A stretch of 60,552 nucleotides of DNA from a virus (lineage: Duplodnaviria; Caudoviricetes). The DNA lies in IMG/VR virus record IMGVR_UViG_3300029267_000655, positions 1-60,552 of that record; one strand, given 5' to 3'. The position numbers were made by a program, and so were the translations under genes. Positions within the stretch are counted from its first letter, which is position 1. The number at the start of each line of letters is the position of its first letter. The notes under the pieces are model-generated. The model had not been told where the DNA came from, searched no databases, and saw nothing but the letters and a program-made list of their open reading frames with translations. This document shows, piece by piece, positions 1 to 60,552 of the stretch.

Positions 1-144
1 ACGGATAACAAGGCGTTGCACGGGAGCCGCCGGCAACGCGGGTTTTGAAATCAATGTCGTTCACGGTGCCGCCGTGAACTTGGCCGTTATGCCTCAAACT
101 TGGGCAGGCGGTCCCCCACTCAACACCCGGTTTAAGTCTGACCC
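1..144. repeat. Terminal direct repeat, left copy (identical to 60409-60552; circular-assembly overlap)
   Basis: Base-by-base identity from acggataac to gtctgaccc with the last 144 nt. An ORF reads in frame across the junction. Confidence 0.95.
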
Positions 145-337
145 AAGTTCTTCCTTCATCAGTTTGAACGTCGATGAACATAACGAAACTGACCACACCT
201 AGCTCGCATCCAAGTAGTCCGCTATGTAAGACCAACTCTCCTTCTTTCAATAGTTGTTCAGTACAAGCTCTCTCCTCTGGTGTCCTGAAGGGAAAAGAGT
301 CGTCTAGTTCAACGTCTACCAGCATCCGTACTTTCAT
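2..337 (-). CDS. Hypothetical protein, 5' part of a 201-aa ORF that spans the origin and ends at 60140
   Basis: ATG at 337 with AAGGAG upstream. Manual translation (MKVRMLVDVELDDSFPFRTPEER...) has no stop down to base 2 and is in frame with track ORF 60140..60505. Confidence 0.7.
   Translation of the reverse strand, partial: MKVRMLVDVELDDSFPFRTPEERACTEQLLKEGELVLHSGLLGCELGVVSFVMFIDVQTDEGRTWVRLKPGVEWGTACPSLRHNGQVHGGTVNDIDFKTRVAGGSRATPCYP
3..92 (+). mobile_element. attC: Integron attC site (same physical site as 60411-60500)
   Basis: GGATAAC-N5-GTTGCAC...GTGAAC-N6-GTTATGC imperfect palindrome, 90 bp. Confidence 0.8.
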
Positions 338-384
338 CTGTGTTTGCTCCTTTGCTGTCGGTTAGGGGTTTGTCTACTCGGTAC

Positions 385-418
385 ACCTATTATAGACCGA
401 CCGACAAGCTACAGTCGA
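385..418 (-). promoter_or_regulatory. Leftward sigma70-like promoter
   Basis: Minus strand TCGACT-N18-TATAAT followed by AGGT. The same TATAATAGGT occurs at 57427-57436. Confidence 0.5.
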
Positions 419-487
419 AAACCCTATCGCATATAGAAGAGGTGCAGTGACGTACCCGACACCCCGCTACCCGAAAATTGCGAGCAC

Positions 488-515
488 TTGCGTAGACCGA
501 ATTTTCGATTATAAT
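488..515 (+). promoter_or_regulatory. Rightward sigma70-like promoter
   Basis: TTGCGT-N16-TATAAT followed by TGTGTCGGG, a motif shared with the 2939 and 6608 promoters. Confidence 0.6.
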
Positions 516-520
516 TGTGT

Positions 521-660
521 CGGGGTAGTCCGTTTACGTAAGTACGTAAGTACTGTAGTAAAGGAGATGGCAGAACTACCAATGTCCCTGTGACTGCTCT
601 CCTACCCCTACCCGACGATTGACCCCGCAGAGTTGTTGGTCCTCTCTGCGGGGTCTTTTC
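521..660 (+). ncRNA. Candidate small RNA or leader transcript (~140 nt)
   Basis: Lies between a promoter and an intrinsic terminator and holds only an 8-codon ORF. GGGGTAG (522-528) can pair with CTACCCC (602-608). Confidence 0.35.
621..660 (+). terminator. Rho-independent terminator
   Basis: GACCCCGCAGAG/CTCTGCGGGGTC stem followed by TTTT. Confidence 0.75.
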
Positions 661-712
661 GTTTCTACGGTCTGCTGCCGAAACCCCTACAAAACCCGAA
701 CGAAAATCGGGA

Positions 713-750
713 TTGCGTTATTCGGGCCGAGAAGCTATTATACTCTCTTG
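713..750 (+). promoter_or_regulatory. Early promoter
   Basis: TTGCGT-N17-TATTAT followed by the shared ACTCTCTTG motif. Confidence 0.6.
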
Positions 751-807
751 CGTCTACCGGTACGTACGGTAGGGCAGACACACCAAACAGGATGAGAGGA
801 CAAGCAA

Positions 808-951
808 ATGGTTCGTCGAGTACGTGTGCCGCAAGCACTGAAGATGATTGCTCAACAAGACGATTGGGCAGAGTTTCTTCGCTCACCTATGCCTGTCGCA
901 CCGAAGAAGAACAACAAGAAGAAGCAGAAGAACAAAGCGAAGAACCGATGA
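808..951 (+). CDS. Small basic hypothetical protein (47 aa, MVRRVRVPQALKMIAQQDDWAEFLRS...)
   Basis: GAGGA RBS. The stop overlaps the next start as ATGA. Below the ORF-track length cutoff. Confidence 0.6.
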   Translation: MVRRVRVPQALKMIAQQDDWAEFLRSPMPVAPKKNNKKKQKNKAKNR

Positions 952-2861
952 CTAGAATAAACGTAGGTATCGACCCACGGGAGTTACCCGACAAGCTGTT
1001 GTTAGCAGAGCATCGAGAGATAACCCGAATCCCAAACGCAGTCTATGAAGGAACAGCAGACCTTACCCAACCTATACCCGAACGGTTCAAGTTGGGTGTA
1101 GGTCACGTTAGGTTTTTCTACGACAAGCTTCTGTATCTGAACCGTCGCTACGCTGCCCTTTACTTCGAGTGCGTCAGACGTGGATTTGATGTAGCTAACA
1201 AGTTGTCGGCATTCAACCGACTAGACCCAAGTCACTTACAAGACGAGAACGATTACACACCAACGCAGAGAGATAGAGACCTTATCATCAACCGTATTGA
1301 GTCCAAGGGCTTCTCTCTACTACCTCCTTCTCAGGAACCTAAGACCATGGCTAAGAAAGTTGCAACCAAGTCGTCTACTACCCGTACCGCTACCAAGAAG
1401 AAAGTCGTCAAGAAGAAAGCAGCAACCAAACGAGCAACTACACCCAAGAAGAAAACTACACGAAAGAAGACCGCTAAGCAGCAGACTCCTACCGTCAGTG
1501 TTGAATCTAAGTTGTTTGCAGGAGACAACCCGCTTACAGCAGATATAGCCAAGGAGCTACTCGGTTGGACGGTAGTAGACAAGAAGGCAACCGACTACCT
1601 AATCAAAGATGAGTATGGAGACAAGATCGTCTGTAGCAAGAACGAATCCAACCGACCTTTAGACGCAGGTAACCTAGCCTGTCTGAAACAGGAGATTCTA
1701 AGACGCAAGTGGAAGTTGAACGGAGTCAACAGGATCATCGGTGCCGAAGGTCAGGTACTCAACGGTCAGCACACGTTGATTGCTGTAGTGCTAGCTGCTC
1801 AAGCCTACGCTATTGCTCCAGACGACTATGAGTTCTGGGACTGCGAACCCTACATCGAGACATTCGTTGCCTATGGTATTGCAGAGGACGACGATACCGT
1901 CAACACACTAGATACTGGCAAGAGTCGTAGTCTTGCTGACGTTATCTACCGCTCTCCGTACTTCAAGGACTTCGCACCGAAGGACCGTAAGAAAGTGGCT
2001 AGGGTTGCGGACTATGCTGTCCGTACTGTGTGGCAACGTACCGGAGCAGCTAATGCGTTCGCACCCCGTAGGACTCATAGCGAGTCTCTAGAGTTTATTG
2101 ATACTCACCCAGAACTATTGCGAGCTATCAAACACGTCTCCGAAGAACTCGTTGACAATATGGTAGCTCCAGTATTACCACCAGGGTACTCTGCCGGTTT
2201 GTGTTACCTGATGGGCTGTTGTACGTCGGACCTAGAGACCTACAAAGATACTCCTAGCGATTCGTCGCTCTCTTTCAATGAGCAAGACAAGGCAGAGGAC
2301 TTTTGGAATCTACTTATCAATGGGGATAAGAAGCTCAGTGCTGTACGTCATCTGTTAGGTAAGTACAGCGAAGAAACCGGTGCCACTCTTTCTGAGAGAA
2401 TGGGCGTAGTAATCAAGGCTTGGGACTTATTCCGTAGGGGTGAGAAAGTTACAGAAGACCTTATTAGCCTTGAGTACACGACCGACGAAGACGGAGACAA
2501 AGTGCTAGCTGAGTTTCCGACGTTGGGTGGCATCGACGTAGGCAAAGAGGATGTTGAAAAGCCTTCAGCAAAAGAGAGGAAGGAGCAACAAGAGAGAGCG
2601 AAGGCGGAGCGTCGGAAGAAGGCAGCAGCAGAACGCAAAGCCAAAGGAACCCACGTCAACGATCCTGACCCCGAAAACGAAGGCGAACCGGTTACCGTAG
2701 GCGAAGGCGATACTGCTTGGGCGGGTCATCTTGTTGACTCGTACACAACGAAGGACGGCAGTAAGGTGGCCAAAGTCCGGGTGGACAACGGGTACGCAGG
2801 GGCAGGAAAGGTCCACGAAGTACCGATGGACACGGTGAAAACCCGAAAAGAGACCGACTGA
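948..2861 (+). CDS. denV: Pyrimidine-dimer DNA glycosylase (T4 endonuclease V family) fused in frame to a Lys-rich histone-like segment and a ParB-like domain; internal start likely at 1347
   Basis: MTRINVGIDPRELPDKLLLAEHREITRIP...FKLGVGHVRFFYDKLLYL matches the DenV N-terminus. No stop before MAKKVATK.... The GQVLNGQHTL motif resembles ParB-like DGQHR. Confidence 0.8.
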   Translation: MTRINVGIDPRELPDKLLLAEHREITRIPNAVYEGTADLTQPIPERFKLGVGHVRFFYDKLLYLNRRYAALYFECVRRGFDVANKLSAFNRLDPSHLQDENDYTPTQRDRDLIINRIESKGFSLLPPSQEPKTMAKKVATKSSTTRTATKKKVVKKKAATKRATTPKKKTTRKKTAKQQTPTVSVESKLFAGDNPLTADIAKELLGWTVVDKKATDYLIKDEYGDKIVCSKNESNRPLDAGNLACLKQEILRRKWKLNGVNRIIGAEGQVLNGQHTLIAVVLAAQAYAIAPDDYEFWDCEPYIETFVAYGIAEDDDTVNTLDTGKSRSLADVIYRSPYFKDFAPKDRKKVARVADYAVRTVWQRTGAANAFAPRRTHSESLEFIDTHPELLRAIKHVSEELVDNMVAPVLPPGYSAGLCYLMGCCTSDLETYKDTPSDSSLSFNEQDKAEDFWNLLINGDKKLSAVRHLLGKYSEETGATLSERMGVVIKAWDLFRRGEKVTEDLISLEYTTDEDGDKVLAEFPTLGGIDVGKEDVEKPSAKERKEQQERAKAERRKKAAAERKAKGTHVNDPDPENEGEPVTVGEGDTAWAGHLVDSYTTKDGSKVAKVRVDNGYAGAGKVHEVPMDTVKTRKETD

Positions 2862-2887
2862 AAACCCCTGTAATTTCAGCGGAAAAC

Positions 2888-2928
2888 CCCAAATCCCAAA
2901 GAACTTTGAAGAATCTTTGGGATTTGGG
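2888..2928. terminator. Perfect 15-bp inverted repeat (terminator or operator hairpin)
   Basis: CCCAAATCCCAAAGA...TCTTTGGGATTTGGG, just downstream of the 2861 stop. Confidence 0.55.
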
Positions 2929-2938
2929 TTCTCTGAGA

Positions 2939-2980
2939 TTGCGTAATAGCCGATCTAACATCATACTCTCTTCTGTCGGG
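2939..2980 (+). promoter_or_regulatory. Early promoter
   Basis: TTGCGT-N17-CATACT followed by CTCTTCTGTCGGG. Confidence 0.65.
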
Positions 2981-3015
2981 TTGAACGAGTAACCTAACGA
3001 AACAGGAGCGACACG

Positions 3016-3213
3016 ATGATCCGAACAACAAAGCCTGTCACCGACATCCTGACAGCATCTCTGCCGGTACCTGTTGTGGACAAGTTCGGTTGTACCCTGC
3101 ACGTCACCGCTGTGAAGTTCATCGGCAGTACGTGCTACGCCGTAACCGATGAATTGAGTCATCCGATCAAAGCCGCACATATCAGGTACATAATGCGTCC
3201 TGATTCGGCTTGA
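3016..3213 (+). CDS. Hypothetical protein (65 aa)
   Basis: AGGAG RBS; first gene after a promoter. Confidence 0.65.
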   Translation: MIRTTKPVTDILTASLPVPVVDKFGCTLHVTAVKFIGSTCYAVTDELSHPIKAAHIRYIMRPDSA

Positions 3214-3298
3214 ATAAGTCGAAACACTCCTTTGGGAGTGTCTGTCCTACGTAGGTACTAGGGCACTGATGAGACAACCTAATTGTGGAGAAGTTACG

Positions 3299-4909
3299 AT
3301 GGCTAAGACTACCGCTAAGATGACTCGCAAGACCACCCGTAAGTCTGCTGACGCTAAGGCAGTCAAGACACCGAAAGTCGCAGACGCTCTGAAGAAAAGT
3401 CGAGCGAAGAAGACCGCTCCCCACATCATCGTCGGAGCACTTGCGGGTACTGGCAAGACCACTACCGCTATCGGTGGTCTCAACTGGTTGCGGGGTATCC
3501 AACCCGAGTACACACCGAGTCCTCAGCAACAGGCTGTGTGGGATGCTCTCGCAGCAGAGCAGTACAAGGCTGTCTGTTGCGTAGCGTTCAACAAGAGCAT
3601 CGCAACGGAGCTTCAGTCGAGAGTACCCGAAGGTGTTGATGCTATGACGATGCACAGTATGGGTATGAAGGCTGTGCGTGAGCAGTTCGGTCGGATTCAA
3701 GTCTCGTCATGGCGAGTCACGGACATCATCAGCGAGATTACCGAAACCGACGTTCGAGAGCTTCGCAAGTTCAATAACGACATGCTCAAAGGCACTGAGA
3801 GGCTTGTCGGTCTGTGCAAGCTCTCGCTCATCGACGAAACCGACACAGACTTAGAGAACATCCTAGACGGTCTGTGTTCTCACTACGATGTAGAACTCAA
3901 TGGCAGCAGAGATGAAGTCTACGAACTCGTTCCAAAGGTTCTTGCTCGCTGCAAGGAAGTTGACAAGGACAAGCGAATTGACTTCAACGATATGATCTGG
4001 TTGCCGGTAGTCTTGAGCCTTCCGGTGAAACGCTATGACTTGCTGATCGTTGACGAAGCTCAAGACCTTAACAAGTGTCAGCAGGCTTTGGCTTACAAAG
4101 CGGGTAGTCGTCTGATGTTTGTCGGAGACGTTAACCAAGCCATCTACGGGTTTGCAGGGGCAGACGCAGAGAGCATGAACCGTCTTGAGGCTGAGTTAGG
4201 TGCGACTGATCGTGGTGTTACGGTACTCCCTCTTACCGTTACCCGTAGGTGTAGCAAGGCAGTAGTAGCCGATGCTCAAGCCTACGTACCGACGTTTGAA
4301 GCCCACGAGTCAAATCTCACCGGGTCTGTCTCGGAAGTCAGCGAAGACCGATACGTAGACCTAGTTCAAGACGGTGACATGATCGTCTGCCGTGTGAATG
4401 CTCCTCTCGTATCGCAGTGCTTCCGGTTCATCGCAGATGGTCGTAAGGCTAATATCCAGGGCAGAGACATCGGTCAAGGTCTCGTCCGGTTGATCAAGAA
4501 GCAGAAGTGTGCTGACGACGATATGGGCGGCTTGATGGATAAGCTGTCTACTTGGTACTTTCAGGAGTGCCTCAAGGAAGCAGCGAAGAAGAACCCTAGT
4601 GATGCTCGCCTGATCGCTCTCGAAGACCGCTACAAGTGCCTTACGGTCTTCTGCGATAACGCTACTACGGTTAGTGGAGTCATCACTAAAATCGAGGACG
4701 TATTCAGCGACGATAAGGGCGAAGGTATCCGGCTCAGCTCTATCCACAAAGCCAAAGGGCTTGAGTCTGATCGGGTCTTCTTCTTCCGTACCAAAGACGC
4801 TCCTTGTCCTCACCCGATGGCTAAGCAGGCTTGGGCAAAGGAACAGGAACGTAACTTGTGTTACGTAGCCATCACACGAGCCATCGAGTCACTGTACTAC
4901 GTCAAGTAG
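3299..4909 (+). CDS. UvrD/Rep-like superfamily 1 helicase with a Lys-rich N-terminus
   Basis: ALAGTGKT, IVDEAQD, VGDVNQAIYGFAGA, SSIHKAKGLE and YVAITRA motifs. GGAG RBS before ATG 3299. Confidence 0.9.
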   Translation: MAKTTAKMTRKTTRKSADAKAVKTPKVADALKKSRAKKTAPHIIVGALAGTGKTTTAIGGLNWLRGIQPEYTPSPQQQAVWDALAAEQYKAVCCVAFNKSIATELQSRVPEGVDAMTMHSMGMKAVREQFGRIQVSSWRVTDIISEITETDVRELRKFNNDMLKGTERLVGLCKLSLIDETDTDLENILDGLCSHYDVELNGSRDEVYELVPKVLARCKEVDKDKRIDFNDMIWLPVVLSLPVKRYDLLIVDEAQDLNKCQQALAYKAGSRLMFVGDVNQAIYGFAGADAESMNRLEAELGATDRGVTVLPLTVTRRCSKAVVADAQAYVPTFEAHESNLTGSVSEVSEDRYVDLVQDGDMIVCRVNAPLVSQCFRFIADGRKANIQGRDIGQGLVRLIKKQKCADDDMGGLMDKLSTWYFQECLKEAAKKNPSDARLIALEDRYKCLTVFCDNATTVSGVITKIEDVFSDDKGEGIRLSSIHKAKGLESDRVFFFRTKDAPCPHPMAKQAWAKEQERNLCYVAITRAIESLYYVK

Positions 4910-4920
4910 TCGAATCAAAC

Positions 4921-4960
4921 GAGAGCCAGCAGGGTTAGACGCTCTGTTGGCTCTCTTCTC
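4921..4960 (+). terminator. Hairpin or terminator after the helicase gene
   Basis: GAGAGCCAGCAG/CTGTTGGCTCTC stem followed by pyrimidines. Confidence 0.5.
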
Positions 4961-4991
4961 TCTATCGAATCACTTAGTAAGGACAAACACA

Positions 4992-5210
4992 ATGGACGAA
5001 CAAAGAAGAAAGCAGCAGATATTCACCGTCATAGAAGTAGCTAAGATTCTCAAAGTTGCTCCTAGGACTGTATATAAGTGGTTTGATACAGGACGACTGT
5101 CAGGTTATAGGGTTCCAAGTACCCAGAACCACTGTGTACACAGAGACAGTCTTATTAAGTTCATGAAGGAGCATGGATTCCCTCTAACTGATGTTGGAGA
5201 AGAAGAATGA
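4992..5210 (+). CDS. Excisionase/MerR-like HTH DNA-binding protein, Planctomycete response-regulator N-terminal type
   Basis: FTVIEVAKILKVAPRTVYKWFDTGRLSGYRVP...RDSLIKFMKEHGFPL. AAGGA RBS. Confidence 0.85.
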   Translation: MDEQRRKQQIFTVIEVAKILKVAPRTVYKWFDTGRLSGYRVPSTQNHCVHRDSLIKFMKEHGFPLTDVGEEE

Positions 5211-5623
5211 AGACCTACATGACCCGTCTTGACTCTCTTCCTCCAGGAAGTCTATTCGAGACAATGAGCGGGAAGAGACTCAAGAAGATTCGAGTCACTG
5301 CTAGCGGAACGATACTGGTTGAGAACGAAGACGGTGAAAAGGATACGATGGTGCCTAGGGCATTGGTTGAACCCGTAACCAAGTTAAGTCTTCCTCAACG
5401 TAACCTAGTCCGGCAGCTACTAGCTAATGTTGAGGGAGAGTACGAAACCGGAGAGCACTACGTTTACGTTGACAACTTGTCGATGGCTTCTAAGTCTCTA
5501 CGCAAGTTCCGGTCTGTAGTGCAATCTCTAATTGAACTCGGTTTGTGTTACTACGACAAAGCAGAGGGTGACGAAGACGTGTGGCTCGTCATCCGTAAAC
5601 AATCTCTCAGTCAATACGTTTAA
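5207..5623 (+). CDS. Hypothetical protein
   Basis: ATGA-coupled to the upstream gene; GGAG RBS. Confidence 0.7.
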   Translation: MKTYMTRLDSLPPGSLFETMSGKRLKKIRVTASGTILVENEDGEKDTMVPRALVEPVTKLSLPQRNLVRQLLANVEGEYETGEHYVYVDNLSMASKSLRKFRSVVQSLIELGLCYYDKAEGDEDVWLVIRKQSLSQYV

Positions 5624-5634
5624 GGACCAACACA

Positions 5635-6096
5635 ATGAGTAGTCTTACCGACAAACAACGTAGGATGATTGCAATACTCGCAGAAGTAGCCACAAGCTAT
5701 ACGAGTAATATCAGGTCGATTGATAGGCTCGATAAATGTCTCTATGAAAATAAGAACGGCATTTGTTGTGCTTTCGGTCGGTTCGTCTTACCTAATAGGC
5801 GAGACGGTGCGAACGTTGTTCTTGGTGCGTCTGTTGTCAACAGGAGATATGCTAATCTACTTACTATGTTTAGTGAACACCCCGATAAGGTTGACAACAT
5901 CCTAGTAGGTAGAGCTAAAGGTTTGGGTGTTGAGTTCTGGATAGACGTACAACGACTGCACGATAGAGAGAACAACTGGAATGAATACGGTTTGTCTGAC
6001 GTAGGGAAGCAAGAGGTAAAACTTATCAACAGAAAGATAAGAGAAGGGTCTTACGATGAAACCCAAGTTAGTTCACCTAGCGTTAGTAACAGCTAA
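5635..6096 (+). CDS. Hypothetical protein
   Basis: AAGGA RBS; operon context. Confidence 0.7.
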   Translation: MSSLTDKQRRMIAILAEVATSYTSNIRSIDRLDKCLYENKNGICCAFGRFVLPNRRDGANVVLGASVVNRRYANLLTMFSEHPDKVDNILVGRAKGLGVEFWIDVQRLHDRENNWNEYGLSDVGKQEVKLINRKIREGSYDETQVSSPSVSNS

Positions 6097-6259
6097 CGAA
6101 GTCACAGGCTCAGTAGTTAGAGACACTATGTGTGGGGTTGTCTCTAATAGCTCAACCGTCAACGAGTCGTCTGTAACCTGCAAGAAGTGTTTGAAACTTC
6201 TCGGTAAGAAAAGAGACCAACTGAAAAGAGCTACTAACTATGAACCCGACCGAACCTAA
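6056..6259 (+). CDS. Small Cys-containing hypothetical protein
   Basis: TMCG...VTCKKC motif; operon context. Confidence 0.55.
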   Translation: MKPKLVHLALVTANEVTGSVVRDTMCGVVSNSSTVNESSVTCKKCLKLLGKKRDQLKRATNYEPDRT

Positions 6260-6335
6260 CTTGCTACACGTTGCCATCAGTCTTGTTGTTACTGTTGGCT
6301 TTGTCTTTGTGCTACTAGTAGGAGACGAGACATGA
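6240..6335 (+). CDS. Possible 31-aa membrane peptide
   Basis: MNPTEPNLLHVAISLVVTVGFVFVLLVGDET; ATGA-coupled to the next ORF. Confidence 0.4.
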   Translation: MNPTEPNLLHVAISLVVTVGFVFVLLVGDET

Positions 6336-6478
6336 GATGTTCTACCTGCGGTTACCAAGTTCGGGGTAAGAACCACAACGAAGGTTCCCACCACCAGAGC
6401 GGTAACAACCGACTCAAGAAGAAGGCAGTGGCTCAGGCAGCTAAGTTGACTCGTCAGAGTAAGCCAGAGAAGGCATAG
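6332..6478 (+). CDS. Small zinc-finger-like basic protein (48 aa)
   Basis: MRCSTCGYQVRGKNHNEGSHHQ...; AGGAG RBS. Confidence 0.55.
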   Translation: MRCSTCGYQVRGKNHNEGSHHQSGNNRLKKKAVAQAAKLTRQSKPEKA

Positions 6479-6503
6479 TCGACCTTCTGAGTAGGCGAGA
6501 GAC

Positions 6504-6545
6504 AGAACCCCAAGACGGTTTTTCGGACTGTTTTGGGGTTCTTTT
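6504..6545 (+). terminator. Rho-independent terminator
   Basis: AGAACCCCAAGACGG/CTGTTTTGGGGTTCT stem with a T tract. Confidence 0.65.
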
Positions 6546-6607
6546 CGTTGGTTTTCAGACTGTTTTGGAGAATTCTTGAGAATCTTTGAAAAGTTCATAG
6601 CCTGAGC

Positions 6608-6649
6608 TTGCCGATACTCAACTCAAACACCATACTCTCTTGTGTCGGG
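6608..6649 (+). promoter_or_regulatory. Early promoter
   Basis: TTGCCG-N17-CATACT followed by CTCTTGTGTCGGG. Confidence 0.65.
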
Positions 6650-6679
6650 CAAACAACTCAAACCAAAAGGACCAAAACA

Positions 6680-7072
6680 ATGACCAACCGCGAGAACACA
6701 CAACGAGCCATCGACAGCGCAATGACCGCAGCAGAGTTGATTGAGGAGCTGAAGAACTTGGATCCAAACACACGGGTCTTCTTCACGTGCGACTACGGTG
6801 ATTACTGCCACACAAAGCAAGCTCTTCCCATTCGCTCTCTTGAGGAAGCAACGACCAAGCAGCTCAGCGACACCGGATACTCACAGAGCCGCACTGCATA
6901 CAATCCTTTCGACGAAGAGGACCTCGAAGTGTACTGCGAGCAATGTGACGAGATGTGGGGTGGCTTGGTAAAATGCCCTGTGTGCGGCAGCACGTGTGTC
7001 CGAGAGGACGGAACGCCTACTGACGAAGATAGCGACGACGAGACTGAGGACATCGTGGTACTCAGCATGTAA
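6680..7072 (+). CDS. Hypothetical protein with a C-terminal zinc ribbon
   Basis: AAGGA RBS before ATG 6680; CEQC...CPVC. Confidence 0.75.
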   Translation: MTNRENTQRAIDSAMTAAELIEELKNLDPNTRVFFTCDYGDYCHTKQALPIRSLEEATTKQLSDTGYSQSRTAYNPFDEEDLEVYCEQCDEMWGGLVKCPVCGSTCVREDGTPTDEDSDDETEDIVVLSM

Positions 7073-7087
7073 TGTGTGTAACAGTAC

Positions 7088-7130
7088 AAGAACCCCGCAG
7101 ACGGCACTAAGCTATCTGCGGGGTTCTTTT
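7088..7130 (+). terminator. Rho-independent terminator ending the early region
   Basis: AAGAACCCCGCAGA/TCTGCGGGGTTCTT plus T tract; stem shared with the 621-660 terminator. Confidence 0.75.
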
Positions 7131-7317
7131 CGTTTACAGACGTTCGAGAAGCCCCTAAATTCGCTCTCTACGGGCTTCTGACGTAAAATCCGACCGAAAC
7201 CCCGTATTTTCTGCTAGCGGACGTTCTAGGGGCATATACGGACGCCTGAGAGGGTCTGTAGCCGATCTGAGGGGTAGGGAGCGAAGATACTACCAGTACA
7301 GACCGACTACAGACCGC

Positions 7318-8217
7318 TCAGGCACACCCCACGTCACTCAACAGCCTCTCGCAACGTCTACGGTACGTGTACCGCTCTGAGACAAGACCGAAGCCCCTAG
7401 ACGCTATTCTGAGCCTCTCGTGATCGTCGCCTATGTAGGTGTCGATGGCGGATCGTAGGTCAGAGTATCGAGCACTAGACGAGACCGGTTTGTACGAGAC
7501 GTAGTGATCGCAGTCGGTAAACTCCTCTCCAAGTCCTGTTGTTTCGGGGTGAAGGAAGAATCCACCCCTTCCCAACACTTCATATATTCGGTTTGACCAG
7601 TAGTTAGGACTAGGGTAGCTATCGCCTACAACTACCTTCACTCGACTGACAGCTAGGTTTAGGTCTGTTCCTCTCGTGCGAGTATGGTGAATGAATCTAG
7701 GACCATAAGTATCTTTCAACCACTGTACTAGATTCTCTCTCTGCGGTGTGTAGAGACTACCGATGAACGCTACATCATGTTGGTAGTCTCGTTGCGGTAG
7801 TTGATAGCTGAGAGCTTCAGGGATTCCTTGTCGTAGGATTCGGTGGTTTATCTTTCGTTTCTCGAACTCCTGTTGATGACCGCCGTCAGTACTAAATAGG
7901 TAGTCCACTTCTGTAGCTTGAGGTGGTAACCTACGACCGAACCCCAAAAACAAATCCCACAACCAGCAAACCGTCTTAATGTCTTTGCTTCTGAGCCACC
8001 TAACGTAGCCTTTGATATTCATGAAATGAGATTTGGAGAACAACACGAGGTCCGGTTGAGTCTGTTCTGTTACTTGTCTAGCTCTGCTGCCTAGCACTAC
8101 GTTGTTACTGAGTATAGGGAACTTGATAACTTGGTGACCTAGACTCACTAGAGAATAAGCTACGTAGTTCTCCGTTCTGTAGTGTCGCTCGAACTTACCT
8201 AGGTACAGAATACGCAT
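7318..8217 (-). CDS. Glycosyltransferase (GT-B, CgeB/YkvP-like)
   Basis: DVAFIGS...YWSNRIYEVLGRGGFFL...RIASRGF...YTYRRR pattern. Confidence 0.85.
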   Translation of the reverse strand: MRILYLGKFERHYRTENYVAYSLVSLGHQVIKFPILSNNVVLGSRARQVTEQTQPDLVLFSKSHFMNIKGYVRWLRSKDIKTVCWLWDLFLGFGRRLPPQATEVDYLFSTDGGHQQEFEKRKINHRILRQGIPEALSYQLPQRDYQHDVAFIGSLYTPQRENLVQWLKDTYGPRFIHHTRTRGTDLNLAVSRVKVVVGDSYPSPNYWSNRIYEVLGRGGFFLHPETTGLGEEFTDCDHYVSYKPVSSSARYSDLRSAIDTYIGDDHERLRIASRGFGLVSERYTYRRRCERLLSDVGCA

Positions 8218-8232
8218 AGCGGTTACCTCTCG

Positions 8233-8883
8233 TTAGAACTCGTAGCCGAATGTTGAAATAGTAGGTTCTTCTGCTTCGGCTACGAGCCTGACAGTCTCTG
8301 GGTCGTAGTAGTCTCTATAGCCTTTATGTTGCTCCTGTAGAGACCTAGACCCGTTCAACCACTTGAGGTGTAATTTCAAGTAGAGTAGATCAGCTAACCT
8401 ACGTACCTCACTCTCTAAGTCTTCAAACCTAAACACTAAATCAGAATGTAACCAGTAGGCTTCCTGGGTACTGGGATTCCTTTCTCTGTTAGAATTCCTC
8501 TTGCCTTCTGGTTCCGGTTCTAGACCTAACTTGACTCGAACGAACCTATCAAAAGTTAGTTCTGAGTTTGAATATCTATACCAGCTTACAAACCTATCCC
8601 AAGGGTTACGTACAAACGAGATTGAATAAACATTCTCCAACAGCTCTAGCGAGACACTACGGTAGTCTAGGTGCGGATTAAACTTGTTGTCTCTATGGTC
8701 TAAGTCCTCTTGGGGGTTGTAGGCTTTGGCTACGTAGAGCATAGAGTTGTAATGACCGCAGGAGATTAGAGCTTGTCTTACACTCGTTCCACCCGTCCTA
8801 GGTGTATGAACGAAAAGCAGCGTAGTAGTACCTCCAGGTAGCGGGTTGTCAGCTAATTGGGAACGGAAGTCAAATAAGATCAC
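8233..8883 (-). CDS. Sulfotransferase (family 2, carbohydrate sulfotransferase-like)
   Basis: PAPS-binding motifs FVHTPRTGGTSV and FVRNPWDRFVSWY; RFEDL; C-terminal FGYEF. Confidence 0.9.
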   Translation of the reverse strand: MILFDFRSQLADNPLPGGTTTLLFVHTPRTGGTSVRQALISCGHYNSMLYVAKAYNPQEDLDHRDNKFNPHLDYRSVSLELLENVYSISFVRNPWDRFVSWYRYSNSELTFDRFVRVKLGLEPEPEGKRNSNRERNPSTQEAYWLHSDLVFRFEDLESEVRRLADLLYLKLHLKWLNGSRSLQEQHKGYRDYYDPETVRLVAEAEEPTISTFGYEF

Positions 8884-8885
8884 GA

Positions 8886-9935
8886 CTAGGTTCCTGTACC
8901 TACGAGAACTGGAAGAGGTTGATCGCCGGTGACTAGGTTACAGAACTGAGACTGAATAAGTTCCGAAGACCAAGACATAGAGCTAGCCCAATTCAAAGCT
9001 TCATTCCTAGCTTGTTGTATGTCTTCCCCTAATAGGTCTAAGCAAGTATCAACCAAGTCGATAGGCGATACATTAACCCAATCCATAGTCCTCTTGATCT
9101 TGATAGAGTTCTTCGACGAGACAGGTAGCCTACGGATAGCGGGTAACTCATCCCAAGGCGAAGAATCAGGAGTGATCACCGGGATTCCGCAACACATAGC
9201 TTCAATCTGTTGTAGACCTAGACCGTCTACGTGATGCGGAGCTATTAGAACTTCGCTACGTCCTAGCGGGTGTCGGTATATCGAAGTAGACACGACATGA
9301 GAGCTGTCTACTTTGACTAGCGATTTGAGAGGGTTGTTAGGAGTCTGCGAAACAACTCTCAAAGGTAAGTCAGGCTCTATCTCTAGAGCTTTCATAACGA
9401 TGCTCAAACCCTTTCTGTCGTTCCACCCACCAGTACCATGAACGTACAGAAACGAGTTAACTACATCGGTTTGAAACTCTATAGGACTGAACTTAATAGT
9501 GTCCGTAGGCCAACCGAAGTAGACGCAGGGTAACCCTTCTTCACTGAGTCTTTCATAGCAGACACGAGTAGGACAGATAAACAAGTCGACGTAAGGAGTA
9601 AATCCCTGACCAGCATTAGGAGTCCACTCTAGCATAGGAACACAGACTACTCGTTTGCCTGCTACCTTAGCTCTCTGAGACAGACCCGGTACGTAATCGG
9701 TTTCACAAAACAGTAGGGTGTCTACTTCGTTTATGATCCTGTTGGCTGTTGCTACTCTGTTCCTAGGCACTACGAATGACTTACTGGCTAGGCTTAGATT
9801 CTCTCTTACCACTCCGTGCCTACCGTGTTCAATAACTGCCCAACTGTCGATAGGTATGTATGTCGCTATCTGTCGGTTGAGTTCTCCTAACCCAGTCGGA
9901 CTCGAATAGCCTACTAAGCCTATTCTGTTTCCCAT
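8886..9935 (-). CDS. Glycosyltransferase (GT4-like, GT-B fold)
   Basis: RKG motif; DGLGLQQIEAMCCGIPVIT. Confidence 0.85.
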   Translation of the reverse strand: MGNRIGLVGYSSPTGLGELNRQIATYIPIDSWAVIEHGRHGVVRENLSLASKSFVVPRNRVATANRIINEVDTLLFCETDYVPGLSQRAKVAGKRVVCVPMLEWTPNAGQGFTPYVDLFICPTRVCYERLSEEGLPCVYFGWPTDTIKFSPIEFQTDVVNSFLYVHGTGGWNDRKGLSIVMKALEIEPDLPLRVVSQTPNNPLKSLVKVDSSHVVSTSIYRHPLGRSEVLIAPHHVDGLGLQQIEAMCCGIPVITPDSSPWDELPAIRRLPVSSKNSIKIKRTMDWVNVSPIDLVDTCLDLLGEDIQQARNEALNWASSMSWSSELIQSQFCNLVTGDQPLPVLVGTGT

Positions 9936-11134
9936 TGTTTTCGCTCCTTGATAAGTTTCCTAGCGTCAAACGATTCCCCACGGAACGAAGGTGCCTGCTC
10001 GTGAGGACGGTTCTTCATGCTACTTACCCTACCGGTGTGTTGTACTAGAGAGGGTAAGTGGGCGTACTCCTTTAGTCCTGCTTTGTTAGCTGCTGTGACA
10101 ATACCGCCGTCTACACTCTTATGACCTTTATGTAAGTCTTGAGGACGGTTAATCATGTGAGGTTGGCTAAGTATCTTACATAGAACCTCTCTATTGAATA
10201 CCAACGCTACCGCACCTAGACCCCATTGAGGAGTCTTGAACCACCCCACGTAGTTACTCGTCGGAGCTGACTGTTGATATTCAGGAAACGTGTAGAGATT
10301 AAGGTAGCCGTCTTTTGGGTAGGGGAACGACTCTAAGTAGTGTTTAAGGAAAGGGTACGTAACGAAGTCATCTTGAAAGACTGCGTAGTAATGAGCTGTT
10401 GGACACCTAACGTATAACTCCCAAGCACTAGCAAACCACTTACCGAAAGTTCTTAGAGGTGGGTTGTGGTTAGTGTACTCCAGACCTAGCTTATCGTACG
10501 GTCTCAAGTCTTTAGCACCGTCTATGAATAACCTAGGTTGATCAAACCCGGCAGCAGCTAGGCTAGCTAGTGTCCTGGGAAGAAGGTCGTTGAGTCTGCT
10601 AGGGACCGTTGTAACCCCGTATGACCAGACTTTCTTATACTTGTTGGGCTTAGGATGTCCGGGTTTAGGCTTCTTGCTAGGCGGGTCTGATGCCCTCTCT
10701 TCAGGAGACGGTATGTAAGTTGGTTGACGGTCTTTACAGGTTAAACAGTCAGGATAGCCTTTGGTCTTATCGTAGGTAGAAGCTATCACGCACTCACCAT
10801 GTAGCTCACAAGAGTATGTTGGCTCTATGACGAAGTGATTTGGACAGCTCTTACAACGTACTGTACCTGTTGGTTCCTTAGACCTATGAACGCAAGGTAG
10901 TTTCTCTGCTCGTTGGCTAGTCCTGATTGCCTGAGTCTTAGTATTGGTTCTAGTTCTAGGTGTGAGTCGCATTAAGTCGGGGTCTGCCGTTACAGTCGCT
11001 CCGGCTTCTCCCATATCCCACGACTCGAATTGCCTAACGCTAGTCTGACACAACTTGACTTGAGCTGAGTTCTTCTGCATACCGTGACGCTCACAGTAGC
11101 CAGCCAACACGCATTCACACTGAGTCTTAGCCAC
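9920..11134 (-). CDS. Cys-rich N-terminal domain fused to a GT-A-fold glycosyltransferase
   Basis: GVTTVPSR...LPRTLASL, AVFQDD, PSLVQHTG; Cys clusters in the N-terminal third. Confidence 0.75.
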   Translation of the reverse strand: MAKTQCECVLAGYCERHGMQKNSAQVKLCQTSVRQFESWDMGEAGATVTADPDLMRLTPRTRTNTKTQAIRTSQRAEKLPCVHRSKEPTGTVRCKSCPNHFVIEPTYSCELHGECVIASTYDKTKGYPDCLTCKDRQPTYIPSPEERASDPPSKKPKPGHPKPNKYKKVWSYGVTTVPSRLNDLLPRTLASLAAAGFDQPRLFIDGAKDLRPYDKLGLEYTNHNPPLRTFGKWFASAWELYVRCPTAHYYAVFQDDFVTYPFLKHYLESFPYPKDGYLNLYTFPEYQQSAPTSNYVGWFKTPQWGLGAVALVFNREVLCKILSQPHMINRPQDLHKGHKSVDGGIVTAANKAGLKEYAHLPSLVQHTGRVSSMKNRPHEQAPSFRGESFDARKLIKERKQWETE

Positions 11135-11144
11135 GGGCCTACTC

Positions 11145-12500
11145 CTAGGCTGCGAGTTCGTTAACTACTATTCCGTATTGACCAACTGCCCCATCACAGC
11201 AGATTAGCTGAGTGACACTAGCGTAGGCATAAACAGGTTCGCAGGTCCACGTAAGGTTCGTACCTTGTCTACCGGCTTCTACCCAACCCGAATCACCGCT
11301 AGCACAGACTTCCCGAACCTCTAAGACCATCTCATAAGAAGCTTTACCTACATACTCACAATACAGTCTTAGACTGATCGTAACGTCTTCATCAGTACCC
11401 GGACCACACCCACTAGACGATACGCTACCTTCCCAACGGTTAGTACTAGAGTTGAAGCTAATCGTACTTGTCAAACCGTCGAAGCAGCTACAGTCGGACT
11501 CGTCGCTAAGAGTAAATTCTAACTCGGACGGCAACGGATCAGGACAACAAGAGATAGACGCAGAGAAACTACACTCACCACAACCAGCACAACCAGCAGT
11601 GATAGTGATTATGTCTCCACCGTCTTCTATGACTACGGTGATTCCTGAGTCGTTCGTTAGTCCTCTAACAGAACAGACACCGCCTTCTACTGTTTCTGAA
11701 AGAGGGCCGGTTGAGCCTGTGCCCGTAACCTCTATATCAAAGTCGGTAACACAGTCTCCGGCTGATCCTGTACCCGTACCTGTAGCGGGCCTAAGAGTGA
11801 CCGTAACGGTGATACTACGTCTGCTATCGACGTTGAATAGGTCGATGTCTACCGGCCCCCACACTACAGCACTATCGCCACAGCTAGTGATATCGACGTT
11901 TACCTGACCATCGTAGGTACTAGCTGTAGGCGGGTCTTCGAGCGAGACACTTATACATAACTTCTCGCACACACAGGAACAGTTACCACAGAAGTAGCTA
12001 CATCCGTTATCTCTGTAAGGCAACGTCCTGTAGAGTTGAGGACTTATACTAACGTCGGCTATGTCGCAGCTAGCGTTAGGCTGGCAGCTACTCTCTAGAC
12101 TTACGTCGGTCCAAGTGTAGTAAGGGTACTTACAGCCTACTCCGTTTGGGTCTGCTGGATCACTTTCAGGAGCGTACATCAAGACGCTAAGAGTGTTACC
12201 TGAGTTGAAGCAAGGACACCGTAGGTAAAACCTACATAGTCCGCCAGTACCTTCAGCAATGATCCAAGCATCAACAGCCTGATTAGCAAACGAACCTTCC
12301 CACTTACCGTTATTACAGTTGAAGGTTAGTGAGACGTTTGCTGTAGCTGTTGTGCAAGTTGTTCCTGTCCCTACTGCCGATGTCTTATAGTCAACAGCTA
12401 CACAAAGGACTCTAGGAACACACTTACAACAATCATGACAGCCTACGGTTAAGTGATTACACTTATCACAACAACAGGGGTTCTTAGGATTACTTACCAC
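11145..12500 (-). CDS. Cys-rich tail tip, fibre or receptor-binding protein
   Basis: Position after the tail genes; internal repeats (P..LC/EF.V...); GTG start at 12500 directly after the upstream stop. Confidence 0.6.
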   Translation of the reverse strand: MVSNPKNPCCCDKCNHLTVGCHDCCKCVPRVLCVAVDYKTSAVGTGTTCTTATANVSLTFNCNNGKWEGSFANQAVDAWIIAEGTGGLCRFYLRCPCFNSGNTLSVLMYAPESDPADPNGVGCKYPYYTWTDVSLESSCQPNASCDIADVSISPQLYRTLPYRDNGCSYFCGNCSCVCEKLCISVSLEDPPTASTYDGQVNVDITSCGDSAVVWGPVDIDLFNVDSRRSITVTVTLRPATGTGTGSAGDCVTDFDIEVTGTGSTGPLSETVEGGVCSVRGLTNDSGITVVIEDGGDIITITAGCAGCGECSFSASISCCPDPLPSELEFTLSDESDCSCFDGLTSTISFNSSTNRWEGSVSSSGCGPGTDEDVTISLRLYCEYVGKASYEMVLEVREVCASGDSGWVEAGRQGTNLTWTCEPVYAYASVTQLICCDGAVGQYGIVVNELAA

Positions 12501-12502
12501 AC

Positions 12503-13222
12503 CTACGTTCCTGTCCCAATAGTACAATCGTTCTTCAAGCAACAGATTTGATCGACTACCCACTCACAGTCACAGTCTGTTCCTGTTCCTACACACTTGT
12601 TGTCTCCTGTTCCCGTAGTTGGGTCAACCGGAGCCATATAGCTAGCCCAACCTTTACGCCCTAACAAGTCAGGATCAGGTTCGTTAAAGAAACAACCGTC
12701 TCTATCATAGATGGTAATCAGACCGTTGACTTCTCCTGGTACTGTAGTTACTCCGCAAGGTCTTTGAGTAACAGCACCAACAGCCCTTAATAGACTGCAA
12801 GTAGAGCTGACGATTGTGAACCTAACCCGATAGAACTGACTACCACCTACCAAAGCCAACCAAGTACCGAACTTGTCCCGTTGAACGGTTATGTATTGTT
12901 GACTGATGTCGGCTGTACTGGTGTTGTAGACGAGTCTAGAAAGTCCCGGCAGCTTGTTGAGTACCTTAACTCCGTTGCTCTCTATTACTCTATAAATGTC
13001 GCAGAGAGCTGAACCCGGAGTAGTACCGGACATAGCAGGAATACCGTCTGCTGTCTGAGGGTATGCTATGTAGGTTTCGGGAGATTGGTGGTCTTCGTTG
13101 ATACCTAGTGGGTCGATGCCGGTTCTGTTAGCTGGATTCTTATTGGAGTTGGTTAGAGTCTGAATCAGTCCTCTTAACAACTCAACTTCAGAATCGGTAA
13201 ACGTCCTAAGAGAGCCAGTCAT
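12503..13222 (-). CDS. Minor tail protein, Cys-rich C-terminus ending in GTGT
   Basis: Tail operon context. Confidence 0.55.
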   Translation of the reverse strand: MTGSLRTFTDSEVELLRGLIQTLTNSNKNPANRTGIDPLGINEDHQSPETYIAYPQTADGIPAMSGTTPGSALCDIYRVIESNGVKVLNKLPGLSRLVYNTSTADISQQYITVQRDKFGTWLALVGGSQFYRVRFTIVSSTCSLLRAVGAVTQRPCGVTTVPGEVNGLITIYDRDGCFFNEPDPDLLGRKGWASYMAPVDPTTGTGDNKCVGTGTDCDCEWVVDQICCLKNDCTIGTGT

Positions 13223-13231
13223 TGTCTTAAC

Positions 13232-13696
13232 CTAGTTGGGTATGGCGTAGAATTCAGCTCGACTGTTAGACGAAGACTTGACTATCAAGTGTTGGACGAT
13301 CACGGGACTAGGGCAGGTTAGAACAAAGAACTCGCCTGGAGCTATATCGTCTGAGATTTGTGTGGGTGTTTTGAGGTTAGTACCTAGCTGAATCGAATCT
13401 TTACCTGTATTGACTAACACTATAGCACTTAATCCTAGACCGTGTAGCCAAGAAGTACTAATCGAAGTCCAACCGCTATCTACTCTGAGTGACCTATAGT
13501 AAGTCTGCTCGTCGTGTTCTAGTTCCCTGCTGAAGTGCTCTCTGAGAGAAGTGGGTCTAGCTGATGGAGTGACGTGATAGAGCTGAAGTAGAACTGAAAG
13601 ACGTTTAGTGTTGGGTATGTCTTGCTGTGCCTGAAGTTTGAGATCAATTAATTTAGGATCAGTTTCTGGTACCGGTGTAGGTTGGTTGCTAGGCAT
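13232..13696 (-). CDS. Putative virion protein
   Basis: GGAGG RBS; tail operon context; beta-rich composition. Confidence 0.5.
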   Translation of the reverse strand: MPSNQPTPVPETDPKLIDLKLQAQQDIPNTKRLSVLLQLYHVTPSARPTSLREHFSRELEHDEQTYYRSLRVDSGWTSISTSWLHGLGLSAIVLVNTGKDSIQLGTNLKTPTQISDDIAPGEFFVLTCPSPVIVQHLIVKSSSNSRAEFYAIPN

Positions 13697-13727
13697 GGTC
13701 GCTCCTCCATTTGCTAGCTAGTAACGG

Positions 13728-14108
13728 TTAAGCCTCAAAACAACTGACCACAACCTTAACCGCTGCGGTGTTTGCTTTGAGTCTTAGTGATGTTGACGTG
13801 AAGTTCCTACTCAGTCTGATTGTGTAGTCTTCTCCTGCCTGAATCTCTCCTAACTCGTGAAACGTAGCTCCATCCCAGATTCCGTACTCAACGTAGTTAG
13901 TTGAGTCTAGATTTTTGATGTTACATAGACCCGGTGTAGTCAGTTCTGATAGGTCTACGTCGGTTCCTGCCGTAGCTACTGCGATTGCTCCCGGTGTAGG
14001 TCCGTTAGTTCCGCTAACGTCTGCCTGAAAGCTACCGGGTCTTGAGGCAAAGTCTATGTTGCCCTTCTTAATTGTGAGAGAGCTTCTGATAGTTGCTTCA
14101 TTAGCCAC
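13728..14108 (-). CDS. Putative virion protein
   Basis: Beta-rich, Ser/Thr/Gly-rich; tail operon context. Confidence 0.55.
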   Translation of the reverse strand: MANEATIRSSLTIKKGNIDFASRPGSFQADVSGTNGPTPGAIAVATAGTDVDLSELTTPGLCNIKNLDSTNYVEYGIWDGATFHELGEIQAGEDYTIRLSRNFTSTSLRLKANTAAVKVVVSCFEA

Positions 14109-14112
14109 AGTA

Positions 14113-15126
14113 TTAAGCCTCCAAGTCTGTAGGGATACCTAGTTGAGTTAGGTCAGCTTCTATGTACTTCTTAACTCTAATCGTAGCTACGTTGCCTGTT
14201 GTAAGTGCTCCACTACCCGTACCCGTACCCGTACCCGGTAGAGTACCATCTATAGGTTGACCAAACCCGTCTAGTAGACACCTAGCATTCTCACCGTTGC
14301 GGTCTTTGTAACGTGAGAAGTGGGATGGGTTGTTGTAGTCTGGAGTTGCACCGTCGATGTCTATTAAGACCCAGTGATTGATACCTCTAGCTATCTCTTC
14401 GTCAGTCGGCCAACGTCCATGTAGTGCTTTTGTTCCTTCGTCAACTATGTCTCTGTCAAACGTAGCATAGTTGATGTCAAAGTCGAAGACACGGGTGTAA
14501 TACGTGTAACAAGTTCCATAGTAGTGCTTAGCCCAACTGATGTTACTTAGCTTAACTCGTCTAGGTCCGAGACCCCATAGCGTAGAGTCATTGACATTAT
14601 TGTAGAGTTGAGACAGAAGACTGAGCTGTAAACTAGCTACGTTCTGCTCTATGTGTACCGTAGGTCTACCTGCATCGAACTCTACTTGTGGTCCCCTAAT
14701 AATCTCGTGCGATGATGTCTTAATTGGGTTGCCGTCTTTGTCCTCTACAGCTTCCTCTGAGAACTTGACAAACGTACCACTAACCGATTGAGGCTTGAGT
14801 AGTGGGTCGTCTATCTCGTCGTCTTGACATAGAGACTGAGGATTAGTACTGAAGTACCTATCAACGTACCAAGCTGTGGTTGGCTCGTCTTTAGAGATGA
14901 TAGGACGTACTGAAGCTCTACGGGTACAGAAAGCCCAAATATCTAAATCGTTACCGAAGTTCCAAACATCACCCGGAACAGGTAGACCGTTAGTATTTAC
15001 AACAGTGTTTGGACCGTCAGTGTATAACGAACTTACTTTGAAGGTGACTCTATAAACTCTTTGTCCTTCGTCATCCTGCTCTAGCGACCAGTGGTTAGGA
15101 CCGTTGCCGATTATTGCCGTAGCCAT
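14113..15126 (-). CDS. Distal tail or hub protein
   Basis: Immediately downstream of the tape measure gene. Confidence 0.6.
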   Translation of the reverse strand: MATAIIGNGPNHWSLEQDDEGQRVYRVTFKVSSLYTDGPNTVVNTNGLPVPGDVWNFGNDLDIWAFCTRRASVRPIISKDEPTTAWYVDRYFSTNPQSLCQDDEIDDPLLKPQSVSGTFVKFSEEAVEDKDGNPIKTSSHEIIRGPQVEFDAGRPTVHIEQNVASLQLSLLSQLYNNVNDSTLWGLGPRRVKLSNISWAKHYYGTCYTYYTRVFDFDINYATFDRDIVDEGTKALHGRWPTDEEIARGINHWVLIDIDGATPDYNNPSHFSRYKDRNGENARCLLDGFGQPIDGTLPGTGTGTGSGALTTGNVATIRVKKYIEADLTQLGIPTDLEA

Positions 15127-15129
15127 CTA

Positions 15130-17571
15130 TCAAAGTCCTGCTGGTTTTATGTCTAGTTTGAAGTTCTCTAGCTGCTCCTGACCAATCTCTACTAGCAGTT
15201 GAATACCGCTAGAGATTTCACGCCAAAGCTTCTCACCTTGTTCTTGTTTAGACGGTTGTTGTGTTTGTCTGGGATTAAGTTCAGGAATGCCTGACTGGTA
15301 GGCTTGTATCCGACTAAGAGACTCAGCACTACCGGCAGCAACACCTTGAATAACTTCTGGTGTAGCTCTGCCGACTTCTTGCGTAGCCTTATTAACTCCT
15401 TCATCTATACCCATACCAGCAGCTTGACCAGCCATCTGACCTATAGCGTTCAACTCTTCGGGTAGTTGTTCCTCAAGCTTAACTCCGTTCACCTTTAGAT
15501 TGAATTCAGGGAGTTTCTCAGTCTGTGCTACAAATCCCTGAAGAGGGGACTTTAGCTTGCCTGCGTCTCTCTTCAGTATGTTGCCGACTCTCTCTAGGAA
15601 ACCTTCGCCTAGGTCTTCTGCCGGTTTCTCCTCTGCTTTCTGTTTCGCTACCTCTTGCTCAAAGACCTTGACTGAATTCTTAATCGTATCAACACCGATA
15701 GCCTGTCCGGTCAGTCCTTTCTTTAGTAGGTCGGCAGCTTTACCCGCAAACTCTCCAACAAGTTCTAAAGCTCTCTTTAGACCTTCACCAGTCCACTTTA
15801 AGAACTCAACACTGAACACCCACTTAACAGCAGACCCAACAGCCTTAGCCCACTCCCACCACACTTCTAGCATTGTACCTAGGATGACTCCTAGGTTGTG
15901 GTTCATGTTGTTGTGGAATGTTATGAACGCATTGACTATATCTTTGAGGACGTTTAGCCAGTTATTCTTCATCCACTCCGTAAGCATACCCATGTTCTCT
16001 CTAAAGTTCATAACGAACCCTAGGGCACGAGTAGCGAACTCCTTGACTGCCTGAAGTGCTCTATCCCAGCCTACTGTCATATCAACTAGGACGTAGACTA
16101 GGCCAGCTACAGCCGCAGTAATTAGACCAATAGGACTTAGAAGAGCCGATAACAGACCTAGGACGGTACCTAACGCACTGGCAAGAGTACCTAGGACAAC
16201 TAGCAAAGGACCGATACCGGCGACTACAGCAGCTACCAGTAGGATCGTACGTTGAAGCTCAGGGCTTAGTTGTCTCCAGTACTTAATACCCTGAGACAGA
16301 TATGAAGACAGCTTGCCGATCATAGGAGCTAGAGTCTCACCGATCTCTATAGCTGCTACGTTGATTTGGTTCTTTAAAATCCCCATCTGATTGCTGAAAG
16401 ACTTCATCTGCTTGTCGGCAACTTCTTCTGTGATGCCCTTAGCGTTTCTTAGCTCTGTCTCGTATCTGCGGATTGCATCTGAAGTACCTAGCAGGGGTAA
16501 AATGGCTGCCTGAACTTCTGCTGTGAAACCTAGTTGGGTTAGAGTAACTGATTTGAGTTCGTCACTCATCCCGTTAGTTACTTGCTCTATGTTGGCGATT
16601 ATGTCCGCCATGTTTCTCATCTTCCCTGTGCTATCAAATACAGAGAATCCGAGTTCTTTATGTGCCTTAGCGTTGTCGCTAGCTGCCTTACTGAGAAGAA
16701 GCATAACGCGCGCTAGGTTAGAACCTGCTACGTTACCCTTGATACCTTGATCAGCGTAAGCAGCTAAGACGGCAACACCTTCTTCAACCGTCTTATTGTA
16801 AGACTTTAGAGCAGCACCGCCACGATTCGTTATTGCTTCAGAGAACTGTTGTACTGATGCATTAGCTAGAGTATTGGCTTTGACTAGTACATCACCGACT
16901 CTAGCTAGATTCTCTGTGTCTTGAGTCAAGTCTTTGCTAGTCATACCTAACGCAGACTGAGCGTCGGTAAGTAAGTCTGTAGCTAGTGCCATATCAAACG
17001 CACCGGCAGTAGCAAACTTACTGACCTTAGGCAACAGAGCCATAGACTGTTCTGCGTCTTTACCCGCACTAGCTAGGAAGAAGTATGACTCAGCTAGGTC
17101 TGTTGGTCCTTGTTGTAGTTCTCCTCCAGCCGAAAGGTTAAGAGCAGCTTTCCTCATTCTATCGGTCTGCTCAGCAGTCACAGCCATGATAGACGTGGAC
17201 TCAGTCATCGCCTGATCAAAGCTAGCGAATGACTTAACAGCTACCCCACCGGCAGCTATAGCAGGCAGAGTTAGAGCGACAGATAGACTCTTACCCGCTG
17301 TTCTAGCTGCCGTACCAGCTCCTCGTAGACTCGTAGCTAATGAACCGACTAAGACCTTAGACTTAGCCAAGACTCCATTAGCCATAGACAACTCAGCTCT
17401 CAGCTTCTTAGACCCAGACAAGAATCTACCTTGAGAGTCTCGAAGCTTACCGTCTACGTCTCTAGCGAATCGTTGAGTAGCTTTCGATGACTCATCAAGA
17501 GTCTTCTTGTAGCCTGAGTTCTCTCCGGTCAGTCTTACGACTAGATTCTCAACTTCGTGTTCACTAGCCAT
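15130..17571 (-). CDS. Tail tape measure protein (TP901-like core)
   Basis: Ala/Leu helical protein; KSFASFDQAM...LAESYFFLASAG...DVLVKANTLANASVQQFSEA; hydrophobic AGIGPLL segment. Confidence 0.92.
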   Translation of the reverse strand: MASEHEVENLVVRLTGENSGYKKTLDESSKATQRFARDVDGKLRDSQGRFLSGSKKLRAELSMANGVLAKSKVLVGSLATSLRGAGTAARTAGKSLSVALTLPAIAAGGVAVKSFASFDQAMTESTSIMAVTAEQTDRMRKAALNLSAGGELQQGPTDLAESYFFLASAGKDAEQSMALLPKVSKFATAGAFDMALATDLLTDAQSALGMTSKDLTQDTENLARVGDVLVKANTLANASVQQFSEAITNRGGAALKSYNKTVEEGVAVLAAYADQGIKGNVAGSNLARVMLLLSKAASDNAKAHKELGFSVFDSTGKMRNMADIIANIEQVTNGMSDELKSVTLTQLGFTAEVQAAILPLLGTSDAIRRYETELRNAKGITEEVADKQMKSFSNQMGILKNQINVAAIEIGETLAPMIGKLSSYLSQGIKYWRQLSPELQRTILLVAAVVAGIGPLLVVLGTLASALGTVLGLLSALLSPIGLITAAVAGLVYVLVDMTVGWDRALQAVKEFATRALGFVMNFRENMGMLTEWMKNNWLNVLKDIVNAFITFHNNMNHNLGVILGTMLEVWWEWAKAVGSAVKWVFSVEFLKWTGEGLKRALELVGEFAGKAADLLKKGLTGQAIGVDTIKNSVKVFEQEVAKQKAEEKPAEDLGEGFLERVGNILKRDAGKLKSPLQGFVAQTEKLPEFNLKVNGVKLEEQLPEELNAIGQMAGQAAGMGIDEGVNKATQEVGRATPEVIQGVAAGSAESLSRIQAYQSGIPELNPRQTQQPSKQEQGEKLWREISSGIQLLVEIGQEQLENFKLDIKPAGL

Positions 17572-17920
17572 AGTCTTTACTGCCTTTCATACCTAAGAAA
17601 GAAAACCACCTAGCCCTACTGAGCTTAGTGGCTTCGTCTTTGTCTCGTTGAGTCTTAGGTTTGGTCTTCTTCCTAGTGAACCTTATTCGGAAGTCTCGAA
17701 GCTTAATTGACTTCTTGTTTCTAGATAGGACTCGTCGGACTTCTTGAGCTATCTGCATCAGGTAATACTGGTCAGGAGTTGTCCGGTCTTGGTCTTGTTC
17801 TAACCACACCATCCATAGTCGGTATTCTCTATGAGTTACTTCCTTGAGAACTCTAGCTAGAGGCATTCTGAGATGGGTGGCTAGAACAAACCAACCGTCT
17901 AACTCCTTTACTCGTTTCCC
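17564..17920 (-). CDS. Tail assembly chaperone, C-terminal part reached by -1 frameshift (gpGT-like)
   Basis: The -1 frame is open from the slippery site into track ORF 17564..17866. Confidence 0.8.
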   Translation of the reverse strand, partial: GKRVKELDGWFVLATHLRMPLARVLKEVTHREYRLWMVWLEQDQDRTTPDQYYLMQIAQEVRRVLSRNKKSIKLRDFRIRFTRKKTKPKTQRDKDEATKLSRARWFSFLGMKGSKDYG

Positions 17921-18291
17921 CTGTCTTCCTCTGCTTGGTCTTTCTTGTCTTCGCTCTCGTCTAGGTCTGAAATCTCTTTGACCTTCTCATAGAGAGTCTT
18001 AACGATCTTGTTCTTCCAAGAGAGGATGACTTGTTTAGGTACGTTCTGACCCTTCTTAGGGCCGTCAGCGTAGTAGAGACAGTAAGAGACTAGAAGAGGC
18101 TCAACGCTAGCTAGATTGCGGATAGATTGCGGCTTACCGCTCTCTCCTAATTGAGTGCAAGCTAGCATAGCGTTCCGGTAGTTAACCGCTGCCTCTCCTG
18201 TAGCCTCACGTAAGATGTATTGATCACCTCCAATCTTAACTGGAATCTCGATCAGTGTTACATCTTCAAAGTTCAGTTCTTCAACTCCCAT
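17908..18291 (-). CDS. Tail assembly chaperone (gpG-like)
   Basis: Between the tail tube and tape measure genes; carries the slippery site. Confidence 0.85.
   Translation of the reverse strand: MGVEELNFEDVTLIEIPVKIGGDQYILREATGEAAVNYRNAMLACTQLGESGKPQSIRNLASVEPLLVSYCLYYADGPKKGQNVPKQVILSWKNKIVKTLYEKVKEISDLDESEDKKDQAEEDRGNE
17914..17920 (-). promoter_or_regulatory. Programmed -1 ribosomal frameshift heptamer G GGA AAC
   Basis: X XXY YYZ in the reading frame, just before the last codon and stop of 17908..18291. Confidence 0.85.
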
Positions 18292-18323
18292 AGTTCTTCG
18301 CTCCTGAGTTAAGTGGTTAGGGG

Positions 18324-18800
18324 TTAGTCAGTACCAACCGAAGTCTTGTAGTTAGGTGCCGTTTCAGCTCCGGTGGACGAGTCAACATTGGTAGCAACAA
18401 TGACGATGTCGGCTAGGGGTTCTTCTCCTTCTTGGTTCTCTTGAGGAGTAAACGACCGAAGATAACCGAAGAAGTCTAGAGTGTCTCCGTTAGGGAAGTG
18501 AACCGTGATAGAACCGTTAACATTGACTAGAGCTAGGATCTGATCAATGACAACAGGATCATAGGCTACCGTGGCACTAGCGTCGGTTACTTCGTAGAGA
18601 CTTCTAGCTGCCTTGGTTCGGGTAGCACTATTGAACATGTTGGTAATGTCAATAGGATCACCACCGTCGATACCAGGCGGAGTTACAGTCTTCTCCCAGA
18701 AAGATACGTCGGCATCAGCAGCGAACGCAATTTTTGTACTAAATCCATCGTCTAGTCTTGAACCAACAGGAGTTGATCGTGAGGTTGTGCTTAGTGTCAT
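18324..18800 (-). CDS. Major tail tube protein
   Basis: Position; TPPGIDGGDPIDIT...ITVHFPNGDTLDFFGYLRSFTP. Confidence 0.8.
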   Translation of the reverse strand: MTLSTTSRSTPVGSRLDDGFSTKIAFAADADVSFWEKTVTPPGIDGGDPIDITNMFNSATRTKAARSLYEVTDASATVAYDPVVIDQILALVNVNGSITVHFPNGDTLDFFGYLRSFTPQENQEGEEPLADIVIVATNVDSSTGAETAPNYKTSVGTD

Positions 18801-18812
18801 TTCTGACTTCCT

Positions 18813-19259
18813 TTAAGTCTTGGTTATTGACGCGACAGCATTCACTACAAATACTGTTCTCTTGCTAGTTGGAGAGTCCTTACCTATGAACAAAGGTGGA
18901 CCGGTTCTTGTTATTGCTTGAATCAGATAGGTTGAGCTGTCTATGGTTACCGACTCTCTATAGATAGTTGAGTCTAGAACCTCTGCTATATCTCTTGCCC
19001 TACCGAAGCAGTCTGTATACTTAGCTGATCTAACTCTTATTTGGATTCCGTACTTTTCTGTTCTAGACGAAGCGACCATATCACGTCCTTGGTCGATTCC
19101 TTCTGTACCGTAGACAGTTATGCAAGAGTCTGGATTCTCAGATTCCACAGCAACACCTATAGGCCAACTACCGCTAGCACTAGGTAACGTACCTAGAGCA
19201 TTGTTTATTAGGGAGCGTCTTACAATGTCTTCTGGACTATGGTCTAGCTGTCCTGTCAT
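18813..19259 (-). CDS. Tail terminator or completion protein
   Basis: Position; PDSCITVY...IQIRVRS motif. Confidence 0.7.
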   Translation of the reverse strand: MTGQLDHSPEDIVRRSLINNALGTLPSASGSWPIGVAVESENPDSCITVYGTEGIDQGRDMVASSRTEKYGIQIRVRSAKYTDCFGRARDIAEVLDSTIYRESVTIDSSTYLIQAITRTGPPLFIGKDSPTSKRTVFVVNAVASITKT

Positions 19260-19624
19260 TGCTTCTCTATCCTGACTTCGTGACTACCCTTTAGGTTGCC
19301 CGTATCAACAGGGGTATTCTTCATGGAGTCTCTTTGGATTAAGAGTGCTCCCACAGCTAGCGACTGAACTATAGACAAACCTGATTTGAACCCTCTTAGA
19401 ACCGTCTTGATAACTTGCTTGCGGTTTCTTCGGTAGGCATTCTCTAAGAACTTAGCTTCACCTACGTGATGATATGCCGCTAGGTTCTCGTGTACGTAAA
19501 CAGCGTACTTAACACCGAACGAGCCTACTATAACTGACCCTTCCTGTGTCTTAGAAGACCTTTTCCTAGCCTTGAGCTTACCTACCAGTCTGTCTACGCC
19601 TTTGACGTTATTAGACCTAGCCAT
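19256..19624 (-). CDS. Neck protein (HK97 gp10-like)
   Basis: YAVYVHE...AKFLENA and PVDTGNLKGS motifs. Confidence 0.7.
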   Translation of the reverse strand: MARSNNVKGVDRLVGKLKARKRSSKTQEGSVIVGSFGVKYAVYVHENLAAYHHVGEAKFLENAYRRNRKQVIKTVLRGFKSGLSIVQSLAVGALLIQRDSMKNTPVDTGNLKGSHEVRIEKQ

Positions 19625-19841
19625 TACTTCTACCCAATAGTCTTTGAGCTGTCTCTGTTCCCGCCTCTCCTCCTGAGAAGAAGAGTAGTGTCAGAATCTC
19701 AGTCTCGTCGAAGTCGTTTGCTGTTAGATAGAGTATGACAGCTAGGATAGCTAGACGAAGAAGACCCCACATAGGGTGATGGTGATTGTTAGTTAATTGA
19801 CTCACCCTATGCTCCTTAGTGTTTTGGTCTTGCTGGGTCAC
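19617..19841 (-). CDS. Small membrane protein, holin candidate
   Basis: Hydrophobic segments WGLLRLAILAVILYL and ILTLLFF. Confidence 0.45.
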   Translation of the reverse strand: MTQQDQNTKEHRVSQLTNNHHHPMWGLLRLAILAVILYLTANDFDETEILTLLFFSGGEAGTETAQRLLGRSNG

Positions 19842-20436
19842 TATCGAACTTCACTGTTTTTGGTCTAACTGATCCGACATATAGAATTGGTTTACCGTCT
19901 TTAACCAACTCACTTGCTCTAGCTACTGCTTCCCATTCTTTTCCGGTTGCTATGTTCTGTACCCTGTAAGACTCTGAGTAAGGTCTAGACTGGGTAACCT
20001 TTGTTCTCCAACTTTCGTACACTCTGTCTTGATCATCTTTATGGATAGCCCGAAGCCATCCGTTTCCAAGCATCTTCTCTCTAGGTAGACCGAATGACCT
20101 ACATAGCCAACCGTTAGCATGAATACAGTTGCCATCTAGATCACAATAGAAGATTCCAATTTGGAGTGCGTCACATAGTATCTCGTCTACTATGTCTAAC
20201 TCTGCTTTGGTCTCTCTTGTAAGCTCTGCTGCGGTCTCTGCAATCTCCAAACGTGTGATGATTTCTTTCGCAGCTTCGGAACCGAATTCATCCCGAAGAT
20301 CAGAAGCAAATTGAACACTACGAATGATAGAAATAACGTGCTTCCGCCAAAGAAGAGCGACACCACCAGCAGCAACACCCCAGCTAAGAAGTCTTTCTCC
20401 AACATCAAACCATTCACCTATGCTAGAAATATCCAC
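19816..20436 (-). CDS. Membrane-anchored PAS-domain protein
   Basis: N-terminal TM, coiled coil, then GIFYCDLDGNCIHAN...LGNGWLRAIHKDDQDRVYESW (PAS_3-like). Confidence 0.8.
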   Translation of the reverse strand: MDISSIGEWFDVGERLLSWGVAAGGVALLWRKHVISIIRSVQFASDLRDEFGSEAAKEIITRLEIAETAAELTRETKAELDIVDEILCDALQIGIFYCDLDGNCIHANGWLCRSFGLPREKMLGNGWLRAIHKDDQDRVYESWRTKVTQSRPYSESYRVQNIATGKEWEAVARASELVKDGKPILYVGSVRPKTVKFDSDPARPKH

Positions 20437-20463
20437 ATTGAAGAACCTTACTACTAGCCTTCT

Positions 20464-20640
20464 TTAATCAGCGTGAATAACTATTTTCAGGTCTCTTCTC
20501 TTAACCGGAAAAGTATCAGACTCACTACCTGTGTAGACTACGAAGTAACCGTAGTACTCTCCAGCTACGTCTACGTCTGCTGATTGGAAGTCATAGGTAA
20601 CCTTACCGTTACTGACGTCAGTTACTCTGAGTTGTATTAA
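20464..20640 (-). pseudogene. Start-less remnant of a BppU-N/Ig-like virion protein
   Basis: Open frame LIQLRVTDVSNGKVTYDFQSADVDVAGEYYGYFVVYTGSESDTFP...* with an in-frame TAG directly upstream and no ATG/GTG/TTG near its 5' end. Confidence 0.6.
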
Positions 20641-21002
20641 CTACCCAGAAGATTAGGTCTACTAATACCTAGACTCTTAAACACATCACCTGCGACGTAG
20701 TCGCCAACCGTCACGTTCCCAAGCCCGGCGAATGCCGACTCGGCATCCTCTGTTGGTTCACCGGACACCCACATCGTGCAGTCCGAGTTGCTGCCAGCGA
20801 GCTGCGCCAACACTGCAAACGACTGCTGCCTCGCGGACGACTCGCACGCATAATGCGTCGCGACTCCCGACGACAGCAACGGAACGGTAAACGTGAACTG
20901 ACCACCCAACGGGTCGAAGTACGCCGCTGCCGCTGCGTTCATCGCCGCGAGTTTTGCCGCAGGAATAATGATCAGCACTCTGTATGTGTAGTCGCTGCTC
21001 AT
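20637..21002 (-). CDS. Hypothetical protein (GC-rich island)
   Basis: Coupled to the upstream gene; composition differs from the core genome. Confidence 0.65.
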   Translation of the reverse strand: MSSDYTYRVLIIIPAAKLAAMNAAAAAYFDPLGGQFTFTVPLLSSGVATHYACESSARQQSFAVLAQLAGSNSDCTMWVSGEPTEDAESAFAGLGNVTVGDYVAGDVFKSLGISRPNLLGS

Positions 21003-21004
21003 GG

Positions 21005-21865
21005 CTACACCGCGATGCCGTAGATGTCAGACAGGTACGACTCGACCAATGCAATATGGTCGCCGCTTAACGCCGAGTCGTAGACAAGACACTGAAACAG
21101 GTGCCCCGACAGATTAGCCGCTCCCGATGGATTCGCTCCAAAACGCCAAGCGGTCTGGTTGTATCGCCTTGCCCCGTCGGACGAATCCAGCGTGCCATCT
21201 GCCCCGATAGTAGACAGCGGCAGGGCTGACCCGTTGTGGCGGATTGTCTCTGACGTCCCGTTGAGTTGAGACGTGATGATGTACGCACCCGCTGTCATTG
21301 TTGACGTGCAACCCCTGCCGTATGATTTATTGTCGACCGCACCCGTGTAGGCTAATTGCGTACACACCTCAGACGATGGCAGCCCCGTGTCGCCCAGAAT
21401 CAGACCGCACGCAGCATCCCCTGCTGAGCCACCAGCCTGAGTGTAGAGAGTGGCTTGCGCTGCCGTCGCTGATGTAATGTCGGACGGAATCTTCAACACA
21501 TAGAATATCGTGCAATCGGTCAACGACCACGATGTTGCAATGTCGAAAAAATCATCAGTCCCGTCGAACAGAATGCCCGGCTGGCCATTGAGAACGCCCG
21601 TTTTGTACGTACCGCGTTTGGCGAGCGTAGCCTGCGACCACGTGCGGTTGTTCCCACTGCGGTCGTTAATCTGCTGCACAGGGTCATTGTTAACCGCTGG
21701 TGTCGATCCTGCGTCGGAATACACCTGGTATCTCGCATCAGCCCACAGTTGCAGACCGCTGATGTCGGTCGGTGCCCACGCGTCCGTGATTGCGCCTCCT
21801 ACTGTGCTTATCCTTCTTCTAACAGGTAGGGATACTATCCTTTGTGTACTTAACCTAGTACTCAT
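21005..21865 (-). CDS. Concanavalin A/LamG-like lectin-domain protein (virion adhesin candidate)
   Basis: PTDISGLQLWADA...DRSGNN...LNGQPGILFDGTDD...LVYDSALS...VESYL pattern. Confidence 0.75.
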   Translation of the reverse strand: MSTRLSTQRIVSLPVRRRISTVGGAITDAWAPTDISGLQLWADARYQVYSDAGSTPAVNNDPVQQINDRSGNNRTWSQATLAKRGTYKTGVLNGQPGILFDGTDDFFDIATSWSLTDCTIFYVLKIPSDITSATAAQATLYTQAGGSAGDAACGLILGDTGLPSSEVCTQLAYTGAVDNKSYGRGCTSTMTAGAYIITSQLNGTSETIRHNGSALPLSTIGADGTLDSSDGARRYNQTAWRFGANPSGAANLSGHLFQCLVYDSALSGDHIALVESYLSDIYGIAV

Positions 21866-22362
21866 CAGTTCAGAACCTTAACTAATGCGTTGGCACCCGC
21901 AGCACTGTCTAAATCAAACAGGAATTCAATTAGGGTAAATCCTTTGATGTCTACGTGGATATGAGCTGGAATGTCTCCTGTAGGACTAACAACTTCAACA
22001 GATGTATTAGTGTTGACCCAACTAGCAGCAGCAATCGTATCAGCTAGGAATCGGCTACCCGTATAACCCACAATGTTGCCTAGCGTAACAGTACCTTGAA
22101 ATAGAGGCACAGGAATCCAGACAGGAGTTGCTTGATTGTCCTTAGACCAACCAATAATCCTCATATCGAATGCTTCATTAGCAGCATCAGTACCGCACGG
22201 TAGAACTAAGATAGTATTAGGTACGGGACCGAACGCTGAAGGGTCATACACTCCGTTACCGCTAGGCTCATTGGTTGTGGGTAATTTAGAGGCGAACTCT
22301 GTATCAGCAGAGTTGGTAGCTAGAGCTAGCTCAAACGGATTGTCGCCAGTTAGATTAGTCAT
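21865..22362 (-). CDS. Putative virion protein
   Basis: AAGGAG RBS; beta-rich. Confidence 0.55.
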   Translation of the reverse strand: MTNLTGDNPFELALATNSADTEFASKLPTTNEPSGNGVYDPSAFGPVPNTILVLPCGTDAANEAFDMRIIGWSKDNQATPVWIPVPLFQGTVTLGNIVGYTGSRFLADTIAAASWVNTNTSVEVVSPTGDIPAHIHVDIKGFTLIEFLFDLDSAAGANALVKVLN

Positions 22363-22365
22363 ATA

Positions 22366-22800
22366 TCAATTCTCCTTAGTCTTAGTCGCGTATCCGTTAG
22401 CTACCATAGTCTCACTCACGTCTTCGTCATCTAGATATAACTTACCTAGGACTCTATTGAGGGTGAGAATATCCTTTATGTCTTCAGACCCGTTGGTAGG
22501 TATGTGTAACACTACTTGCTTGTTTTGAATTAACTCTTTGAGGAACTTCTTAGCAGCTAGTCCTCTTACTTTCTCTTCCTGATCTGTAGTCCTGCTCTCC
22601 GGTGCCCAGCAATCTAACAGCCTTATTCTCAGTCTTCTTCGTATCTCTACGTCTACCGTATCGCCATCAACTACATAGACGACTCTAGCAGTAGTGGTCC
22701 AACCTAGGTCCGGTGCTTCAGCTATTGATACGGGAGCAACCAAACCCAACATAACGAACACACACAGACCTAGGCTAAGCCACTTCATACCAAACCTCAT
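22366..22800 (-). CDS. Thermonuclease (staphylococcal nuclease family) with signal peptide
   Basis: VVDGDTV, IRLLDCWAPES, RVLG, MVANGYA; hydrophobic N-terminus. Confidence 0.9.
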   Translation of the reverse strand: MRFGMKWLSLGLCVFVMLGLVAPVSIAEAPDLGWTTTARVVYVVDGDTVDVEIRRRLRIRLLDCWAPESRTTDQEEKVRGLAAKKFLKELIQNKQVVLHIPTNGSEDIKDILTLNRVLGKLYLDDEDVSETMVANGYATKTKEN

Positions 22801-23756
22801 CTAGAGCCAGGAGTCTTAACTATTCCACCGCCACCACCCGGAAACGCTGACTCATGAGCTCCACCGTCTCCATCAAATCCAGGAGCATCAGGCCATCGTC
22901 TCTTCCAGATGTTAGCGACGTTAGCTGGGATACCCTTAATCGGGGTTAGATCGTTCGTAGAAGGAATCCATAGCGTAGGTCTCCTCTCCTCGATCATCTC
23001 GCTAGTGGTGAATAGGTTCTCAGGATTATAGACACCCTTATCAAAAGCATTAGGAGCTATCTCAAACGTCGGTGCCTCAACTTGCTCCCTAGACATACCT
23101 AGATACTTCATAGCCATGTCTTGCTTAATACGGAGCAAACCTTTCTGCACTACGCTAGTTAGGAAGTCAGTAATGTCGTCAGAGTACTCGTTGTCAGAGT
23201 GCTGCATAATCTCACCCAATAGGATAAGAATCTGACCGCACCACTTACGAGCATCAGACTGCCTAACTCTGTCTCCGAAGTATGGAACAGGGAAGTAGAG
23301 AAACGCACCAGGAGTATTGACAGCGTGGATAGCATCACCTTTACGGTCGTCTGTCCAACCTACTGTCATATCGCTCAATCTCTTAATACCAAGAGTGAGC
23401 ATCTTGTTTAGATCAAACAACCACTCAGCATTAAACGGTCTACTGAATAGAACGTCTGGACGGTGCATCAAGTTGAATAGTTCAAGACCGATAAACCGAT
23501 GGATTCCTCTAACAGTCTCGTTACCAGTAACAGGCTTTCCACCGTCATTAGGAATAGCGTAACCGGCCTGACCCCACTGTCCGTTATCCCACCACCAGAT
23601 TTCACTAGAACCGAACTTGTTAGTAGACGGGTCATAGCTCTCTGGCTGAAACCTAGGTGTCTTGTCGTTAGCGTCTAGAATTGCTTTGCTCTCTGGTGTT
23701 TCATTAGGCATTGACTTTACCCTCTCCTGATAAGAGTAGTTGGTAGGCTTGTTCAA
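22797..23756 (-). CDS. Hypothetical protein (start probably at MPNETPESK)
   Basis: Long ORF in the operon; no motif recognised. Confidence 0.7.
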   Translation of the reverse strand: MNKPTNYSYQERVKSMPNETPESKAILDANDKTPRFQPESYDPSTNKFGSSEIWWWDNGQWGQAGYAIPNDGGKPVTGNETVRGIHRFIGLELFNLMHRPDVLFSRPFNAEWLFDLNKMLTLGIKRLSDMTVGWTDDRKGDAIHAVNTPGAFLYFPVPYFGDRVRQSDARKWCGQILILLGEIMQHSDNEYSDDITDFLTSVVQKGLLRIKQDMAMKYLGMSREQVEAPTFEIAPNAFDKGVYNPENLFTTSEMIEERRPTLWIPSTNDLTPIKGIPANVANIWKRRWPDAPGFDGDGGAHESAFPGGGGGIVKTPGSR

Positions 23757-25500
23757 TCATGCGGATCGTTGAAGCCTTATTAGGATACTGTTGGGATACG
23801 AGTCTCTGAGCTTCTCGCATTCTTGCTAAACCATCGTCAGCCTGAACCTCTTGATAGGTTACTACCTGCTCACGGTTTCTTAGACTGTTGACCTGTGTTT
23901 GTAAGCCTTCGATCTTGCTCACAAGTCCTAGTCTCTCTGTGTGCCAGCTTGCTCTCTCTTTGTCTAGCAGACTACGGAACGGGTTATCTGTCGTAGGTGT
24001 CGAACTACCGGACACTCTAGGAGAGCCGCGAGAATCGGCTGTAAAGCTCTCTGCTGCATTAGATGGGTATTCGGGCGGGTTAGACGTTCGAGACGCTCTA
24101 GAGCCGAAAATACGCCTTCCTACACGCATCCCTAGGGGTACGTACCACGGCAAACCGCCTGTAAGTGCTCCTAGTCCTACGAGTAGAGCGGTTTTCCCTA
24201 CCCCACCGGTGATTCCTGAGAAGAAGCCTTCCGACTCAGACCCATCCTTCTGTTTGTTATCGGGCACCGCTGAACCCGTAGAAGGATGCTCAGGAGCAGT
24301 CTGAGCCGGAAGGGTTGTAGTAGTCTTCTCTTCCTGATCTTCTTCGGGTTTGGTGTATTCGTTAGTGCTAGTCTCTCGCTTCTCAATAGTCTGCCAACGG
24401 CTAGGTTCGTTCTTCTCTTCAATAGGTAGAGGAGCGTCTAGACTATTGTCGTCAGGCTTAATCTCTACCGGTAAGTCTTTAGGTGGGGGTGGAGCTGTAC
24501 GGTACTTTAGAAGTTCTTCGCAGTCTCTCTTGAACTTACTGTCACTAGAGTAGCCAGCAAAGAAGTTACCCGGTTCAAGTACAGCAAACGGAATCGAGGT
24601 CACTTTGTACTTAGCTCGAAGACCGTAGACTGCTGGGTCTGGTTCGGGGTAGTTAGTCGCGGGGTTGATCCTCTCCGTATTAACCCACTTCACAATGAAC
24701 CGGTCTTTCAACCACTGTCTAAACTCACGGTCTGTATTCCACTCGTGAACTAATCTCTTACAAGGCAGACACGTATATGAGTGGAAGATAGTCAACACAG
24801 GCTTGGACGTGGTGTTACTAGCTACATACTCAAAGGTCTCTGTGTCTGCTGCTATGTGAAGGTACTGAGTATGAAAGAATACTGATTGCCAATCTTCGTT
24901 ACTACCTTCAGCTTGGTGAATTGAAACTCTACTGTCACTACTTAGTCCTGGTGTTCCTTCGGGTAAGTTTGAAGCAAAGCAGATTCCTAAGACGTTGTAC
25001 TTCTCATCAAACAAAGGTCCACCGCTATAACCCGGTTTGGCTACGTCTCTGACTCCTATACACCAATACTCTGAACCCTTAGGACCGTAAGCCAATCGGC
25101 TAGTCTCTGCTGTAGCTGATACATAGGTGACTTTTGAGTTGAATTTGTTACTAGGGTATCCCGCAAACCAAACCTTAGAACCAATCTTAGGTGACTCGCT
25201 AGCGATACCCATGTAGTCATCAAACTTACCGTCTAACTGTAGAGAGACTACCGAAGGTTTGTTGCCGTAAGGTTTGTTCTTGATCCTGGCTTGGTACTTC
25301 TTACCTTTGACTGTAACGGTGATTGGTTCACTAGGTACTACGTGGAATGCAGTTAAGACTACACCGTCTGGAGTAACGATAACCCCTGAGCCTTGAGAGC
25401 TAGGACTATCAATCTTGACTACCGCATCAATCTTCCGACCTAAAGCTGTTGAGCATAGAGACAGGATAATAATAAGAGTTGTGATTGACTTCGTAACCAC
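23704..25500 (-). CDS. Exported trypsin-like serine protease with a thioredoxin-like CxxC domain, TM segment and coiled coil
   Basis: Signal peptide; GSGVIV, LTAFHVV, PGYSGGPL; HSYTCLPCKRL...VTSIPF. Confidence 0.8.
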   Translation of the reverse strand: MVTKSITTLIIILSLCSTALGRKIDAVVKIDSPSSQGSGVIVTPDGVVLTAFHVVPSEPITVTVKGKKYQARIKNKPYGNKPSVVSLQLDGKFDDYMGIASESPKIGSKVWFAGYPSNKFNSKVTYVSATAETSRLAYGPKGSEYWCIGVRDVAKPGYSGGPLFDEKYNVLGICFASNLPEGTPGLSSDSRVSIHQAEGSNEDWQSVFFHTQYLHIAADTETFEYVASNTTSKPVLTIFHSYTCLPCKRLVHEWNTDREFRQWLKDRFIVKWVNTERINPATNYPEPDPAVYGLRAKYKVTSIPFAVLEPGNFFAGYSSDSKFKRDCEELLKYRTAPPPPKDLPVEIKPDDNSLDAPLPIEEKNEPSRWQTIEKRETSTNEYTKPEEDQEEKTTTTLPAQTAPEHPSTGSAVPDNKQKDGSESEGFFSGITGGVGKTALLVGLGALTGGLPWYVPLGMRVGRRIFGSRASRTSNPPEYPSNAAESFTADSRGSPRVSGSSTPTTDNPFRSLLDKERASWHTERLGLVSKIEGLQTQVNSLRNREQVVTYQEVQADDGLARMREAQRLVSQQYPNKASTIRMIEQAYQLLLSGEGKVNA

Positions 25501-25501
25501 A

Positions 25502-26299
25502 CTACCAACCTCCAGACACCATTGACCGGTATAGACTCATCACATAGCTGTCTATGTTGTGGTCCCTAGTGCCATCGGTTAAACCGTGTTTGCTGAATCT
25601 ACCTAACAACCTATCCCAACCTAAGAACAATGGACTAGGAGCAGGATTAACTAAGCTCCCATGTCGGTTGATGTAGGCTAGTTGTCCAACGTGTCTGTAG
25701 TTCCAATACCTAGGCGGTAGCCTACAGACTGTGTCGTTGTTGTTTACAAACCTATGGGTCTTGTTACCTAGGATGTAGTTGTAAGTGATAGACCCAGCTA
25801 TATTGAAGACTCTAGACGGTGCGTAGGCATAAACAGCTAGGACAGGTAAAGCTCTGTAGGTTCTCTCAACAGCTTCTACGAGAGCTTGACAAGCTCCTTT
25901 ACTGTGTCCAGTTATGAATAATGGTTTGGACTTATCTATGTGTCCTGCTAGTATGTCAGTAGCCAGACCCTTCTCTCTCATGAACCCGGCATGAACCTTA
26001 GCCGAATCACCTAACCCTTTAATGGGTACTTTGGTGTAGTCAAAATTCGCTAACCAATCGGCTAGATTATTGCTTCCCCTATAGACTAAGACTTGGAACG
26101 TATCAGTCGAGCAAAGGTAGTACTCTGTATCAACGTAGTCGTCGAACTCGTTATACCCAACAACAGAGTCAAACCCTATGTCTTGGAACCTCTCGCTAGC
26201 TTCCTGAGGAGAAGAGTACGCAATCTTGCTACAGAGAGCCAACCAGTATGCGTTACGTACGTTGAACGTAGAAACTAGGTGAAGGTTTACTGTAGCCAT
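25502..26299 (-). CDS. Lipase class 3 (alpha/beta hydrolase)
   Basis: VYRGS, VHAGF, ITGHSKG nucleophile elbow, RFVNNNDTVCRLPP, DHNIDSY. Confidence 0.9.
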   Translation of the reverse strand: MATVNLHLVSTFNVRNAYWLALCSKIAYSSPQEASERFQDIGFDSVVGYNEFDDYVDTEYYLCSTDTFQVLVYRGSNNLADWLANFDYTKVPIKGLGDSAKVHAGFMREKGLATDILAGHIDKSKPLFITGHSKGACQALVEAVERTYRALPVLAVYAYAPSRVFNIAGSITYNYILGNKTHRFVNNNDTVCRLPPRYWNYRHVGQLAYINRHGSLVNPAPSPLFLGWDRLLGRFSKHGLTDGTRDHNIDSYVMSLYRSMVSGGW

Positions 26300-26309
26300 C
26301 GGTCTAGTC

Positions 26310-26681
26310 CTAAGAGATTGTTGGTAGGGTGTCGTTGAATCTCTTGAGGTAAGCAACCTTAGACGCTACTCGATTCTTCACGTCCGGTATCTCTTCGTAG
26401 GCAACCACTTGATAAAGGTTAGTCGTAGTTGTTACGTCGTCGGGTAAGTCTTCTTCAATTCCGTACCAAACTAGCGAACCAACTACTAACTCTTGGTCTA
26501 CGGTTAGAGTGATGTCAGTGTTGATAGTTTCGCCCGTAGGTGAGAGGACTTCGTTAGTCTCTCGTTCCCACCTAACACTTAACTCAACACCGCTAGAGAT
26601 AGTTGGTTCACCGTAGTCATCAACCGAACTCTTCTCCCAGTAGACTACAGTCTGGAATCTATCTGTTAGTTCTGGGTACAC
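26310..26681 (-). CDS. Head closure or head-tail joining protein
   Basis: Position; DDYGEP motif. Confidence 0.65.
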   Translation of the reverse strand: MYPELTDRFQTVVYWEKSSVDDYGEPTISSGVELSVRWERETNEVLSPTGETINTDITLTVDQELVVGSLVWYGIEEDLPDDVTTTTNLYQVVAYEEIPDVKNRVASKVAYLKRFNDTLPTIS

Positions 26682-26685
26682 TAGG

Positions 26686-27108
26686 TTAGTCCCTATCTTC
26701 GTAGTCGTCTTGCGTGCTAGGTGGTTTACCTAACCAAGTGACAGAAAGCTTCCGTTTCCCGCCTTCCTTGTTCTCTTTGTTACGTTTAGCAAGCCAACCC
26801 GTAGTATCTAGCATCATTGCAGTCTGTCCCCACAAAGAAGACTCTAGATACATATCAGTCTTACCTTGAAACGTGGCATTAGCCTTTCCTGTAGACTTGG
26901 ATTGGTATTGCTGATCCCTATGACTAGCGAAGTGGGCAGCTAGGTAAGCTTCGATCATCCTGAGTTCTGTAGTCGATAGCTCACCGTCACTGTCTGCCGA
27001 CGCTAGTTGAGACGTTAGACCGTTCGCTGCGGTAATGAATGCCGTCAGATTAAGGTCTGAAGAGACTTCAATCAGCTCTCTAACTTCGGTCTCATTCGTT
27101 CTAGCCAT
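26686..27108 (-). CDS. Head-tail connector (adaptor)
   Basis: IEAYLAAHF...LESSLWGQTAMMLD motif; position. Confidence 0.75.
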   Translation of the reverse strand: MARTNETEVRELIEVSSDLNLTAFITAANGLTSQLASADSDGELSTTELRMIEAYLAAHFASHRDQQYQSKSTGKANATFQGKTDMYLESSLWGQTAMMLDTTGWLAKRNKENKEGGKRKLSVTWLGKPPSTQDDYEDRD

Positions 27109-27137
27109 AGCAATACCAATCCAAGTACCTACAAAGA

Positions 27138-27500
27138 TTATGACAGAGCTTCAGACAATAGATTAACTAGCTCTGCTTTGGTAACCGAAGATTTGAAGTC
27201 TAGTTCGTAGTCGTATGCCATTTGCTTCAACTCAGCAACAGACATAGACTCTAGTTCTTCGGTGTCTGGTGTAACTACGTTCGTTGAAGCTTGGACGCTA
27301 GGTTGTTCGTTAGCTGTATTGAAACTACCTACAGGCTCACCGCCTTTGAGTGGAGTACCTTCGGGCATCTTCTGGAACTTAATTGCTCCGGGTGAATTCA
27401 TTCTTTCAAGGTTCGAGAGACTATTCAGAATGTCTCCTTGCTTGAACTTCTTGCCTTGTTCGTAGTGACTACCTCTGAGGACTCTGTAAATGTTTGACAC
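27138..27500 (-). CDS. Hypothetical protein with a C-terminal Rho-N/HeH-like domain
   Basis: LESMSVAELKQMA...TKAELVNLL. Confidence 0.7.
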   Translation of the reverse strand: MSNIYRVLRGSHYEQGKKFKQGDILNSLSNLERMNSPGAIKFQKMPEGTPLKGGEPVGSFNTANEQPSVQASTNVVTPDTEELESMSVAELKQMAYDYELDFKSSVTKAELVNLLSEALS

Positions 27501-27531
27501 GGTTTAGCTCCTGTTCCTACTCGGTACTAAG

Positions 27532-27575
27532 AAAATCCCTCACCCCTGCTAGTAGGTATCACAGGGGTGAGGGTT
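27532..27575 (-). terminator. Terminator after the major capsid gene
   Basis: CCCTCACCCCTG/CAGGGGTGAGGG stem with a U tract on the minus strand. Confidence 0.75.
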
Positions 27576-27618
27576 GCGAAGGTACGACGTTGGAAGTTAA
27601 GGAGTGTGTGGAGACTCC

Positions 27619-28785
27619 TTAGGCAGTCGTACCATGACCGATACCGCAGTTTCCGCTATAGTCGCTGCGGAGCTGAGGCACATAGATAGCCATCACCTTA
27701 AAGTTGATTCTCATTCCGCCTTGAGACTCCCATTGAACGGTAGTAAGGTCCATACCATTAACCGCTCTAGCCACGTCGGAAGTCATCTGAACGAGAATCA
27801 CCGTAAAGGTGTTGGTCAAGTAGTCAAGACGTTTAATGTCTTGGATACCGTCAATCTGAAGCAGTCTCTGACGAAGAGAGCCAGCAGACGGTTCGCTAGT
27901 AGAGAACAGGTTGTCAAGGTACTGCTCGTAGTCCGTAGAGACGTAAGCCATGAACGGACCATAGAAGTTCTGGTTATACATGCTGTCTCGCAGAGCAAGC
28001 CAGCTAGTCAGAACAGCAGAACCATTAGACCCCGTAGGAGCAGTCATATCAGTCTTGGTAACACGGTCTGGGTAGTTCGTGTAGCCGTAGACGGTCGGAT
28101 TGTTACCGTAGTCACTAGCGTTACCGTAGGTGATACCCGTAACAGTACCGATAGTAGTCTGCTCAACTTTCTCTGCGACTCTACGGGCAGCAGCTTCAGC
28201 CGACGTAGTATCTAGAGGAGTACCCGTATTCCGGCTGACAGCCAAACGTCGTCGGCTATACCAGAAGTTGGCGTGAGTGATCGGCAGGGGCAAACCTTCG
28301 AGTTGGAATCTAGGTTCGTCAGTCCGACCTTCAGCCAGACCGTCCATATCAACGAGAGCTTCACCTGGATCACTCATCTTCTCGTGTTCAAGGACCATCT
28401 TGCTCATACCGTTAAAACCACCAAAGGTATTAGCGGCAGCAAGATCGCTCCAGGCACGTAGTCTCTGACGAGCAGCACGAACAACAACCCTATCCAACTG
28501 CAACCACTCATCCTTACGGAGAGAAGTAGCATTGAAGACAGGTAGATTGATGTCGTTGGCAACTAGGTCTTTGACCAAGACTTTCTTGTAAACTGGAACG
28601 TCTTTCTTCAAGTCCTTATCGTACTTGAATTCGCCAGTATTGATCGTAACGCACTTGCGTCCGCTGCGATCAATGAACGGTCTAAGCATACCCGTATCGA
28701 ATCGAGCTTGCGTTAGAACGTCACCAGCAGACGTAGGACCGAAGTCCTCAGCACCCATGTTACCGACAGGAATATCAACAAACAT
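27619..28785 (-). CDS. Major capsid protein (HK97 fold, encapsulin/Linocin-M18-like)
   Basis: LRKDEWLQLDRVV...LPLPITHANF...PLDTTSAEAAARRVAE...FKVMAIYVPQLRSD; position. Confidence 0.88.
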   Translation of the reverse strand: MFVDIPVGNMGAEDFGPTSAGDVLTQARFDTGMLRPFIDRSGRKCVTINTGEFKYDKDLKKDVPVYKKVLVKDLVANDINLPVFNATSLRKDEWLQLDRVVVRAARQRLRAWSDLAAANTFGGFNGMSKMVLEHEKMSDPGEALVDMDGLAEGRTDEPRFQLEGLPLPITHANFWYSRRRLAVSRNTGTPLDTTSAEAAARRVAEKVEQTTIGTVTGITYGNASDYGNNPTVYGYTNYPDRVTKTDMTAPTGSNGSAVLTSWLALRDSMYNQNFYGPFMAYVSTDYEQYLDNLFSTSEPSAGSLRQRLLQIDGIQDIKRLDYLTNTFTVILVQMTSDVARAVNGMDLTTVQWESQGGMRINFKVMAIYVPQLRSDYSGNCGIGHGTTA

Positions 28786-28832
28786 CTATAGTTTCCTTTG
28801 TGTTTGGATCGTTGGTTGTAGTTAAGAGGGTA

Positions 28833-29318
28833 TCAATACCCGCTGTAGATAACGTGGGCCAAAGTATCTGCCGTAGGATCGGTGATAGCTTCGAGCAACA
28901 TAAACGGTTCACACTCAGGCGTACCCGTAGTCGTAATCAGCTCACCAGTACCATCGTCAACGATTAGAACTTCACCGAACGTATGATCGTCACCGGTACC
29001 AGCCACATCACCGATGATGCAGTTAAACTCTTCACCAGCGACAGGTACATAAAGGAATCCATGATCACCGCTAGCATAGGCAGTAGTGCTCAGGTTCCCC
29101 CTAAGGTTGTCGTGAAGAAGAATCAGAAACGGTCCAATAGGACGAACACCATCAGCACTTGAGTTGAAAGGTTCGTACGTAAAGTTGCCGTTACTGTCTA
29201 GACCTTCGCTGATATCGACCTGACAGATAATTCCAGGCTTCAGTGCTCCGGTGAGAGTACCTTCCTTGAAGACACCCCTAGGTTCACTAGAGACAATGAT
29301 CCCATTTCCTCTCGCCAT
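28833..29318 (-). CDS. Head decoration or cement protein
   Basis: Between the protease/scaffold and capsid genes. Confidence 0.65.
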   Translation of the reverse strand: MARGNGIIVSSEPRGVFKEGTLTGALKPGIICQVDISEGLDSNGNFTYEPFNSSADGVRPIGPFLILLHDNLRGNLSTTAYASGDHGFLYVPVAGEEFNCIIGDVAGTGDDHTFGEVLIVDDGTGELITTTGTPECEPFMLLEAITDPTADTLAHVIYSGY

Positions 29319-29369
29319 GTCTTATGTCCTTTGATCTTGTGTTTGTGTTTGTATAGACCCTAACCAACT

Positions 29370-31196
29370 TCAGGCAGACTCTGCGAAGTTGATAGTAGGA
29401 GGAATCAGCAAGTCGTCTTCATCAAGTTCTTGCTTGGAGTTATTGGTTTGAACAGCAGGAACAGAACCGAACCAGCTAGCCTTACGGTTAGGTTCCTGAG
29501 AAGAAGGAGCAGCCGGAATAAGAGACGCCATCAGTTCCAAGTCTTCTAGAGACTTAGTATTGAGCGTAGCTACTAGAGCTTCCTTCTTGTCGTCTTCTGA
29601 GTTAGCGGTGAGCTTAGAGATAAGGGTTTCCCGTTCTCTCTTCTCGATCTTAGCTGCATTCGTAACGGCAGCACGAACACCAGCAGGAGCACTAGCGAAC
29701 CACTCTTCGTCGGTCATCTGCTTCTTAACAGGTTCTTCAGTAGGCTTAGAATTCGCAGTAGGTTGAGTAGGTGTCTCACTGGGTTTACGGACCTTCTTAG
29801 AGTGCTCTGATAGCTTGCTCAACTTCTCGTCGCTAAAGCTATTCAGAACCTCTCTGTCATCATCGCTCCAGCACGAGCAGTTAGCGACTAGGTCATCAAT
29901 CAAAGTCTTCTTCTGGTCTTCGTTCACTTCTGGCTCCTTATTATTGCCAGTAGGGATTCGCTCCTGGTCTTCGCTCCCTACTTCGGGAGCCACGTCACTA
30001 GCTACGTTGCTAGCGTTGTTCACTTTGACATAGTTGGTTTTCCTAATAACCTCAACCGGAGAGTCATCAGACAGAGTTACTACGTCATTTGTACCAACTG
30101 TAAAGTTCTGTTGATACAACTTACCGTCTCGATGGTAGACCACCGATGTCTTATAAACATCTTCAACCCAAAACTCTGAATCACTAGCAATGTTGAGTTG
30201 CTTCATCAGTTGGGTTTGGATGTCACTGTAACTCAGTTTGTTTTGTGTCGGACTAAGTACAGAACCTACAGCATCCATGATTCTATTGAGTAGTCCTGGT
30301 TTGGTGTCTTTGTTTAAGGTCGATTCTTCGTTCATTCTTTTCACTATGTTTTCTGCCCAGGTCTTACCTGCATCACCACCCCAAAGTGACCAAGCAATAC
30401 GACCAGCACTAGGGTATCCAGAACCGCTGGGGCTAAAGTCGTCTGATTTCTTGTCTACTTCGTGTCTGTCAAAGTAGGCTTTCATTCTCTTAACTGTTTG
30501 AGCACTTAGACTACGCCCATTCTTTATGTCTCTTGCCCGAGCTACACCTACCTCAGTTCCGCCTCTGTTGTATTCCTTTCTCCACTCTAGTCCTCTCTCT
30601 GCCTCTTCCATCATAGCCTTAGTGGGCTTGTACCCTTCTTGATTGACTAGTACCCCGCAACCATCATTAAGAGAGCAAGCCCCAACTTCATCGGGTAAGA
30701 CTGCTAGGTGATCTGGTCGGTAGTTACGAGCCACGAAGGAATACTCTTTACCGTTGAACACAGCACCGTCTTCGGCTGGCTCATTAGTAGTGAAGAGACC
30801 GGTACTCAACTCAATAGGGGTACCAGACTCTAGAGCGTTCAATACTCGATCATCGACCTTACGGGTCTTCTCGATATTGAACCAACCTTCGGCAACCAGC
30901 TTACCCTTAACGGTGGCGTTGAATACATAGCCGATACCGAAGGTCTCAAGTATGTCAGGAGAACGGGCGGAAACCGGAATACCATTGACTGTCGGATGAG
31001 TAACAACAATCGGCATTCCATTCCATGCGTCTACGTTCTTAGTGATCTCATCTGCTGGGTAGAGTAGCGGACCTTGGCTTCCGTTAAGAACTCCCTCAAC
31101 GAGCATAGAGAGAGGAGCCACTAGGTAGTCCTCTCCATTAAGTCGTCCTCTACGGGTCTTACCCGCAAGATTAGCGGTAAGGTTGCTGAGTTCCAC
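29370..31196 (-). CDS. Prohead protease/scaffold (DUF2213-like) with an inserted helical domain
   Basis: WNGMPIVVTHP, ELSTG, PDHLAVLPDEVGACS; insert ...RIAWSLWGGDAG; C-terminal coiled scaffold. Confidence 0.8.
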   Translation of the reverse strand: MELSNLTANLAGKTRRGRLNGEDYLVAPLSMLVEGVLNGSQGPLLYPADEITKNVDAWNGMPIVVTHPTVNGIPVSARSPDILETFGIGYVFNATVKGKLVAEGWFNIEKTRKVDDRVLNALESGTPIELSTGLFTTNEPAEDGAVFNGKEYSFVARNYRPDHLAVLPDEVGACSLNDGCGVLVNQEGYKPTKAMMEEAERGLEWRKEYNRGGTEVGVARARDIKNGRSLSAQTVKRMKAYFDRHEVDKKSDDFSPSGSGYPSAGRIAWSLWGGDAGKTWAENIVKRMNEESTLNKDTKPGLLNRIMDAVGSVLSPTQNKLSYSDIQTQLMKQLNIASDSEFWVEDVYKTSVVYHRDGKLYQQNFTVGTNDVVTLSDDSPVEVIRKTNYVKVNNASNVASDVAPEVGSEDQERIPTGNNKEPEVNEDQKKTLIDDLVANCSCWSDDDREVLNSFSDEKLSKLSEHSKKVRKPSETPTQPTANSKPTEEPVKKQMTDEEWFASAPAGVRAAVTNAAKIEKRERETLISKLTANSEDDKKEALVATLNTKSLEDLELMASLIPAAPSSQEPNRKASWFGSVPAVQTNNSKQELDEDDLLIPPTINFAESA

Positions 31197-31199
31197 AGC

Positions 31200-31245
31200 C
31201 TTACTCCTTAGTCATATGACAAACGTCAGCTAGCTAAGGAGTAAG
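31200..31245 (-). promoter_or_regulatory. RBS-sequestering hairpin upstream of the protease/scaffold gene
   Basis: Perfect 12-bp stem CTTACTCCTTAG/CTAAGGAGTAAG that contains the AAGGAG SD. Confidence 0.65.
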
Positions 31246-31305
31246 TCTGTAGTAGTTTACCTCTTGTTCGCTACCCTAGTTGGTCTTGTTTTAGCCCTAC
31301 CTGTT

Positions 31306-31563
31306 TTAACTCCTACCGTCGCAGGCACTAGGTAGGAGTCTTACCCACTGATATGCAATCGACCTAACCCTACCCCTAGAGAGACAGACGATAGTTTCAC
31401 CCCTAGGCTCAAGTCTCTTTCTTATGTGACAGATATGGACTGCTAAGTTCTTTCTAGTCGTGAATCCATCACCGTAACTGTCCATGATCTCTTCGGGTAT
31501 GTGAGGTTTGCCGTCTAGTAGGACGTTGAGAATCTTACTTTCAGTAACAGAGAATCCATCCAC
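31306..31563 (-). CDS. OmpR/PhoB-type winged-helix DNA-binding protein without a receiver domain
   Basis: TESKILNVL...NLAVHICHIRKRL. Confidence 0.75.
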   Translation of the reverse strand: MDGFSVTESKILNVLLDGKPHIPEEIMDSYGDGFTTRKNLAVHICHIRKRLEPRGETIVCLSRGRVRSIAYQWVRLLPSACDGRS

Positions 31564-31574
31564 ACCTAGCTCTC

Positions 31575-31823
31575 CTAGTAGTTCACAGGTATGTCACCAC
31601 CTACACGGTTTGGCTTGTAAGTGTCTTTGTAGCTGTCCGGTTTAACCGACTCAACCACTTGATAGAACAACCAAGATATTCTGTCTCCGTAAGCGGGTGA
31701 GTACTTAGTTTTGGCGTACTCAGTTAGAGAGTTCAACACGAGTTCTAGAGTCTCGTTAGACGAAGTCCATACACCTAACCTAGAGAACTCGCAGACAACT
31801 CCTTCTATTGTCATGGTAAGCAT
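31575..31823 (-). CDS. Small hypothetical protein (candidate partner or immunity protein of the MuF C-terminal domain)
   Basis: Overlaps the MuF stop; 82 aa. Confidence 0.55.
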   Translation of the reverse strand: MLTMTIEGVVCEFSRLGVWTSSNETLELVLNSLTEYAKTKYSPAYGDRISWLFYQVVESVKPDSYKDTYKPNRVGGDIPVNY

Positions 31824-34009
31824 CAGAGAGTTCTCCTAAGGATACCGATCATGAAGTCAAAGTATTCTGGATCTAGCTTTGCGAATGTTAGTGGGTCTTC
31901 GTAGAGCTTCTGCAAACCCATACTCACTATCTCTGTTGTCTTGTTGTTGTATATCTTTCCTATGTACCAGGCATAATGTTCACTGAACGCCTTATCGAAT
32001 TCATCCTTGATACCGTACTCATGGTCTTCGTAGTTACTGTTTGGGAATAGTTTCTTTAACTGAACCTTAGGTTGTCCTGCTGTTCTGTACTCAAGAAACT
32101 CTTGTGCTAGTTCTTGAACCTCTGGCATCTTGTATTCTATGTGATGGCCTATCTCGTGAATGAACACCGCTAATTTATCGTCATCTACACAGTAGATACC
32201 GTCAAAGTCCATATTGTAGACAACTCTACCGTCTATCGCGTGTGCTCTGTAATCTGCTCTCAGTTGGAAGCTCTTAACGTTGATTGATGCTACTTCGTCA
32301 TCTGCTGCGGTAACAGCACTAACAAAGTCAGCAGCTTGTTCAGTAGACTCTGCGTGTTGGGGTGTTAGTCTTACTCGGACTTCTGGCTTTATAGTCTTGA
32401 CTATCGAGCTAGGTTTAGATGGGTTAGCAACTACTGATAGGCTCTGTACATCACTATCAACCCTAAGAAGCTCTCTTACTGCGTTTAGTCTCTGTGACTG
32501 GACTTCTCTGAGTTGAATATATAACTTATTGTTGGCTTCGGCTATCTTGTTTGAGCTTTTGTCCAGGTCTTCTATCTCCTTGATAACTTCAGGAAACTTC
32601 TTCTCGTACTCTGTAATGCTCAAACCCAACTTATCAGCTTCTTTTACGACCTTGTTGTTGAGATGTATCTGCCGTCTAACCATAGAGGAGAATTGGTCGC
32701 CATTCTCTTCTAACTGCTTTTCTAGTTGTTTGACTTGTTTGTCTAGGTCTTCCCCTAGCTTGATGACGTTACTACGGACTTTCTGAGCGTCCGTATTTGC
32801 CGCTATACGGTCCTTTACAGGCTTCCCCCGGTTATCGGGTCTAGTTACCGGTTTAGGTCCGCTAGAGACGGTTTTAGGGGTCTTCTCGCGTGTCTCCGTA
32901 GGTGTAGGCTTAGGGGTTCTCTTCTTCGTATCGGTAGCTGGTCCCTGTAGCTTAGGCTCAGGTCGATTCTCCTTCGGTTTAACGTCTGCCCCTAGCCACC
33001 GGGTTCTCTCTTTCTGCTCTTCTAGAGTGCGGTCTTTATCACCCTTAGGAATCTCTCTGCGGATACTCTCGTCTAGAGCGTCTTGAATCTCTGCCTTAGA
33101 TTCCTTGACGTTGGGGTCTTTGGTTTCCCCTACGTTAGCTGGAATGAATGCACACCGACAGTTAGGGTGTCTAGGTAGTATGCCCCTAGCTTCTTTGGTA
33201 GTGATTACTACGCCTTCTAACGGTTGGCAGAGAGGACAGACTAGATCATCCCCCGTAGTAGACCACTCGACTTGTACCCCAACTTCGGTTACTCCAAGCC
33301 TCTCTATCGAGTCTAGCTGTCCTTCTGCGTGTGCTCTGATGACTTCGGTACGTGCTATAGCTCTAGCCCGCTTCTTCTCTAGGTTGTCCACAGTCTTGTT
33401 CAAGTCTCTAGCTATCTCTCGCGGTCCTTTACCTTGGGTGAACCCGTCAGCTAGTCCTCTCGTTAGTTGTTGAGACATAGCGTCAGAGAAGCCTTTAAGG
33501 TCATTGAAGACTCTAGACGCTATGAGCTTCGTTCTTTCTACAGACTGCGGACCAAACGATTGACGTAGGAACTCCTGTCTAGAACCTTGAAAGAACTCAG
33601 GAGAAGGAGCTAGCACACCAGCCTTATTGATGTCATCGAAAGACCTAGCCCAACCCTTCTGATATCCTTCTTGAATGTATTGGTACCAGTAGGCTTGCTC
33701 TATCTCTTCCTGTGTAGCTCCTGCGAATATCTCTAACTCAATCTCCTGCTCTAACCACTTCTGGAACTCCTGTACTTTCTCTTGATCAGTATTAAACCTC
33801 CACCGCTGGTTTTCAACTAGTGTGTTACCTAGGACTTCTTTTCGTACCTTGTCAGGCACTAACCCTAGTGCGTCTTCTTCTACGATAAGCTTTCTGATCT
33901 TACCCTTCAGCTTACGTACTCTTTTGTAGAAGTCGGCTACAAACCGTCTACGGAGTAACGTGGTGCGTGTTGGGTCTCTGAGAAGAGGGTTAACCCGAGT
34001 CTTGGTCAT
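31823..34009 (-). CDS. Head morphogenesis protein (SPP1 gp7/MuF) with a C-terminal HEXXH metallopeptidase-like extension
   Basis: RARAIARTEVIRAH, DDLVCPLC, PRHPNCRC; later FIHEIGHHIE...TEIVSMG. Confidence 0.85.
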   Translation of the reverse strand: MTKTRVNPLLRDPTRTTLLRRRFVADFYKRVRKLKGKIRKLIVEEDALGLVPDKVRKEVLGNTLVENQRWRFNTDQEKVQEFQKWLEQEIELEIFAGATQEEIEQAYWYQYIQEGYQKGWARSFDDINKAGVLAPSPEFFQGSRQEFLRQSFGPQSVERTKLIASRVFNDLKGFSDAMSQQLTRGLADGFTQGKGPREIARDLNKTVDNLEKKRARAIARTEVIRAHAEGQLDSIERLGVTEVGVQVEWSTTGDDLVCPLCQPLEGVVITTKEARGILPRHPNCRCAFIPANVGETKDPNVKESKAEIQDALDESIRREIPKGDKDRTLEEQKERTRWLGADVKPKENRPEPKLQGPATDTKKRTPKPTPTETREKTPKTVSSGPKPVTRPDNRGKPVKDRIAANTDAQKVRSNVIKLGEDLDKQVKQLEKQLEENGDQFSSMVRRQIHLNNKVVKEADKLGLSITEYEKKFPEVIKEIEDLDKSSNKIAEANNKLYIQLREVQSQRLNAVRELLRVDSDVQSLSVVANPSKPSSIVKTIKPEVRVRLTPQHAESTEQAADFVSAVTAADDEVASINVKSFQLRADYRAHAIDGRVVYNMDFDGIYCVDDDKLAVFIHEIGHHIEYKMPEVQELAQEFLEYRTAGQPKVQLKKLFPNSNYEDHEYGIKDEFDKAFSEHYAWYIGKIYNNKTTEIVSMGLQKLYEDPLTFAKLDPEYFDFMIGILRRTL

Positions 34010-34224
34010 CAGTCGTTCCCTCTGTACTTGTAGACTCTGGGTTGTCTTCCACCTATTCTGACTGACATCTGATACTCGGTGTCATCCCTATCTTTCATCT
34101 CTTGTAGTCTCTCTTCTCGTATGATCTTCTTCATACGTTCTATCTCTTCGGGTGTTGGATCAGTAACAGGATCAAATTGAGATTTAGAGTTTGTAGTACG
34201 TCTAACCATTGTCATCTTCTCCAT
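34009..34224 (-). CDS. Hypothetical protein
   Basis: Fills the gap between portal and MuF; DPTPEEIER motif. Confidence 0.55.
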   Translation of the reverse strand: MEKMTMVRRTTNSKSQFDPVTDPTPEEIERMKKIIREERLQEMKDRDDTEYQMSVRIGGRQPRVYKYRGND

Positions 34225-35674
34225 CCATGTCTAGTGAACCGTCTAGTCCTTCCCTGACTAGCATTTCAGCCTCTTCCATACCTAGTCCCACAATGTTCGT
34301 CAGGAACGGGATAGGGTCAATCAAGTTAGCTACGTTACCGGCAACGTACTTAGTCAGTGCATCAGTTCTCTTGACTGCAATAGTTGCTTGCTCGTCTTCC
34401 GTAAGGCTGTTCAAGTCAGGCCACTTAATTCTGTACCCGTTGTTAGGTTCGGGCAGCACACCCAACATGATCAGTCTATCAATAAACGGAGCCACTACCC
34501 TAGGTGTAAGGTAGTAGCGTTGGCGGAAGGCTAGTCTATCGTTCCAAGTCTTATCGTCCTGACCGCTGGCTAGTTCTCCTCTCTCAGAACCACAGAAGAT
34601 ACGTTTGGGAATCCCTAGTCTAATACAGATAGATTCAATCTGAGTGTCAATCTGCGGTGTAGGGTCTACAACTTGGGGAGCTAGACTCTTAGCTGATAGC
34701 CCGATGTTGAGGAGATACCGTTGAAGACCGTTATGGTAGTTCTCCATCGTATCTCGAATAGCGTCCTTCTCCGTTGTAGATAGTTCTAGGTCTGCTCCTA
34801 GTTGAGGATGAGATTCTAGGCTGATGCCAGGAAACGCTCCCCTCCAGTACATCTCAGCACTACCAGCGTATAGCTTCCGTAGGTCGTACAGCCGGTTGTA
34901 GACCTGCATCATCCTAGGTCTACCGAAGATTTCACTTGAACCTAGGTTGTCGGCTATGTGAACTACTCTAGTCCAGTGAACTTTATTAGTGCTGATATCT
35001 AAGCCAACACCCCCTTGATCGGTTAGCTCTGGATCATGAAACTGTACGTTGTAAAACGTAGGATGTCCGAACCTAGGACTTGTCTTGTCTGTTTCATAAG
35101 AGGCTATGTCCACTAGGCTCTCATCTACAGCTCTCACGAAGATCACGTTGAGGTTGCTGTTAGGTTCTACTGGTTCAGACAAGTCCTTACCATCGTCTAA
35201 GCCTAGGAGTAAGATACCGAACGAACCAATACCACTCAGCATATCGACTCTAGCTAAGTACTCCCAAACTACTCCGCCTTCCTCTTGTTGTAGCCAAGTG
35301 TTCGGGTTGAGAATCATGTTAAGCTCTCTCCACGCTCCTTCAAACTGAGTTTCTACTGTCGGGTCTTCGTCCTCGAATACAGCAGGATTCAACATCCAAC
35401 TCTCTTGCGGCAGTACTTCAACCACCCTAGCTGCTACTGCCTCACGGTCGTAGAGCTGTCTGTAGAGATTGACGCTAAGAGACTCTGGATAGCCTACTTC
35501 GTCGTCAATGTCTCTACGTGGATCAAGAATCTTACGGAGTATATCGTCTCTCATACTCCTAGCGTTAGTTAACAGGTAGGATAGTTCCCTATTGAATGTC
35601 AGAGCATCAAACCCGCTACCATTGCTACTCGACTTGTTAGACACAAATCTACCTTTGGCATCCCTCTTAACCAT
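34202..35674 (-). CDS. Portal protein (DUF1073-like)
   Basis: Follows terL; VAARVVE...SPRFGHP...VHWTRVVH...GIPKRIFCGSERGELAS. Confidence 0.88.
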   Translation of the reverse strand: MVKRDAKGRFVSNKSSSNGSGFDALTFNRELSYLLTNARSMRDDILRKILDPRRDIDDEVGYPESLSVNLYRQLYDREAVAARVVEVLPQESWMLNPAVFEDEDPTVETQFEGAWRELNMILNPNTWLQQEEGGVVWEYLARVDMLSGIGSFGILLLGLDDGKDLSEPVEPNSNLNVIFVRAVDESLVDIASYETDKTSPRFGHPTFYNVQFHDPELTDQGGVGLDISTNKVHWTRVVHIADNLGSSEIFGRPRMMQVYNRLYDLRKLYAGSAEMYWRGAFPGISLESHPQLGADLELSTTEKDAIRDTMENYHNGLQRYLLNIGLSAKSLAPQVVDPTPQIDTQIESICIRLGIPKRIFCGSERGELASGQDDKTWNDRLAFRQRYYLTPRVVAPFIDRLIMLGVLPEPNNGYRIKWPDLNSLTEDEQATIAVKRTDALTKYVAGNVANLIDPIPFLTNIVGLGMEEAEMLVREGLDGSLDMDGEDDNG

Positions 35675-35686
35675 CTCGTCAATCCT

Positions 35687-37240
35687 TTATGAAACACTGA
35701 TTCCAGAACCTTTTGACTTCCTAGCTAATCCATAGACAGCTAGTACTAGACTATCTGCTTCGTCAGGCGAACACCCTAACATATCTTTCAACGTCTCTTC
35801 GTTTGAGTTCTTAGTTCTCCTGTCCTTAGGCGGTAAGTACAGTCTACCCTCTCCATCGAACAGTAATGGTAACGGAGCTAGCTGTCGCCTGAGTTCGGTT
35901 AGCTTGTCCGGTATAGCAAATCCTGTTTCGTATGCGTCTGGATCTAGGTACTCGTAGCGTAGGATACCGTACATCTCAGCTCTACGATTCTTATACGTGT
36001 ACTTGTCTTCATACTCCTTCTTCCGACTCTCCTTTGACCGCATACCGCTACGGAACTTGTTAGGACTATCAGCAGCTTCACCAAATCCAACGGTCCTAAC
36101 CGGAAACCCTTTAGACTTCATTAGGTCAGCGTGTTGCTTACCTCCACCCCCTCTGTCGAACACGATTTGGTTAGGACTCAGAGAGTAGAGTTGAGCTAGT
36201 GCTAGAGTTCGGTTTGGTATGACTGCGGTATTAGGCGTCTTCTCTGAGTACTGTTCAATGATGCCTAGTTCATCTATCACTGTCCATACCGTAGAGTCAC
36301 CGCCTTCAGCTACGTCTACTCCCATGCTCTTAGCTTTACGGTCCCTTCCTTTCAGAGACCTAGCTAGCTCCTCAGCTCTGTTTAACCAGTCAGGCGGATA
36401 CAGTAGCGTCTCAGCTCCCATATAGAACTCAGCATCTAGACCGATGCTCTGCCTAATCGAGTCCCAAACCTCTCTACGTTTCTTATACGTATAGTAGTCG
36501 ATAACACCGGGTACCAAGATAGTGTTATCAGGAGTCTTACCCGCCTTCTCTTGAGCTAGACCTAGTTTGACGTTTGGACTATCGCTAGCTTTGATCTTGA
36601 TGACGTTCCTAAATAGAGTCCCTTTGTGAGTTGGGTGTTCTAAGTTACCGGCAGTGACTCCTGAGAAGAAGAAGTTGGAGCAAGGGTAGCAGTTGCCGAT
36701 TACTAGCTTACGGTGTGCCCAAGTATCACTAGACTCGTAAGCCTGAGAGTCAATACCACTAGCTTCATCGAACACCGCCATCGTCTTAGGTAGTCCACCC
36801 GGTCCTCTAGCTAAGTGCCTACCTAACAAAGACTCTCCCTGTCTCGTTACCTGTCCAATCAACGAAGCCATAGGTTCTAGGCTACCGTCTCTTCGTACTT
36901 GCCTCATGAACAAGTGGTTGTATTGAACCGGTAGCGGTACTCTAGACGTATCAAGAAACCTACGTATCTCAGCCCATAGTACGTCATTCAACTGATCTGC
37001 TTTAACCGACGTAGTGACTACCCTAGCCGGTCTTCGAGAACAGAAGAACCAAAGACAGATGAAAGCAGTGATGAAGTCTTTACCTAGTTGGTTGCCAGCA
37101 GGGACGAACGTCTCTTCGTTGTCTCTCACGCTGTAAACTATCTTCTTTTGCTCTCTATAGAACGTAACATCAGGCCAACAGAGTTCTTTGAACTTCATTG
37201 GGTCTATCACGTCTACTCTGTCTTTGGTCTTCGTAGCCAC
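35687..37240 (-). CDS. terL: Terminase large subunit
   Basis: Walker A PAGNQLGKD, Walker B VFDEASG, nuclease GVDVAEGGD and SPDEADSLVLA. Confidence 0.93.
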   Translation of the reverse strand: MATKTKDRVDVIDPMKFKELCWPDVTFYREQKKIVYSVRDNEETFVPAGNQLGKDFITAFICLWFFCSRRPARVVTTSVKADQLNDVLWAEIRRFLDTSRVPLPVQYNHLFMRQVRRDGSLEPMASLIGQVTRQGESLLGRHLARGPGGLPKTMAVFDEASGIDSQAYESSDTWAHRKLVIGNCYPCSNFFFSGVTAGNLEHPTHKGTLFRNVIKIKASDSPNVKLGLAQEKAGKTPDNTILVPGVIDYYTYKKRREVWDSIRQSIGLDAEFYMGAETLLYPPDWLNRAEELARSLKGRDRKAKSMGVDVAEGGDSTVWTVIDELGIIEQYSEKTPNTAVIPNRTLALAQLYSLSPNQIVFDRGGGGKQHADLMKSKGFPVRTVGFGEAADSPNKFRSGMRSKESRKKEYEDKYTYKNRRAEMYGILRYEYLDPDAYETGFAIPDKLTELRRQLAPLPLLFDGEGRLYLPPKDRRTKNSNEETLKDMLGCSPDEADSLVLAVYGLARKSKGSGISVS

Positions 37241-37641
37241 TATCTCAACTCCATACCGATAGCAGGCAAGTACGGTTCAGGCTTATCGCCTAGTCGGAAA
37301 CTGAACGAACGAAGAATCTTCTGCCCTACGTCTTCCTCTTCAGTGATCGGGTTGATGAACACAGTACCTAGGATTCGCCTACGTAGGTTCTGCGGTAGCT
37401 TCTCTCTGTTCGTGTAGATGTTTACTTCGTCACCACCTACGGTAAGTACCGTAACAGCCCTAAATCGTCCTCTAGCGTCCTTTCCTGCCCTGATAGGTAC
37501 TTTACCGCCTTCGGGACCGATAGAGCGTCCTACAGCCCTTCTCTGCCCTCTACGAAGCTTCGGTAGGGGTTTCGGTTGTCCTTCTGTGTCGTCGAACTCC
37601 TTATCAGCGTCTACTTCGTTTGTTGTTCTTTCGTCTGTCAT
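37240..37641 (-). CDS. Hypothetical protein between terS and terL
   Basis: AAGGAG RBS; coupled to terL. Confidence 0.6.
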   Translation of the reverse strand: MTDERTTNEVDADKEFDDTEGQPKPLPKLRRGQRRAVGRSIGPEGGKVPIRAGKDARGRFRAVTVLTVGGDEVNIYTNREKLPQNLRRRILGTVFINPITEEEDVGQKILRSFSFRLGDKPEPYLPAIGMELR

Positions 37642-37646
37642 AGTGC

Positions 37647-38267
37647 CTACTCCTTCACCTTAGCTTGGACTTCGATCAGACGTTCTAGGCTGTCTGGTTC
37701 GTCTAGGTTCTCAGGCTCACCGTATAGAGAGTCCCAATCGAATGGTTGACTTTTACCTGTGCCCTCACCTTTAGAGTCGAGCATCCCTAGGTGTTTCATT
37801 ATCAGTTCAAGTGCTCCTAGCTTACCAACTAGCTTCAACTTGAACTGTTGGGTCTTCTCTCCGGTTATAGGGTTCTCCCTCTCTACCACTTCAAGACCGT
37901 CTATACATCGTCTCATCCTTTCTGGAATGTCCTTTAGGTTATTGATGATGATGTAACCATCTTCGTCACATAGGTCGATAGGATCACGCATTGCTATGTA
38001 AGCCAACTCACGCAATACGTCGTCCTGTTGAATCTGTAGCCTACGCTGTCGGTCTCCAAGTACCTTACCTAGATAGGCTTGGATCTTCCGTTGTTTGAGG
38101 AGCTTACCGGCAGTACTAGATGGATTCTTATAACCAACTCTCCTAGCCGCTTCAGTAGCGTTGAAGTTGGTATCAGCAGCTAGCTCCTCACAAAACATCC
38201 TTTGTTGGTCAGTCAATTTAGATGGATCAACACCACGTTGTCTTGATTTTACCAGCTGAGTTCCCAT
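37647..38267 (-). CDS. terS: Terminase small subunit
   Basis: LTDQQRMFCEE...NATEAARRVGY...LL...VLRELAYIA...KLGALELIMKHLGM. Confidence 0.92.
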   Translation of the reverse strand: MGTQLVKSRQRGVDPSKLTDQQRMFCEELAADTNFNATEAARRVGYKNPSSTAGKLLKQRKIQAYLGKVLGDRQRRLQIQQDDVLRELAYIAMRDPIDLCDEDGYIIINNLKDIPERMRRCIDGLEVVERENPITGEKTQQFKLKLVGKLGALELIMKHLGMLDSKGEGTGKSQPFDWDSLYGEPENLDEPDSLERLIEVQAKVKE

Positions 38268-38285
38268 CTTTTCTTACCCTACTCC

Positions 38286-38645
38286 CTACCTCTTATATAC
38301 ACAGCAGATTTTATCTCCGGTCTTCCTGCACACCACTTTGACACACGCCAAAATTAATTCTCGATGATCAACCATATCCCATGCACCGCAACCCATCCCA
38401 ATTTCGTTTTCAACCGCTGCGATGTCGTCCTCGGTAATCTCACCCACCCTGTCTAAGCTCAATCCCAAACCATACTCTACTTTCTCTTTCACTTCTAGGA
38501 CCGGGTGGTCTACTGTGTACGGTCCTCCTTCTGGTGTAGTCACCACCACTATTGCCTTGGCAGAGTCTTCATGTGGTTCAATAGAGACTACTTGGAAAGG
38601 GTTAAGAAACACAGAGGAACCACTACAAGTCAGTTCAACAAACAT
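38286..38645 (-). CDS. Hypothetical protein, possibly chimeric
   Basis: AAGGAG RBS; the 3' half has a different base composition. Confidence 0.6.
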   Translation of the reverse strand: MFVELTCSGSSVFLNPFQVVSIEPHEDSAKAIVVVTTPEGGPYTVDHPVLEVKEKVEYGLGLSLDRVGEITEDDIAAVENEIGMGCGAWDMVDHRELILACVKVVCRKTGDKICCVYKR

Positions 38646-38712
38646 AGTACCTACACTCCTTAGAAAAGCCTAGAACGTTATCGCCTACACAAGCTAGTTA
38701 AGCAAGCTCAGT

Positions 38713-38985
38713 CTACTTACGTTCCCTCAGTTCAGTCTCTACCCAAGCTCTAGCCTTATCCGAGTCTAGGTAGTACATAGGAAACGCACCACTAGTGTTT
38801 TCCGGGTCTAACCATTTGTCTTCGCAAGACACACATAGCTCTTGAATTCTCTTCAACACTAACTTGTCTACATCTTCTAGTGTTACTTCTCGGTAAAGAA
38901 CAACCGGGTCTCCTCTCTGTGTAGTGAGGAAAAGTACACAGATAGCAGCGAACACCATAATCATAAACAACCCAAAGTCAGTCAT
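38713..38985 (-). CDS. Small membrane-anchored hypothetical protein
   Basis: N-terminal hydrophobic helix. Confidence 0.55.
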   Translation of the reverse strand: MTDFGLFMIMVFAAICVLFLTTQRGDPVVLYREVTLEDVDKLVLKRIQELCVSCEDKWLDPENTSGAFPMYYLDSDKARAWVETELRERK

Positions 38986-39009
38986 GACTACATCTCTTTC
39001 TTTTAGGTC

Positions 39010-39291
39010 TCAAAGGTCGATACCCTTATTCACTTCGCTGCTCATCATCCTATCTAGTTCTAGCCTAGCGTTGTGGACGATGGTAGCTAAGTGGAAGTCT
39101 AGAGGACTCGTACTAGCTCTTAACTTACTCAACTCAGCAGTGAACCTAACTTGTCCGGGTTTGTCTCTAATCACTCCACTACCTAGTGTTCTCTCCCGTT
39201 GGTATTTAACGTGAATGAAGTTTCCTTCTCTCTCGATCACGATTCTTTCATTAGGCTTCAGAGCTTCTAGTTGGGGTAGTAGTTGACTCAT
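39010..39291 (-). CDS. Hypothetical protein
   Basis: Operon context. Confidence 0.55.
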   Translation of the reverse strand: MSQLLPQLEALKPNERIVIEREGNFIHVKYQRERTLGSGVIRDKPGQVRFTAELSKLRASTSPLDFHLATIVHNARLELDRMMSSEVNKGIDL

Positions 39292-39292
39292 C

Positions 39293-39487
39293 TTAATTGT
39301 TCTCCCACATACTTGATCGTCTAGGTTTACCCTTGATTTCGTTCAACTCCTTAACTAACTCACACACTGTACGCTCTAGGTCTTCAGTCTTATTTACCTC
39401 CTTAGTAAAAGACCAACTCAACACCCAGCTATGGATACACAGTAGACACAAAATACCGAAGCTAATCATATTCAGGTAGTTCTGCAT
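39293..39487 (-). CDS. Small membrane protein with coiled coil
   Basis: TM segment followed by heptads. Confidence 0.5.
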   Translation of the reverse strand: MQNYLNMISFGILCLLCIHSWVLSWSFTKEVNKTEDLERTVCELVKELNEIKGKPRRSSMWENN

Positions 39488-40808
39488 GATGTACCACTCG
39501 CTCCCAGAGAGTATTGATCTTGTTTGTAAGCTTCCACCGCTGCTTACCCGTTACTCCGTTCTTCTTCCTCTTGAACGTAGAGACTACTCCTAGCTGTCGT
39601 AAGAACTGAAGTAGTTCTGTAGCCTTCGCTGTCGTCACATTAGACATCAACGCTAGCGACTGCTTCTCTAACCCTTCGTCTCCTCTCTCGTGTAGTATCG
39701 AACACATATTCAACACCACACCCCTAGCAGTATCCAAAGCAACTTTCTCAACTCTTCTCATCACTTCCAAGTCGATAGTCCTACGGTTCATCACGTAAGC
39801 CAAACACTTAGCAAGACGCATTAGCTGAATAGTAAGTCTAGAACCAAACTCACGTTCAGCCGATTCCGATTGCATCTTAGACGGTCTAGCTCTCATATAT
39901 GCAACGAACTTACCAAGACTCATAATGTCCCGAAGAGTCTTCTCATCAACTTCGATGGTTGACATGCCCTTAGTAGCATTCTCTTTGAGCCAAGTAACGT
40001 AGCCTCCAGTCATCAACATAGCTTGACGCATTGCTGGATCGTGTTGACCGTCTTTAGACGCAGTAGCTTCTAAAGCCATGTTGTTATTAGCTCTGTTGAC
40101 TACCCGCCATAGAATCTCATCCTCTAGGTCATCGTCAATACCGTCCATGATAACGCAATCTAGGAACCTCTCACCTAGCTCACTACTATCAATAGACCGC
40201 AACGAACTTGTACCACAGAGAATGAAGGTCATACGAATGCCTTCATAACTCTTGCTAGCCTTGTTCCGGTAAGACGTTCTAGAGTTCGTATCATAGACGT
40301 CTCTAGCTTCGGAAAGTATCTGTCCCAGATTAGGACTCTGAAGAAGAGTGTCCCCGTCCTTGATGACTAGCGTCTTACCGTTGACTTGGGAGATTAGGCT
40401 GTGGTCTTCTTCTCCGTCTCCGTAACCGCTATGGAATCCTCGGATAGTAGACTTAGCCAGTACGTGTGTAGAGTTGACACTAACAGCTTCACATAGAGTA
40501 CTCTTGCCACAGCTAGCAGGACCGATGATCTTTACCCACAGTTGATCGCCTAGCACGTTGGTACTACTGATGCTCGCTAGCATTACCGACAAAGCACAAT
40601 CCAGACCGTCAGTCCACTTCAGTGCTTTACGCCAACTCTTGATCACTTCCCGATACTTGTCTGTGATAATCAAGTCAGACGAGTTAGCCGAATCTTTAGT
40701 ACTAGCCTTGTGAGTACCCTTAGCCCAAGAATCAGGAACCCTCTCTAGCTTCTGTAAGAGTCTGTTGAGCCTACGTAGTCTTATCTTTCTAGGTGATGCC
40801 TTTACCAC
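39462..40808 (-). CDS. AAA+ (MCM-like) replicative helicase/ATPase
   Basis: IIGPASCGKST, LVIKDGD, TFILCGT, LGERFL; adjacent to the primase. Confidence 0.8.
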   Translation of the reverse strand: MVKASPRKIRLRRLNRLLQKLERVPDSWAKGTHKASTKDSANSSDLIITDKYREVIKSWRKALKWTDGLDCALSVMLASISSTNVLGDQLWVKIIGPASCGKSTLCEAVSVNSTHVLAKSTIRGFHSGYGDGEEDHSLISQVNGKTLVIKDGDTLLQSPNLGQILSEARDVYDTNSRTSYRNKASKSYEGIRMTFILCGTSSLRSIDSSELGERFLDCVIMDGIDDDLEDEILWRVVNRANNNMALEATASKDGQHDPAMRQAMLMTGGYVTWLKENATKGMSTIEVDEKTLRDIMSLGKFVAYMRARPSKMQSESAEREFGSRLTIQLMRLAKCLAYVMNRRTIDLEVMRRVEKVALDTARGVVLNMCSILHERGDEGLEKQSLALMSNVTTAKATELLQFLRQLGVVSTFKRKKNGVTGKQRWKLTNKINTLWERVVHHAELPEYD

Positions 40809-40817
40809 GTCCTGTCC

Positions 40818-41696
40818 TTACAGTTTCTTTGTCAAGAAGTCTCGAATGTCCGTGCCTTCCGGTAGATTAGGATCAAACCCACCGTCACCCCAATTGATGT
40901 AGTTGACTTCTGTCGGGGGTTCCTTAGCTGTTAGCAGTATGTCCGCTACTCTCTGCATCCCTAGATAACCCGCAGGCTCCATAGTCTTACCGTTGATCTC
41001 CTTAGGTCGGTCACTGTCAAATAAGATGTTGACCGTCCTACCGCTAAAGAGTTTCAACCATCTAGAGTAGAATACATTCGCACCGGGGGTAGCTAATACA
41101 CAGGCACTACTAAACCTATCGCTACCATCAAACCCCATACACTCATGTAGAGCTATACCGTCCCACGGTCCTTCAGTGATGTAGATGTCTTGGTACTCTT
41201 CGGAGAAGTTACAGACACCGAACAAGTTATGATCAAGACCGGGACAGCAGAGTAACTTGTTCTTGTACTGTCCTTGCTTGTCTTTGATCCGAGTGTACTT
41301 GTATAGGACTGTGATAGCTCCTTCGGCATTGTACGCAGGAACTAACCAACTCCCGTTAAGAGTCCCTAGACAAACTCCCCAGTCTCTTAGACCGTCTTCC
41401 GTTAGTAGTCCTTTCTCCTTTCTCAACTCTGTGTAGTTTTCGGTGTTGTCATAACAGTCTTTCCAATAGTCCCGAATAAACTGATAGACGTTACCACCGC
41501 CCTTCTCTCCACCGGCATCACATACAACACACCTCCAAAACCCCGTATCTATCTTGACTGCGAACTTTCCTTCACGACTACAGAACGGGCAGTCAGCAGT
41601 AGCGTTCTTGTCGCCTTCACTCCACTGTAGATCAACACCATAAAACAAATACGGTCTAAGGTGTTCGGGGTTCTCTTTGAGGACTTTACTTCTCAC
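40818..41696 (-). CDS. DNA primase (zinc finger + TOPRIM)
   Basis: CPFC...CVVC, ITEGPWD, ILFDSD, DIRD. GTG start with AGGAG RBS. Confidence 0.85.
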   Translation of the reverse strand: MRSKVLKENPEHLRPYLFYGVDLQWSEGDKNATADCPFCSREGKFAVKIDTGFWRCVVCDAGGEKGGGNVYQFIRDYWKDCYDNTENYTELRKEKGLLTEDGLRDWGVCLGTLNGSWLVPAYNAEGAITVLYKYTRIKDKQGQYKNKLLCCPGLDHNLFGVCNFSEEYQDIYITEGPWDGIALHECMGFDGSDRFSSACVLATPGANVFYSRWLKLFSGRTVNILFDSDRPKEINGKTMEPAGYLGMQRVADILLTAKEPPTEVNYINWGDGGFDPNLPEGTDIRDFLTKKL

Positions 41697-41718
41697 GTAG
41701 TCTACTCCTACACAAGAC

Positions 41719-41756
41719 GTAGACGGCAGGAACCCGTTAAGACTCCTGCCGTCTAC
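41719..41756. terminator. Perfect 13-bp hairpin upstream of the primase gene
   Basis: GTAGACGGCAGGA/TCCTGCCGTCTAC. Confidence 0.5.
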
Positions 41757-41774
41757 TAACACATCAACCAATAC

Positions 41775-42416
41775 CTATTGTAACCGACGTAGCAACTCTG
41801 CTTGAGCTTCGTCTATTCTCTGTAGTGCTCTAGGTTGATCCTGACCCATAGCAAAGCACTTAACCATCTCACGAGCCAAGTTAAAACCGATTCCTACAAT
41901 ACCTACCAAATCAACATTATCAGGTTGGTTCTCTTGGTCTTCCGGTGGCTCAGCAAAACCCGACAAGTTGACGCTATAGCTCGAAGGAGCGGGAATACAA
42001 CTGTCAACAACTCTAGCTTCTTCTTGTCGGTTTCGGTTCTCCTCTCTAGCAGACTCTTCACAGAACTTGTCTGGGTATCTAGTTCTAAGCTTTTCGATGT
42101 TAGCTGCCATAACGAAACCGAAGTCAAGTTGTATAGCATTACAGATAAGAGCTAGATACCAGCAACAGTCTCCTACCTCTTCTTTGATGTTTGTTTCGTC
42201 TAATCCTTGACCGTAGTACAACCACTTCTCTAGTTCAGAAGCTAGCTCTCCCACCTCACCAGTCAAACCTAACACACCGTGAATAAGTCTAATAGACGCT
42301 AACTCAGGCCAACCTGTAGTAAGCTCATTAGAGCAATCAATCAACCTATTTAGTGATCGTCTTTGGTCGCATTCTGTCCTAGACGCTGACACTTGGTACT
42401 TGCTCGGATTGATCAT
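41775..42416 (-). CDS. MazG-like nucleotide pyrophosphohydrolase (probable dTTPase/dUTPase)
   Basis: GLTGEVGEL...IKEEVGDCCWY...NIEKLRTRYP. Confidence 0.85.
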   Translation of the reverse strand: MINPSKYQVSASRTECDQRRSLNRLIDCSNELTTGWPELASIRLIHGVLGLTGEVGELASELEKWLYYGQGLDETNIKEEVGDCCWYLALICNAIQLDFGFVMAANIEKLRTRYPDKFCEESAREENRNRQEEARVVDSCIPAPSSYSVNLSGFAEPPEDQENQPDNVDLVGIVGIGFNLAREMVKCFAMGQDQPRALQRIDEAQAELLRRLQ

Positions 42417-42419
42417 TGT

Positions 42420-42977
42420 TCAATAGTTCCTTACTTCCCAAAACACGGTATTGAATCCGGGTAGCGTTCCCCACTTAATGCTAAACGTAGAGAACTCCAC
42501 AACATGACCAGGATATTTACTCAATAACTCTTGTAGCCAGTCGTAAGACTTAGGGCACAGACTTCGACGTAACAGCATTACAGCTTCAATCCCGTAGACT
42601 TGCCTACCATCTAGAGCTAGTGCGTCTCTCATAGGTAAACCGACTGCACTAGAGTAGAACAAACCTAAGCCTACAGGAGTCTGCTGAACTTCTCCTTGCA
42701 GCAAGTTACGTTCATGAGGAGCCATAGCACTGATGTAGAACTCATCGAGTCTACCCGCTCTCCTCAGTCTGTTGGCTACTCCTACTGATTCTAGTCTTCC
42801 GATGTTGTAGTATGTATCTCCTCCTCTTTTCCGGTTTCTAAAGTGAACCTTACCAAAGTACTTAGCTGACTTATACTCTTCGTAGTTATCCCAAGTCAGG
42901 CTAGCGTTACCAAACAACCCTTGTTTGTAGTACTTAACGAACTGAGCTTTGTTGTTGATAGGTCCGTTAGGTAACAC
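42420..42977 (-). CDS. Hypothetical protein, possibly ATP-grasp-like
   Basis: QGEV...VVEFS...VFWEVRNY resembles ATP-grasp C-terminal strands; weak. Confidence 0.45.
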   Translation of the reverse strand: MLPNGPINNKAQFVKYYKQGLFGNASLTWDNYEEYKSAKYFGKVHFRNRKRGGDTYYNIGRLESVGVANRLRRAGRLDEFYISAMAPHERNLLQGEVQQTPVGLGLFYSSAVGLPMRDALALDGRQVYGIEAVMLLRRSLCPKSYDWLQELLSKYPGHVVEFSTFSIKWGTLPGFNTVFWEVRNY

Positions 42978-44088
42978 GGGTAGCTTCCCGTCTTAGAATC
43001 CACTCGCTAGCAGCCATCTTCCAAAACGAGTCTTCAATATCGTTAGTAGCATCAATAGCTTTGATAGTGTCTCTTTCTTTGTAGTAGTAGTGGGCACGCA
43101 TCATAGGAGAAGCCACTTTACTAATGAACTCACTTTGACCTTCCCATCTACTAGTATCTCCTCTGTATTGAGGAGCGATAGTAGTGAAATCCGTGCAGAT
43201 CGGTCTATGTACGTCGAAAGGTACTCTAGCTCCATTCTCTGTTAGACTCTTGTTGATACTGATGTAGTTATCAGCGTGTCTAATGTATCCTTCGGGGTTC
43301 CATCTACTAGTGTAGACGTGAAGGTTATTGGTGAATTGATTGTATCTACCGATAGGAACATTCACCATCCTAGCTACGTATTCCTGAAGGAAAGAGAAGT
43401 GAACGACGTTCGCACCTAACATTCCCCAGATTAGATCATTGCTGCGGTTGCAGACAGTCATGTCCAGCTTACCGTCGTTGATTAGAAAGTAAGCATGAGT
43501 GTTACAGGGTACGTCTTTACCACCGTTCATAGCGTTGTGAAGGTCTCTCTTACCTACAGGACCTTCAGGGGTAATCCAGTTCGTAGAGTCCCACATCTGT
43601 AGAACACACCTACGACTATCCGGGTTGTCTTTCAATTCTTCACTAATAGCGAGAATCTGATCAAACCCAAACTGATTCCTCCACCTCTTACCGTAAGCAC
43701 CGTGTAGAGTCTTACCGTCATCGGAGTATCTACCGAAGTCCTTGATGTAATAAAGCAGAGGCTCTAAGTCGTCGCTACCGGACAACATCCAAAGAGTCTC
43801 GAACACATGGAAGAACGGGTTGCAGTCTCTAATAGGATTCAACAGGACTCTATTGGTAGGGTCTGTGAATGTGATATTGACTGGTACCAAGAGTTGGATA
43901 ACGTCTCCATCCCTACTATTACGTCTAGTCATCAACCTGTCTTCGTACGAGTATTCTTCAGTTCGAGTCTCGTACCTGTAAAAACCTAAGACTAAATCTT
44001 TGAATGCACTCTCCACACTAGAGTGCTCGAATCCAAAGCCTTCATTCATCCTACTCAGTCTTTCGTTAACCACAGTACGTCTCCACAC
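42967..44088 (-). CDS. Thymidylate synthase homolog, probable dUMP hydroxymethylase
   Basis: NPFFHVFETLWM, GAYGKRWR, KDVPCN (catalytic Cys), NRSND..WG..AN (Asn, dUMP specificity), NLHVY; neighbours are 5hmdU-modifying genes. Confidence 0.88.
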   Translation of the reverse strand: MWRRTVVNERLSRMNEGFGFEHSSVESAFKDLVLGFYRYETRTEEYSYEDRLMTRRNSRDGDVIQLLVPVNITFTDPTNRVLLNPIRDCNPFFHVFETLWMLSGSDDLEPLLYYIKDFGRYSDDGKTLHGAYGKRWRNQFGFDQILAISEELKDNPDSRRCVLQMWDSTNWITPEGPVGKRDLHNAMNGGKDVPCNTHAYFLINDGKLDMTVCNRSNDLIWGMLGANVVHFSFLQEYVARMVNVPIGRYNQFTNNLHVYTSRWNPEGYIRHADNYISINKSLTENGARVPFDVHRPICTDFTTIAPQYRGDTSRWEGQSEFISKVASPMMRAHYYYKERDTIKAIDATNDIEDSFWKMAASEWILRREATRVT

Positions 44089-44633
44089 TAGAAAGGAAGA
44101 TGACTTAGAGGGTAGTTGCTGTAGCGATACATAGAGTTCCCAACCGTAGGAAACACGTAAGACCTACCACCACACAACTCGAACTTGTCGCAGTTAGTAT
44201 CGCTATCGTCTATTAGTATTGTAGTAGGTTTAGCAAGTAGCTCCTTATGAGGTGTTAGCATGAACCGATCAAATTTTTTACCGAACATAGACTTGATCCA
44301 TCGAACCTTACCTGAGTGACTTGTGTGGCATCGACTAGGTGAAGATACGATGTACCACCTATTGCCTACGAACGACTCTACCCGCTCAATCAGTTCCTCG
44401 AAGTAGTTAGTCGGCAGTAACTCGAACCAGAAACTCTCTCCGGCTTCGTGTATCGGTTTCCAAAACTCGTCTAGAGAGCAACCCAACACGTCTGGTAGAT
44501 GCCAGTTCCCAGGATGATCCCGTAACCACACCTCGTCTAGCATCTCTCTGTCTATGTCTATCAGCTTGCAGTACCCTCCAACGAAGTCGGCCAGAACCCC
44601 ATCAAGGTCCAGAAACACGGTGAAATCAGTCAA
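44088..44633 (-). CDS. 5'(3')-deoxyribonucleotidase (HAD, NT5C-like)
   Basis: DLDGVLADF, SSPS, GKVRW, ILIDD. Confidence 0.85.
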   Translation of the reverse strand: MTDFTVFLDLDGVLADFVGGYCKLIDIDREMLDEVWLRDHPGNWHLPDVLGCSLDEFWKPIHEAGESFWFELLPTNYFEELIERVESFVGNRWYIVSSPSRCHTSHSGKVRWIKSMFGKKFDRFMLTPHKELLAKPTTILIDDSDTNCDKFELCGGRSYVFPTVGNSMYRYSNYPLSHLPF

Positions 44634-44775
44634 TTCTTGAGTCCTCCAAAGAATTTTCAGAAAAGTTGATGGTTTGGAGTTGTCTTCTACCGATAGCTAG
44701 ATAAGAATCTTCGGTGTTGAGTCAATTGGCGACTCACGCAAAAACAAACTCAGGTCAATCGAAAGGACCGCCAAG

Positions 44776-45177
44776 ATGCCTACCGCAACCCCGAAGAAGA
44801 AGACCGTCAAGAAGTCCTCTGCTAGCAAGACGGCTACCCCGAAGAAGAAGGCAGCAGCAAAGAAGACGACTACGAAGAAGAAGGCAGCAGCAAAGAAGGT
44901 AGCTACAAACAGTAGCGGAAGTAAGTTGGGTAAGCCTTTGATGGCTATTCTCGAAGTACTCAAAAAGGGTAAGTCACTTACCCGCTCTGAAATCTCTGCG
45001 GCTACAGGTATCAAGTCGGGTTTCACCTCATACCTAGGCCAAACAGACCCGGAGAAACGGGAAGAGGGAAGCCTCCTGGCACGTAAGCTTATCAAGATCG
45101 AGAAACACGATAGGGATGGTAAAGACGTGTTGGTTTACTCTATCACAGCTACAGGTAAGAAAGCAATATCAAGCTGA
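44776..45177 (+). CDS. Histone H1-like Lys/Ala-rich protein with a C-terminal winged helix
   Basis: TPKKK/KKKAAAKK repeats; ILEVL...LTRSEISAATG...YSITATGKKA; own RBS and terminator. Confidence 0.8.
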   Translation: MPTATPKKKTVKKSSASKTATPKKKAAAKKTTTKKKAAAKKVATNSSGSKLGKPLMAILEVLKKGKSLTRSEISAATGIKSGFTSYLGQTDPEKREEGSLLARKLIKIEKHDRDGKDVLVYSITATGKKAISS

Positions 45178-45195
45178 TTAAACCCGACCGGACAT

Positions 45196-45234
45196 AAACC
45201 CCACTAGAGCTACTTTGTTCTAGTGGGGTTTTTT
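45196..45234. terminator. Bidirectional terminator
   Basis: AAACCCCACTAGA/TCTAGTGGGGTTT between convergent genes. Confidence 0.75.
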
Positions 45235-46071
45235 CGTCAATTCTGCTATGTGGTCTGGATTGTTAGTACCTACGAGTGGTATATCTACCCACCTAGAAGC
45301 TTCCGTAAACGCCTCTGATGCCGTTTTGCGTAGCCTCCCCTGGTCTAGTGTGCTATGCCCTAGTGTCAGCATTCCTACTGATTTGCAGTATGGCAATATA
45401 GACTCACAAGCTCCCAGGTCATTCGAGTTTAACCGGACTTGTACCGACGACAGGTCATAGCCGAGAGACATCAGGCACCGTCTAACCGCTGTTATCTGAC
45501 CTAGAGAGTGGTTGGATACTCCTACGTGAAGAACCGTTCCGTTGTCTAACAGTTCTGCCAGTCCTTCGCAAGTTTGCTCCACCGAAGGTCCGCCTTCGTA
45601 GTTGGGCCAATGTATCTGGTACAAGAAGATAGAAGACACTTTCAGTCTATCTCTAGACCGTAGACCAGCATTGATTACAGCAGACTTGGACATATGGTTT
45701 CTTGCCACCTTTGTAGCAATCTTTGCTTTACATCCGGTTCTGCTGTAGATTTTACCTAGCTCTGTCTCTACTTTTCCATACCCATAACTTTCTGCGGTAT
45801 CAATCAAAACTAGACCTGATTCAGTTACTTGATTGATTACGTCTTCATTGTATTTCCACTTATAAGAACCCCAACCCAGTCTATGTTTTGCTCCACCTAT
45901 TACTTCGTCTCTTATGCGGTGGTTTTTACTGACTTTCTTGTCTACAGTTAGTATAGTCCCTCTATCTTGATTACTAAGTTGCTGATTCCAATTGTCATAG
46001 TCTTCAAGTCTTCCTCTACACTTGTTAGACCACATCAGTCCTCTAAGTCGGTCTCTAGCTATACTGTTCAT
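45220..46071 (-). CDS. Aldo/keto reductase
   Basis: Catalytic tetrad in IDTAESYG, IATKV and YQIHWP; VGVSN; VQ. Confidence 0.88.
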   Translation of the reverse strand: MNSIARDRLRGLMWSNKCRGRLEDYDNWNQQLSNQDRGTILTVDKKVSKNHRIRDEVIGGAKHRLGWGSYKWKYNEDVINQVTESGLVLIDTAESYGYGKVETELGKIYSRTGCKAKIATKVARNHMSKSAVINAGLRSRDRLKVSSIFLYQIHWPNYEGGPSVEQTCEGLAELLDNGTVLHVGVSNHSLGQITAVRRCLMSLGYDLSSVQVRLNSNDLGACESILPYCKSVGMLTLGHSTLDQGRLRKTASEAFTEASRWVDIPLVGTNNPDHIAELTKKPH

Positions 46072-46994
46072 AGAATGATCTCCAACACCTTGTCTGCAAC
46101 AAGCTTAGATAGACCTAGACCTAATCTATGTCCACCGGTGGCAACTACGATTCTGGAACTTACTTTATCGACCAAGAACCTATCTAGGACTGGTCTATAG
46201 CCTGTCTGTATCTTAACTGATTTGGGACTAGCTACTACAGTGTCCATAACCGTTCTTAGGTTTTTCAGTTTGTTGGGGCTTTCGACTTTCTCTGCTGTAT
46301 CTCCTACTTTGAGTCTTCCTTTTGTCCAAACCCTAACCGTGTGTTTTACATAGGGTTTTATCATTACTGATACTGGAAGTTCGGTAGTTGGCTTACCTTT
46401 ACAAGTTATACCTCTACCCAACAACTTACCAACACCTATCGGACTCATTCTACATACTTCGGTAAGTACAGAATCGGTTCTATACCCCGTCGCTAGTAAT
46501 ACAGACTTTGACTTAACAACAAACTCCTCTCCATTATCTATATTAGTGTAGAAAGTCTCTACGTAGTTCTGATGTTCTTCTATGTTCGACACTCTTCCTA
46601 CCCGCCTGATGTCGTTTACTTGGTCGGTAAGTGTCTCTGGTTCCGGTAAGTAGATTACTTTGCTTCTAGGTCTTATAGGTCTGTCTTGGTACATATTCCA
46701 AAAGTACTCAAGAACTTCATAGCCACCCACCGTCTTTAGCCAATCTATTGATTCACCTAACTTACTTCTGTCTAGGTTTTGAGGCCAGTACTTCGAGAAA
46801 ATGTCAGAAGAGTAAGCTCCAGGATCGCAAACAGCCGAAGCATTTCTACTTCCTGATTGTTTGTCTCCATCATCTATTATACAGCAGCTAATTCCTTTAG
46901 ACCTAGCTACATTAGCAGTAGCACTTCCCCAATAACCCGATCCCACTATCGTTAGGTCTATTGTCTTGTTTCCTACGGATTTTCTCGTCACCAT
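46068..46994 (-). CDS. FAD-dependent oxidoreductase (D-amino acid/glycine oxidase family)
   Basis: IVGSGYWG, SGSRNA, LATG, GYRP, VATGGHRLG. Confidence 0.85.
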   Translation of the reverse strand: MVTRKSVGNKTIDLTIVGSGYWGSATANVARSKGISCCIIDDGDKQSGSRNASAVCDPGAYSSDIFSKYWPQNLDRSKLGESIDWLKTVGGYEVLEYFWNMYQDRPIRPRSKVIYLPEPETLTDQVNDIRRVGRVSNIEEHQNYVETFYTNIDNGEEFVVKSKSVLLATGYRTDSVLTEVCRMSPIGVGKLLGRGITCKGKPTTELPVSVMIKPYVKHTVRVWTKGRLKVGDTAEKVESPNKLKNLRTVMDTVVASPKSVKIQTGYRPVLDRFLVDKVSSRIVVATGGHRLGLGLSKLVADKVLEIIL

Positions 46995-47779
46995 AGCTTT
47001 CCTCTCTTTCCTGCTCTGTATAGTTGTTGAGCTAGCCTAACACGACCGAATCTAGCAAGACTCTTTCTCAAAGCTTCTACGTCTTCTCCTACTTCGTAGT
47101 GACCGTTGAGATGACTCTTCCACTTACATAGAATCGTCTCAGCCTCTTGCGGTCCTAACGGTCTATCGAACGTAGGTGGAGCTAGGTAGCCGTCTAAACT
47201 CTCTAGAATATGCTCCGTAGCCCATCTATTTCGCTCTCTAACGTCCTCTGTTGCTTCGGATGGGTTTCGATACCTATCCTGAGCTAGAGACGCTCCTACC
47301 TTCGGAGAATCGAATAGGAACACGTCTTCTACCGGAAAGACTACCGGAACACCTAGAACTCTCTCTAGCATGTCGGCTACCTTGAATGAGATCCAAGGTC
47401 CGAACCCTACCCAACGCTGAACGTGTAGCATCACCTCAGTAGATTGAATAGGTTTCTTAACGTCTATCGGTTTGAATAAACCGTCTAAACCTACATCACT
47501 CAGGTAGTTAACAGACTTGGTAGCGTTATCTCCCCTGAAGTGTCTACGCTCAGGACACCTAGGGTACTTCTTAGACTTAGCCGCAGTCATCATAGCGTTC
47601 CAGTAGTCTTTCTTATACGTTATCCAACTGGCAGTACCGCTATGATAAAAACACCAGTAAGCTAGTAACCACTTCCGTAGTTGTACCTTACTCATGTTTG
47701 AGTTAATCAACACCGTATAGACTGGGTCTAAGTCTTCGTTGTCTAGGAGAGACTTACCAAACTCAATCAGTTCTAGCAT
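46988..47779 (-). CDS. Amino acid:DNA transferase (aGPT-Pplase2 family)
   Basis: DLDPVY, WLLAYWCFY, RCPERRHFRG, GFGPWISFKVADM, QEAETILCKWKSH. Confidence 0.85.
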   Translation of the reverse strand: MLELIEFGKSLLDNEDLDPVYTVLINSNMSKVQLRKWLLAYWCFYHSGTASWITYKKDYWNAMMTAAKSKKYPRCPERRHFRGDNATKSVNYLSDVGLDGLFKPIDVKKPIQSTEVMLHVQRWVGFGPWISFKVADMLERVLGVPVVFPVEDVFLFDSPKVGASLAQDRYRNPSEATEDVRERNRWATEHILESLDGYLAPPTFDRPLGPQEAETILCKWKSHLNGHYEVGEDVEALRKSLARFGRVRLAQQLYRAGKRGKLW

Positions 47780-49163
47780 CTTGGACAGGCACCTTTAACT
47801 CGACAAGACGTAATGCTCGACCTTCACCAGCAATAACGTCACCACACCTAGGTTGTCCTGGGTCATCTTCGTTTTCGCTTGCACAATACAAACAACCCGA
47901 AGGTGGGCATTCGTCTACTTCTCGGAATAGTTCATCTGGATTGTCCCTAGTAAATACCGGAACACGCTGCCCGTGGCACTGGTCTGCCGTAGTGTATTCC
48001 CTACCGATACTGACTCCTGTCTTGCTAGTTATGTTTCCTTGTTCGTCTCTTTCGTAACGATACTCGTAGCAAGTGGCGTAGGTTAGTCCGTACCGTTTGG
48101 CGTATTTACTATACATCTCATGGGCTTTTAGTCTGTACTCTTCTTCTACACACCTTTGTCCGCCCATGTTGTCGGTAAACAACTCCTTAAACTTCTCTCC
48201 TCTTTCTCCAAACCTCTTAACCATCCTCTCTTCCATACTGTTAGCCCAAGAGTAACCCGCTTCGACAAACTTAACGATGACGTGGTCTGCTCCTGCCTCA
48301 GCTAGCCTCTTGAATAGCTTAATGATGTCAGCATGAGAGGTTACACCCGGAATAATTGGATTGACTTGAATAGAGACATACACACCTTTGTTCTTGATCC
48401 TTGTGATGTCTTTTAGATGTCCTTTCAAGCTAAGTGCTCCGGGGGAAAGCCTACGAAAGTCCTCTGGAACTGATGTGTTGATAGACTTCTGAGCGTAGCT
48501 ATAGGGATTCTGGGTCATAAGGTCGATAGCCCATTTAGGGTATCTCAACCGACTAAGAAAGAAGATAGGCAAACCAACCTTCACAAACTCTTCAGCAGCG
48601 TATTGGGTGTTATGATAGATACTCTCCAAAGGTAGAAACGGATCAGTAAATGATGAGAAGTAACCCGCTGCTCCACGTCTGACTTTACGTAGCTGTTTCC
48701 TGATCTGTTCTCCGTAGTCCATAGGGACAGTGATAAGTCCGGTGCCACGATAGCCTCTGAACCCGGAGTTAACGTAACAGAAAGCACAACCAACAACACA
48801 CCAACCACCGTAAGGTTCAGTTAGTATAGCTTCAGTGAAACACGGTCTAGGTCTAACATTGTCTGGTTCGTGTAGACCTTTGTACCAACCTTGTAGCTGC
48901 TTTGCTTTATCTATCCGAGTATGTGGGTATGGTTCTAAATAGGCTCTGACTTCCTTCTTGTCTTCGTCTTTAGCGTTTCTGACCATACCCACCCGAACGT
49001 CTCTGACCTTAACTTTACGTCCGAAAACTTCATCATAGACTGTTTTGATTTCAGAAAGATTCTCCCTAGGTTCTGGACGCATGAAATAGTTGTAGACGGT
49101 ATTGGCTGTGTGTTCGTCTTCACCTACAGATTGAGTTGTGATCCAGCTTTGTTCTTGGTCCAT
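47763..49163 (-). CDS. Radical SAM enzyme (spore photoproduct lyase-like), extra C-terminal Cys cluster
   Basis: PYGGWCVVGCAFCY (CX3CX2C), SSFTDPF, NPIIPG, CPPSGCLYC. Confidence 0.88.
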   Translation of the reverse strand: MDQEQSWITTQSVGEDEHTANTVYNYFMRPEPRENLSEIKTVYDEVFGRKVKVRDVRVGMVRNAKDEDKKEVRAYLEPYPHTRIDKAKQLQGWYKGLHEPDNVRPRPCFTEAILTEPYGGWCVVGCAFCYVNSGFRGYRGTGLITVPMDYGEQIRKQLRKVRRGAAGYFSSFTDPFLPLESIYHNTQYAAEEFVKVGLPIFFLSRLRYPKWAIDLMTQNPYSYAQKSINTSVPEDFRRLSPGALSLKGHLKDITRIKNKGVYVSIQVNPIIPGVTSHADIIKLFKRLAEAGADHVIVKFVEAGYSWANSMEERMVKRFGERGEKFKELFTDNMGGQRCVEEEYRLKAHEMYSKYAKRYGLTYATCYEYRYERDEQGNITSKTGVSIGREYTTADQCHGQRVPVFTRDNPDELFREVDECPPSGCLYCASENEDDPGQPRCGDVIAGEGRALRLVELKVPVQDARTD

Positions 49164-49720
49164 TAGGTAACCTCACTCAGAATAGAACTAGAAATTTTAA
49201 CAACCTGCTTGAAACTTAAAACCCGACAATAGACACCATTCTGTCTTAATCGGGTTCTGGCTCGTTCTATAAGCTTGACCCTTTTTATTGTGTTGTGTGT
49301 ATTTAGGGGTTTGTCGTTACCTGCGTCTAGTCTTCTTTGTTTTACCTGTTCAATACATTTATCTGTATCGGTATTAAGAAATAGAACCCTAACATCGTGA
49401 CCTATCTCTTTTAGTTCTGTGGTCCACTTGACGTCTTGACTAAGAAGTAAACCCTCACACAATACCAGGTCTACATTGTTGGGGCTTAGTGACTGAACCC
49501 TCTGTATAAGGTCAAACACTGATCTAGCTGAACCTACATTGTCACATCCTCCGCAAGTTGACTCATAGTGACCTAAAATACAGACGGACCCACTATAGTA
49601 TCCAATCGGTTTTCTACGTCCTTCTTCAATTATAGGTACTAAGTCTAGACCCCCTATTATCTCTCTCATAGCTGTAGTCTTTCCACTACCGCTAGTTCCT
49701 CTTATCTGAAGTATCAACAA
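49163..49720 (-). CDS. P-loop kinase (catalytic half of 5hmdU DNA kinase, or a nucleotide kinase)
   Basis: IRGTSGSGKTT, GHY...GGCD, LCEGL. Confidence 0.8.
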   Translation of the reverse strand: MLILQIRGTSGSGKTTAMREIIGGLDLVPIIEEGRRKPIGYYSGSVCILGHYESTCGGCDNVGSARSVFDLIQRVQSLSPNNVDLVLCEGLLLSQDVKWTTELKEIGHDVRVLFLNTDTDKCIEQVKQRRLDAGNDKPLNTHNTIKRVKLIERARTRLRQNGVYCRVLSFKQVVKISSSILSEVT

Positions 49721-50577
49721 CCTACAAACTCCTTGTACTTAGACTTCGGTCTTCTACCATCAAAGAGTGTCCTTTCATACTTATCGAACTCACACAAACA
49801 GTTCTGGTAGTCTATTGCTTCGAGTCGTTTTGAAATACTTCTAGGTATTAGAGACTTGGTGTATTCTAGTACGTCGGTACCAAACCAATGATTAAACTCT
49901 GTTTGGCTCATAGGTGATTTTATGTCTCTACCTAACAACCTATTCATTCCTCTTCGACTACCCGGACCAATAGCAGCCCACCTCAACCTATCCTTAAACA
50001 CCACCGAAGTGGCCCACCTAAGATCAGCAGCTACTTGACCCGACATAAAAGAACCCATATTCCAATAATTCGATAGCGACTCAACCAATCTCTCTAATCT
50101 GTTATGAATCACTAATGGGTTATCTACAAACTGCTGGCAGTTTACTTTGATTACCATTTCAGACTTATCTGGCCAACCTTTAGATGCTCTTATAATATAG
50201 GCTCCGTTGAACACCGGAGCACTACTTTGTTCGGTTTTGTACTTCTCGATTCTAGCTAGGATTCTTTTAGGCTCCCACCGTGTAGGGAACCCGATAGCAT
50301 CTAGAGTAGATGGTTGATTAAAGTGACGAGCCAATACACAAGCCAACACTATGTTCTTGTGATCTTTGTAGGGTTCATACCAATTCTTGAGAAGCCACTG
50401 ACTAACTCTATCGTCCATCCTACGGACATTACAGAATCGGTACGTATTAAGAATCTCGTCATCGGTCCAAGGTCTAGGCTCACCGGCTTCCTTCTTCAGT
50501 CGGATACTCTCCCTCTCAGTGATCCAATAGACTAACCTCTCAAACGGGTCTAGCTTCTTAACGTCTTCTATGTTCAT
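49714..50577 (-). CDS. 5-hmdU DNA kinase helical domain (aGPT-Pplase1 family)
   Basis: ERESIR...PWTDDEILNTYRFCNVRRMDDRVS, GPGSRRG, QNCLCEFDKYER. Confidence 0.9.
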   Translation of the reverse strand: MNIEDVKKLDPFERLVYWITERESIRLKKEAGEPRPWTDDEILNTYRFCNVRRMDDRVSQWLLKNWYEPYKDHKNIVLACVLARHFNQPSTLDAIGFPTRWEPKRILARIEKYKTEQSSAPVFNGAYIIRASKGWPDKSEMVIKVNCQQFVDNPLVIHNRLERLVESLSNYWNMGSFMSGQVAADLRWATSVVFKDRLRWAAIGPGSRRGMNRLLGRDIKSPMSQTEFNHWFGTDVLEYTKSLIPRSISKRLEAIDYQNCLCEFDKYERTLFDGRRPKSKYKEFVGC

Positions 50578-52616
50578 AGACCTAATCCTTCTGCCCAGTT
50601 GTGTTCGTGGTACTCACAGCTTACCGGAGTAGGAATACCGAAGTCATCTCCACCTAGTTCCATGATCTTCATCACTTCTTTCATGATCGGTAGATTAGTC
50701 TTCCAAGGTTCAGTACCGCTACCCTTAGGAAAGTCAAACACAAGCTCATCGTGAACCTGCATCACCATATAGTAGCCTCTTGATCCTTTCTTACGGTTAA
50801 GGTCGTCTAACATCTCTTGAACTCTAACCATAGCCTTACACATCCACCACATAGCCGAACCTTGAACGTGGTAGTTAAGAGGAATCGTAGGCTTAACTCC
50901 ACCCCACCTAGTACGAGTACAGTAAAGAGGGTAGCCACGTTCTGGGTCTACTGTGCGGTCTGGAATCGTCTCTACGTAACCGTACCGATTGGCGAAGTCT
51001 ACCCACTTCTGATTTAGCTTAGCTTTCTCTGTAAGACGATCAGCGATGATCTTCTGTGCTCCGGGTACATGGTAGGCTCTATCTGCTGTCCCTGTACCGT
51101 CTTCTTTAGCTACTGCCCCGTATTGGTCAGCAAAGTTACCATTCTTAGTCCACTGGTACCAAGTGCTAGCATACTCCTTCTTACAGTCTGCTCCGTGCTT
51201 CTTAAACTTGTCGGGGTGAAGAATAGAGAAGATCAGAATGTGGTAACTGCCGTAATAGGGTGGTTCGTCCGGCTTCTCGAATATCTCAATCATCGCAGGT
51301 TCACCGCTCTCGTAGGCAGGTAACCTAAGCTCTATGTTCTTGGCATCACAACTCCACCACTCTCTACCTAGTGCTGGACCGAAGCCTTGACGTAAGTTGA
51401 AACCCTCCTTCTTGCTGATGTTCTGTTCGTTAGGGTTGCTGCTAGACCAACGAGTAGTGGCTGTACCGGTAGGGTTAAGACTAGGGTGAAGAACTACCCA
51501 AGGTCCGTTAGGTCTTCTGAGAGGAAGCCAGAACCGCTCATAACTCTCCATGTAGCTAAGTGCTGTGTCTCGCTTGCGTTTGTTTCCTAGAGCACGAACA
51601 AAGTCTAGCTGTGGACTAGGATCATCCAACGTAAACTCGTAGACGCTCAACACGTCTTTGTTGAGTAGGGGTAACCCGGTCTTAGGAGACTTAGCAACTA
51701 CCGGAAGACCTATGTGCTCGAAGCAAGCTGACTGAAGTGACTTGTTACTACCGCTCTTAGGCATAGAGAGTTCAGCACCATACATGCCCGCGATAGTGCA
51801 GCAGATGCGTTCAGCTTCTTCGCTCTGATCTCTATACTCATTAGTGAGTGCTCTAAACCTACTACGGTTAGCTGTGATACCTTTAGACTCCATACCGTAG
51901 ACGACTCTAGGAATCTTACACCTCTCTTCGTAGATGTGGTCTAATCCCTTCTCCTTAATCAACTCCATGTGCCGTTCATATATCTTGACCGTACACTGGC
52001 TGTCCATATTAGCGTAGTCACTAAGAACATCCCACCAAGGATGATCACTAGGGTAGTCCTCTTTTTGAGCGACAAGCCTAGGAAGCCAAGTGTCGTTTTT
52101 CCATACTTTGTCCTTAGCACTAGGTAATTGAGGAAGACCTTTCTTGGCTATTAACCAATCAGGTCTGTTGTGCTTAGCCCAATCCCTAGCCTGCTTACAT
52201 GCTGTCTCTAAGTCGTTGTCATACGGTTTGACATTAACACCTAGATAGACTAGAGCCAGTGTTGTAAGGTCTTTGGGTTGGTTAGACGCAAGCAAGTGAG
52301 CCGATATAAGAGTGTCCCTAACCCTAGACCAATCAAGGTTCGGTACAAAGTCCCCATCAAACAAGTAGTCTAGAGCAGCTATATCAAACTTAGCATTCTG
52401 AAACACTAACAGTTCAGCAGACTCTAACTTGTCCCAAACGTCTTCTAAGTCTGACTCAGCTACTTCAGGCTTACGAGTGTAGGGGTCTACGTACCACTCC
52501 CAGTAGTCTTGAGACTTATCTATCACACTTGTGCTAGTCGTTACTGCGAATGCCCTACAACCATGCTTTAAGTCGATTCCTGTCGTCTCTGTATCTACTG
52601 CAAGAATGCTAGTCAT
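50574..52616 (-). CDS. polA: DNA polymerase family A with 3'-5' exonuclease
   Basis: DTETTG, QNAKFD, TGTATTRWSSSNPNEQNI, DAKNIELR, KNGNFADQYG, NYHVQG, QVHDEL. Confidence 0.93.
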   Translation of the reverse strand: MTSILAVDTETTGIDLKHGCRAFAVTTSTSVIDKSQDYWEWYVDPYTRKPEVAESDLEDVWDKLESAELLVFQNAKFDIAALDYLFDGDFVPNLDWSRVRDTLISAHLLASNQPKDLTTLALVYLGVNVKPYDNDLETACKQARDWAKHNRPDWLIAKKGLPQLPSAKDKVWKNDTWLPRLVAQKEDYPSDHPWWDVLSDYANMDSQCTVKIYERHMELIKEKGLDHIYEERCKIPRVVYGMESKGITANRSRFRALTNEYRDQSEEAERICCTIAGMYGAELSMPKSGSNKSLQSACFEHIGLPVVAKSPKTGLPLLNKDVLSVYEFTLDDPSPQLDFVRALGNKRKRDTALSYMESYERFWLPLRRPNGPWVVLHPSLNPTGTATTRWSSSNPNEQNISKKEGFNLRQGFGPALGREWWSCDAKNIELRLPAYESGEPAMIEIFEKPDEPPYYGSYHILIFSILHPDKFKKHGADCKKEYASTWYQWTKNGNFADQYGAVAKEDGTGTADRAYHVPGAQKIIADRLTEKAKLNQKWVDFANRYGYVETIPDRTVDPERGYPLYCTRTRWGGVKPTIPLNYHVQGSAMWWMCKAMVRVQEMLDDLNRKKGSRGYYMVMQVHDELVFDFPKGSGTEPWKTNLPIMKEVMKIMELGGDDFGIPTPVSCEYHEHNWAEGLGL

Positions 52617-53214
52617 AGCCTGTATGTGCCTTCCTCCACTCGTCAAACGAATTGTAGAGCGGTTTGTACTCTTTCATTGTACCGTCTACTTCAACTACTA
52701 ACCGCCAATCTCCCCATTCTGCTGTCGGTCCTTCGTAGGGTTGTTTGGCTCTTAGTCCGGCTGTGTGTAGTACAGAGTCTCCGTGCTCTATCACTGCCCG
52801 ATACTTAGCGTGAGTGATCTTGCCTTCTTCTCTTAGTGCTTCGAGTCTACCGCTGTGAACGTAGTTATGACACAAGTGACAGAGCGGAACAGTCTCTACG
52901 TAGTAGTGTCTACCAAGCAGATAATCTGTCTCGTAGACTTCGTGTCCTTCTAGCCACTGTCTGTACCTAGCTTTGAGTTTATGCACACCGCAAGCTAGAC
53001 AGTGATAGTAGTTGGATTTGTAGGACTCTTTCCTAGTCTTATCCCACCAACTCTGTCCTAACACAACTCGTGGAGCTAGACCGTGCATAGGCTTCGGAAT
53101 GTTAGGACACAGAAGTAGCTCAGGCTTTCTCTTAACTAGCGTCTCTTTTCTTCGGCTACGTTTCTGTTCCTTAATCAACTTCCTTGTCACTGCACTCCGT
53201 TTCTTAGCCATCAA
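52609..53214 (-). CDS. HNH-like endonuclease
   Basis: CLACG...LEGHEVY...PLCHLCHNYVH. Confidence 0.75.
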   Translation of the reverse strand: MMAKKRSAVTRKLIKEQKRSRRKETLVKRKPELLLCPNIPKPMHGLAPRVVLGQSWWDKTRKESYKSNYYHCLACGVHKLKARYRQWLEGHEVYETDYLLGRHYYVETVPLCHLCHNYVHSGRLEALREEGKITHAKYRAVIEHGDSVLHTAGLRAKQPYEGPTAEWGDWRLVVEVDGTMKEYKPLYNSFDEWRKAHTGYD

Positions 53215-53343
53215 TCAACCTTTTATGTATCCAGTACCGTCACAAGGAAAACACTTTCCATTCTTACTAGACACACCAGAACCTTCACAAGCCTTACACC
53301 GTCTTTTGAGAGGCTTGAGCTTCTTCTTAGGTTTCTTCTTCAT
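53215..53343 (-). CDS. DnaJ-type zinc-finger mini protein (42 aa)
   Basis: MKKKPKKKLKPLKRRCKACEGSG...CFPCDGTGY (two CxxCxGxG). Confidence 0.65.
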   Translation of the reverse strand: MKKKPKKKLKPLKRRCKACEGSGVSSKNGKCFPCDGTGYIKG

Positions 53344-53448
53344 CTACTCAATCCGTACAATTGGTCGAACCGGAGTACTCGTTCACCCGCCTCTTGTGTT
53401 CGTAAGTTGATCGTTCGCACCCGGTGAAGCCACCGACCATTCTCCGTA

Positions 53449-53709
53449 CTAAAGCATCTTCCACTTTTCACGAAACGTCTTCCAGGTGATTCGTCCTCGC
53501 CAAATACCAGGGTCAGACACCAAAATTCCCGCGTCATCAAAGCTCACGACATGGCACGTTCGGCCATGCGGTTTGCGGATAATACAGCTACCGGACTTCA
53601 TGCCCGACATTTCCGCAGCCCGAACTGGATTACAAACCTCGCACCCCTCAACTACCAAACGAGTCTGCATGTTACAACTACATCTGACCATTGCTCTGAC
53701 CGCCATCAC
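53449..53709 (-). CDS. Hypothetical protein (GC-richer segment)
   Basis: GAGG RBS; Cys-rich. Confidence 0.5.
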   Translation of the reverse strand: MMAVRAMVRCSCNMQTRLVVEGCEVCNPVRAAEMSGMKSGSCIIRKPHGRTCHVVSFDDAGILVSDPGIWRGRITWKTFREKWKML

Positions 53710-53733
53710 AACCTCTCTCAGCAGTAGTAGTAG

Positions 53734-53806
53734 TGCTCCGGGTAGGACTCGAACCTACAACCAAGACATTATGAGTATCCTGCTCTAACCTTTGAGCTAC
53801 CGGAGC
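53734..53806 (-). tRNA. tRNA with CAT anticodon, probably Ile2 (lysidine type); Met not excluded
   Basis: Cloverleaf GCTCCGG...CTCATAA...GGTTCGAGTCC...CCGGAGC-A. Confidence 0.85.
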
Positions 53807-53813
53807 TAAGTAG

Positions 53814-53887
53814 TACTCCCATCAGGACTCGAACCTGAAACCTACGGTTTAGAAGACCGTTGCTCTATCCTATTGAGCTATGGGAGC
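53814..53887 (-). tRNA. tRNA-Arg(TCT)
   Basis: Cloverleaf; anticodon arm ACGGT-CTTCTAA-ACCGT. Confidence 0.92.
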
Positions 53888-53891
53888 CTAG

Positions 53892-53973
53892 TGGTCGTGG
53901 AGGGACTCGAACCCTCATGCCCGAAGGCACTAGAACCTAAATCTAGCGTGTCTGCCAATTTCACCACACGACC
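53892..53973 (-). tRNA. tRNA-Leu(TAG)
   Basis: Cloverleaf with long variable arm; anticodon arm CTAGA-TTTAGGT-TCTAG. Confidence 0.92.
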
Positions 53974-54146
53974 ATAAAGAGAGCAGGCAAGAAGCTAGGT
54001 GGAGGACAAAACCTAACAACTTGCCTGCCCCGACCGAAAACAGTCCAGACCCTGCTTGAATCCTTAAGCAGCTTTCCCGTTGATCCTAAGAGTAGCCCAG
54101 ACCTAGACCGAACTGTCGACGTTAGCTAGTCCGATCTTCCTACGGT

Positions 54147-55238
54147 CTACTCTTCTGATAACTTATCCCAACCGACACTCTTATAGAGCTTGCCGTTATC
54201 TAGACTCTTGAGGTTAACCGTCTTCTTGGATTTGAAAACAGCAGTGACTTCGCATTCAACAGACTTGCGAGCTTTTGGAGGCTTGAAGAGATATACATCA
54301 CCTTTCTCCGGTTCAATCTCCTCTTCCTCTTCTTCTTCTTCTTCAGTCTCTTCTTCCTCTTCGTCTTCTTCTCCTAGTTCGTTATCAGGAGAGTCTAGAG
54401 CTTCCGCTACTGCTGCCCAAGTGTTGTACTCGTTAGGGTCAATACCCGCTTCTTCACACATAGCATTAAGAGTAGCCTCAGCTTCTTCGTCTCCTTCGTC
54501 TGCTAGCTCTGCCAACTCACTAGCAGACTGTTCTTCTTCTTCTTCTTCTTCCTCTTCATCTTCCTCTGGCTCGTCTTCTTCGCTCTCATCTTCCTCCTCT
54601 TCTGTTTCTTCTTCGTCTGTCTCTTCCTCTTCGTCTTCGTCTACTACTTCGTCATCTTCGGTTTCGTCTTCTACTTCGTCGTCCTCTTCTCCTTCTTCAA
54701 AGTCTTCAATAAACTTACCCCACTGCTCATTAACTCTTGGGTTGGGGTATTGTTTAGTAGCTTCACCCTTCCAAGTACGGAACGAAAAGTGAGGAGCAGA
54801 CTCCTTCAACTCTTCGCAGGCTTCTTCCAAGTCGTCTAGTTCAAGACCTTCGGTGTCTAGTCCTAGTTTGCGAAGAGTATTAAGCACCCAAGCCAAGTGA
54901 TCATCAAACGTAGCTCTCGAACGATTAGGAGTATCGTGAAGAGGTTCAATGATACTAGTTCTAAGACCTTGGACCGGAACCTTAGTACCGTCATCCATAG
55001 TTACTGTCTTAGGACTCACTACCGTACCGGCAGCGTAGAAGAACAGTTCACCTTTGTTGTCGCCTTTCTTGTATGTGTCGAACTTAACTTCAACCAACTG
55101 AGCTATACCGTGTTCAATACCCTCGGGCAGTGACCCACCACCGGGTAAGACCGTCTCATCTCCTTTGTGTGCATCAAATGCCTTACGTCCTTTACTACCC
55201 AACTTAGCTGCCAGCGATGTCTTAGCCTTCTTTACCAT
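54147..55238 (-). CDS. Putative ssDNA-binding protein with a very long Asp/Glu tract
   Basis: Follows the Sak4-like ATPase; beta-rich N-terminal domain plus acidic linker. Confidence 0.6.
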   Translation of the reverse strand: MVKKAKTSLAAKLGSKGRKAFDAHKGDETVLPGGGSLPEGIEHGIAQLVEVKFDTYKKGDNKGELFFYAAGTVVSPKTVTMDDGTKVPVQGLRTSIIEPLHDTPNRSRATFDDHLAWVLNTLRKLGLDTEGLELDDLEEACEELKESAPHFSFRTWKGEATKQYPNPRVNEQWGKFIEDFEEGEEDDEVEDETEDDEVVDEDEEEETDEEETEEEEDESEEDEPEEDEEEEEEEEEQSASELAELADEGDEEAEATLNAMCEEAGIDPNEYNTWAAVAEALDSPDNELGEEDEEEEETEEEEEEEEEIEPEKGDVYLFKPPKARKSVECEVTAVFKSKKTVNLKSLDNGKLYKSVGWDKLSEE

Positions 55239-55428
55239 CTTCGGTTTTGTCCTTGTTGTGTCTGAAACAGATTTGAGCTTTAGGCGTTAGTACTTCAGTC
55301 CTGAATACCTTAATGTGGTCTGGAGCTACTACACCTAACTTGACATAAGACAGTCCAACGTGGAAGATTTTGATTCTTATGTCTTCAGTAATTACCAGCG
55401 TCTCATTCTTCTCTAGTTCTATTTCAAT
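55222..55428 (-). CDS. csrA: CsrA/RsmA-family protein with no canonical start (ATT start, or start-loss pseudogene)
   Basis: IEIELEKNETLVITEDIRIKIFHVGLSYVKLGVVAPDHIKVFRTEV aligns without gaps to CsrA residues 2-47 (E10-T-L, G33, A36-P37, R44, E46). AAGGAGG lies 7 nt upstream of ATT. Confidence 0.7.
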   Translation of the reverse strand: MEIELEKNETLVITEDIRIKIFHVGLSYVKLGVVAPDHIKVFRTEVLTPKAQICFRHNKDKTEDGKEG

Positions 55429-56289
55429 CTATTGTCCTCCTTTGATAAGTTTGTCGATATCCTCAAAAGTCGGGTCTACGATACAGTCTGGATACACTGT
55501 TCCCTTAGGTAACCGGAACTTTGTCGTATAGGTCGCATCAGGAGCAACCCGTAGGCAATACTCTATCTTACCTGTGTCTACAACCCGTTCCTTAACCTTA
55601 CCACCAATCTTACTCTTCTTAACCTCCATCTTGCTTCGTTTGAACGTCTGACAGATATAGTCACAAGCAGGATTCAACCAACCCACAACACTAGGAGTAA
55701 GAGCACTAGCAACGTAAGGAAGAATAACGTCACTATCATCCGAAGGTGTAAAGTCTCTTTCTTGAGCTACGATAACTATGTGCTGCTGAAGGTTGAGTAG
55801 CTGACGTAGACGCTCCTTCATTTGGACTGCTACTTGACCCCAGTCCTGTTGTTGAGCGATACCCCAACTAAGTTGAGCAGGAATCTCGTCTAGCTCTAGA
55901 ACTTCCTTCAGTACCAAGTCTTGAAGACCGCTAGCATGATCTAAAACAATAGTCTGAAACTTCGAGTCTTTAGCATACTCAACCAATTCGTTAAGCTCAC
56001 CAGAACTCTCTAGGTTTACAGATTCGATCTGCTTACGAGCATCCAACGGAACGCTACGAAGCTCACCGCTACCTACACCCCCACTACAGATGATCGTCAT
56101 GATAGGTTTAGGGAAGCTACTCCAAAACGTAGTCTTACCGCTACCACTCCTACCGTAGAGATTGATTTTATAGCCTACGTCTTCAACCGACATAGGTCCA
56201 AGTCTATCTAACACTCCTCCAGACTTCTTATTAGTCGTTGCTGTTGGTTTCTTCTTAGTCGGTCTCTTAACTCTCTTGACTGTAGGCAT
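55429..56289 (-). CDS. Sak4-like (AAA_24) recombination ATPase
   Basis: LYGRSGSGKTT, TIVLD, QQDWG, VAQE, VDPTF. Confidence 0.85.
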   Translation of the reverse strand: MPTVKRVKRPTKKKPTATTNKKSGGVLDRLGPMSVEDVGYKINLYGRSGSGKTTFWSSFPKPIMTIICSGGVGSGELRSVPLDARKQIESVNLESSGELNELVEYAKDSKFQTIVLDHASGLQDLVLKEVLELDEIPAQLSWGIAQQQDWGQVAVQMKERLRQLLNLQQHIVIVAQERDFTPSDDSDVILPYVASALTPSVVGWLNPACDYICQTFKRSKMEVKKSKIGGKVKERVVDTGKIEYCLRVAPDATYTTKFRLPKGTVYPDCIVDPTFEDIDKLIKGGQ

Positions 56290-57389
56290 CAGTCCTCCAA
56301 TTCAGGATAGAAGCTGTCGTTAAACTCAAGCTCTGTATTCGATCCTTCGTCTAGGTACGTATCGTAGTCCGTAGGTAGTCCAGCACTAATAGGATTGAAC
56401 ACCCCATAAGGTGTCCTGTAGTTGATTTCTGAAGAGAATGGTTCGGCTAGTCCTTCATCGCTAGACACAAAGTCCCACCACTTACAGAACTGTTCTAGTA
56501 CGTTTCTAAGAGTTTGTTTATAGAACCGTGTAACGTCCATCTCATCTAGTTGAACGTCAAACCTAGAGAAGAACTCTTCAGGCTGTTCTCTAATAACGCT
56601 ACCAAGTCTCTCGTAGAACTCCGGCAGGCTTTCTCCTTTCGGGTTAGTCTTAGTCGGCTTCTTCTGAACTATGCTGCCCTTACCGCCTGTTAGCGGTCTC
56701 TTCATTACGTTGTAGAAGATGTTTTTGACGGGTTTATATGGTAGACCGTATTGATAGACAGCAGCAGACTCTTCGAGCGTTAAGACGTAGAACATCGTCT
56801 GAAAGTCAAACGCTAGTTGAGACGCCTTCTTGTCTGGATTGTAATACATCCCTCCATGAGCTTTGTTTTCACATAGAGCTAGCGACTGGTTTTTACCGCT
56901 ACCGACTAAGTCAACACCGTCCCACTTACCCTTCAAATAGACGTTAGCAAGACGAGAGCCACCGACGTTAGGTATAGCGATTCCAATACAGAATACTTGT
57001 TCTCTAAGTAGTGGTTCAACTTTCTTGCGTGTTAGCTGCTTCTGTCCTTTCCAGTAGTCTAAGTAGACTTCGTATTGGACAAGACACACACTCATCCACT
57101 TAGCAATAGTCTCTTGTTGTAGCGGGTACTTCTTAGCGAGTTTGGTAGCATAGTTGGTTATAGCTTTCTTCCAGTCCTTGCCTTTACCGTGTGCTTCCTC
57201 TGCTTCATGAAACATATTACCATACTCAAGACCTTCTCTAAACGTCTCTGGTCCTTTCAATCCTTCAACAAGTCTAATCCTAGACCGCTCTCTACAGACT
57301 AGCCACTGTTGAAGCATGCTCTGAGTTATTCCCCCGTTCTCTTTATAGTACGGTCCTGCCCACACCGGTCTCTTCTTCGACTTAGACAT
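56289..57389 (-). CDS. PD-(D/E)XK (Cas4/RecB-like) exonuclease
   Basis: TQSML...C, YGNMFH, E, KGKWD, ENK, QTMFY. Confidence 0.8.
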   Translation of the reverse strand: MSKSKKRPVWAGPYYKENGGITQSMLQQWLVCRERSRIRLVEGLKGPETFREGLEYGNMFHEAEEAHGKGKDWKKAITNYATKLAKKYPLQQETIAKWMSVCLVQYEVYLDYWKGQKQLTRKKVEPLLREQVFCIGIAIPNVGGSRLANVYLKGKWDGVDLVGSGKNQSLALCENKAHGGMYYNPDKKASQLAFDFQTMFYVLTLEESAAVYQYGLPYKPVKNIFYNVMKRPLTGGKGSIVQKKPTKTNPKGESLPEFYERLGSVIREQPEEFFSRFDVQLDEMDVTRFYKQTLRNVLEQFCKWWDFVSSDEGLAEPFSSEINYRTPYGVFNPISAGLPTDYDTYLDEGSNTELEFNDSFYPELED

Positions 57390-57426
57390 CCACCTACGTC
57401 CTCCGATAGAACCTACATCCCCTACA

Positions 57427-57459
57427 ACCTATTATAAACCCTAAGGCAACCCCCTAGAA
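57427..57459 (-). promoter_or_regulatory. Possible leftward promoter
   Basis: TATAATAGGT in an intergenic gap, identical to the motif at 385-394; -35 is weak. Confidence 0.4.
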
Positions 57460-58020
57460 AGGGCAGCTAACCTCTTCAAATAAGTCCGAGAGCTGAACTA
57501 TCTGTTGCTGTATAGCTAGTCCTCTCTGACTGATGTCAGCTCTGAGAATAGCCGCAGGGTGTACAATCTCTACCGATGCTGTGTCCCTATACCACTCGTC
57601 GTCTTTGACAATCTTAGGCAACCACTTAGCAGCTAGCTTACCCACACAAACGAACGCACAAGGCTTAGCTACTCTAATGAACTCTAAGAGTCTTTCGGAG
57701 CAGGCTTGAATATGTTCCTTATGAGGTTCGTTGATCTTGTTACCGCCTAGCTCATCTTTAGGTATGCAACAGACCAAGTTAGTAAACGCTAGACGTACTT
57801 CACTCCCTCCAGCTTGTTCGATGGTAACGTCTAGTAACTTACCAGCAGGTCCAACAAATGGTTTACCTAGCACGTCTTCCGATTGACCCGGAGCTTCTCC
57901 GATAAACAACACGTCACAAGGTAGCTTACCTCTAGCTAGCACTGTCTTTCTTCGTACGTCACACAATTCACACTCAGTACAGTCTATCCACCGTTTCTTG
58001 AATGTAGTGTACTTTGACAT
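57454..58020 (-). CDS. Uracil-DNA glycosylase family 4 (Fe-S type)
   Basis: CTECELC, GEAPG, GKPFVGPAGKLL, TNLVCCIP, HPAA. Confidence 0.92.
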   Translation of the reverse strand: MSKYTTFKKRWIDCTECELCDVRRKTVLARGKLPCDVLFIGEAPGQSEDVLGKPFVGPAGKLLDVTIEQAGGSEVRLAFTNLVCCIPKDELGGNKINEPHKEHIQACSERLLEFIRVAKPCAFVCVGKLAAKWLPKIVKDDEWYRDTASVEIVHPAAILRADISQRGLAIQQQIVQLSDLFEEVSCPF

Positions 58021-58322
58021 CAGTTACTGTCCTCCATGTATTGTACTGCTCTTTGTAAGTCTTCCTGAGTCTTTAACCCTCTCTCAAGTTCCTCCGCGGT
58101 GTAAGCAAACCCAGGGACTAAGCTATCTGTAGGTAAGTTGGTAGTGATATTATCTACGTCCATACCAAACACTTCAGACAACCTAAACGCTAGCTGACTT
58201 CTTTGCATCAGAACCAACCTACAGAACTCCTCCAACTCCTCTCTAGGTAAGTCTGCTACAAACTGTTTGACCCTAACGATTCTCCTGTTGGACGCTCTGA
58301 TAGCTTCTTCCCTAGGTAACAC
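58020..58322 (-). CDS. Hypothetical protein
   Basis: Overlap-coupled in the operon. Confidence 0.6.
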   Translation of the reverse strand: MLPREEAIRASNRRIVRVKQFVADLPREELEEFCRLVLMQRSQLAFRLSEVFGMDVDNITTNLPTDSLVPGFAYTAEELERGLKTQEDLQRAVQYMEDSN

Positions 58323-58782
58323 TGTTCAATCTCCTTCCGTATTCAGCGATCAACAAAGCATCACAAGTGGATTTGGTTATCTTATCATAGGGAAACAACT
58401 GCTCTGCTTTGTTGAGTAATCGGGTCTTGAATTGTGTCTTGGTCTCGTTAGGTTTCCTAGCGACTACACCTAAACTCTTCTGCCAAGTCCTAGGTGTAAC
58501 GTATTCATAGGAGAATCTACTAGCGGTGAGAGCCATCTGTAGCATTCCGTAGTTCTCACCAAACGTGAACATAGACTTTACACCTTGACCCGGCATAGAG
58601 TGAACTTTCTCTATGTAGGCTCTAGTCCTATAACCGTGTTCCGTTGCAACCATATCTAACCACTCAAAGATTCCTTTGACGGTTTTAGGCATAGCTACAG
58701 CATCCCAAGACTGATCAGGATAGATAACTGCTAGTCCTCCGGTCTTACCTGGATCAATACCTATAAATGTGTCTTTGCTCAT
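58312..58782 (-). CDS. RuvC-like Holliday junction resolvase
   Basis: IGIDPGKTGG, IEKV, SMFTFG, VTPRTWQK, DALLIAEY. Confidence 0.88.
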   Translation of the reverse strand: MSKDTFIGIDPGKTGGLAVIYPDQSWDAVAMPKTVKGIFEWLDMVATEHGYRTRAYIEKVHSMPGQGVKSMFTFGENYGMLQMALTASRFSYEYVTPRTWQKSLGVVARKPNETKTQFKTRLLNKAEQLFPYDKITKSTCDALLIAEYGRRLNSVT

Positions 58783-58982
58783 CGAACTCTCTCCATCTTT
58801 CCGAAGCAAGTTATGCTCACACTGTTTTCAACACAGCTTATGGTGACGTTGTATCTACCTGACTGAGCTTTGTTGCGGACCTGTTGCATCATGGATTTGA
58901 TAGTACAGTCGAAGTCTACTCCTTGAACCAGGTTGGTCGTCTTACCCTTCTTGAAGATACTTTTCCAGTTGTACTTACTCAT
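58779..58982 (-). CDS. Hypothetical protein
   Basis: ATGA-coupled at both ends. Confidence 0.6.
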   Translation of the reverse strand: MSKYNWKSIFKKGKTTNLVQGVDFDCTIKSMMQQVRNKAQSGRYNVTISCVENSVSITCFGKMERVR

Positions 58983-59323
58983 CCTCTCCCTCTCTTCTTA
59001 ACCTTTGTCAACTTCATGTGTTCTGGGTTGATACAGTTAGGAGTACCGCAGATAGACTTAACTGACCTGTCTTTCATCAATCGTTTTTCTGAAGGAGAGG
59101 CTGTGAAGTGATAGAACATCAGTCGTCTGACCATGTACCTAGTACCGTCTATGATCATCGTAGCGTAGCCAGCAGCAGACGTAGTACCGAACCAACTCCA
59201 GCAACCTGTCAAACCGACCTTGTAGTTACCTTCAATACGTCTCTCTAGTGTCTCTTTGGTTACTTTCAACTTACTACTCCTAACAAGAACAACAAACCGA
59301 CTACAGGTAATACAACCAACCAA
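58979..59323 (-). CDS. HNH_3-like protein, catalytic His apparently lost
   Basis: GCWSWFG...GYA...VRRL...ICGTPNCINPEHM; the true start is probably further downstream. Confidence 0.65.
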   Translation of the reverse strand: MVGCITCSRFVVLVRSSKLKVTKETLERRIEGNYKVGLTGCWSWFGTTSAAGYATMIIDGTRYMVRRLMFYHFTASPSEKRLMKDRSVKSICGTPNCINPEHMKLTKVKKRGRG

Positions 59324-59388
59324 GCGAACAGACCTAAGTAGACACCAATCAACATCAGGAAGTAGATAGTGTCACTCCTGTCGTCACG

Positions 59389-59790
59389 TCACACCCTCTC
59401 GCCCCGCAACATCGCCACGATATCCCGGCCAAGGCTCTGCCAGCACAAAATGCTAAGCGGCACGCGCTGAACCTCTACCAATAACACGCGGCCACTGTGC
59501 TCATGCGACGCCTCGATGAATTGCGTTTCCGGCTGCCACTCGAATCGCCAGCCCTCGCTGCGAGCGTGCTCGTAGCGGTTCGGTCGCCGATGCTCCCAGT
59601 GGTCGACTACGTCGTCAAACGTGATGTCGAAATCGCGCCCGTCATTGTGCTCGCCACGCGGATCGCACACCGTCAGCCTCCGCTGGTCAGTGACCACGCC
59701 CCGAACCAGCATGATCATGTCGTTGCCGATGTCGACCAAATCGTCCGGCTCATAACTAGCCGATGCTGCGGTCTCATTCTCGTTGCTCAT
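59389..59790 (-). CDS. Hypothetical protein (GC-rich, cassette-like)
   Basis: GAGGA RBS; lies next to an attC half-site. Confidence 0.65.
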   Translation of the reverse strand: MSNENETAASASYEPDDLVDIGNDMIMLVRGVVTDQRRLTVCDPRGEHNDGRDFDITFDDVVDHWEHRRPNRYEHARSEGWRFEWQPETQFIEASHEHSGRVLLVEVQRVPLSILCWQSLGRDIVAMLRGERV

Positions 59791-59808
59791 ACCATCCTCG
59801 CTTTCTGT

Positions 59809-59833
59809 TCGCCGCTGATCGCTGACGTTATCC
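59809..59833 (+). mobile_element. attC: Truncated attC (right arm only)
   Basis: ...CGCCGCTGATCGCTGAC-GTTATCC; R' core complementary to the R'' (GGATAAC) of the next site; left arm absent. Confidence 0.55.
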
Positions 59834-60040
59834 GCCAGCTTCTTGACGAAAGCGTTCCCATTGCGCCACCATAAAATCCGCCAGTTCGTTTCTCTCCTCA
59901 GCCGTCAACCGTCGAGGGTGAATCAATTCCGCGTCGTATCCTCCGTAGACCATTCCCCCAGCAATCCCGATAATCCCATGGTTTGCGTATTCGTCTCGCC
60001 CGGTCGTTTCAAACGTCACTGTGTCGCCGTTTATTTTCAT
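59828..60040 (-). CDS. Cassette-borne hypothetical protein (MKINGDTVTFETTG...)
   Basis: Its TAA stop lies inside the complement of the GTTATCC core. Confidence 0.7.
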   Translation of the reverse strand: MKINGDTVTFETTGRDEYANHGIIGIAGGMVYGGYDAELIHPRRLTAEERNELADFMVAQWERFRQEAGG

Positions 60041-60055
60041 TTTGCACCAAAGAAC

Positions 60056-60145
60056 GGATAACAAGGCGTTGCACGGGAGCCGCCGGCAACGCGGGTTTTG
60101 AAATCAATGTCGTTCACGGCGGCCCCGTGAACTTGGCCGTTATCC
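60056..60145 (+). mobile_element. attC: Integron attC site (complete, 90 bp)
   Basis: R'' GGATAAC, 5-nt spacer, left arm GTT[G]CACGGG[A]GCCGCCG pairing perfectly with CGGCGGCCCCGTGAAC apart from two extrahelical bases, 6-nt spacer, R' GTTATCC. Confidence 0.85.
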
Positions 60146-60370
60146 GTCGCATTCTTTACAAATTGCATCCGTGCAACCATGTGATGCCTTTCGGTGTTCG
60201 CGGTTGAGCCTAGTTCTACATGCCGCCAACCTAACCAGAAGCTCCCTGCAAGCATCGGCAAGATCAATAACCGTCTGATGGCAGCTCTCTCCTGATTCAA
60301 CCCACTCTGGCGTAATGCGCCGCAACGCTTCGTGCACCTCACGATCCTGACCGTCGCAAAATACTGTCAT
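60140..60370 (-). CDS. Cassette-borne hypothetical protein (MTVFCDGQDREVH...); also the C-terminus of the origin-spanning ORF
   Basis: TAA stop inside the attC core; ATG at 60370. Confidence 0.6.
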   Translation of the reverse strand: MTVFCDGQDREVHEALRRITPEWVESGESCHQTVIDLADACRELLVRLAACRTRLNREHRKASHGCTDAICKECDG

Positions 60371-60408
60371 CTCCACCCCGTCGCGTATCTCAACCCGAGT
60401 ACCAATTG

Positions 60409-60552
60409 ACGGATAACAAGGCGTTGCACGGGAGCCGCCGGCAACGCGGGTTTTGAAATCAATGTCGTTCACGGTGCCGCCGTGAACTTGGCCGTTATGC
60501 CTCAAACTTGGGCAGGCGGTCCCCCACTCAACACCCGGTTTAAGTCTGACCC
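60409..60552. repeat. Terminal direct repeat, right copy
   Basis: Identical to 1-144. Confidence 0.95.
60411..60500 (+). mobile_element. attC: Integron attC site (second near-identical copy)
   Basis: Differs from 60056-60145 only in the right arm (cggtgccgcc vs cggcggcccc) and in R' (GTTATGC). Confidence 0.8.

Follow-up and report, generated by a model that had tools for sequence, protein, structure and literature searches.

Which thymine derivative does a phage make when its genes for attaching glycine to thymine end on a flavin oxidase and an aldo-keto reductase (AKR)? The question is raised by IMGVR_UViG_3300029267_000655, a record of 60,552 nt (the whole stretch analysed, here called the window) that represents the complete 60.5 kb genome of an uncultured marine/sediment phage. 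Its ORFs include a minus-strand operon that encodes, in order, an HMUDK-helical protein (Pplase1), a P-loop kinase, a radical SAM enzyme, an amino acid:DNA transferase (AADT), a FAD oxidase and an AKR, and genes for an NT5C nucleotidase, a dUMP-type TS homolog and a MazG-like protein lie downstream of the AKR end (Table 1). As a flavin oxidase and an AKR terminate this glycine-thymine gene set, the phage probably makes a DNA base that has not been described, judging from its genes. We propose a post-replicative thymidine hypermodification of the M6/PaMx11 type with a new ending, in which the FAD enzyme would generate a keto acid and the AKR would reduce it to a hydroxy acid, and we give this model an even chance of being correct. 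A literature search found no paper matching a thymine-hypermodification cluster with a FAD and AKR ending.

Table 1. Genes of the hypermodification locus, with positions in the window.
Feature	Position	Strand	Evidence or remark
Family A DNA polymerase	50574..52646	-	PF00476, 2.6e-28; heads overlapping run, 4 nt into next gene; context
aGPT-Pplase1/HMUDK helical-domain protein, 287 aa	49714..50577	-	PF18723 HMUDK_hel, 6e-48
P-loop kinase, predicted 5-hmdU DNA kinase, 185 aa	49163..49720	-	Walker A, residues 8-15
Radical SAM enzyme, M6 gp53 homolog, 466 aa	47763..49163	-	268/466 identity
AADT (aGPT-Pplase2), 263 aa	46988..47779	-	PF18724, 8.2e-16
Compact DAO/GR2-fold FAD amine oxidase, 308 aa	46068..46994	-	PF01266, 3.4e-12
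Phage-type AKR, 283 aa	45220..46071	-	PF00248, 4.7e-28
Lys-rich small protein, 133 aa	44776..45177	+	weak winged-helix signal; pathway role not assigned
NT5C-family (HAD) 5'-deoxynucleotidase, 181 aa	44088..44633	-	PF06941, 1.6e-6
TS-family enzyme, predicted dUMP hydroxymethylase, 373 aa	42967..44088	-	PF00303, 2.4e-19
orf185, conserved protein of no assigned function	42420..42977	-	synteny in relatives
MazG-like nucleotide pyrophosphohydrolase, 213 aa	41775..42416	-	PF03819, 1.2e-9

A sequence-only reading had already listed most of these genes, and ORF and Pfam analysis recovered every gene that it named, at the positions given and on the minus strand, with all of its family calls standing; its list was nevertheless short by two genes of the region, orf185 and the plus-strand Lys-rich gene. 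The tight overlap that it had described is real, as the ORF coordinates give gene-to-gene overlaps of 4, 7, 1, 17, 7 and 4 nt from the DNA polymerase to the AKR. The stretch carrying the cluster is also found unbroken and with zero differences in Logan contigs from two runs of two studies, and the sequence may have come from either.

The nucleotide-pool genes suggest how the modification would begin. By homology, the TS-family enzyme would make 5-hydroxymethyl-dUMP. It carries the catalytic Cys195 within PCNTH (residues 194-198), is 40% identical to the M6 gp58 and PaMx11 gp51 regions, and has the CMP 5-hydroxymethylase MilA as its closest solved relative (8.4e-25, versus 4e-12 for thymidylate synthases). 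The dUMP-specifying Asn noted in the sequence-only reading holds up in the alignment, where Asn227 (GANVV) falls opposite the Asn of bacterial TS and opposite the Asp of MilA. The MazG-like protein (phrog_229, MazG-like pyrophosphatase, 3.6e-31) and the NT5C nucleotidase (phrog_2643, 5'-3' deoxyribonucleotidase, 7.8e-11) would, again by homology, deplete dTTP/dUTP and dTMP. According to pI calculations the pool enzymes are acidic and the predicted DNA-acting proteins basic.

For the early steps on DNA, the closest model is the 5-NedU pathway of phage M6, which is described as comprising the AADT gp51, the PLP decarboxylase gp52, the radical SAM isomerase gp53, the kinase gp54 and the Pplase1 gp55 (PMC8989533). 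Like the window, M6 has a module of Pplase1, P-loop kinase, radical SAM and AADT genes adjoining a TS homolog and a DNA polymerase, although its order is AADT-PLP-radical SAM-kinase as opposed to radical SAM-AADT-FAD-AKR in the window. Homology to the reconstituted enzymes suggests that the P-loop kinase (37% identity over 157 aa to the PaMx11 gp49 region, 24% to the M6 gp54 region, with AAA_33 and MobB as sub-threshold Pfam matches only) and the HMUDK-helical protein (pI 9.35; 28-33% identical to the M6 gp55 and PaMx11 gp50 regions, 31% for M6 Pplase1) would phosphorylate 5hmdU in DNA. On the same grounds, the AADT would then exchange the phosphate for glycine to give N-alpha-glycinylthymidine. 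It is probably glycine-specific, as far as its sequence indicates, since its identity is 37% to M6 gp51 and 39% to PaMx11 gp46, both of which transfer glycine, but 24-26% to the PhiW-14 and SH-Ab 15599 enzymes, which transfer diamines. Motifs reported for gp46 (PMC11472151) have counterparts in its FGPW (residues 126-129) and in the Cys at 218, within CKWKSH. The radical SAM enzyme, in turn, is predicted to isomerise N-alpha- to C-alpha-glycinylthymidine, as M6 gp53 is reported to convert N-alpha-GlyT DNA in vitro into an isomer of equal mass (PMC8989533). The two proteins are 58% identical (E = 0), and the window enzyme, while under the Pfam threshold (19.7 bits), has a CX3CX2C motif at residues 122-129 and C-terminal cysteines (C396, C419, C424, C427, C440) that align with those of gp53; it is 65-72% identical to its relatives L006-L009.

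The late steps would differ from those of both model phages. The absence of a PLP decarboxylase and an acetyltransferase, observed in the sequence-only reading, extends to the whole window genome, which has no match to PALP, Pyridoxal_deC or Acetyltransf_1 and no homolog of M6 gp52 or PaMx11 gp48. In three relatives (L006, L007, L009) the DNA polymerase-Pplase1-kinase-radical SAM-AADT order and the downstream genes are kept and a PALP gene follows the AADT, that of L007 being 45% identical to M6 gp52. The FAD and AKR genes of the window thus sit in the slot that a gp52-like PLP gene holds in syntenic phages, and because they replace the decarboxylase of the M6-like relatives, the final base should not be 5-NedU, 5-NeOmdU or 5-AcNmdU.

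Whether the AKR keeps company with the AADT in related phages had been set beforehand as a test that could refute the proposal, and the proposal was not refuted. Adjacent FAD and AKR genes occur in 10 distinct contigs, the window included, and 5 of these (window, L005, L011, L028, L110) also carry AADT and radical SAM genes, counting contigs that extend far enough and in which both are seen. An AKR is found in all seven loci that combine radical SAM and FAD genes (window, L005, L011, L024, L028, L031, L110), in none of six AADT- and FAD-bearing contigs without a radical SAM gene (PaMx11, L111, L112, L113-L115) and in none of four AADT and radical SAM loci without a FAD gene (M6, L006, L007, L009), all four of which have a PLP gene. 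Among these loci the AKR therefore appears only where radical SAM and FAD genes are both present, as expected if a carbonyl on DNA arises solely when the FAD enzyme acts on the radical SAM product. Two FAD subfamilies and differing gene orders are seen among the loci with the trio (L011, L031 and L110 compared with the window). Contig L026 counts against the model, as a DUF7192 gene instead of an AADT precedes its FAD-AKR pair.

The FAD enzyme itself points to a substrate in DNA. Its predicted structure (pLDDT 94.8) has PaMx11 gp47, the DNA-acting N-alpha-glycinylthymidine oxidase (NGTO), as top PDB fold match (8z79 and 8z2o; E 1.8e-17, TM 0.74-0.81). Three gp47 residues with described roles (PMC11472151), namely Y180 as wedge, R242 in carboxylate binding and K268 as a basic contact to the backbone, are all kept, as Y215, R267 and R290, whereas W51 lies opposite A60. 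Against the model, gp47 acts on the N-alpha and not the C-alpha isomer, and sequence identity to it is 17-21% only; the window-type family also has an insertion and no counterpart of Trp51. PaMx11, whose 5-AcNmdU pathway is described as employing the AADT gp46, the FAD lyase/NGTO gp47, the acetyltransferase gp48 and the kinase gp49 (PMC8989533, PMC11472151), shares the AADT-FAD adjacency and the compact FAD fold with the window, but has neither radical SAM nor AKR, while its acetyltransferase is missing from the window.

The relatives with which the AKR forms a family are all from phages, and the intact D-Y-K-H tetrad recognised in the sequence-only reading (D91, Y96, K121, H154) proved invariant in 17 of 17 family members. 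Its model (pLDDT 81.5) has the AKR TIM-barrel fold, with AKR11-type bacterial enzymes (B. subtilis YhdN/GSP69, 1pz1; 4pmj) as best sequence and fold matches at about 25% identity. These share the tetrad. The phage enzymes differ from them in an extension at the N-terminus that is conserved (with D7 and R19 invariant), in a shorter C-terminal region and, within the window clade, in a basic pI (9.15 for the window AKR, beside 9.40 for the FAD enzyme). In the AKR tree the window falls in a starred clade of eight rows, in seven of which a FAD gene adjoins. We know of no AKR that acts on DNA, and a literature search for one found none.

Taken with gene content and co-occurrence, these features suggest that the basic, NGTO-like FAD oxidase would flip the modified base out and oxidise its now-primary alpha-amine to an imino acid, hydrolysis of which would leave a DNA-borne alpha-keto acid. 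On the same evidence, the AKR with NAD(P)H would reduce the keto group to an alpha-hydroxy acid, 5-(2-carboxy-2-hydroxyethyl)-2'-deoxyuridine (calculated nominal nucleoside mass 316; keto intermediate 314). The order from radical SAM through FAD enzyme to AKR, first put forward in the sequence-only reading, gains indirect support from the slot exchange, the co-occurrence rule, the NGTO fold match and the basic pI of both enzymes. Hydroxy-acid side chains at uracil C5 have a precedent in RNA, in the carboxy-hydroxymethyl uridines. It counts against the model that an adduct of negative charge would, to our knowledge, be out of the ordinary for a thymine hypermodification. No AKR that we know of takes part in the tRNA xm5U pathways. 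These offer an analogy, drawn in PMC8989533, as the FAD domain of MnmC cleaves cmnm5U and is, like the window enzyme, a DAO-fold oxidase directed at polymer-borne uracil whose C5 substituent derives from glycine; here, however, the substrate would be DNA and the C5 carbon would be added before replication by the TS-family enzyme.

A different final base, reached through the same keto acid or from another donor, is possible but unlikely. AKRs typically reduce aldehydes and ketones, free alpha-keto acids being more usually reduced by 2-hydroxyacid dehydrogenases, and the keto acid might be decarboxylated to an aldehyde for reduction to 5-(2-hydroxyethyl)-dU (calculated mass 272); against this, a search of the genome for PALP, Pyridoxal_deC and gp52-like decarboxylases was empty. 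The H2O2 co-product might instead oxidatively decarboxylate the keto acid to 5-carboxymethyl-dU (286), but the AKR would then have no substrate. The AADT, only 37-39% identical to characterised glycine transferases, might install another amino acid, given that donor specificity is reported to vary among AADTs (PMC13458397), and the insertion and missing Trp51 equivalent of the FAD enzyme leave room for a different substrate geometry; the close similarity of the radical SAM enzyme to one working on a glycine adduct argues otherwise.

Somewhat more doubtful is a mixture of known intermediates, in which the FAD enzyme would act like gp47 and split N-alpha-glycinylthymidine into 5-aminomethyl-dU and glyoxylate, the AKR would reduce glyoxylate or another small carbonyl, and the radical SAM enzyme would make C-alpha-GlyT in parallel. 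NGTO as top structural match with the Arg and Tyr kept would fit, as would the closest NCBIfam models of the AKR, methylglyoxal and diketogluconate reductases, which all score far under their cut-offs. Yet the same glyoxylate would be released in the six AADT and FAD contigs that lack both radical SAM and AKR, the AKR appears only with radical SAM (7 of 7), its basic pI resembles that of DNA-acting enzymes, and the genome holds no acetyltransferase to complete a PaMx11-type pathway.

It is improbable that the FAD and AKR genes are auxiliary metabolic genes, or a redox or support module of the radical SAM enzyme, with C-alpha-glycinylthymidine or another radical SAM product as the base. Although phage-type AKRs track radical SAM genes even in phages without AADT, TS or HMUDK, AKRs lack a one-electron cofactor for Fe-S cluster reduction, the FAD enzyme resembles a base-flipping DNA oxidase, the FAD slot of a second AKR clade mostly holds something other than a redox partner, and M6 gp53 is active without such partners in the in vitro assays described in PMC8989533.

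This second clade (29 tree rows) adjoins radical SAM genes 16-20% identical to that of the window and mostly lacks FAD genes, with a methyltransferase-like protein in most loci standing where L024 has its FAD gene. Overall, 31 of 37 distinct phage-type AKR loci are linked to a radical SAM gene, versus 0 of 48 cellular-type loci. One complete second-clade genome (G001) has no match to AADT, TS or HMUDK, so the AKR cannot there serve the keto-acid reduction proposed for the window, a complication that the sequence-only reading had not seen. The AKR may therefore have some link to radical SAM chemistry that lies outside our model.

The Lys-rich protein (pI 10.38) gives weak HTH matches only, and its gene has opposite-strand matches (tblastn/HMM) in the corresponding place of L005, L006, L007, L009, L025 and L028; an ORF on the minus strand, 44697-45095, is probably a shadow of this gene. 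While orf185 has no match in Pfam, PHROG or NCBIfam, its relatives fill at least 194 clusters of metagenomic proteins, all of them free of Pfam domains, and it is syntenic in L005, L007 and L028.

The thymidine hypermodification cluster is real, and it represents a variant of the known pathways that so far occurs only in uncultured phages. The window, 60,552 bp long and bounded by direct terminal repeats, is a complete virus record, and a megablast of the window and of the cluster against 50,697 cultured-phage records returned no near relative. The cluster (41775-50577) is also found, unchanged or almost unchanged, in contigs of metagenome runs that three studies obtained from sediment and seawater (word shares 0.81-1.00), which indicates that the phage is environmental (marine or sediment) and recurrent. 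Logan contigs from two runs of two different studies carry zero differences across the cluster; one contig of 53.8 kb spans it entirely, another of 11 kb spans 42808-50577, and the junctions of the amino-acid:DNA transferase (AADT) with the FAD enzyme, of the radical SAM enzyme (rSAM) with AADT and of rSAM with the kinase are bridged by short contigs of two further runs. Either of the runs with the 53.8 kb and 11 kb contigs could be the sample from which the record came. Given these matching contigs, the gene order is not regarded as an assembly artefact. By ORF calling, the consecutive genes from the DNA polymerase to the aldo-keto reductase (AKR) overlap by 4, 7, 1, 17, 7 and 4 nt, and a promoter and terminator scan was uninformative, its counts being the same as in shuffled controls. 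Every gene named by the earlier sequence-only reading was recovered on the minus strand by ORF calling and Pfam searches, the kinase and rSAM lying below the Pfam threshold and being supported by homology and motifs; its gene list was nevertheless incomplete, as orf185 and the plus-strand Lys-rich gene had been overlooked.

Genes of the hypermodification cluster and the adjoining DNA polymerase, with window coordinates and supporting matches
Gene	Position	Strand	Support
DNA polymerase A	50574-52646	-	DNA_pol_A 2.6e-28
HMUDK_hel / aGPT-Pplase1	49714-50577	-	PF18723 6e-48
P-loop kinase	49163-49720	-	Pfam sub-threshold; Walker A at residues 8-15; 37% identity to PaMx11 gp49 region
Radical SAM enzyme	47763-49163	-	Pfam 19.7 bits against a cut-off of 29.5; 268/466 identical to M6 gp53
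AADT	46988-47779	-	PF18724 8.2e-16
DAO-type FAD enzyme	46068-46994	-	Pfam 3.4e-12
AKR	45220-46071	-	Pfam 4.7e-28
Lys-rich protein (133 aa, pI 10.4)	44776-45177	+	weak winged-helix signals
NT5C	44088-44633	-	Pfam 1.6e-6
TS homolog	42967-44088	-	Pfam 2.4e-19
orf185 (conserved gene)	42420-42977	-	no Pfam domain
MazG	41775-42416	-	Pfam 1.2e-9

Several of these genes resemble those of the 5hmdU core of the pathway. The PF18723 protein and the adjoining P-loop protein with its Walker A motif match the pair expected of a 5-hmdU DNA kinase. The catalytic Cys of bacterial thymidylate synthases aligns with the Cys of PCNTH in the TS homolog, and their uracil-specifying Asn aligns with Asn227, where the CMP hydroxymethylase MilA has Asp. 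Among the solved relatives of the TS homolog, MilA ranks best (8.4e-25, versus 4e-12 for thymidylate synthases). The TS homolog is 40% identical to M6 gp58 and PaMx11 gp51, and its sequence fits a hydroxymethylase or a methylase alike. Pplase1, the kinase, AADT and the FAD enzyme are basic (pI 8.97-9.40), as is AKR (9.15), and NT5C, the TS homolog and MazG are acidic (pI 4.6-6.1). The Lys-rich gene runs antisense to the surrounding operon, and its position and orientation are kept in the related contigs L005, L006, L007, L009, L025 and L028; the minus-strand ORF at 44697-45095 (132 aa) is its low-complexity shadow. With at least 194 clusters (90% identity) and contigs as long as ~77 kb, the orf185 family is large and far more widespread than the FAD/AKR cassette; in relatives, the gene sits between those for the TS homolog and MazG. 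A protein atlas query with orf185 gave no usable lead, and the gene may encode a nucleotide-pool enzyme not yet recognised.

The SPL-like rSAM is 58% identical to M6 gp53 over 466 aa, C-terminal cysteines included, and its CX3CX2C motif lies at residues 122-129, with C122, C126 and C129 invariant in 15/15 aligned homologs. AADT shares 37% identity with M6 gp51 and 39% with PaMx11 gp46, the two glycine transferases, compared to 24-26% with the diamine transferases of PhiW-14 and SH-Ab 15599, and carries the features of clade 2 aGPT-Pplases, namely FGPW at residues 126-129 and Cys218 within CKWKSH. Because AADT is nearer to the glycine than to the diamine transferases and keeps FGPW and the Cys, sequence comparison suggests that glycine is most likely its donor. 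Among the organisms named for the 94 records matching AADT, where two organism categories are not itemised, there is no Salmonella or Klebsiella phage.

Two reconstituted pathways provide the framework for the remaining genes. In Pseudomonas phage M6, gp54 and gp51 make N-alpha-glycinylthymidine (N-alpha-GlyT), the rSAM gp53 turns this in vitro into a product of unchanged mass, an isomer assigned as C-alpha-GlyT, and the PLP enzyme gp52 decarboxylates C-alpha-GlyT to 5-NedU (PMC8989533). In Pseudomonas phage PaMx11, the FAD enzyme gp47 (NGTO) cleaves N-alpha-GlyT to 5-NmdU, which gp48 then acetylates (PMC8989533, PMC11472151). The window shares a gp53-like rSAM with the former pathway but lacks its gp52-like PLP decarboxylase; its FAD enzyme may correspond to the NGTO of the latter, and a gp48-like acetyltransferase is missing. 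The sequence-only reading had seen neither a PLP decarboxylase nor an acetyltransferase, and this held genome-wide: the complete window genome has no match to PALP (PF00291), Pyridoxal_deC (PF00282) or Acetyltransf_1 (PF00583) and no homolog of M6 gp52 or PaMx11 gp48, and the same Pfam searches were positive in 14/14, 11/14 and 14/14 control genomes, respectively.

For the FAD enzyme, sequence similarity to gp47 is confined to 32% over 66 N-terminal residues (PDB phmmer E = 0.076). The AlphaFold2 model, built from 35 homologs (pLDDT 94.8), has gp47/NGTO chains (8z79, 8z2o) as its three best PDB matches (E 1.8e-17 to 3.7e-16, TM 0.74-0.81), despite an overall identity of only 17-21%, and glycerol-3-phosphate dehydrogenase, iminodiacetate oxidase, glycine oxidase and sarcosine oxidase rank below. 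In a 14-sequence alignment, the wedge Tyr180, the carboxylate-binding Arg242 and the backbone-contact Lys268 of gp47 align with the invariant Y215, R267 and R290, and the thymine-stacking Trp51 aligns with Ala60, just after which the window-type FAD family has an insertion. From the model and the alignment, we read this protein as a putative amine oxidase that flips the base out of DNA and acts on a thymine adduct bearing a carboxylate, its pocket being unlike that of NGTO. In cultured phages, tblastn with the FAD enzyme matched only three Microbacterium phage records at 26-28% identity, and scanning genome contigs with the FAD alignment gave no match and hence nothing that points to a prophage or a host.

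All 17 of 17 family members share the AKR tetrad D91-Y96-K121-H154. The structural model of the enzyme (pLDDT 81.5) shows a common AKR barrel and matches AKR structures at probability 1.00, the best being 4pmj and 1pz1 at ~25% identity. N187, Q211 and S240, which we take to be positions of NAD(P)H cofactor contacts, are invariant in the family alignment, and the family is peculiar in its conserved N-terminal extension (D7 and R19 invariant) and its shortened C-terminal region. In cultured phages, tblastn with AKR found no counterpart, giving nine weak partial matches, none of them in a hypermodification context.

To follow the association of these two enzymes, the AKR, FAD and rSAM proteins and their alignments served as queries for pattern scans in IMG/VR and in metagenome contigs, and the 115 loci obtained were annotated by tblastn and iterated HMMs. 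Ten distinct contigs have FAD and AKR genes side by side (the window, L005, L011, L024, L025, L026, L028, L031, L034 and L110, with L005, the same contig as L010 and L030, counted once), with identities to the window of 36-54% for FAD and 35-42% for AKR. L005 and L028 keep the order of the window, rSAM-AADT-FAD-AKR-(Lys-rich gene)-TS-orf185-MazG; AKR-FAD sits between AADT and rSAM in L011 and L110, and the incomplete contig L031 reads AKR-FAD-rSAM. The co-occurrence of AKR with AADT in related phages, which the sequence-only reading depended on, is borne out by L005, L028, L011 and L110, all of which hold AADT, rSAM, FAD and AKR. L006, L007 and L009 share the flanking synteny of the window but carry a PALP gene directly after AADT (45% identical to M6 gp52 in L007), and FAD and AKR thus occupy the decarboxylase slot. 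AKR is present in all seven loci with both rSAM and FAD (window, L005, L011, L024, L028, L031, L110), in none of the six with AADT and FAD and no rSAM in the flanks (PaMx11, L111, L112, L113-L115) and in none of the four with AADT and rSAM and no FAD (M6, L006, L007, L009). Such restriction of AKR to loci with rSAM and FAD is expected if the oxidase has to act on the rSAM product for a carbonyl to be left on DNA. As a control, among 85 distinct AKR ORFs an rSAM gene was found in the locus for 31/37 phage-type versus 0/48 cellular-type AKRs, and the six phage-type loci without rSAM include three contigs of less than 2 kb. In the AKR tree of 52 rows, from which 34 of the 85 loci (most cellular-type ones and ORFs below 250 aa) were left out, the window AKR falls in an eight-row clade (starred), seven with an adjoining FAD gene and one from an incomplete contig. 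In addition, AKR and FAD homologs found only in Logan (P0002, P0007 and others) share contig sizes of 74928, 14840, 57646 and 3174 bp, which only hints at a location on shared contigs.

Several relatives carry further genes at these positions. In L009 (2665-7191), AADT is followed by PALP, Amidoligase_2, ATP-grasp (GSH-S_ATP), an OTCase-like carbamoyltransferase domain and a Cupin_8/JmjC protein, and in L007 (10048-12643) by PALP, an uncharacterised 263-aa protein and Amidoligase_2; these cassettes probably make further undescribed thymine adducts built on 5-NedU. L011 (AADT-AKR-FAD-rSAM) has a Methyltransf_11 protein of small-molecule type (3.1e-16) directly after rSAM and an MT-A70 DNA methyltransferase nearby (13878-14489 and 16303-16872), and the former could methylate the carboxyl or hydroxyl of the adduct. 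In the ocean contig L026 (3-4239), FAD-AKR is preceded by a DUF7192 gene and followed by a Peptidase_M19 dipeptidase/amidohydrolase-like gene, with no AADT or rSAM within the 7.3 kb contig.

By homology to enzymes that have been reconstituted, the route as far as C-alpha-GlyT would be that of M6. The FAD enzyme might then deaminate C-alpha-GlyT oxidatively to 5-(2-carboxy-2-oxoethyl)-dU, since oxidation of an alpha-amino acid leaves an alpha-keto acid on DNA and hence a carbonyl for AKR, which might reduce it to 5-(2-carboxy-2-hydroxyethyl)-dU. By contrast, NGTO-type cleavage of the N-alpha isomer would leave the amine on DNA and release glyoxylate. Calculated from thymidine (242), the nominal nucleoside masses would be 315 for both GlyT isomers, 314 for the keto acid and 316 for the hydroxy acid. 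The final base very probably differs from those described, and the alpha-hydroxy acid is the most economical reading of the product, to which we give roughly an even chance.

Thymidine hypermodifications shield phage DNA against nucleases, restriction enzymes among them, and the enzymes that make them serve DNA labelling and sequencing chemistry. If our reading is true, an NAD(P)H-dependent AKR would be a new class of enzyme acting on DNA bases, and the known amine and amide adducts would be joined by one of a new type, possibly a hydroxy acid of acidic character. The occurrence of AKR only with rSAM and FAD offers a simple genomic predictor of a phage's pathway branch, and the pathway is directly testable, as published assays and substrates exist for the first four steps and the predicted masses (315 to 314 to 316) differ from step to step.

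Metavirome contigs combining rSAM, PLP and flavin enzymes are stated in PMC8989533, whose main text contains neither 'reductase' nor 'aldo' and whose supplements (Supplementary Figure S15, contig tables) might depict an rSAM+FAD+AKR cluster. The system of a singleton Rhodococcus phage is, in the portion of PMC11955845 consulted, without AKR or rSAM. Full-text literature searches for AKR together with aGPT-Pplase, or with radical SAM phage hypermodification, found no paper; 'keto reductase' was absent from the matches listed among papers on 5-hydroxymethyluracil, hypermodification or aGPT-Pplase, and among the matches listed for post-2021 literature on glycinylthymidine, 5-NedU, aGPT-Pplase2 and 5-hmdU DNA kinase, no title or abstract described such a cluster.

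Around the cluster, a perfect hairpin (41719-41756; 17-bp stem with nine G-C pairs, 4-nt loop) lies just past the MazG stop codon and overlaps the annotated TTG start of a primase-like ORF; it has no T-run and hence is not a classical terminator. Upstream of the polymerase are a UDG-superfamily protein (57454-58020, minus strand; PF03167, 2.6e-21) and, at 56289-57389 and 55429-56289 (both minus strand), a PD-(D/E)XK nuclease and an AAA_24 ATPase. The combination of a UDG-family gene and predicted thymine replacement in one phage agrees with a report on UDG-linked polymerases in T-modified phages (PMC13697223).

AKR is not confined to this setting, as a second, larger phage clade comprises 29 tree rows. 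Its genes are ordered helicase, Lys-rich protein, ~350-aa rSAM, 240-aa protein, AKR, ~470-aa rSAM, three uncharacterised proteins and DNA polymerase, and the module lies just upstream of the polymerase in L012 (7300-16600), L017 (7270-16620), L024 (7200-15250) and ~25 further loci (L013-L052). Its SPL-like rSAMs are only 16-20% identical to the window rSAM, and the ~350-aa and ~470-aa enzymes are homologous to each other (hhalign probability 99.9). The 240-aa protein, which L024 replaces with FAD, looks like a class I methyltransferase, judging from structural TM values of 0.62-0.64 to such leads in the protein atlas only. When the uncharacterised families of this group were compared by hhalign with the AADT, Pplase1, kinase, TS, FAD and NT5C profiles, no match was obtained, the sole probability above 30% being that between the two rSAMs. 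Four records of the second clade were searched: G001 (complete, 74,972 bp, direct terminal repeats), G003 and G004 have no PF18724, PF18723 or PF00303 match, and G002 has only a TS-like fragment broken by stop codons. With no AADT, HMUDK_hel or TS match in the complete G001, the AKR cannot act there on an AADT-derived adduct. AKR may thus be linked to radical SAM chemistry more generally, and the second module may be an undescribed DNA modification system. The broadest proposal, which we advance tentatively and consider rather doubtful as a whole, is that the anionic 5-(2-carboxy-2-hydroxyethyl)uracil would be the first DNA base made by an AKR on polymeric DNA, and that the same phage-only AKR family would mark a wider radical-SAM-coupled DNA modification, including a second system of two SPL-like rSAMs, a methyltransferase-like protein and AKR that dispenses with 5hmdU, kinase and AADT. 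The idea of a shared chromatin-like partner was dropped, as the Lys-rich proteins of the two phage groups are not detectably homologous. A Hint/intein domain (PT-HINT 1.2e-19, Intein_splicing 3e-17) splits the ~470-aa rSAM of L017 (10829-13665).

Follow-up and report, generated by a model that had tools for sequence, protein, structure and literature searches.

A divergent CsrA-like reading frame without a canonical start codon in the recombination module of a phage

Introduction

Can a phage reading frame that has no canonical start codon encode a CsrA/RsmA protein, and from which codon would it be translated? The question is raised by an apparent intergenic gap in the phage record IMGVR_UViG_3300029267_000655, of which all 60,552 nt were analysed (the window). 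The original prediction, made from the letters of the DNA alone, was that the gap hides a CsrA homolog aligning to its family without gaps, and that the frame has an acidic first strand and lacks an ordinary start.

Results

A CsrA family member in an apparent intergenic gap

The 68 residues encoded in the gap (P0001, Table 1) score 43.5 bits against the Pfam CsrA profile PF02599 (cut-off 27; E 3.2e-11), with residues 5-48 lying on profile positions 6-49 without gaps, in agreement with the prediction. An independent profile search of the genome placed a CsrA domain at 55285-55416 with 43.1 bits. P0001 also matches PHROG 9500, 'CsrA-like regulator', and solved CsrA chains, the best being 1t3o (E 4e-4). 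The length of 68 codons is normal for the CsrA family and the frame is open throughout. Because the profile E-value is low and related phages carry csrA in the same slot, the likeness lies beyond chance.

The protein is nevertheless far from its relatives. Its Pfam score is the lowest of its clade, whose other members range from 57.1 to 95.9 bits (six scored), and in a protein search of 1.84 billion representatives the closest relative shares at most about 49% identity over the domain. Searches of INPHARED phages (blastn with the 1.5 kb region, tblastn with P0001) gave no match, a word-index protein search gave no candidate, and P0001 pattern scans of metagenome, genome and viral contigs gave 0 relatives in each. 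The AlphaFold2 monomer (pLDDT 76.9) forms strands 2-4 and the helix, with strands 1 and 5 unformed in the lone chain. The best 13 Foldseek matches of this monomer in the PDB are all CsrA, RsmA or RsmE, with a best E-value of only 3.2e-3 and TM-scores of 0.47-0.63 by query and 0.50-0.79 by target. A two-copy complex prediction scored 0.16 against a mark of 0.42, which speaks neither for nor against an interlocked homodimer. We conclude that P0001 is a genuine but divergent phage member of the CsrA/RsmA family.

Table 1. Features of the CsrA-like locus, in window coordinates
Feature	Position	Strand	Evidence or remark
CsrA-like frame P0001, 68 sense codons	55225..55428	(-)	Translation and Pfam CsrA match; stop TAA at 55224-55222
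Sak4-like AAA_24 ATPase gene, 286 aa	55429..56289	(-)	Pfam AAA_24, 62.2 bits; PHROG 124, Sak4-like; stop TAG at 55431-55429
Conserved acidic protein gene, 363 aa	54147..55238	(-)	ATG at 55238 is 17 nt inside the CsrA-like frame
Shine-Dalgarno GGAGG, 7 nt 5′ of ATT	55436..55440	(-)	Direct reading; same motif 5-9 nt before the csrA ATG/GTG of relatives
ATT, proposed AUU start	55426..55428	(-)	Abuts ATPase stop; first codon of CsrA-like frame; Leu2 column
Out-of-frame mini-ORF TTG-AAA-TAG	55419..55427	(-)	Direct reading; uses the same Shine-Dalgarno at 8 nt
First strand IEIELEK, net charge -2	55408..55428	(-)	Alignment and column counts
AGG codon for R43 (equivalent of RNA-binding R44)	55300..55302	(-)	Invariant alignment column; E45 (E46 equivalent) two codons on

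The junction lacks a canonical start and keeps a Shine-Dalgarno

ATG, GTG and TTG are all missing from the 68 codons, as had been proposed, and for this reason the frame is absent from the program-made list of open reading frames. Read along the minus strand, the junction consists of GGAGG, 7 nt that include the ATPase TAG, and then ATT, so the strong Shine-Dalgarno (SD) that had been noted 7 nt before the ATT is present; it is formed by the last Gly-Gly codons of the ATPase gene. In an alignment of 38 sequences (P0001 and 37 relatives) the first residue of P0001 falls in the Leu2 column. The TAG therefore occupies the Met1 column, which upholds another part of the prediction, and direct reading confirms that removal of one A would yield an ATGA overlap.

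That single letter raises the concern that the record, a metagenome assembly, carries one extra A and that the true genome has an ATG at the junction. We consider such a slip, which the original prediction had allowed for as a 1-nt insertion or sequencing error, very unlikely because contigs from all four public runs compared read identically across the junction (0 other letters, 0 gaps). Two of the four (X3 and X4) were not flagged as a possible source of the record, X3 comes from a different study, and the site is not a homopolymer; X1/X2 and X3/X4 are equal in contig sizes, so that each pair may represent a single data set deposited under two entries, and X3/X4 reach a depth of only 3.2-3.5. 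The same allele appears in runs filed in 2018 and 2021.

A frame without a canonical start is also what a recently inactivated csrA would leave behind, if a single mutation had killed the start, the frame were still open for want of time, and the ATT and SD were leftovers. The SD gives some room for this, since, as part of the ATPase coding sequence, it would last a while regardless, whereas the presence of one allele in runs filed in 2018 and 2021 and 68 codons without a stop or frameshift speak against it. On the evidence of the related loci and of the first strand, set out below, a dead gene is the main rival reading, a distinct possibility that we consider somewhat less likely than a working gene.

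If the frame is translated, the anatomy of the junction would fit initiation at AUU, for which infC offers a known parallel. ATT is the sole near-cognate codon at a workable distance from the SD, and the locus has the arrangement of infC- and pcnB-type genes, with no in-frame canonical start and GGAGG 7 nt upstream. Other routes would give an N-terminally truncated CsrA-like product, either from an internal non-canonical start (codon 3, ATA, or codon 11, CTG) or by way of the TTG mini-ORF, and we regard them as improbable. Both internal codons are in frame, but a distance of 13 nt separates the ATA from the SD, and the CTG has no SD; the TTG is a canonical start 8 nt from the SD, but it is out of frame and meets a stop after two codons. 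Additionally, a product without strand 1 would miss a peripheral strand of the interlocked dimer as described in PMC7652899. It is possible that the mini-ORF TTG competes for initiating ribosomes.

The original prediction had also mentioned read-through of the TAG. An ATPase-CsrA fusion is conceivable in that TAG and the CsrA-like frame share one continuous frame, but we find no support for it and hold it to be highly improbable. This phage uses TAG as a normal stop, at the end of 26 of 79 crudely called open reading frames, and the three phage tRNAs (Met, Arg, Leu) include no suppressor. In relatives csrA stands in frames 0, 1 and 2 with respect to the ATPase, whose stop may be TGA, TAA or TAG. 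None of 31 protein matches is near the ~355 aa of a fusion; 30 are 57-166 aa long and one has 692 aa with six CsrA stretches.

The phage tRNA-Met(CAT), considered as an AUU-favouring initiator, does not look like an initiator: its G1 is paired with C72, and its anticodon stem lacks three consecutive G-C pairs. RNA structure at the junction does not exceed that of shuffles (z 0.29), an Rfam search found no Csr-type small RNA in the window, and no RNA data sets are listed among the sequencing runs that carry the sequence.

csrA occupies a conserved slot in related phages

The csrA slot between the Sak4-like ATPase and acidic-protein genes is a conserved part of a phage recombination module. csrA adjoins the same ATPase in 24 unique related loci, and the C-terminus of the window's ATPase aligns with the C-termini in relatives. 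The same acidic-protein gene lies 3′ of csrA, 34-68 nt away in 17 loci and overlapping it by 20-80 nt in 3. All 24 loci have an SD 5-9 nt before the csrA start. Where csrA follows within 4 nt of the ATPase stop, an SD-like motif is found in the 3′ end of the ATPase gene (11 of 11 loci), whereas it is found in 0 of 6 loci without csrA.

Start codons in these 24 loci are ATG in 20, GTG in 3 and ATT in 1. The sole departure from ATG and GTG (locus L023) is thus another ATT, with AGGAG 7 nt upstream, which supports the AUU reading; this ATT is known from one metagenome contig, and a 95%-identical relative begins with M. None of the 24 Sak4-linked genes has a frameshift or internal stop, so that among 25 csrA genes (the 24 loci and the window) both odd ones carry ATT at the start and internal lesions number 0. 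By a rough estimate, start-codon lesions are a small share of inactivating mutations, and this too tells against a dead gene.

Other counts favour inactivation. In 7 of 31 unique related loci no csrA was found next to the ATPase, although in 2 of these the contig runs out no more than 170 nt from the ATPase stop; csrA therefore appears dispensable in the clade. Non-canonical starts number 0 among 80 further phage csrA loci from IMG/VR, picked irrespective of start codon by scan patterns that omit Met (ATG 75, GTG 3, TTG 1, one-residue extension 1), so AUU is not habitual in the family. Conservation of the AUU among orthologues, as expected of a gene of the infC and pcnB type, is not seen here, since the 24 relatives hold a single ATT. 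The AUU of infC is conserved among its orthologues. A separate IMG/VR scan, with a pattern that began with Met, counted at least 534 stretches encoding relatives. One sequencing run (X5, share 0.15) could carry a diverged relative.

Divergence is confined to the first strand

Where the family has L2, V3, L4, S/T5, R6 and K/R7, P0001 has I, E, I, E, L and E, so that its first strand is acidic rather than basic: the net charge of residues 2-8 is -2, compared with 0 to +3 in relatives. All 37 relatives have R6 and nearly all have V3, and the N-terminus MLV/I-L/F-x-R is present in 17 of the 17 nearest protein matches retrieved. The RNA-contact residues of strand 5 are kept, with V41, R43 and E45 at the equivalents of V42, R44 and E46, and all 38 aligned sequences share one residue in the R44 column and one in the E46 column. 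The predicted replacement of R6/R7 by L/E and retention of R44 (here R43) were therefore correct. R44 has an RNA-binding role in CsrA (PMC7652899), and an R6-E46 salt bridge is reported to be indispensable for the structure and activity of RsmE (PMC6692469).

Loss of the invariant R6 and the nearly invariant V3, together with the lowest Pfam score of the clade, could be taken as decay. However, the losses are not spread evenly. Of nine columns conserved in at least 89% of the 37 relatives, the three in strand 1 have all changed in P0001, whereas the six outside it, the R44 and E46 equivalents among them, are all unchanged (departures at 3 of 3 against 0 of 6; Fisher p 0.012). Since the departures are limited to strand 1, the acidic strand arose under constraint on the remainder and not by uniform decay, and the odd strand must be older than any decay. 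The usual signs of a pseudogene, namely internal stops, frameshifts and a uniform loss of conserved residues, are absent from P0001.

Discussion

A model for expression and function

P0001 is either a low-level AUU product or a recently dead gene. It may well be the former, a phage CsrA of divergent sequence whose translation from AUU is weak and coupled to termination of the ATPase. The ancestral ATG would have been lost in a single step, by a one-base insertion into an ATGA overlap or by a change of ATG to ATT, and the protein would be made, if at all, from the AUU next to the ATPase stop. Ribosomes could reach this codon via the GGAGG or by re-initiation after the adjacent UAG. Output would fall well short of that from an AUG and would depend on how strictly the host IF3 acts against non-canonical starts, in keeping with the original inference that initiation at the ATT might be IF3-sensitive.

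The product would retain the CsrA core and the RNA contacts of strand 5 (R44 and E46 equivalents), with an acidic strand 1. With R6/R7 gone from that strand, each pocket of a homodimer is predicted to bind GGA RNA poorly, and such poor binding would make a modulator of the host Csr system, or a protein with an altered ligand, more likely than a plain extra copy of CsrA. The original prediction suggested that P0001 is possibly a dominant-negative partner of host CsrA. A stronger version can be put forward, although we think it unlikely: a natural 'anti-CsrA', whose scarce AUU product, coupled to an early phage gene, would turn its charge-inverted strand 1 against the host protein and derepress the host Csr regulon in the course of infection. 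It might do so by co-folding with host CsrA into single-site heterodimers or by acting as a decoy in the basic RNA pocket of host CsrA.

Known phage CsrA homologues are thought to mimic the host protein. If P0001 is expressed, a kept fold and strand 5 with an inverted strand-1 charge would suggest that the scaffold serves another purpose here, for example antagonism or the binding of a different ligand. The AUU start in a coupled operon would be a rare natural case besides infC and pcnB, and it would mean that gene callers overlook AUU-started genes. If the gene is instead dying, the locus records how an accessory regulator turns over within a clade of marine phages.

Comparison with known systems

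RsmA/CsrA homologues have been described in many GenBank and IMG/VR phages, with Burkholderia phage DC1 and P. aeruginosa phage F116 among the named carriers (Campa et al. 2021, PMC8450108). P0001 resembles these in being a CsrA-family gene on a phage. That account presents its genes as closely resembling bacterial CsrA (PMC8450108), whereas P0001 combines the missing canonical start and the acidic strand 1 without R6/R7 with its low identity to any relative.

Should P0001 antagonise CsrA, it would resemble what is described for FliW and CesT in controlling CsrA at the protein level and not via RNA; those proteins have folds unrelated to P0001, whose binding to host CsrA is hypothetical. Another parallel is offered by engineered CsrA dimers in which one of the RNA-binding surfaces is inactive (Mercante et al. 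2009, as presented in PMC7652899). A hypothetical heterodimer of P0001 and host CsrA would likewise have one intact and one crippled pocket and would lose two-site bridging. The engineered dimers, as presented there, were altered in strand 5 (R44A), whereas P0001 has an intact strand 5 and carries its changes in strand 1.

For the start codon the nearest parallel is E. coli, where AUU starts infC and pcnB (10.1101/063800). At the infC junction the AUU comes 3 nt after a stop and is reported to be used about half by re-initiation and about half by de novo initiation, with an output 6-8 times below that of AUG (PMC3592434); another E. coli study puts AUU at only 1-2% of AUG (10.1101/063800). As described for infC, the AUU of P0001 is the sole available start, an SD is present and the stop of the upstream gene is adjacent. 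The two differ in that the infC AUU serves IF3 autoregulation, whereas that of P0001 is a singleton in its family (20 ATG, 3 GTG and 1 ATT in relatives), and in that the stop and AUU of P0001 are juxtaposed without a spacer.

A CsrA-family frame without a canonical start codon

The frame concealed in the apparent intergenic gap is a CsrA-family sequence, as originally predicted. Its 68-residue product matches Pfam CsrA at 43.5 bits (cut-off 27; E 3.2e-11; residues 5-48, ungapped), PHROG 9500 'CsrA-like regulator' (E 7.8e-8) and solved CsrA chains (best 1t3o, E 4e-4). An AlphaFold2 monomer from a 38-row alignment (mean pLDDT 76.9) contains strands 2-4 and the C-terminal helix, and the 13 best Foldseek rows in PDB are all CsrA, RsmA or RsmE, with a best E-value of 3.2e-3 that is modest, the chain being so small. 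The virus record has direct terminal repeats and is complete.

Features of the csrA locus
Feature	Position	Strand	Remark
PD-(D/E)XK exonuclease gene	57389-56289	minus	upstream of ATPase gene
Sak4-like AAA_24 ATPase gene	56289-55429	minus	directly after exonuclease gene; C-terminus Lys-Gly-Gly-Gln-TAG
ATPase stop TAG	55431-55429	minus	in frame with the CsrA-like codons that follow
ATT, first codon of CsrA-like frame	55428-55426	minus	abuts ATPase TAG; 67 more sense codons follow
CsrA-like frame stop TAA	55224-55222	minus	preceded by 68 sense codons
Conserved acidic 363-aa protein gene	54147-55238	minus	ATG at 55238, 17 nt within CsrA-like frame

ATG, GTG and TTG are all missing from the 68 codons, so a standard ORF listing leaves a 190-nt gap here. 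In an ungapped 38-sequence CsrA alignment (A1; the window and 37 others), window residue 1 falls in the Leu2 column, placing the ATPase TAG at Met1; on both points the original prediction was right. The ATT is the sole near-cognate codon at a usable distance from the SD motif, ATA (codon 3) being 13 nt away and CTG (codon 11) having no SD, and the junction RNA is unstructured. Read-through of the in-frame UAG, joining the ATPase and CsrA-like frames, had been raised as a possibility but is unlikely: TAG ends 26 of the window's 79 crudely called ORFs, the window contains no suppressor tRNA, and among relatives csrA occurs in each of the three possible frames with respect to the ATPase.

The acidic 363-aa protein contains very long stretches of Glu/Asp, and its basic N-terminus is conserved; it matches no Pfam family above cut-off and no PHROG family. 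Its gene comes after csrA, or directly after the ATPase, in all 25 related loci examined. A cluster of three tRNAs, Met(CAT), Arg(TCT) and Leu(TAG), lies at 53733-53973 (minus). Its CAT tRNA, with a G1:C72 pair and a weak anticodon stem, is presumably not initiator-like and could be an elongator Met or Ile2-type tRNA. Elsewhere, a type II hammerhead ribozyme match (Rfam; 3217-3283, plus; 47.7 bits, gathering score 37, E 1e-6) overlaps the start of a plus-strand ORF (3269-4909).

At least part of the stretch is present in five public runs, and the contigs of four (X1-X4) were compared at the junction; contig sizes are identical within X1/X2 and within X3/X4, and each pair may be one data set filed twice. 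The X1 and X2 contigs are identical over all 1101 bases, both runs being possible sources of the record. X3, from another study, and X4, another sample, each yielded a short, independently assembled contig spanning 55318 to at least 55472 with no other letters and no gaps, at a depth of only 3.2-3.5. With the contigs of all four runs in agreement, without gaps, at a site that is no homopolymer, an assembly slip, or the sequencing error once considered possible, is very unlikely.

A conserved csrA slot in related loci

ATPase scans identified 10 viral and 27 metagenome loci (ATPase identity 36-63%), 31 of them unique after removal of six duplicated between collections. With a purpose-built HMM, a CsrA ORF was located close to the ATPase in 24 loci but not in the other seven, two of whose contigs end near the ATPase stop. 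We found that csrA begins ≤4 nt after the ATPase stop in 11 of the 24, with the SD within the last ATPase codons; no such motif is seen in the six csrA-less loci readable at that stop. The 24 starts comprise 20 ATG, 3 GTG and 1 ATT, with the SD 5-9 nt upstream, and the acidic-protein gene follows csrA after 34-68 nt (17 loci) or overlaps it by 20-80 nt (3 loci). Gene order, SDs and starts of the relatives thus place the window csrA in a conserved slot with an inherited, conserved ribosome-binding site. At one related locus the slot (L004:3888-4124) is occupied by an ORF of 78 aa that starts with ATG and matches no Pfam family; a faint CsrA-like pattern is visible by eye, the R44 equivalent is missing, and the ORF may be a strongly diverged copy.

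Divergence confined to the first strand

HMMER, run in full against 1.84 billion representatives, returned only 31 matches at E ≤1e-3 (best 43.5 bits), with identity across the matched region never exceeding 49%; the 17 library matches retrieved all have the canonical basic first strand at their N-terminus. More than one CsrA-like stretch is present in 18 of these 31 best matches (P0002-P0032): 17 have two (98-166 aa), and P0004 (692 aa) has six.

In A1 the window protein replaces the canonical V3, S/T5, R6 and K/R7 with E, E, L and E, R6 being kept in all 37 others, and residues 2-8 carry a net charge of -2 versus 0 to +3 in all others. The acidic first strand and the exchange of R6/R7 for L/E with R44 kept are thereby confirmed. 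At the nine columns conserved in ≥89% of the others (Met1 excluded), the window departs at 3/3 in strand 1 and 0/6 elsewhere (Fisher p 0.012, post hoc); the equivalents of V30, G33, A36, P37, R44 and E46 are all retained, and strand 1 shows a strand-like hydrophobic alternation (I-x-I-x-L). Its Pfam CsrA score is the lowest among six clade members scored.

Two papers (PMC7652899; PMC6692469) describe each CsrA RNA pocket as strands 1 and 5 from opposite subunits, and L4 and R44 as critical. [quoted passage not shown] Set against these roles, the window protein retains strand 5, whereas the basic half of the pocket is gone together with the salt bridge.

Non-canonical starts and the history of the junction

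One relative, L023, also has ATT in the Met1 column, with AGGAG 7 nt upstream; the first canonical start in frame after the upstream stop is a mid-domain GTG. Only one contig shows this ATT, which could be erroneous. Against Pfam CsrA the L023 protein reaches 57.1 bits, and since a 95% identical library protein starts with M, the start change is recent. Search patterns omitting the start codon revealed no non-canonical start in 80 further IMG/VR csrA loci (75 ATG, 3 GTG, 1 TTG, 1 with a one-residue extension), the best-scoring 80 of 357 confirmed stretches, which lean to canonical genes.

The window holds a second frame without ATG, GTG or TTG (58 codons; 20464-20640, minus), starting at the very end of gene 21002-20637 in a different frame. 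Its match to BppU_N is weak (E 0.0039, under cut-off), and the frame may be frameshift-joined to the upstream gene or have another non-canonical start. Adjoining it, in an apparent tail module, is a 206-aa PAS-domain protein (PAS_3, 35.2 bits; 19816-20436, minus).

Two single-step routes to start loss fit. Insertion of an extra A in an ATGA overlap, as originally suggested, preserves the ATPase stop and suits the ungapped alignment with TAG in the Met1 column; under it, the ancestral SD would have stood just 3 nt from the start, closer than the relatives' 5-9 nt. In the other route, a gene with one residue fewer at the N-terminus changed its ATG to ATT, in parallel with L023, where ATG to ATT at the Met1 column clearly happened.

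A working gene or a dying one

Judged from sequence, the chances that this is a divergent phage CsrA translated from AUU appear evenly balanced. E. coli infC and pcnB start with AUU (10.1101/063800). AUU output is given as 1-2% of AUG in one study and as 6-8 times below AUG in a second (PMC3592434), which attributes about half of the output at an infC-type junction to re-initiating ribosomes. Stop and AUU are 3 nt apart in E. coli infC, whereas in the window they are juxtaposed; because of this juxtaposition, ribosomes terminating at the ATPase UAG should feed the AUU, and the SD would add de novo initiation.

A recent csrA pseudogene is possible, if somewhat doubtful. AUU is weak as a start, and an out-of-frame TTG-AAA-TAG beginning one base downstream uses the same SD and may take ribosomes from it. 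The protein has lost R6 and V3 and scores lowest of the six on Pfam CsrA, csrA is often absent from the clade (7/31 unique loci, two on contigs ending near the ATPase stop), and the 1.84 billion representatives include no close relative for a conservation check. However, the changes are not uniform, with 0/6 conserved columns altered outside strand 1. All lie in strand 1 while family constraint holds elsewhere, which does not fit uniform neutral decay; the protein with the acidic strand must thus for some time have served as a working variant, and whether it is still produced depends on the start. By our rough estimate, well below one in ten of the mutations that can inactivate such a gene would be start-codon lesions, yet of the 25 clade csrA genes (24 relatives and the window) just two are odd, both of them ATT-at-start cases, with no frameshift or nonsense change. 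This argument, though not proof, favors tolerated down-tuning over plain gene death.

Comparison with known CsrA systems

Phage-encoded RsmA/CsrA homologues are already in print (PMC8450108), as are AUU starts. A word search of the open-access literature found no paper describing such a variant, which does not prove absence; what is new here is the combination of no canonical start, predicted juxtaposed coupling, a charge-inverted strand 1 and an intact strand 5. This anatomy is compatible with a dominant-negative partner of host CsrA. The engineered CsrA dimers described in PMC7652899 have one pocket intact and one dead, an arrangement that a heterodimer of host CsrA and the window protein would match.
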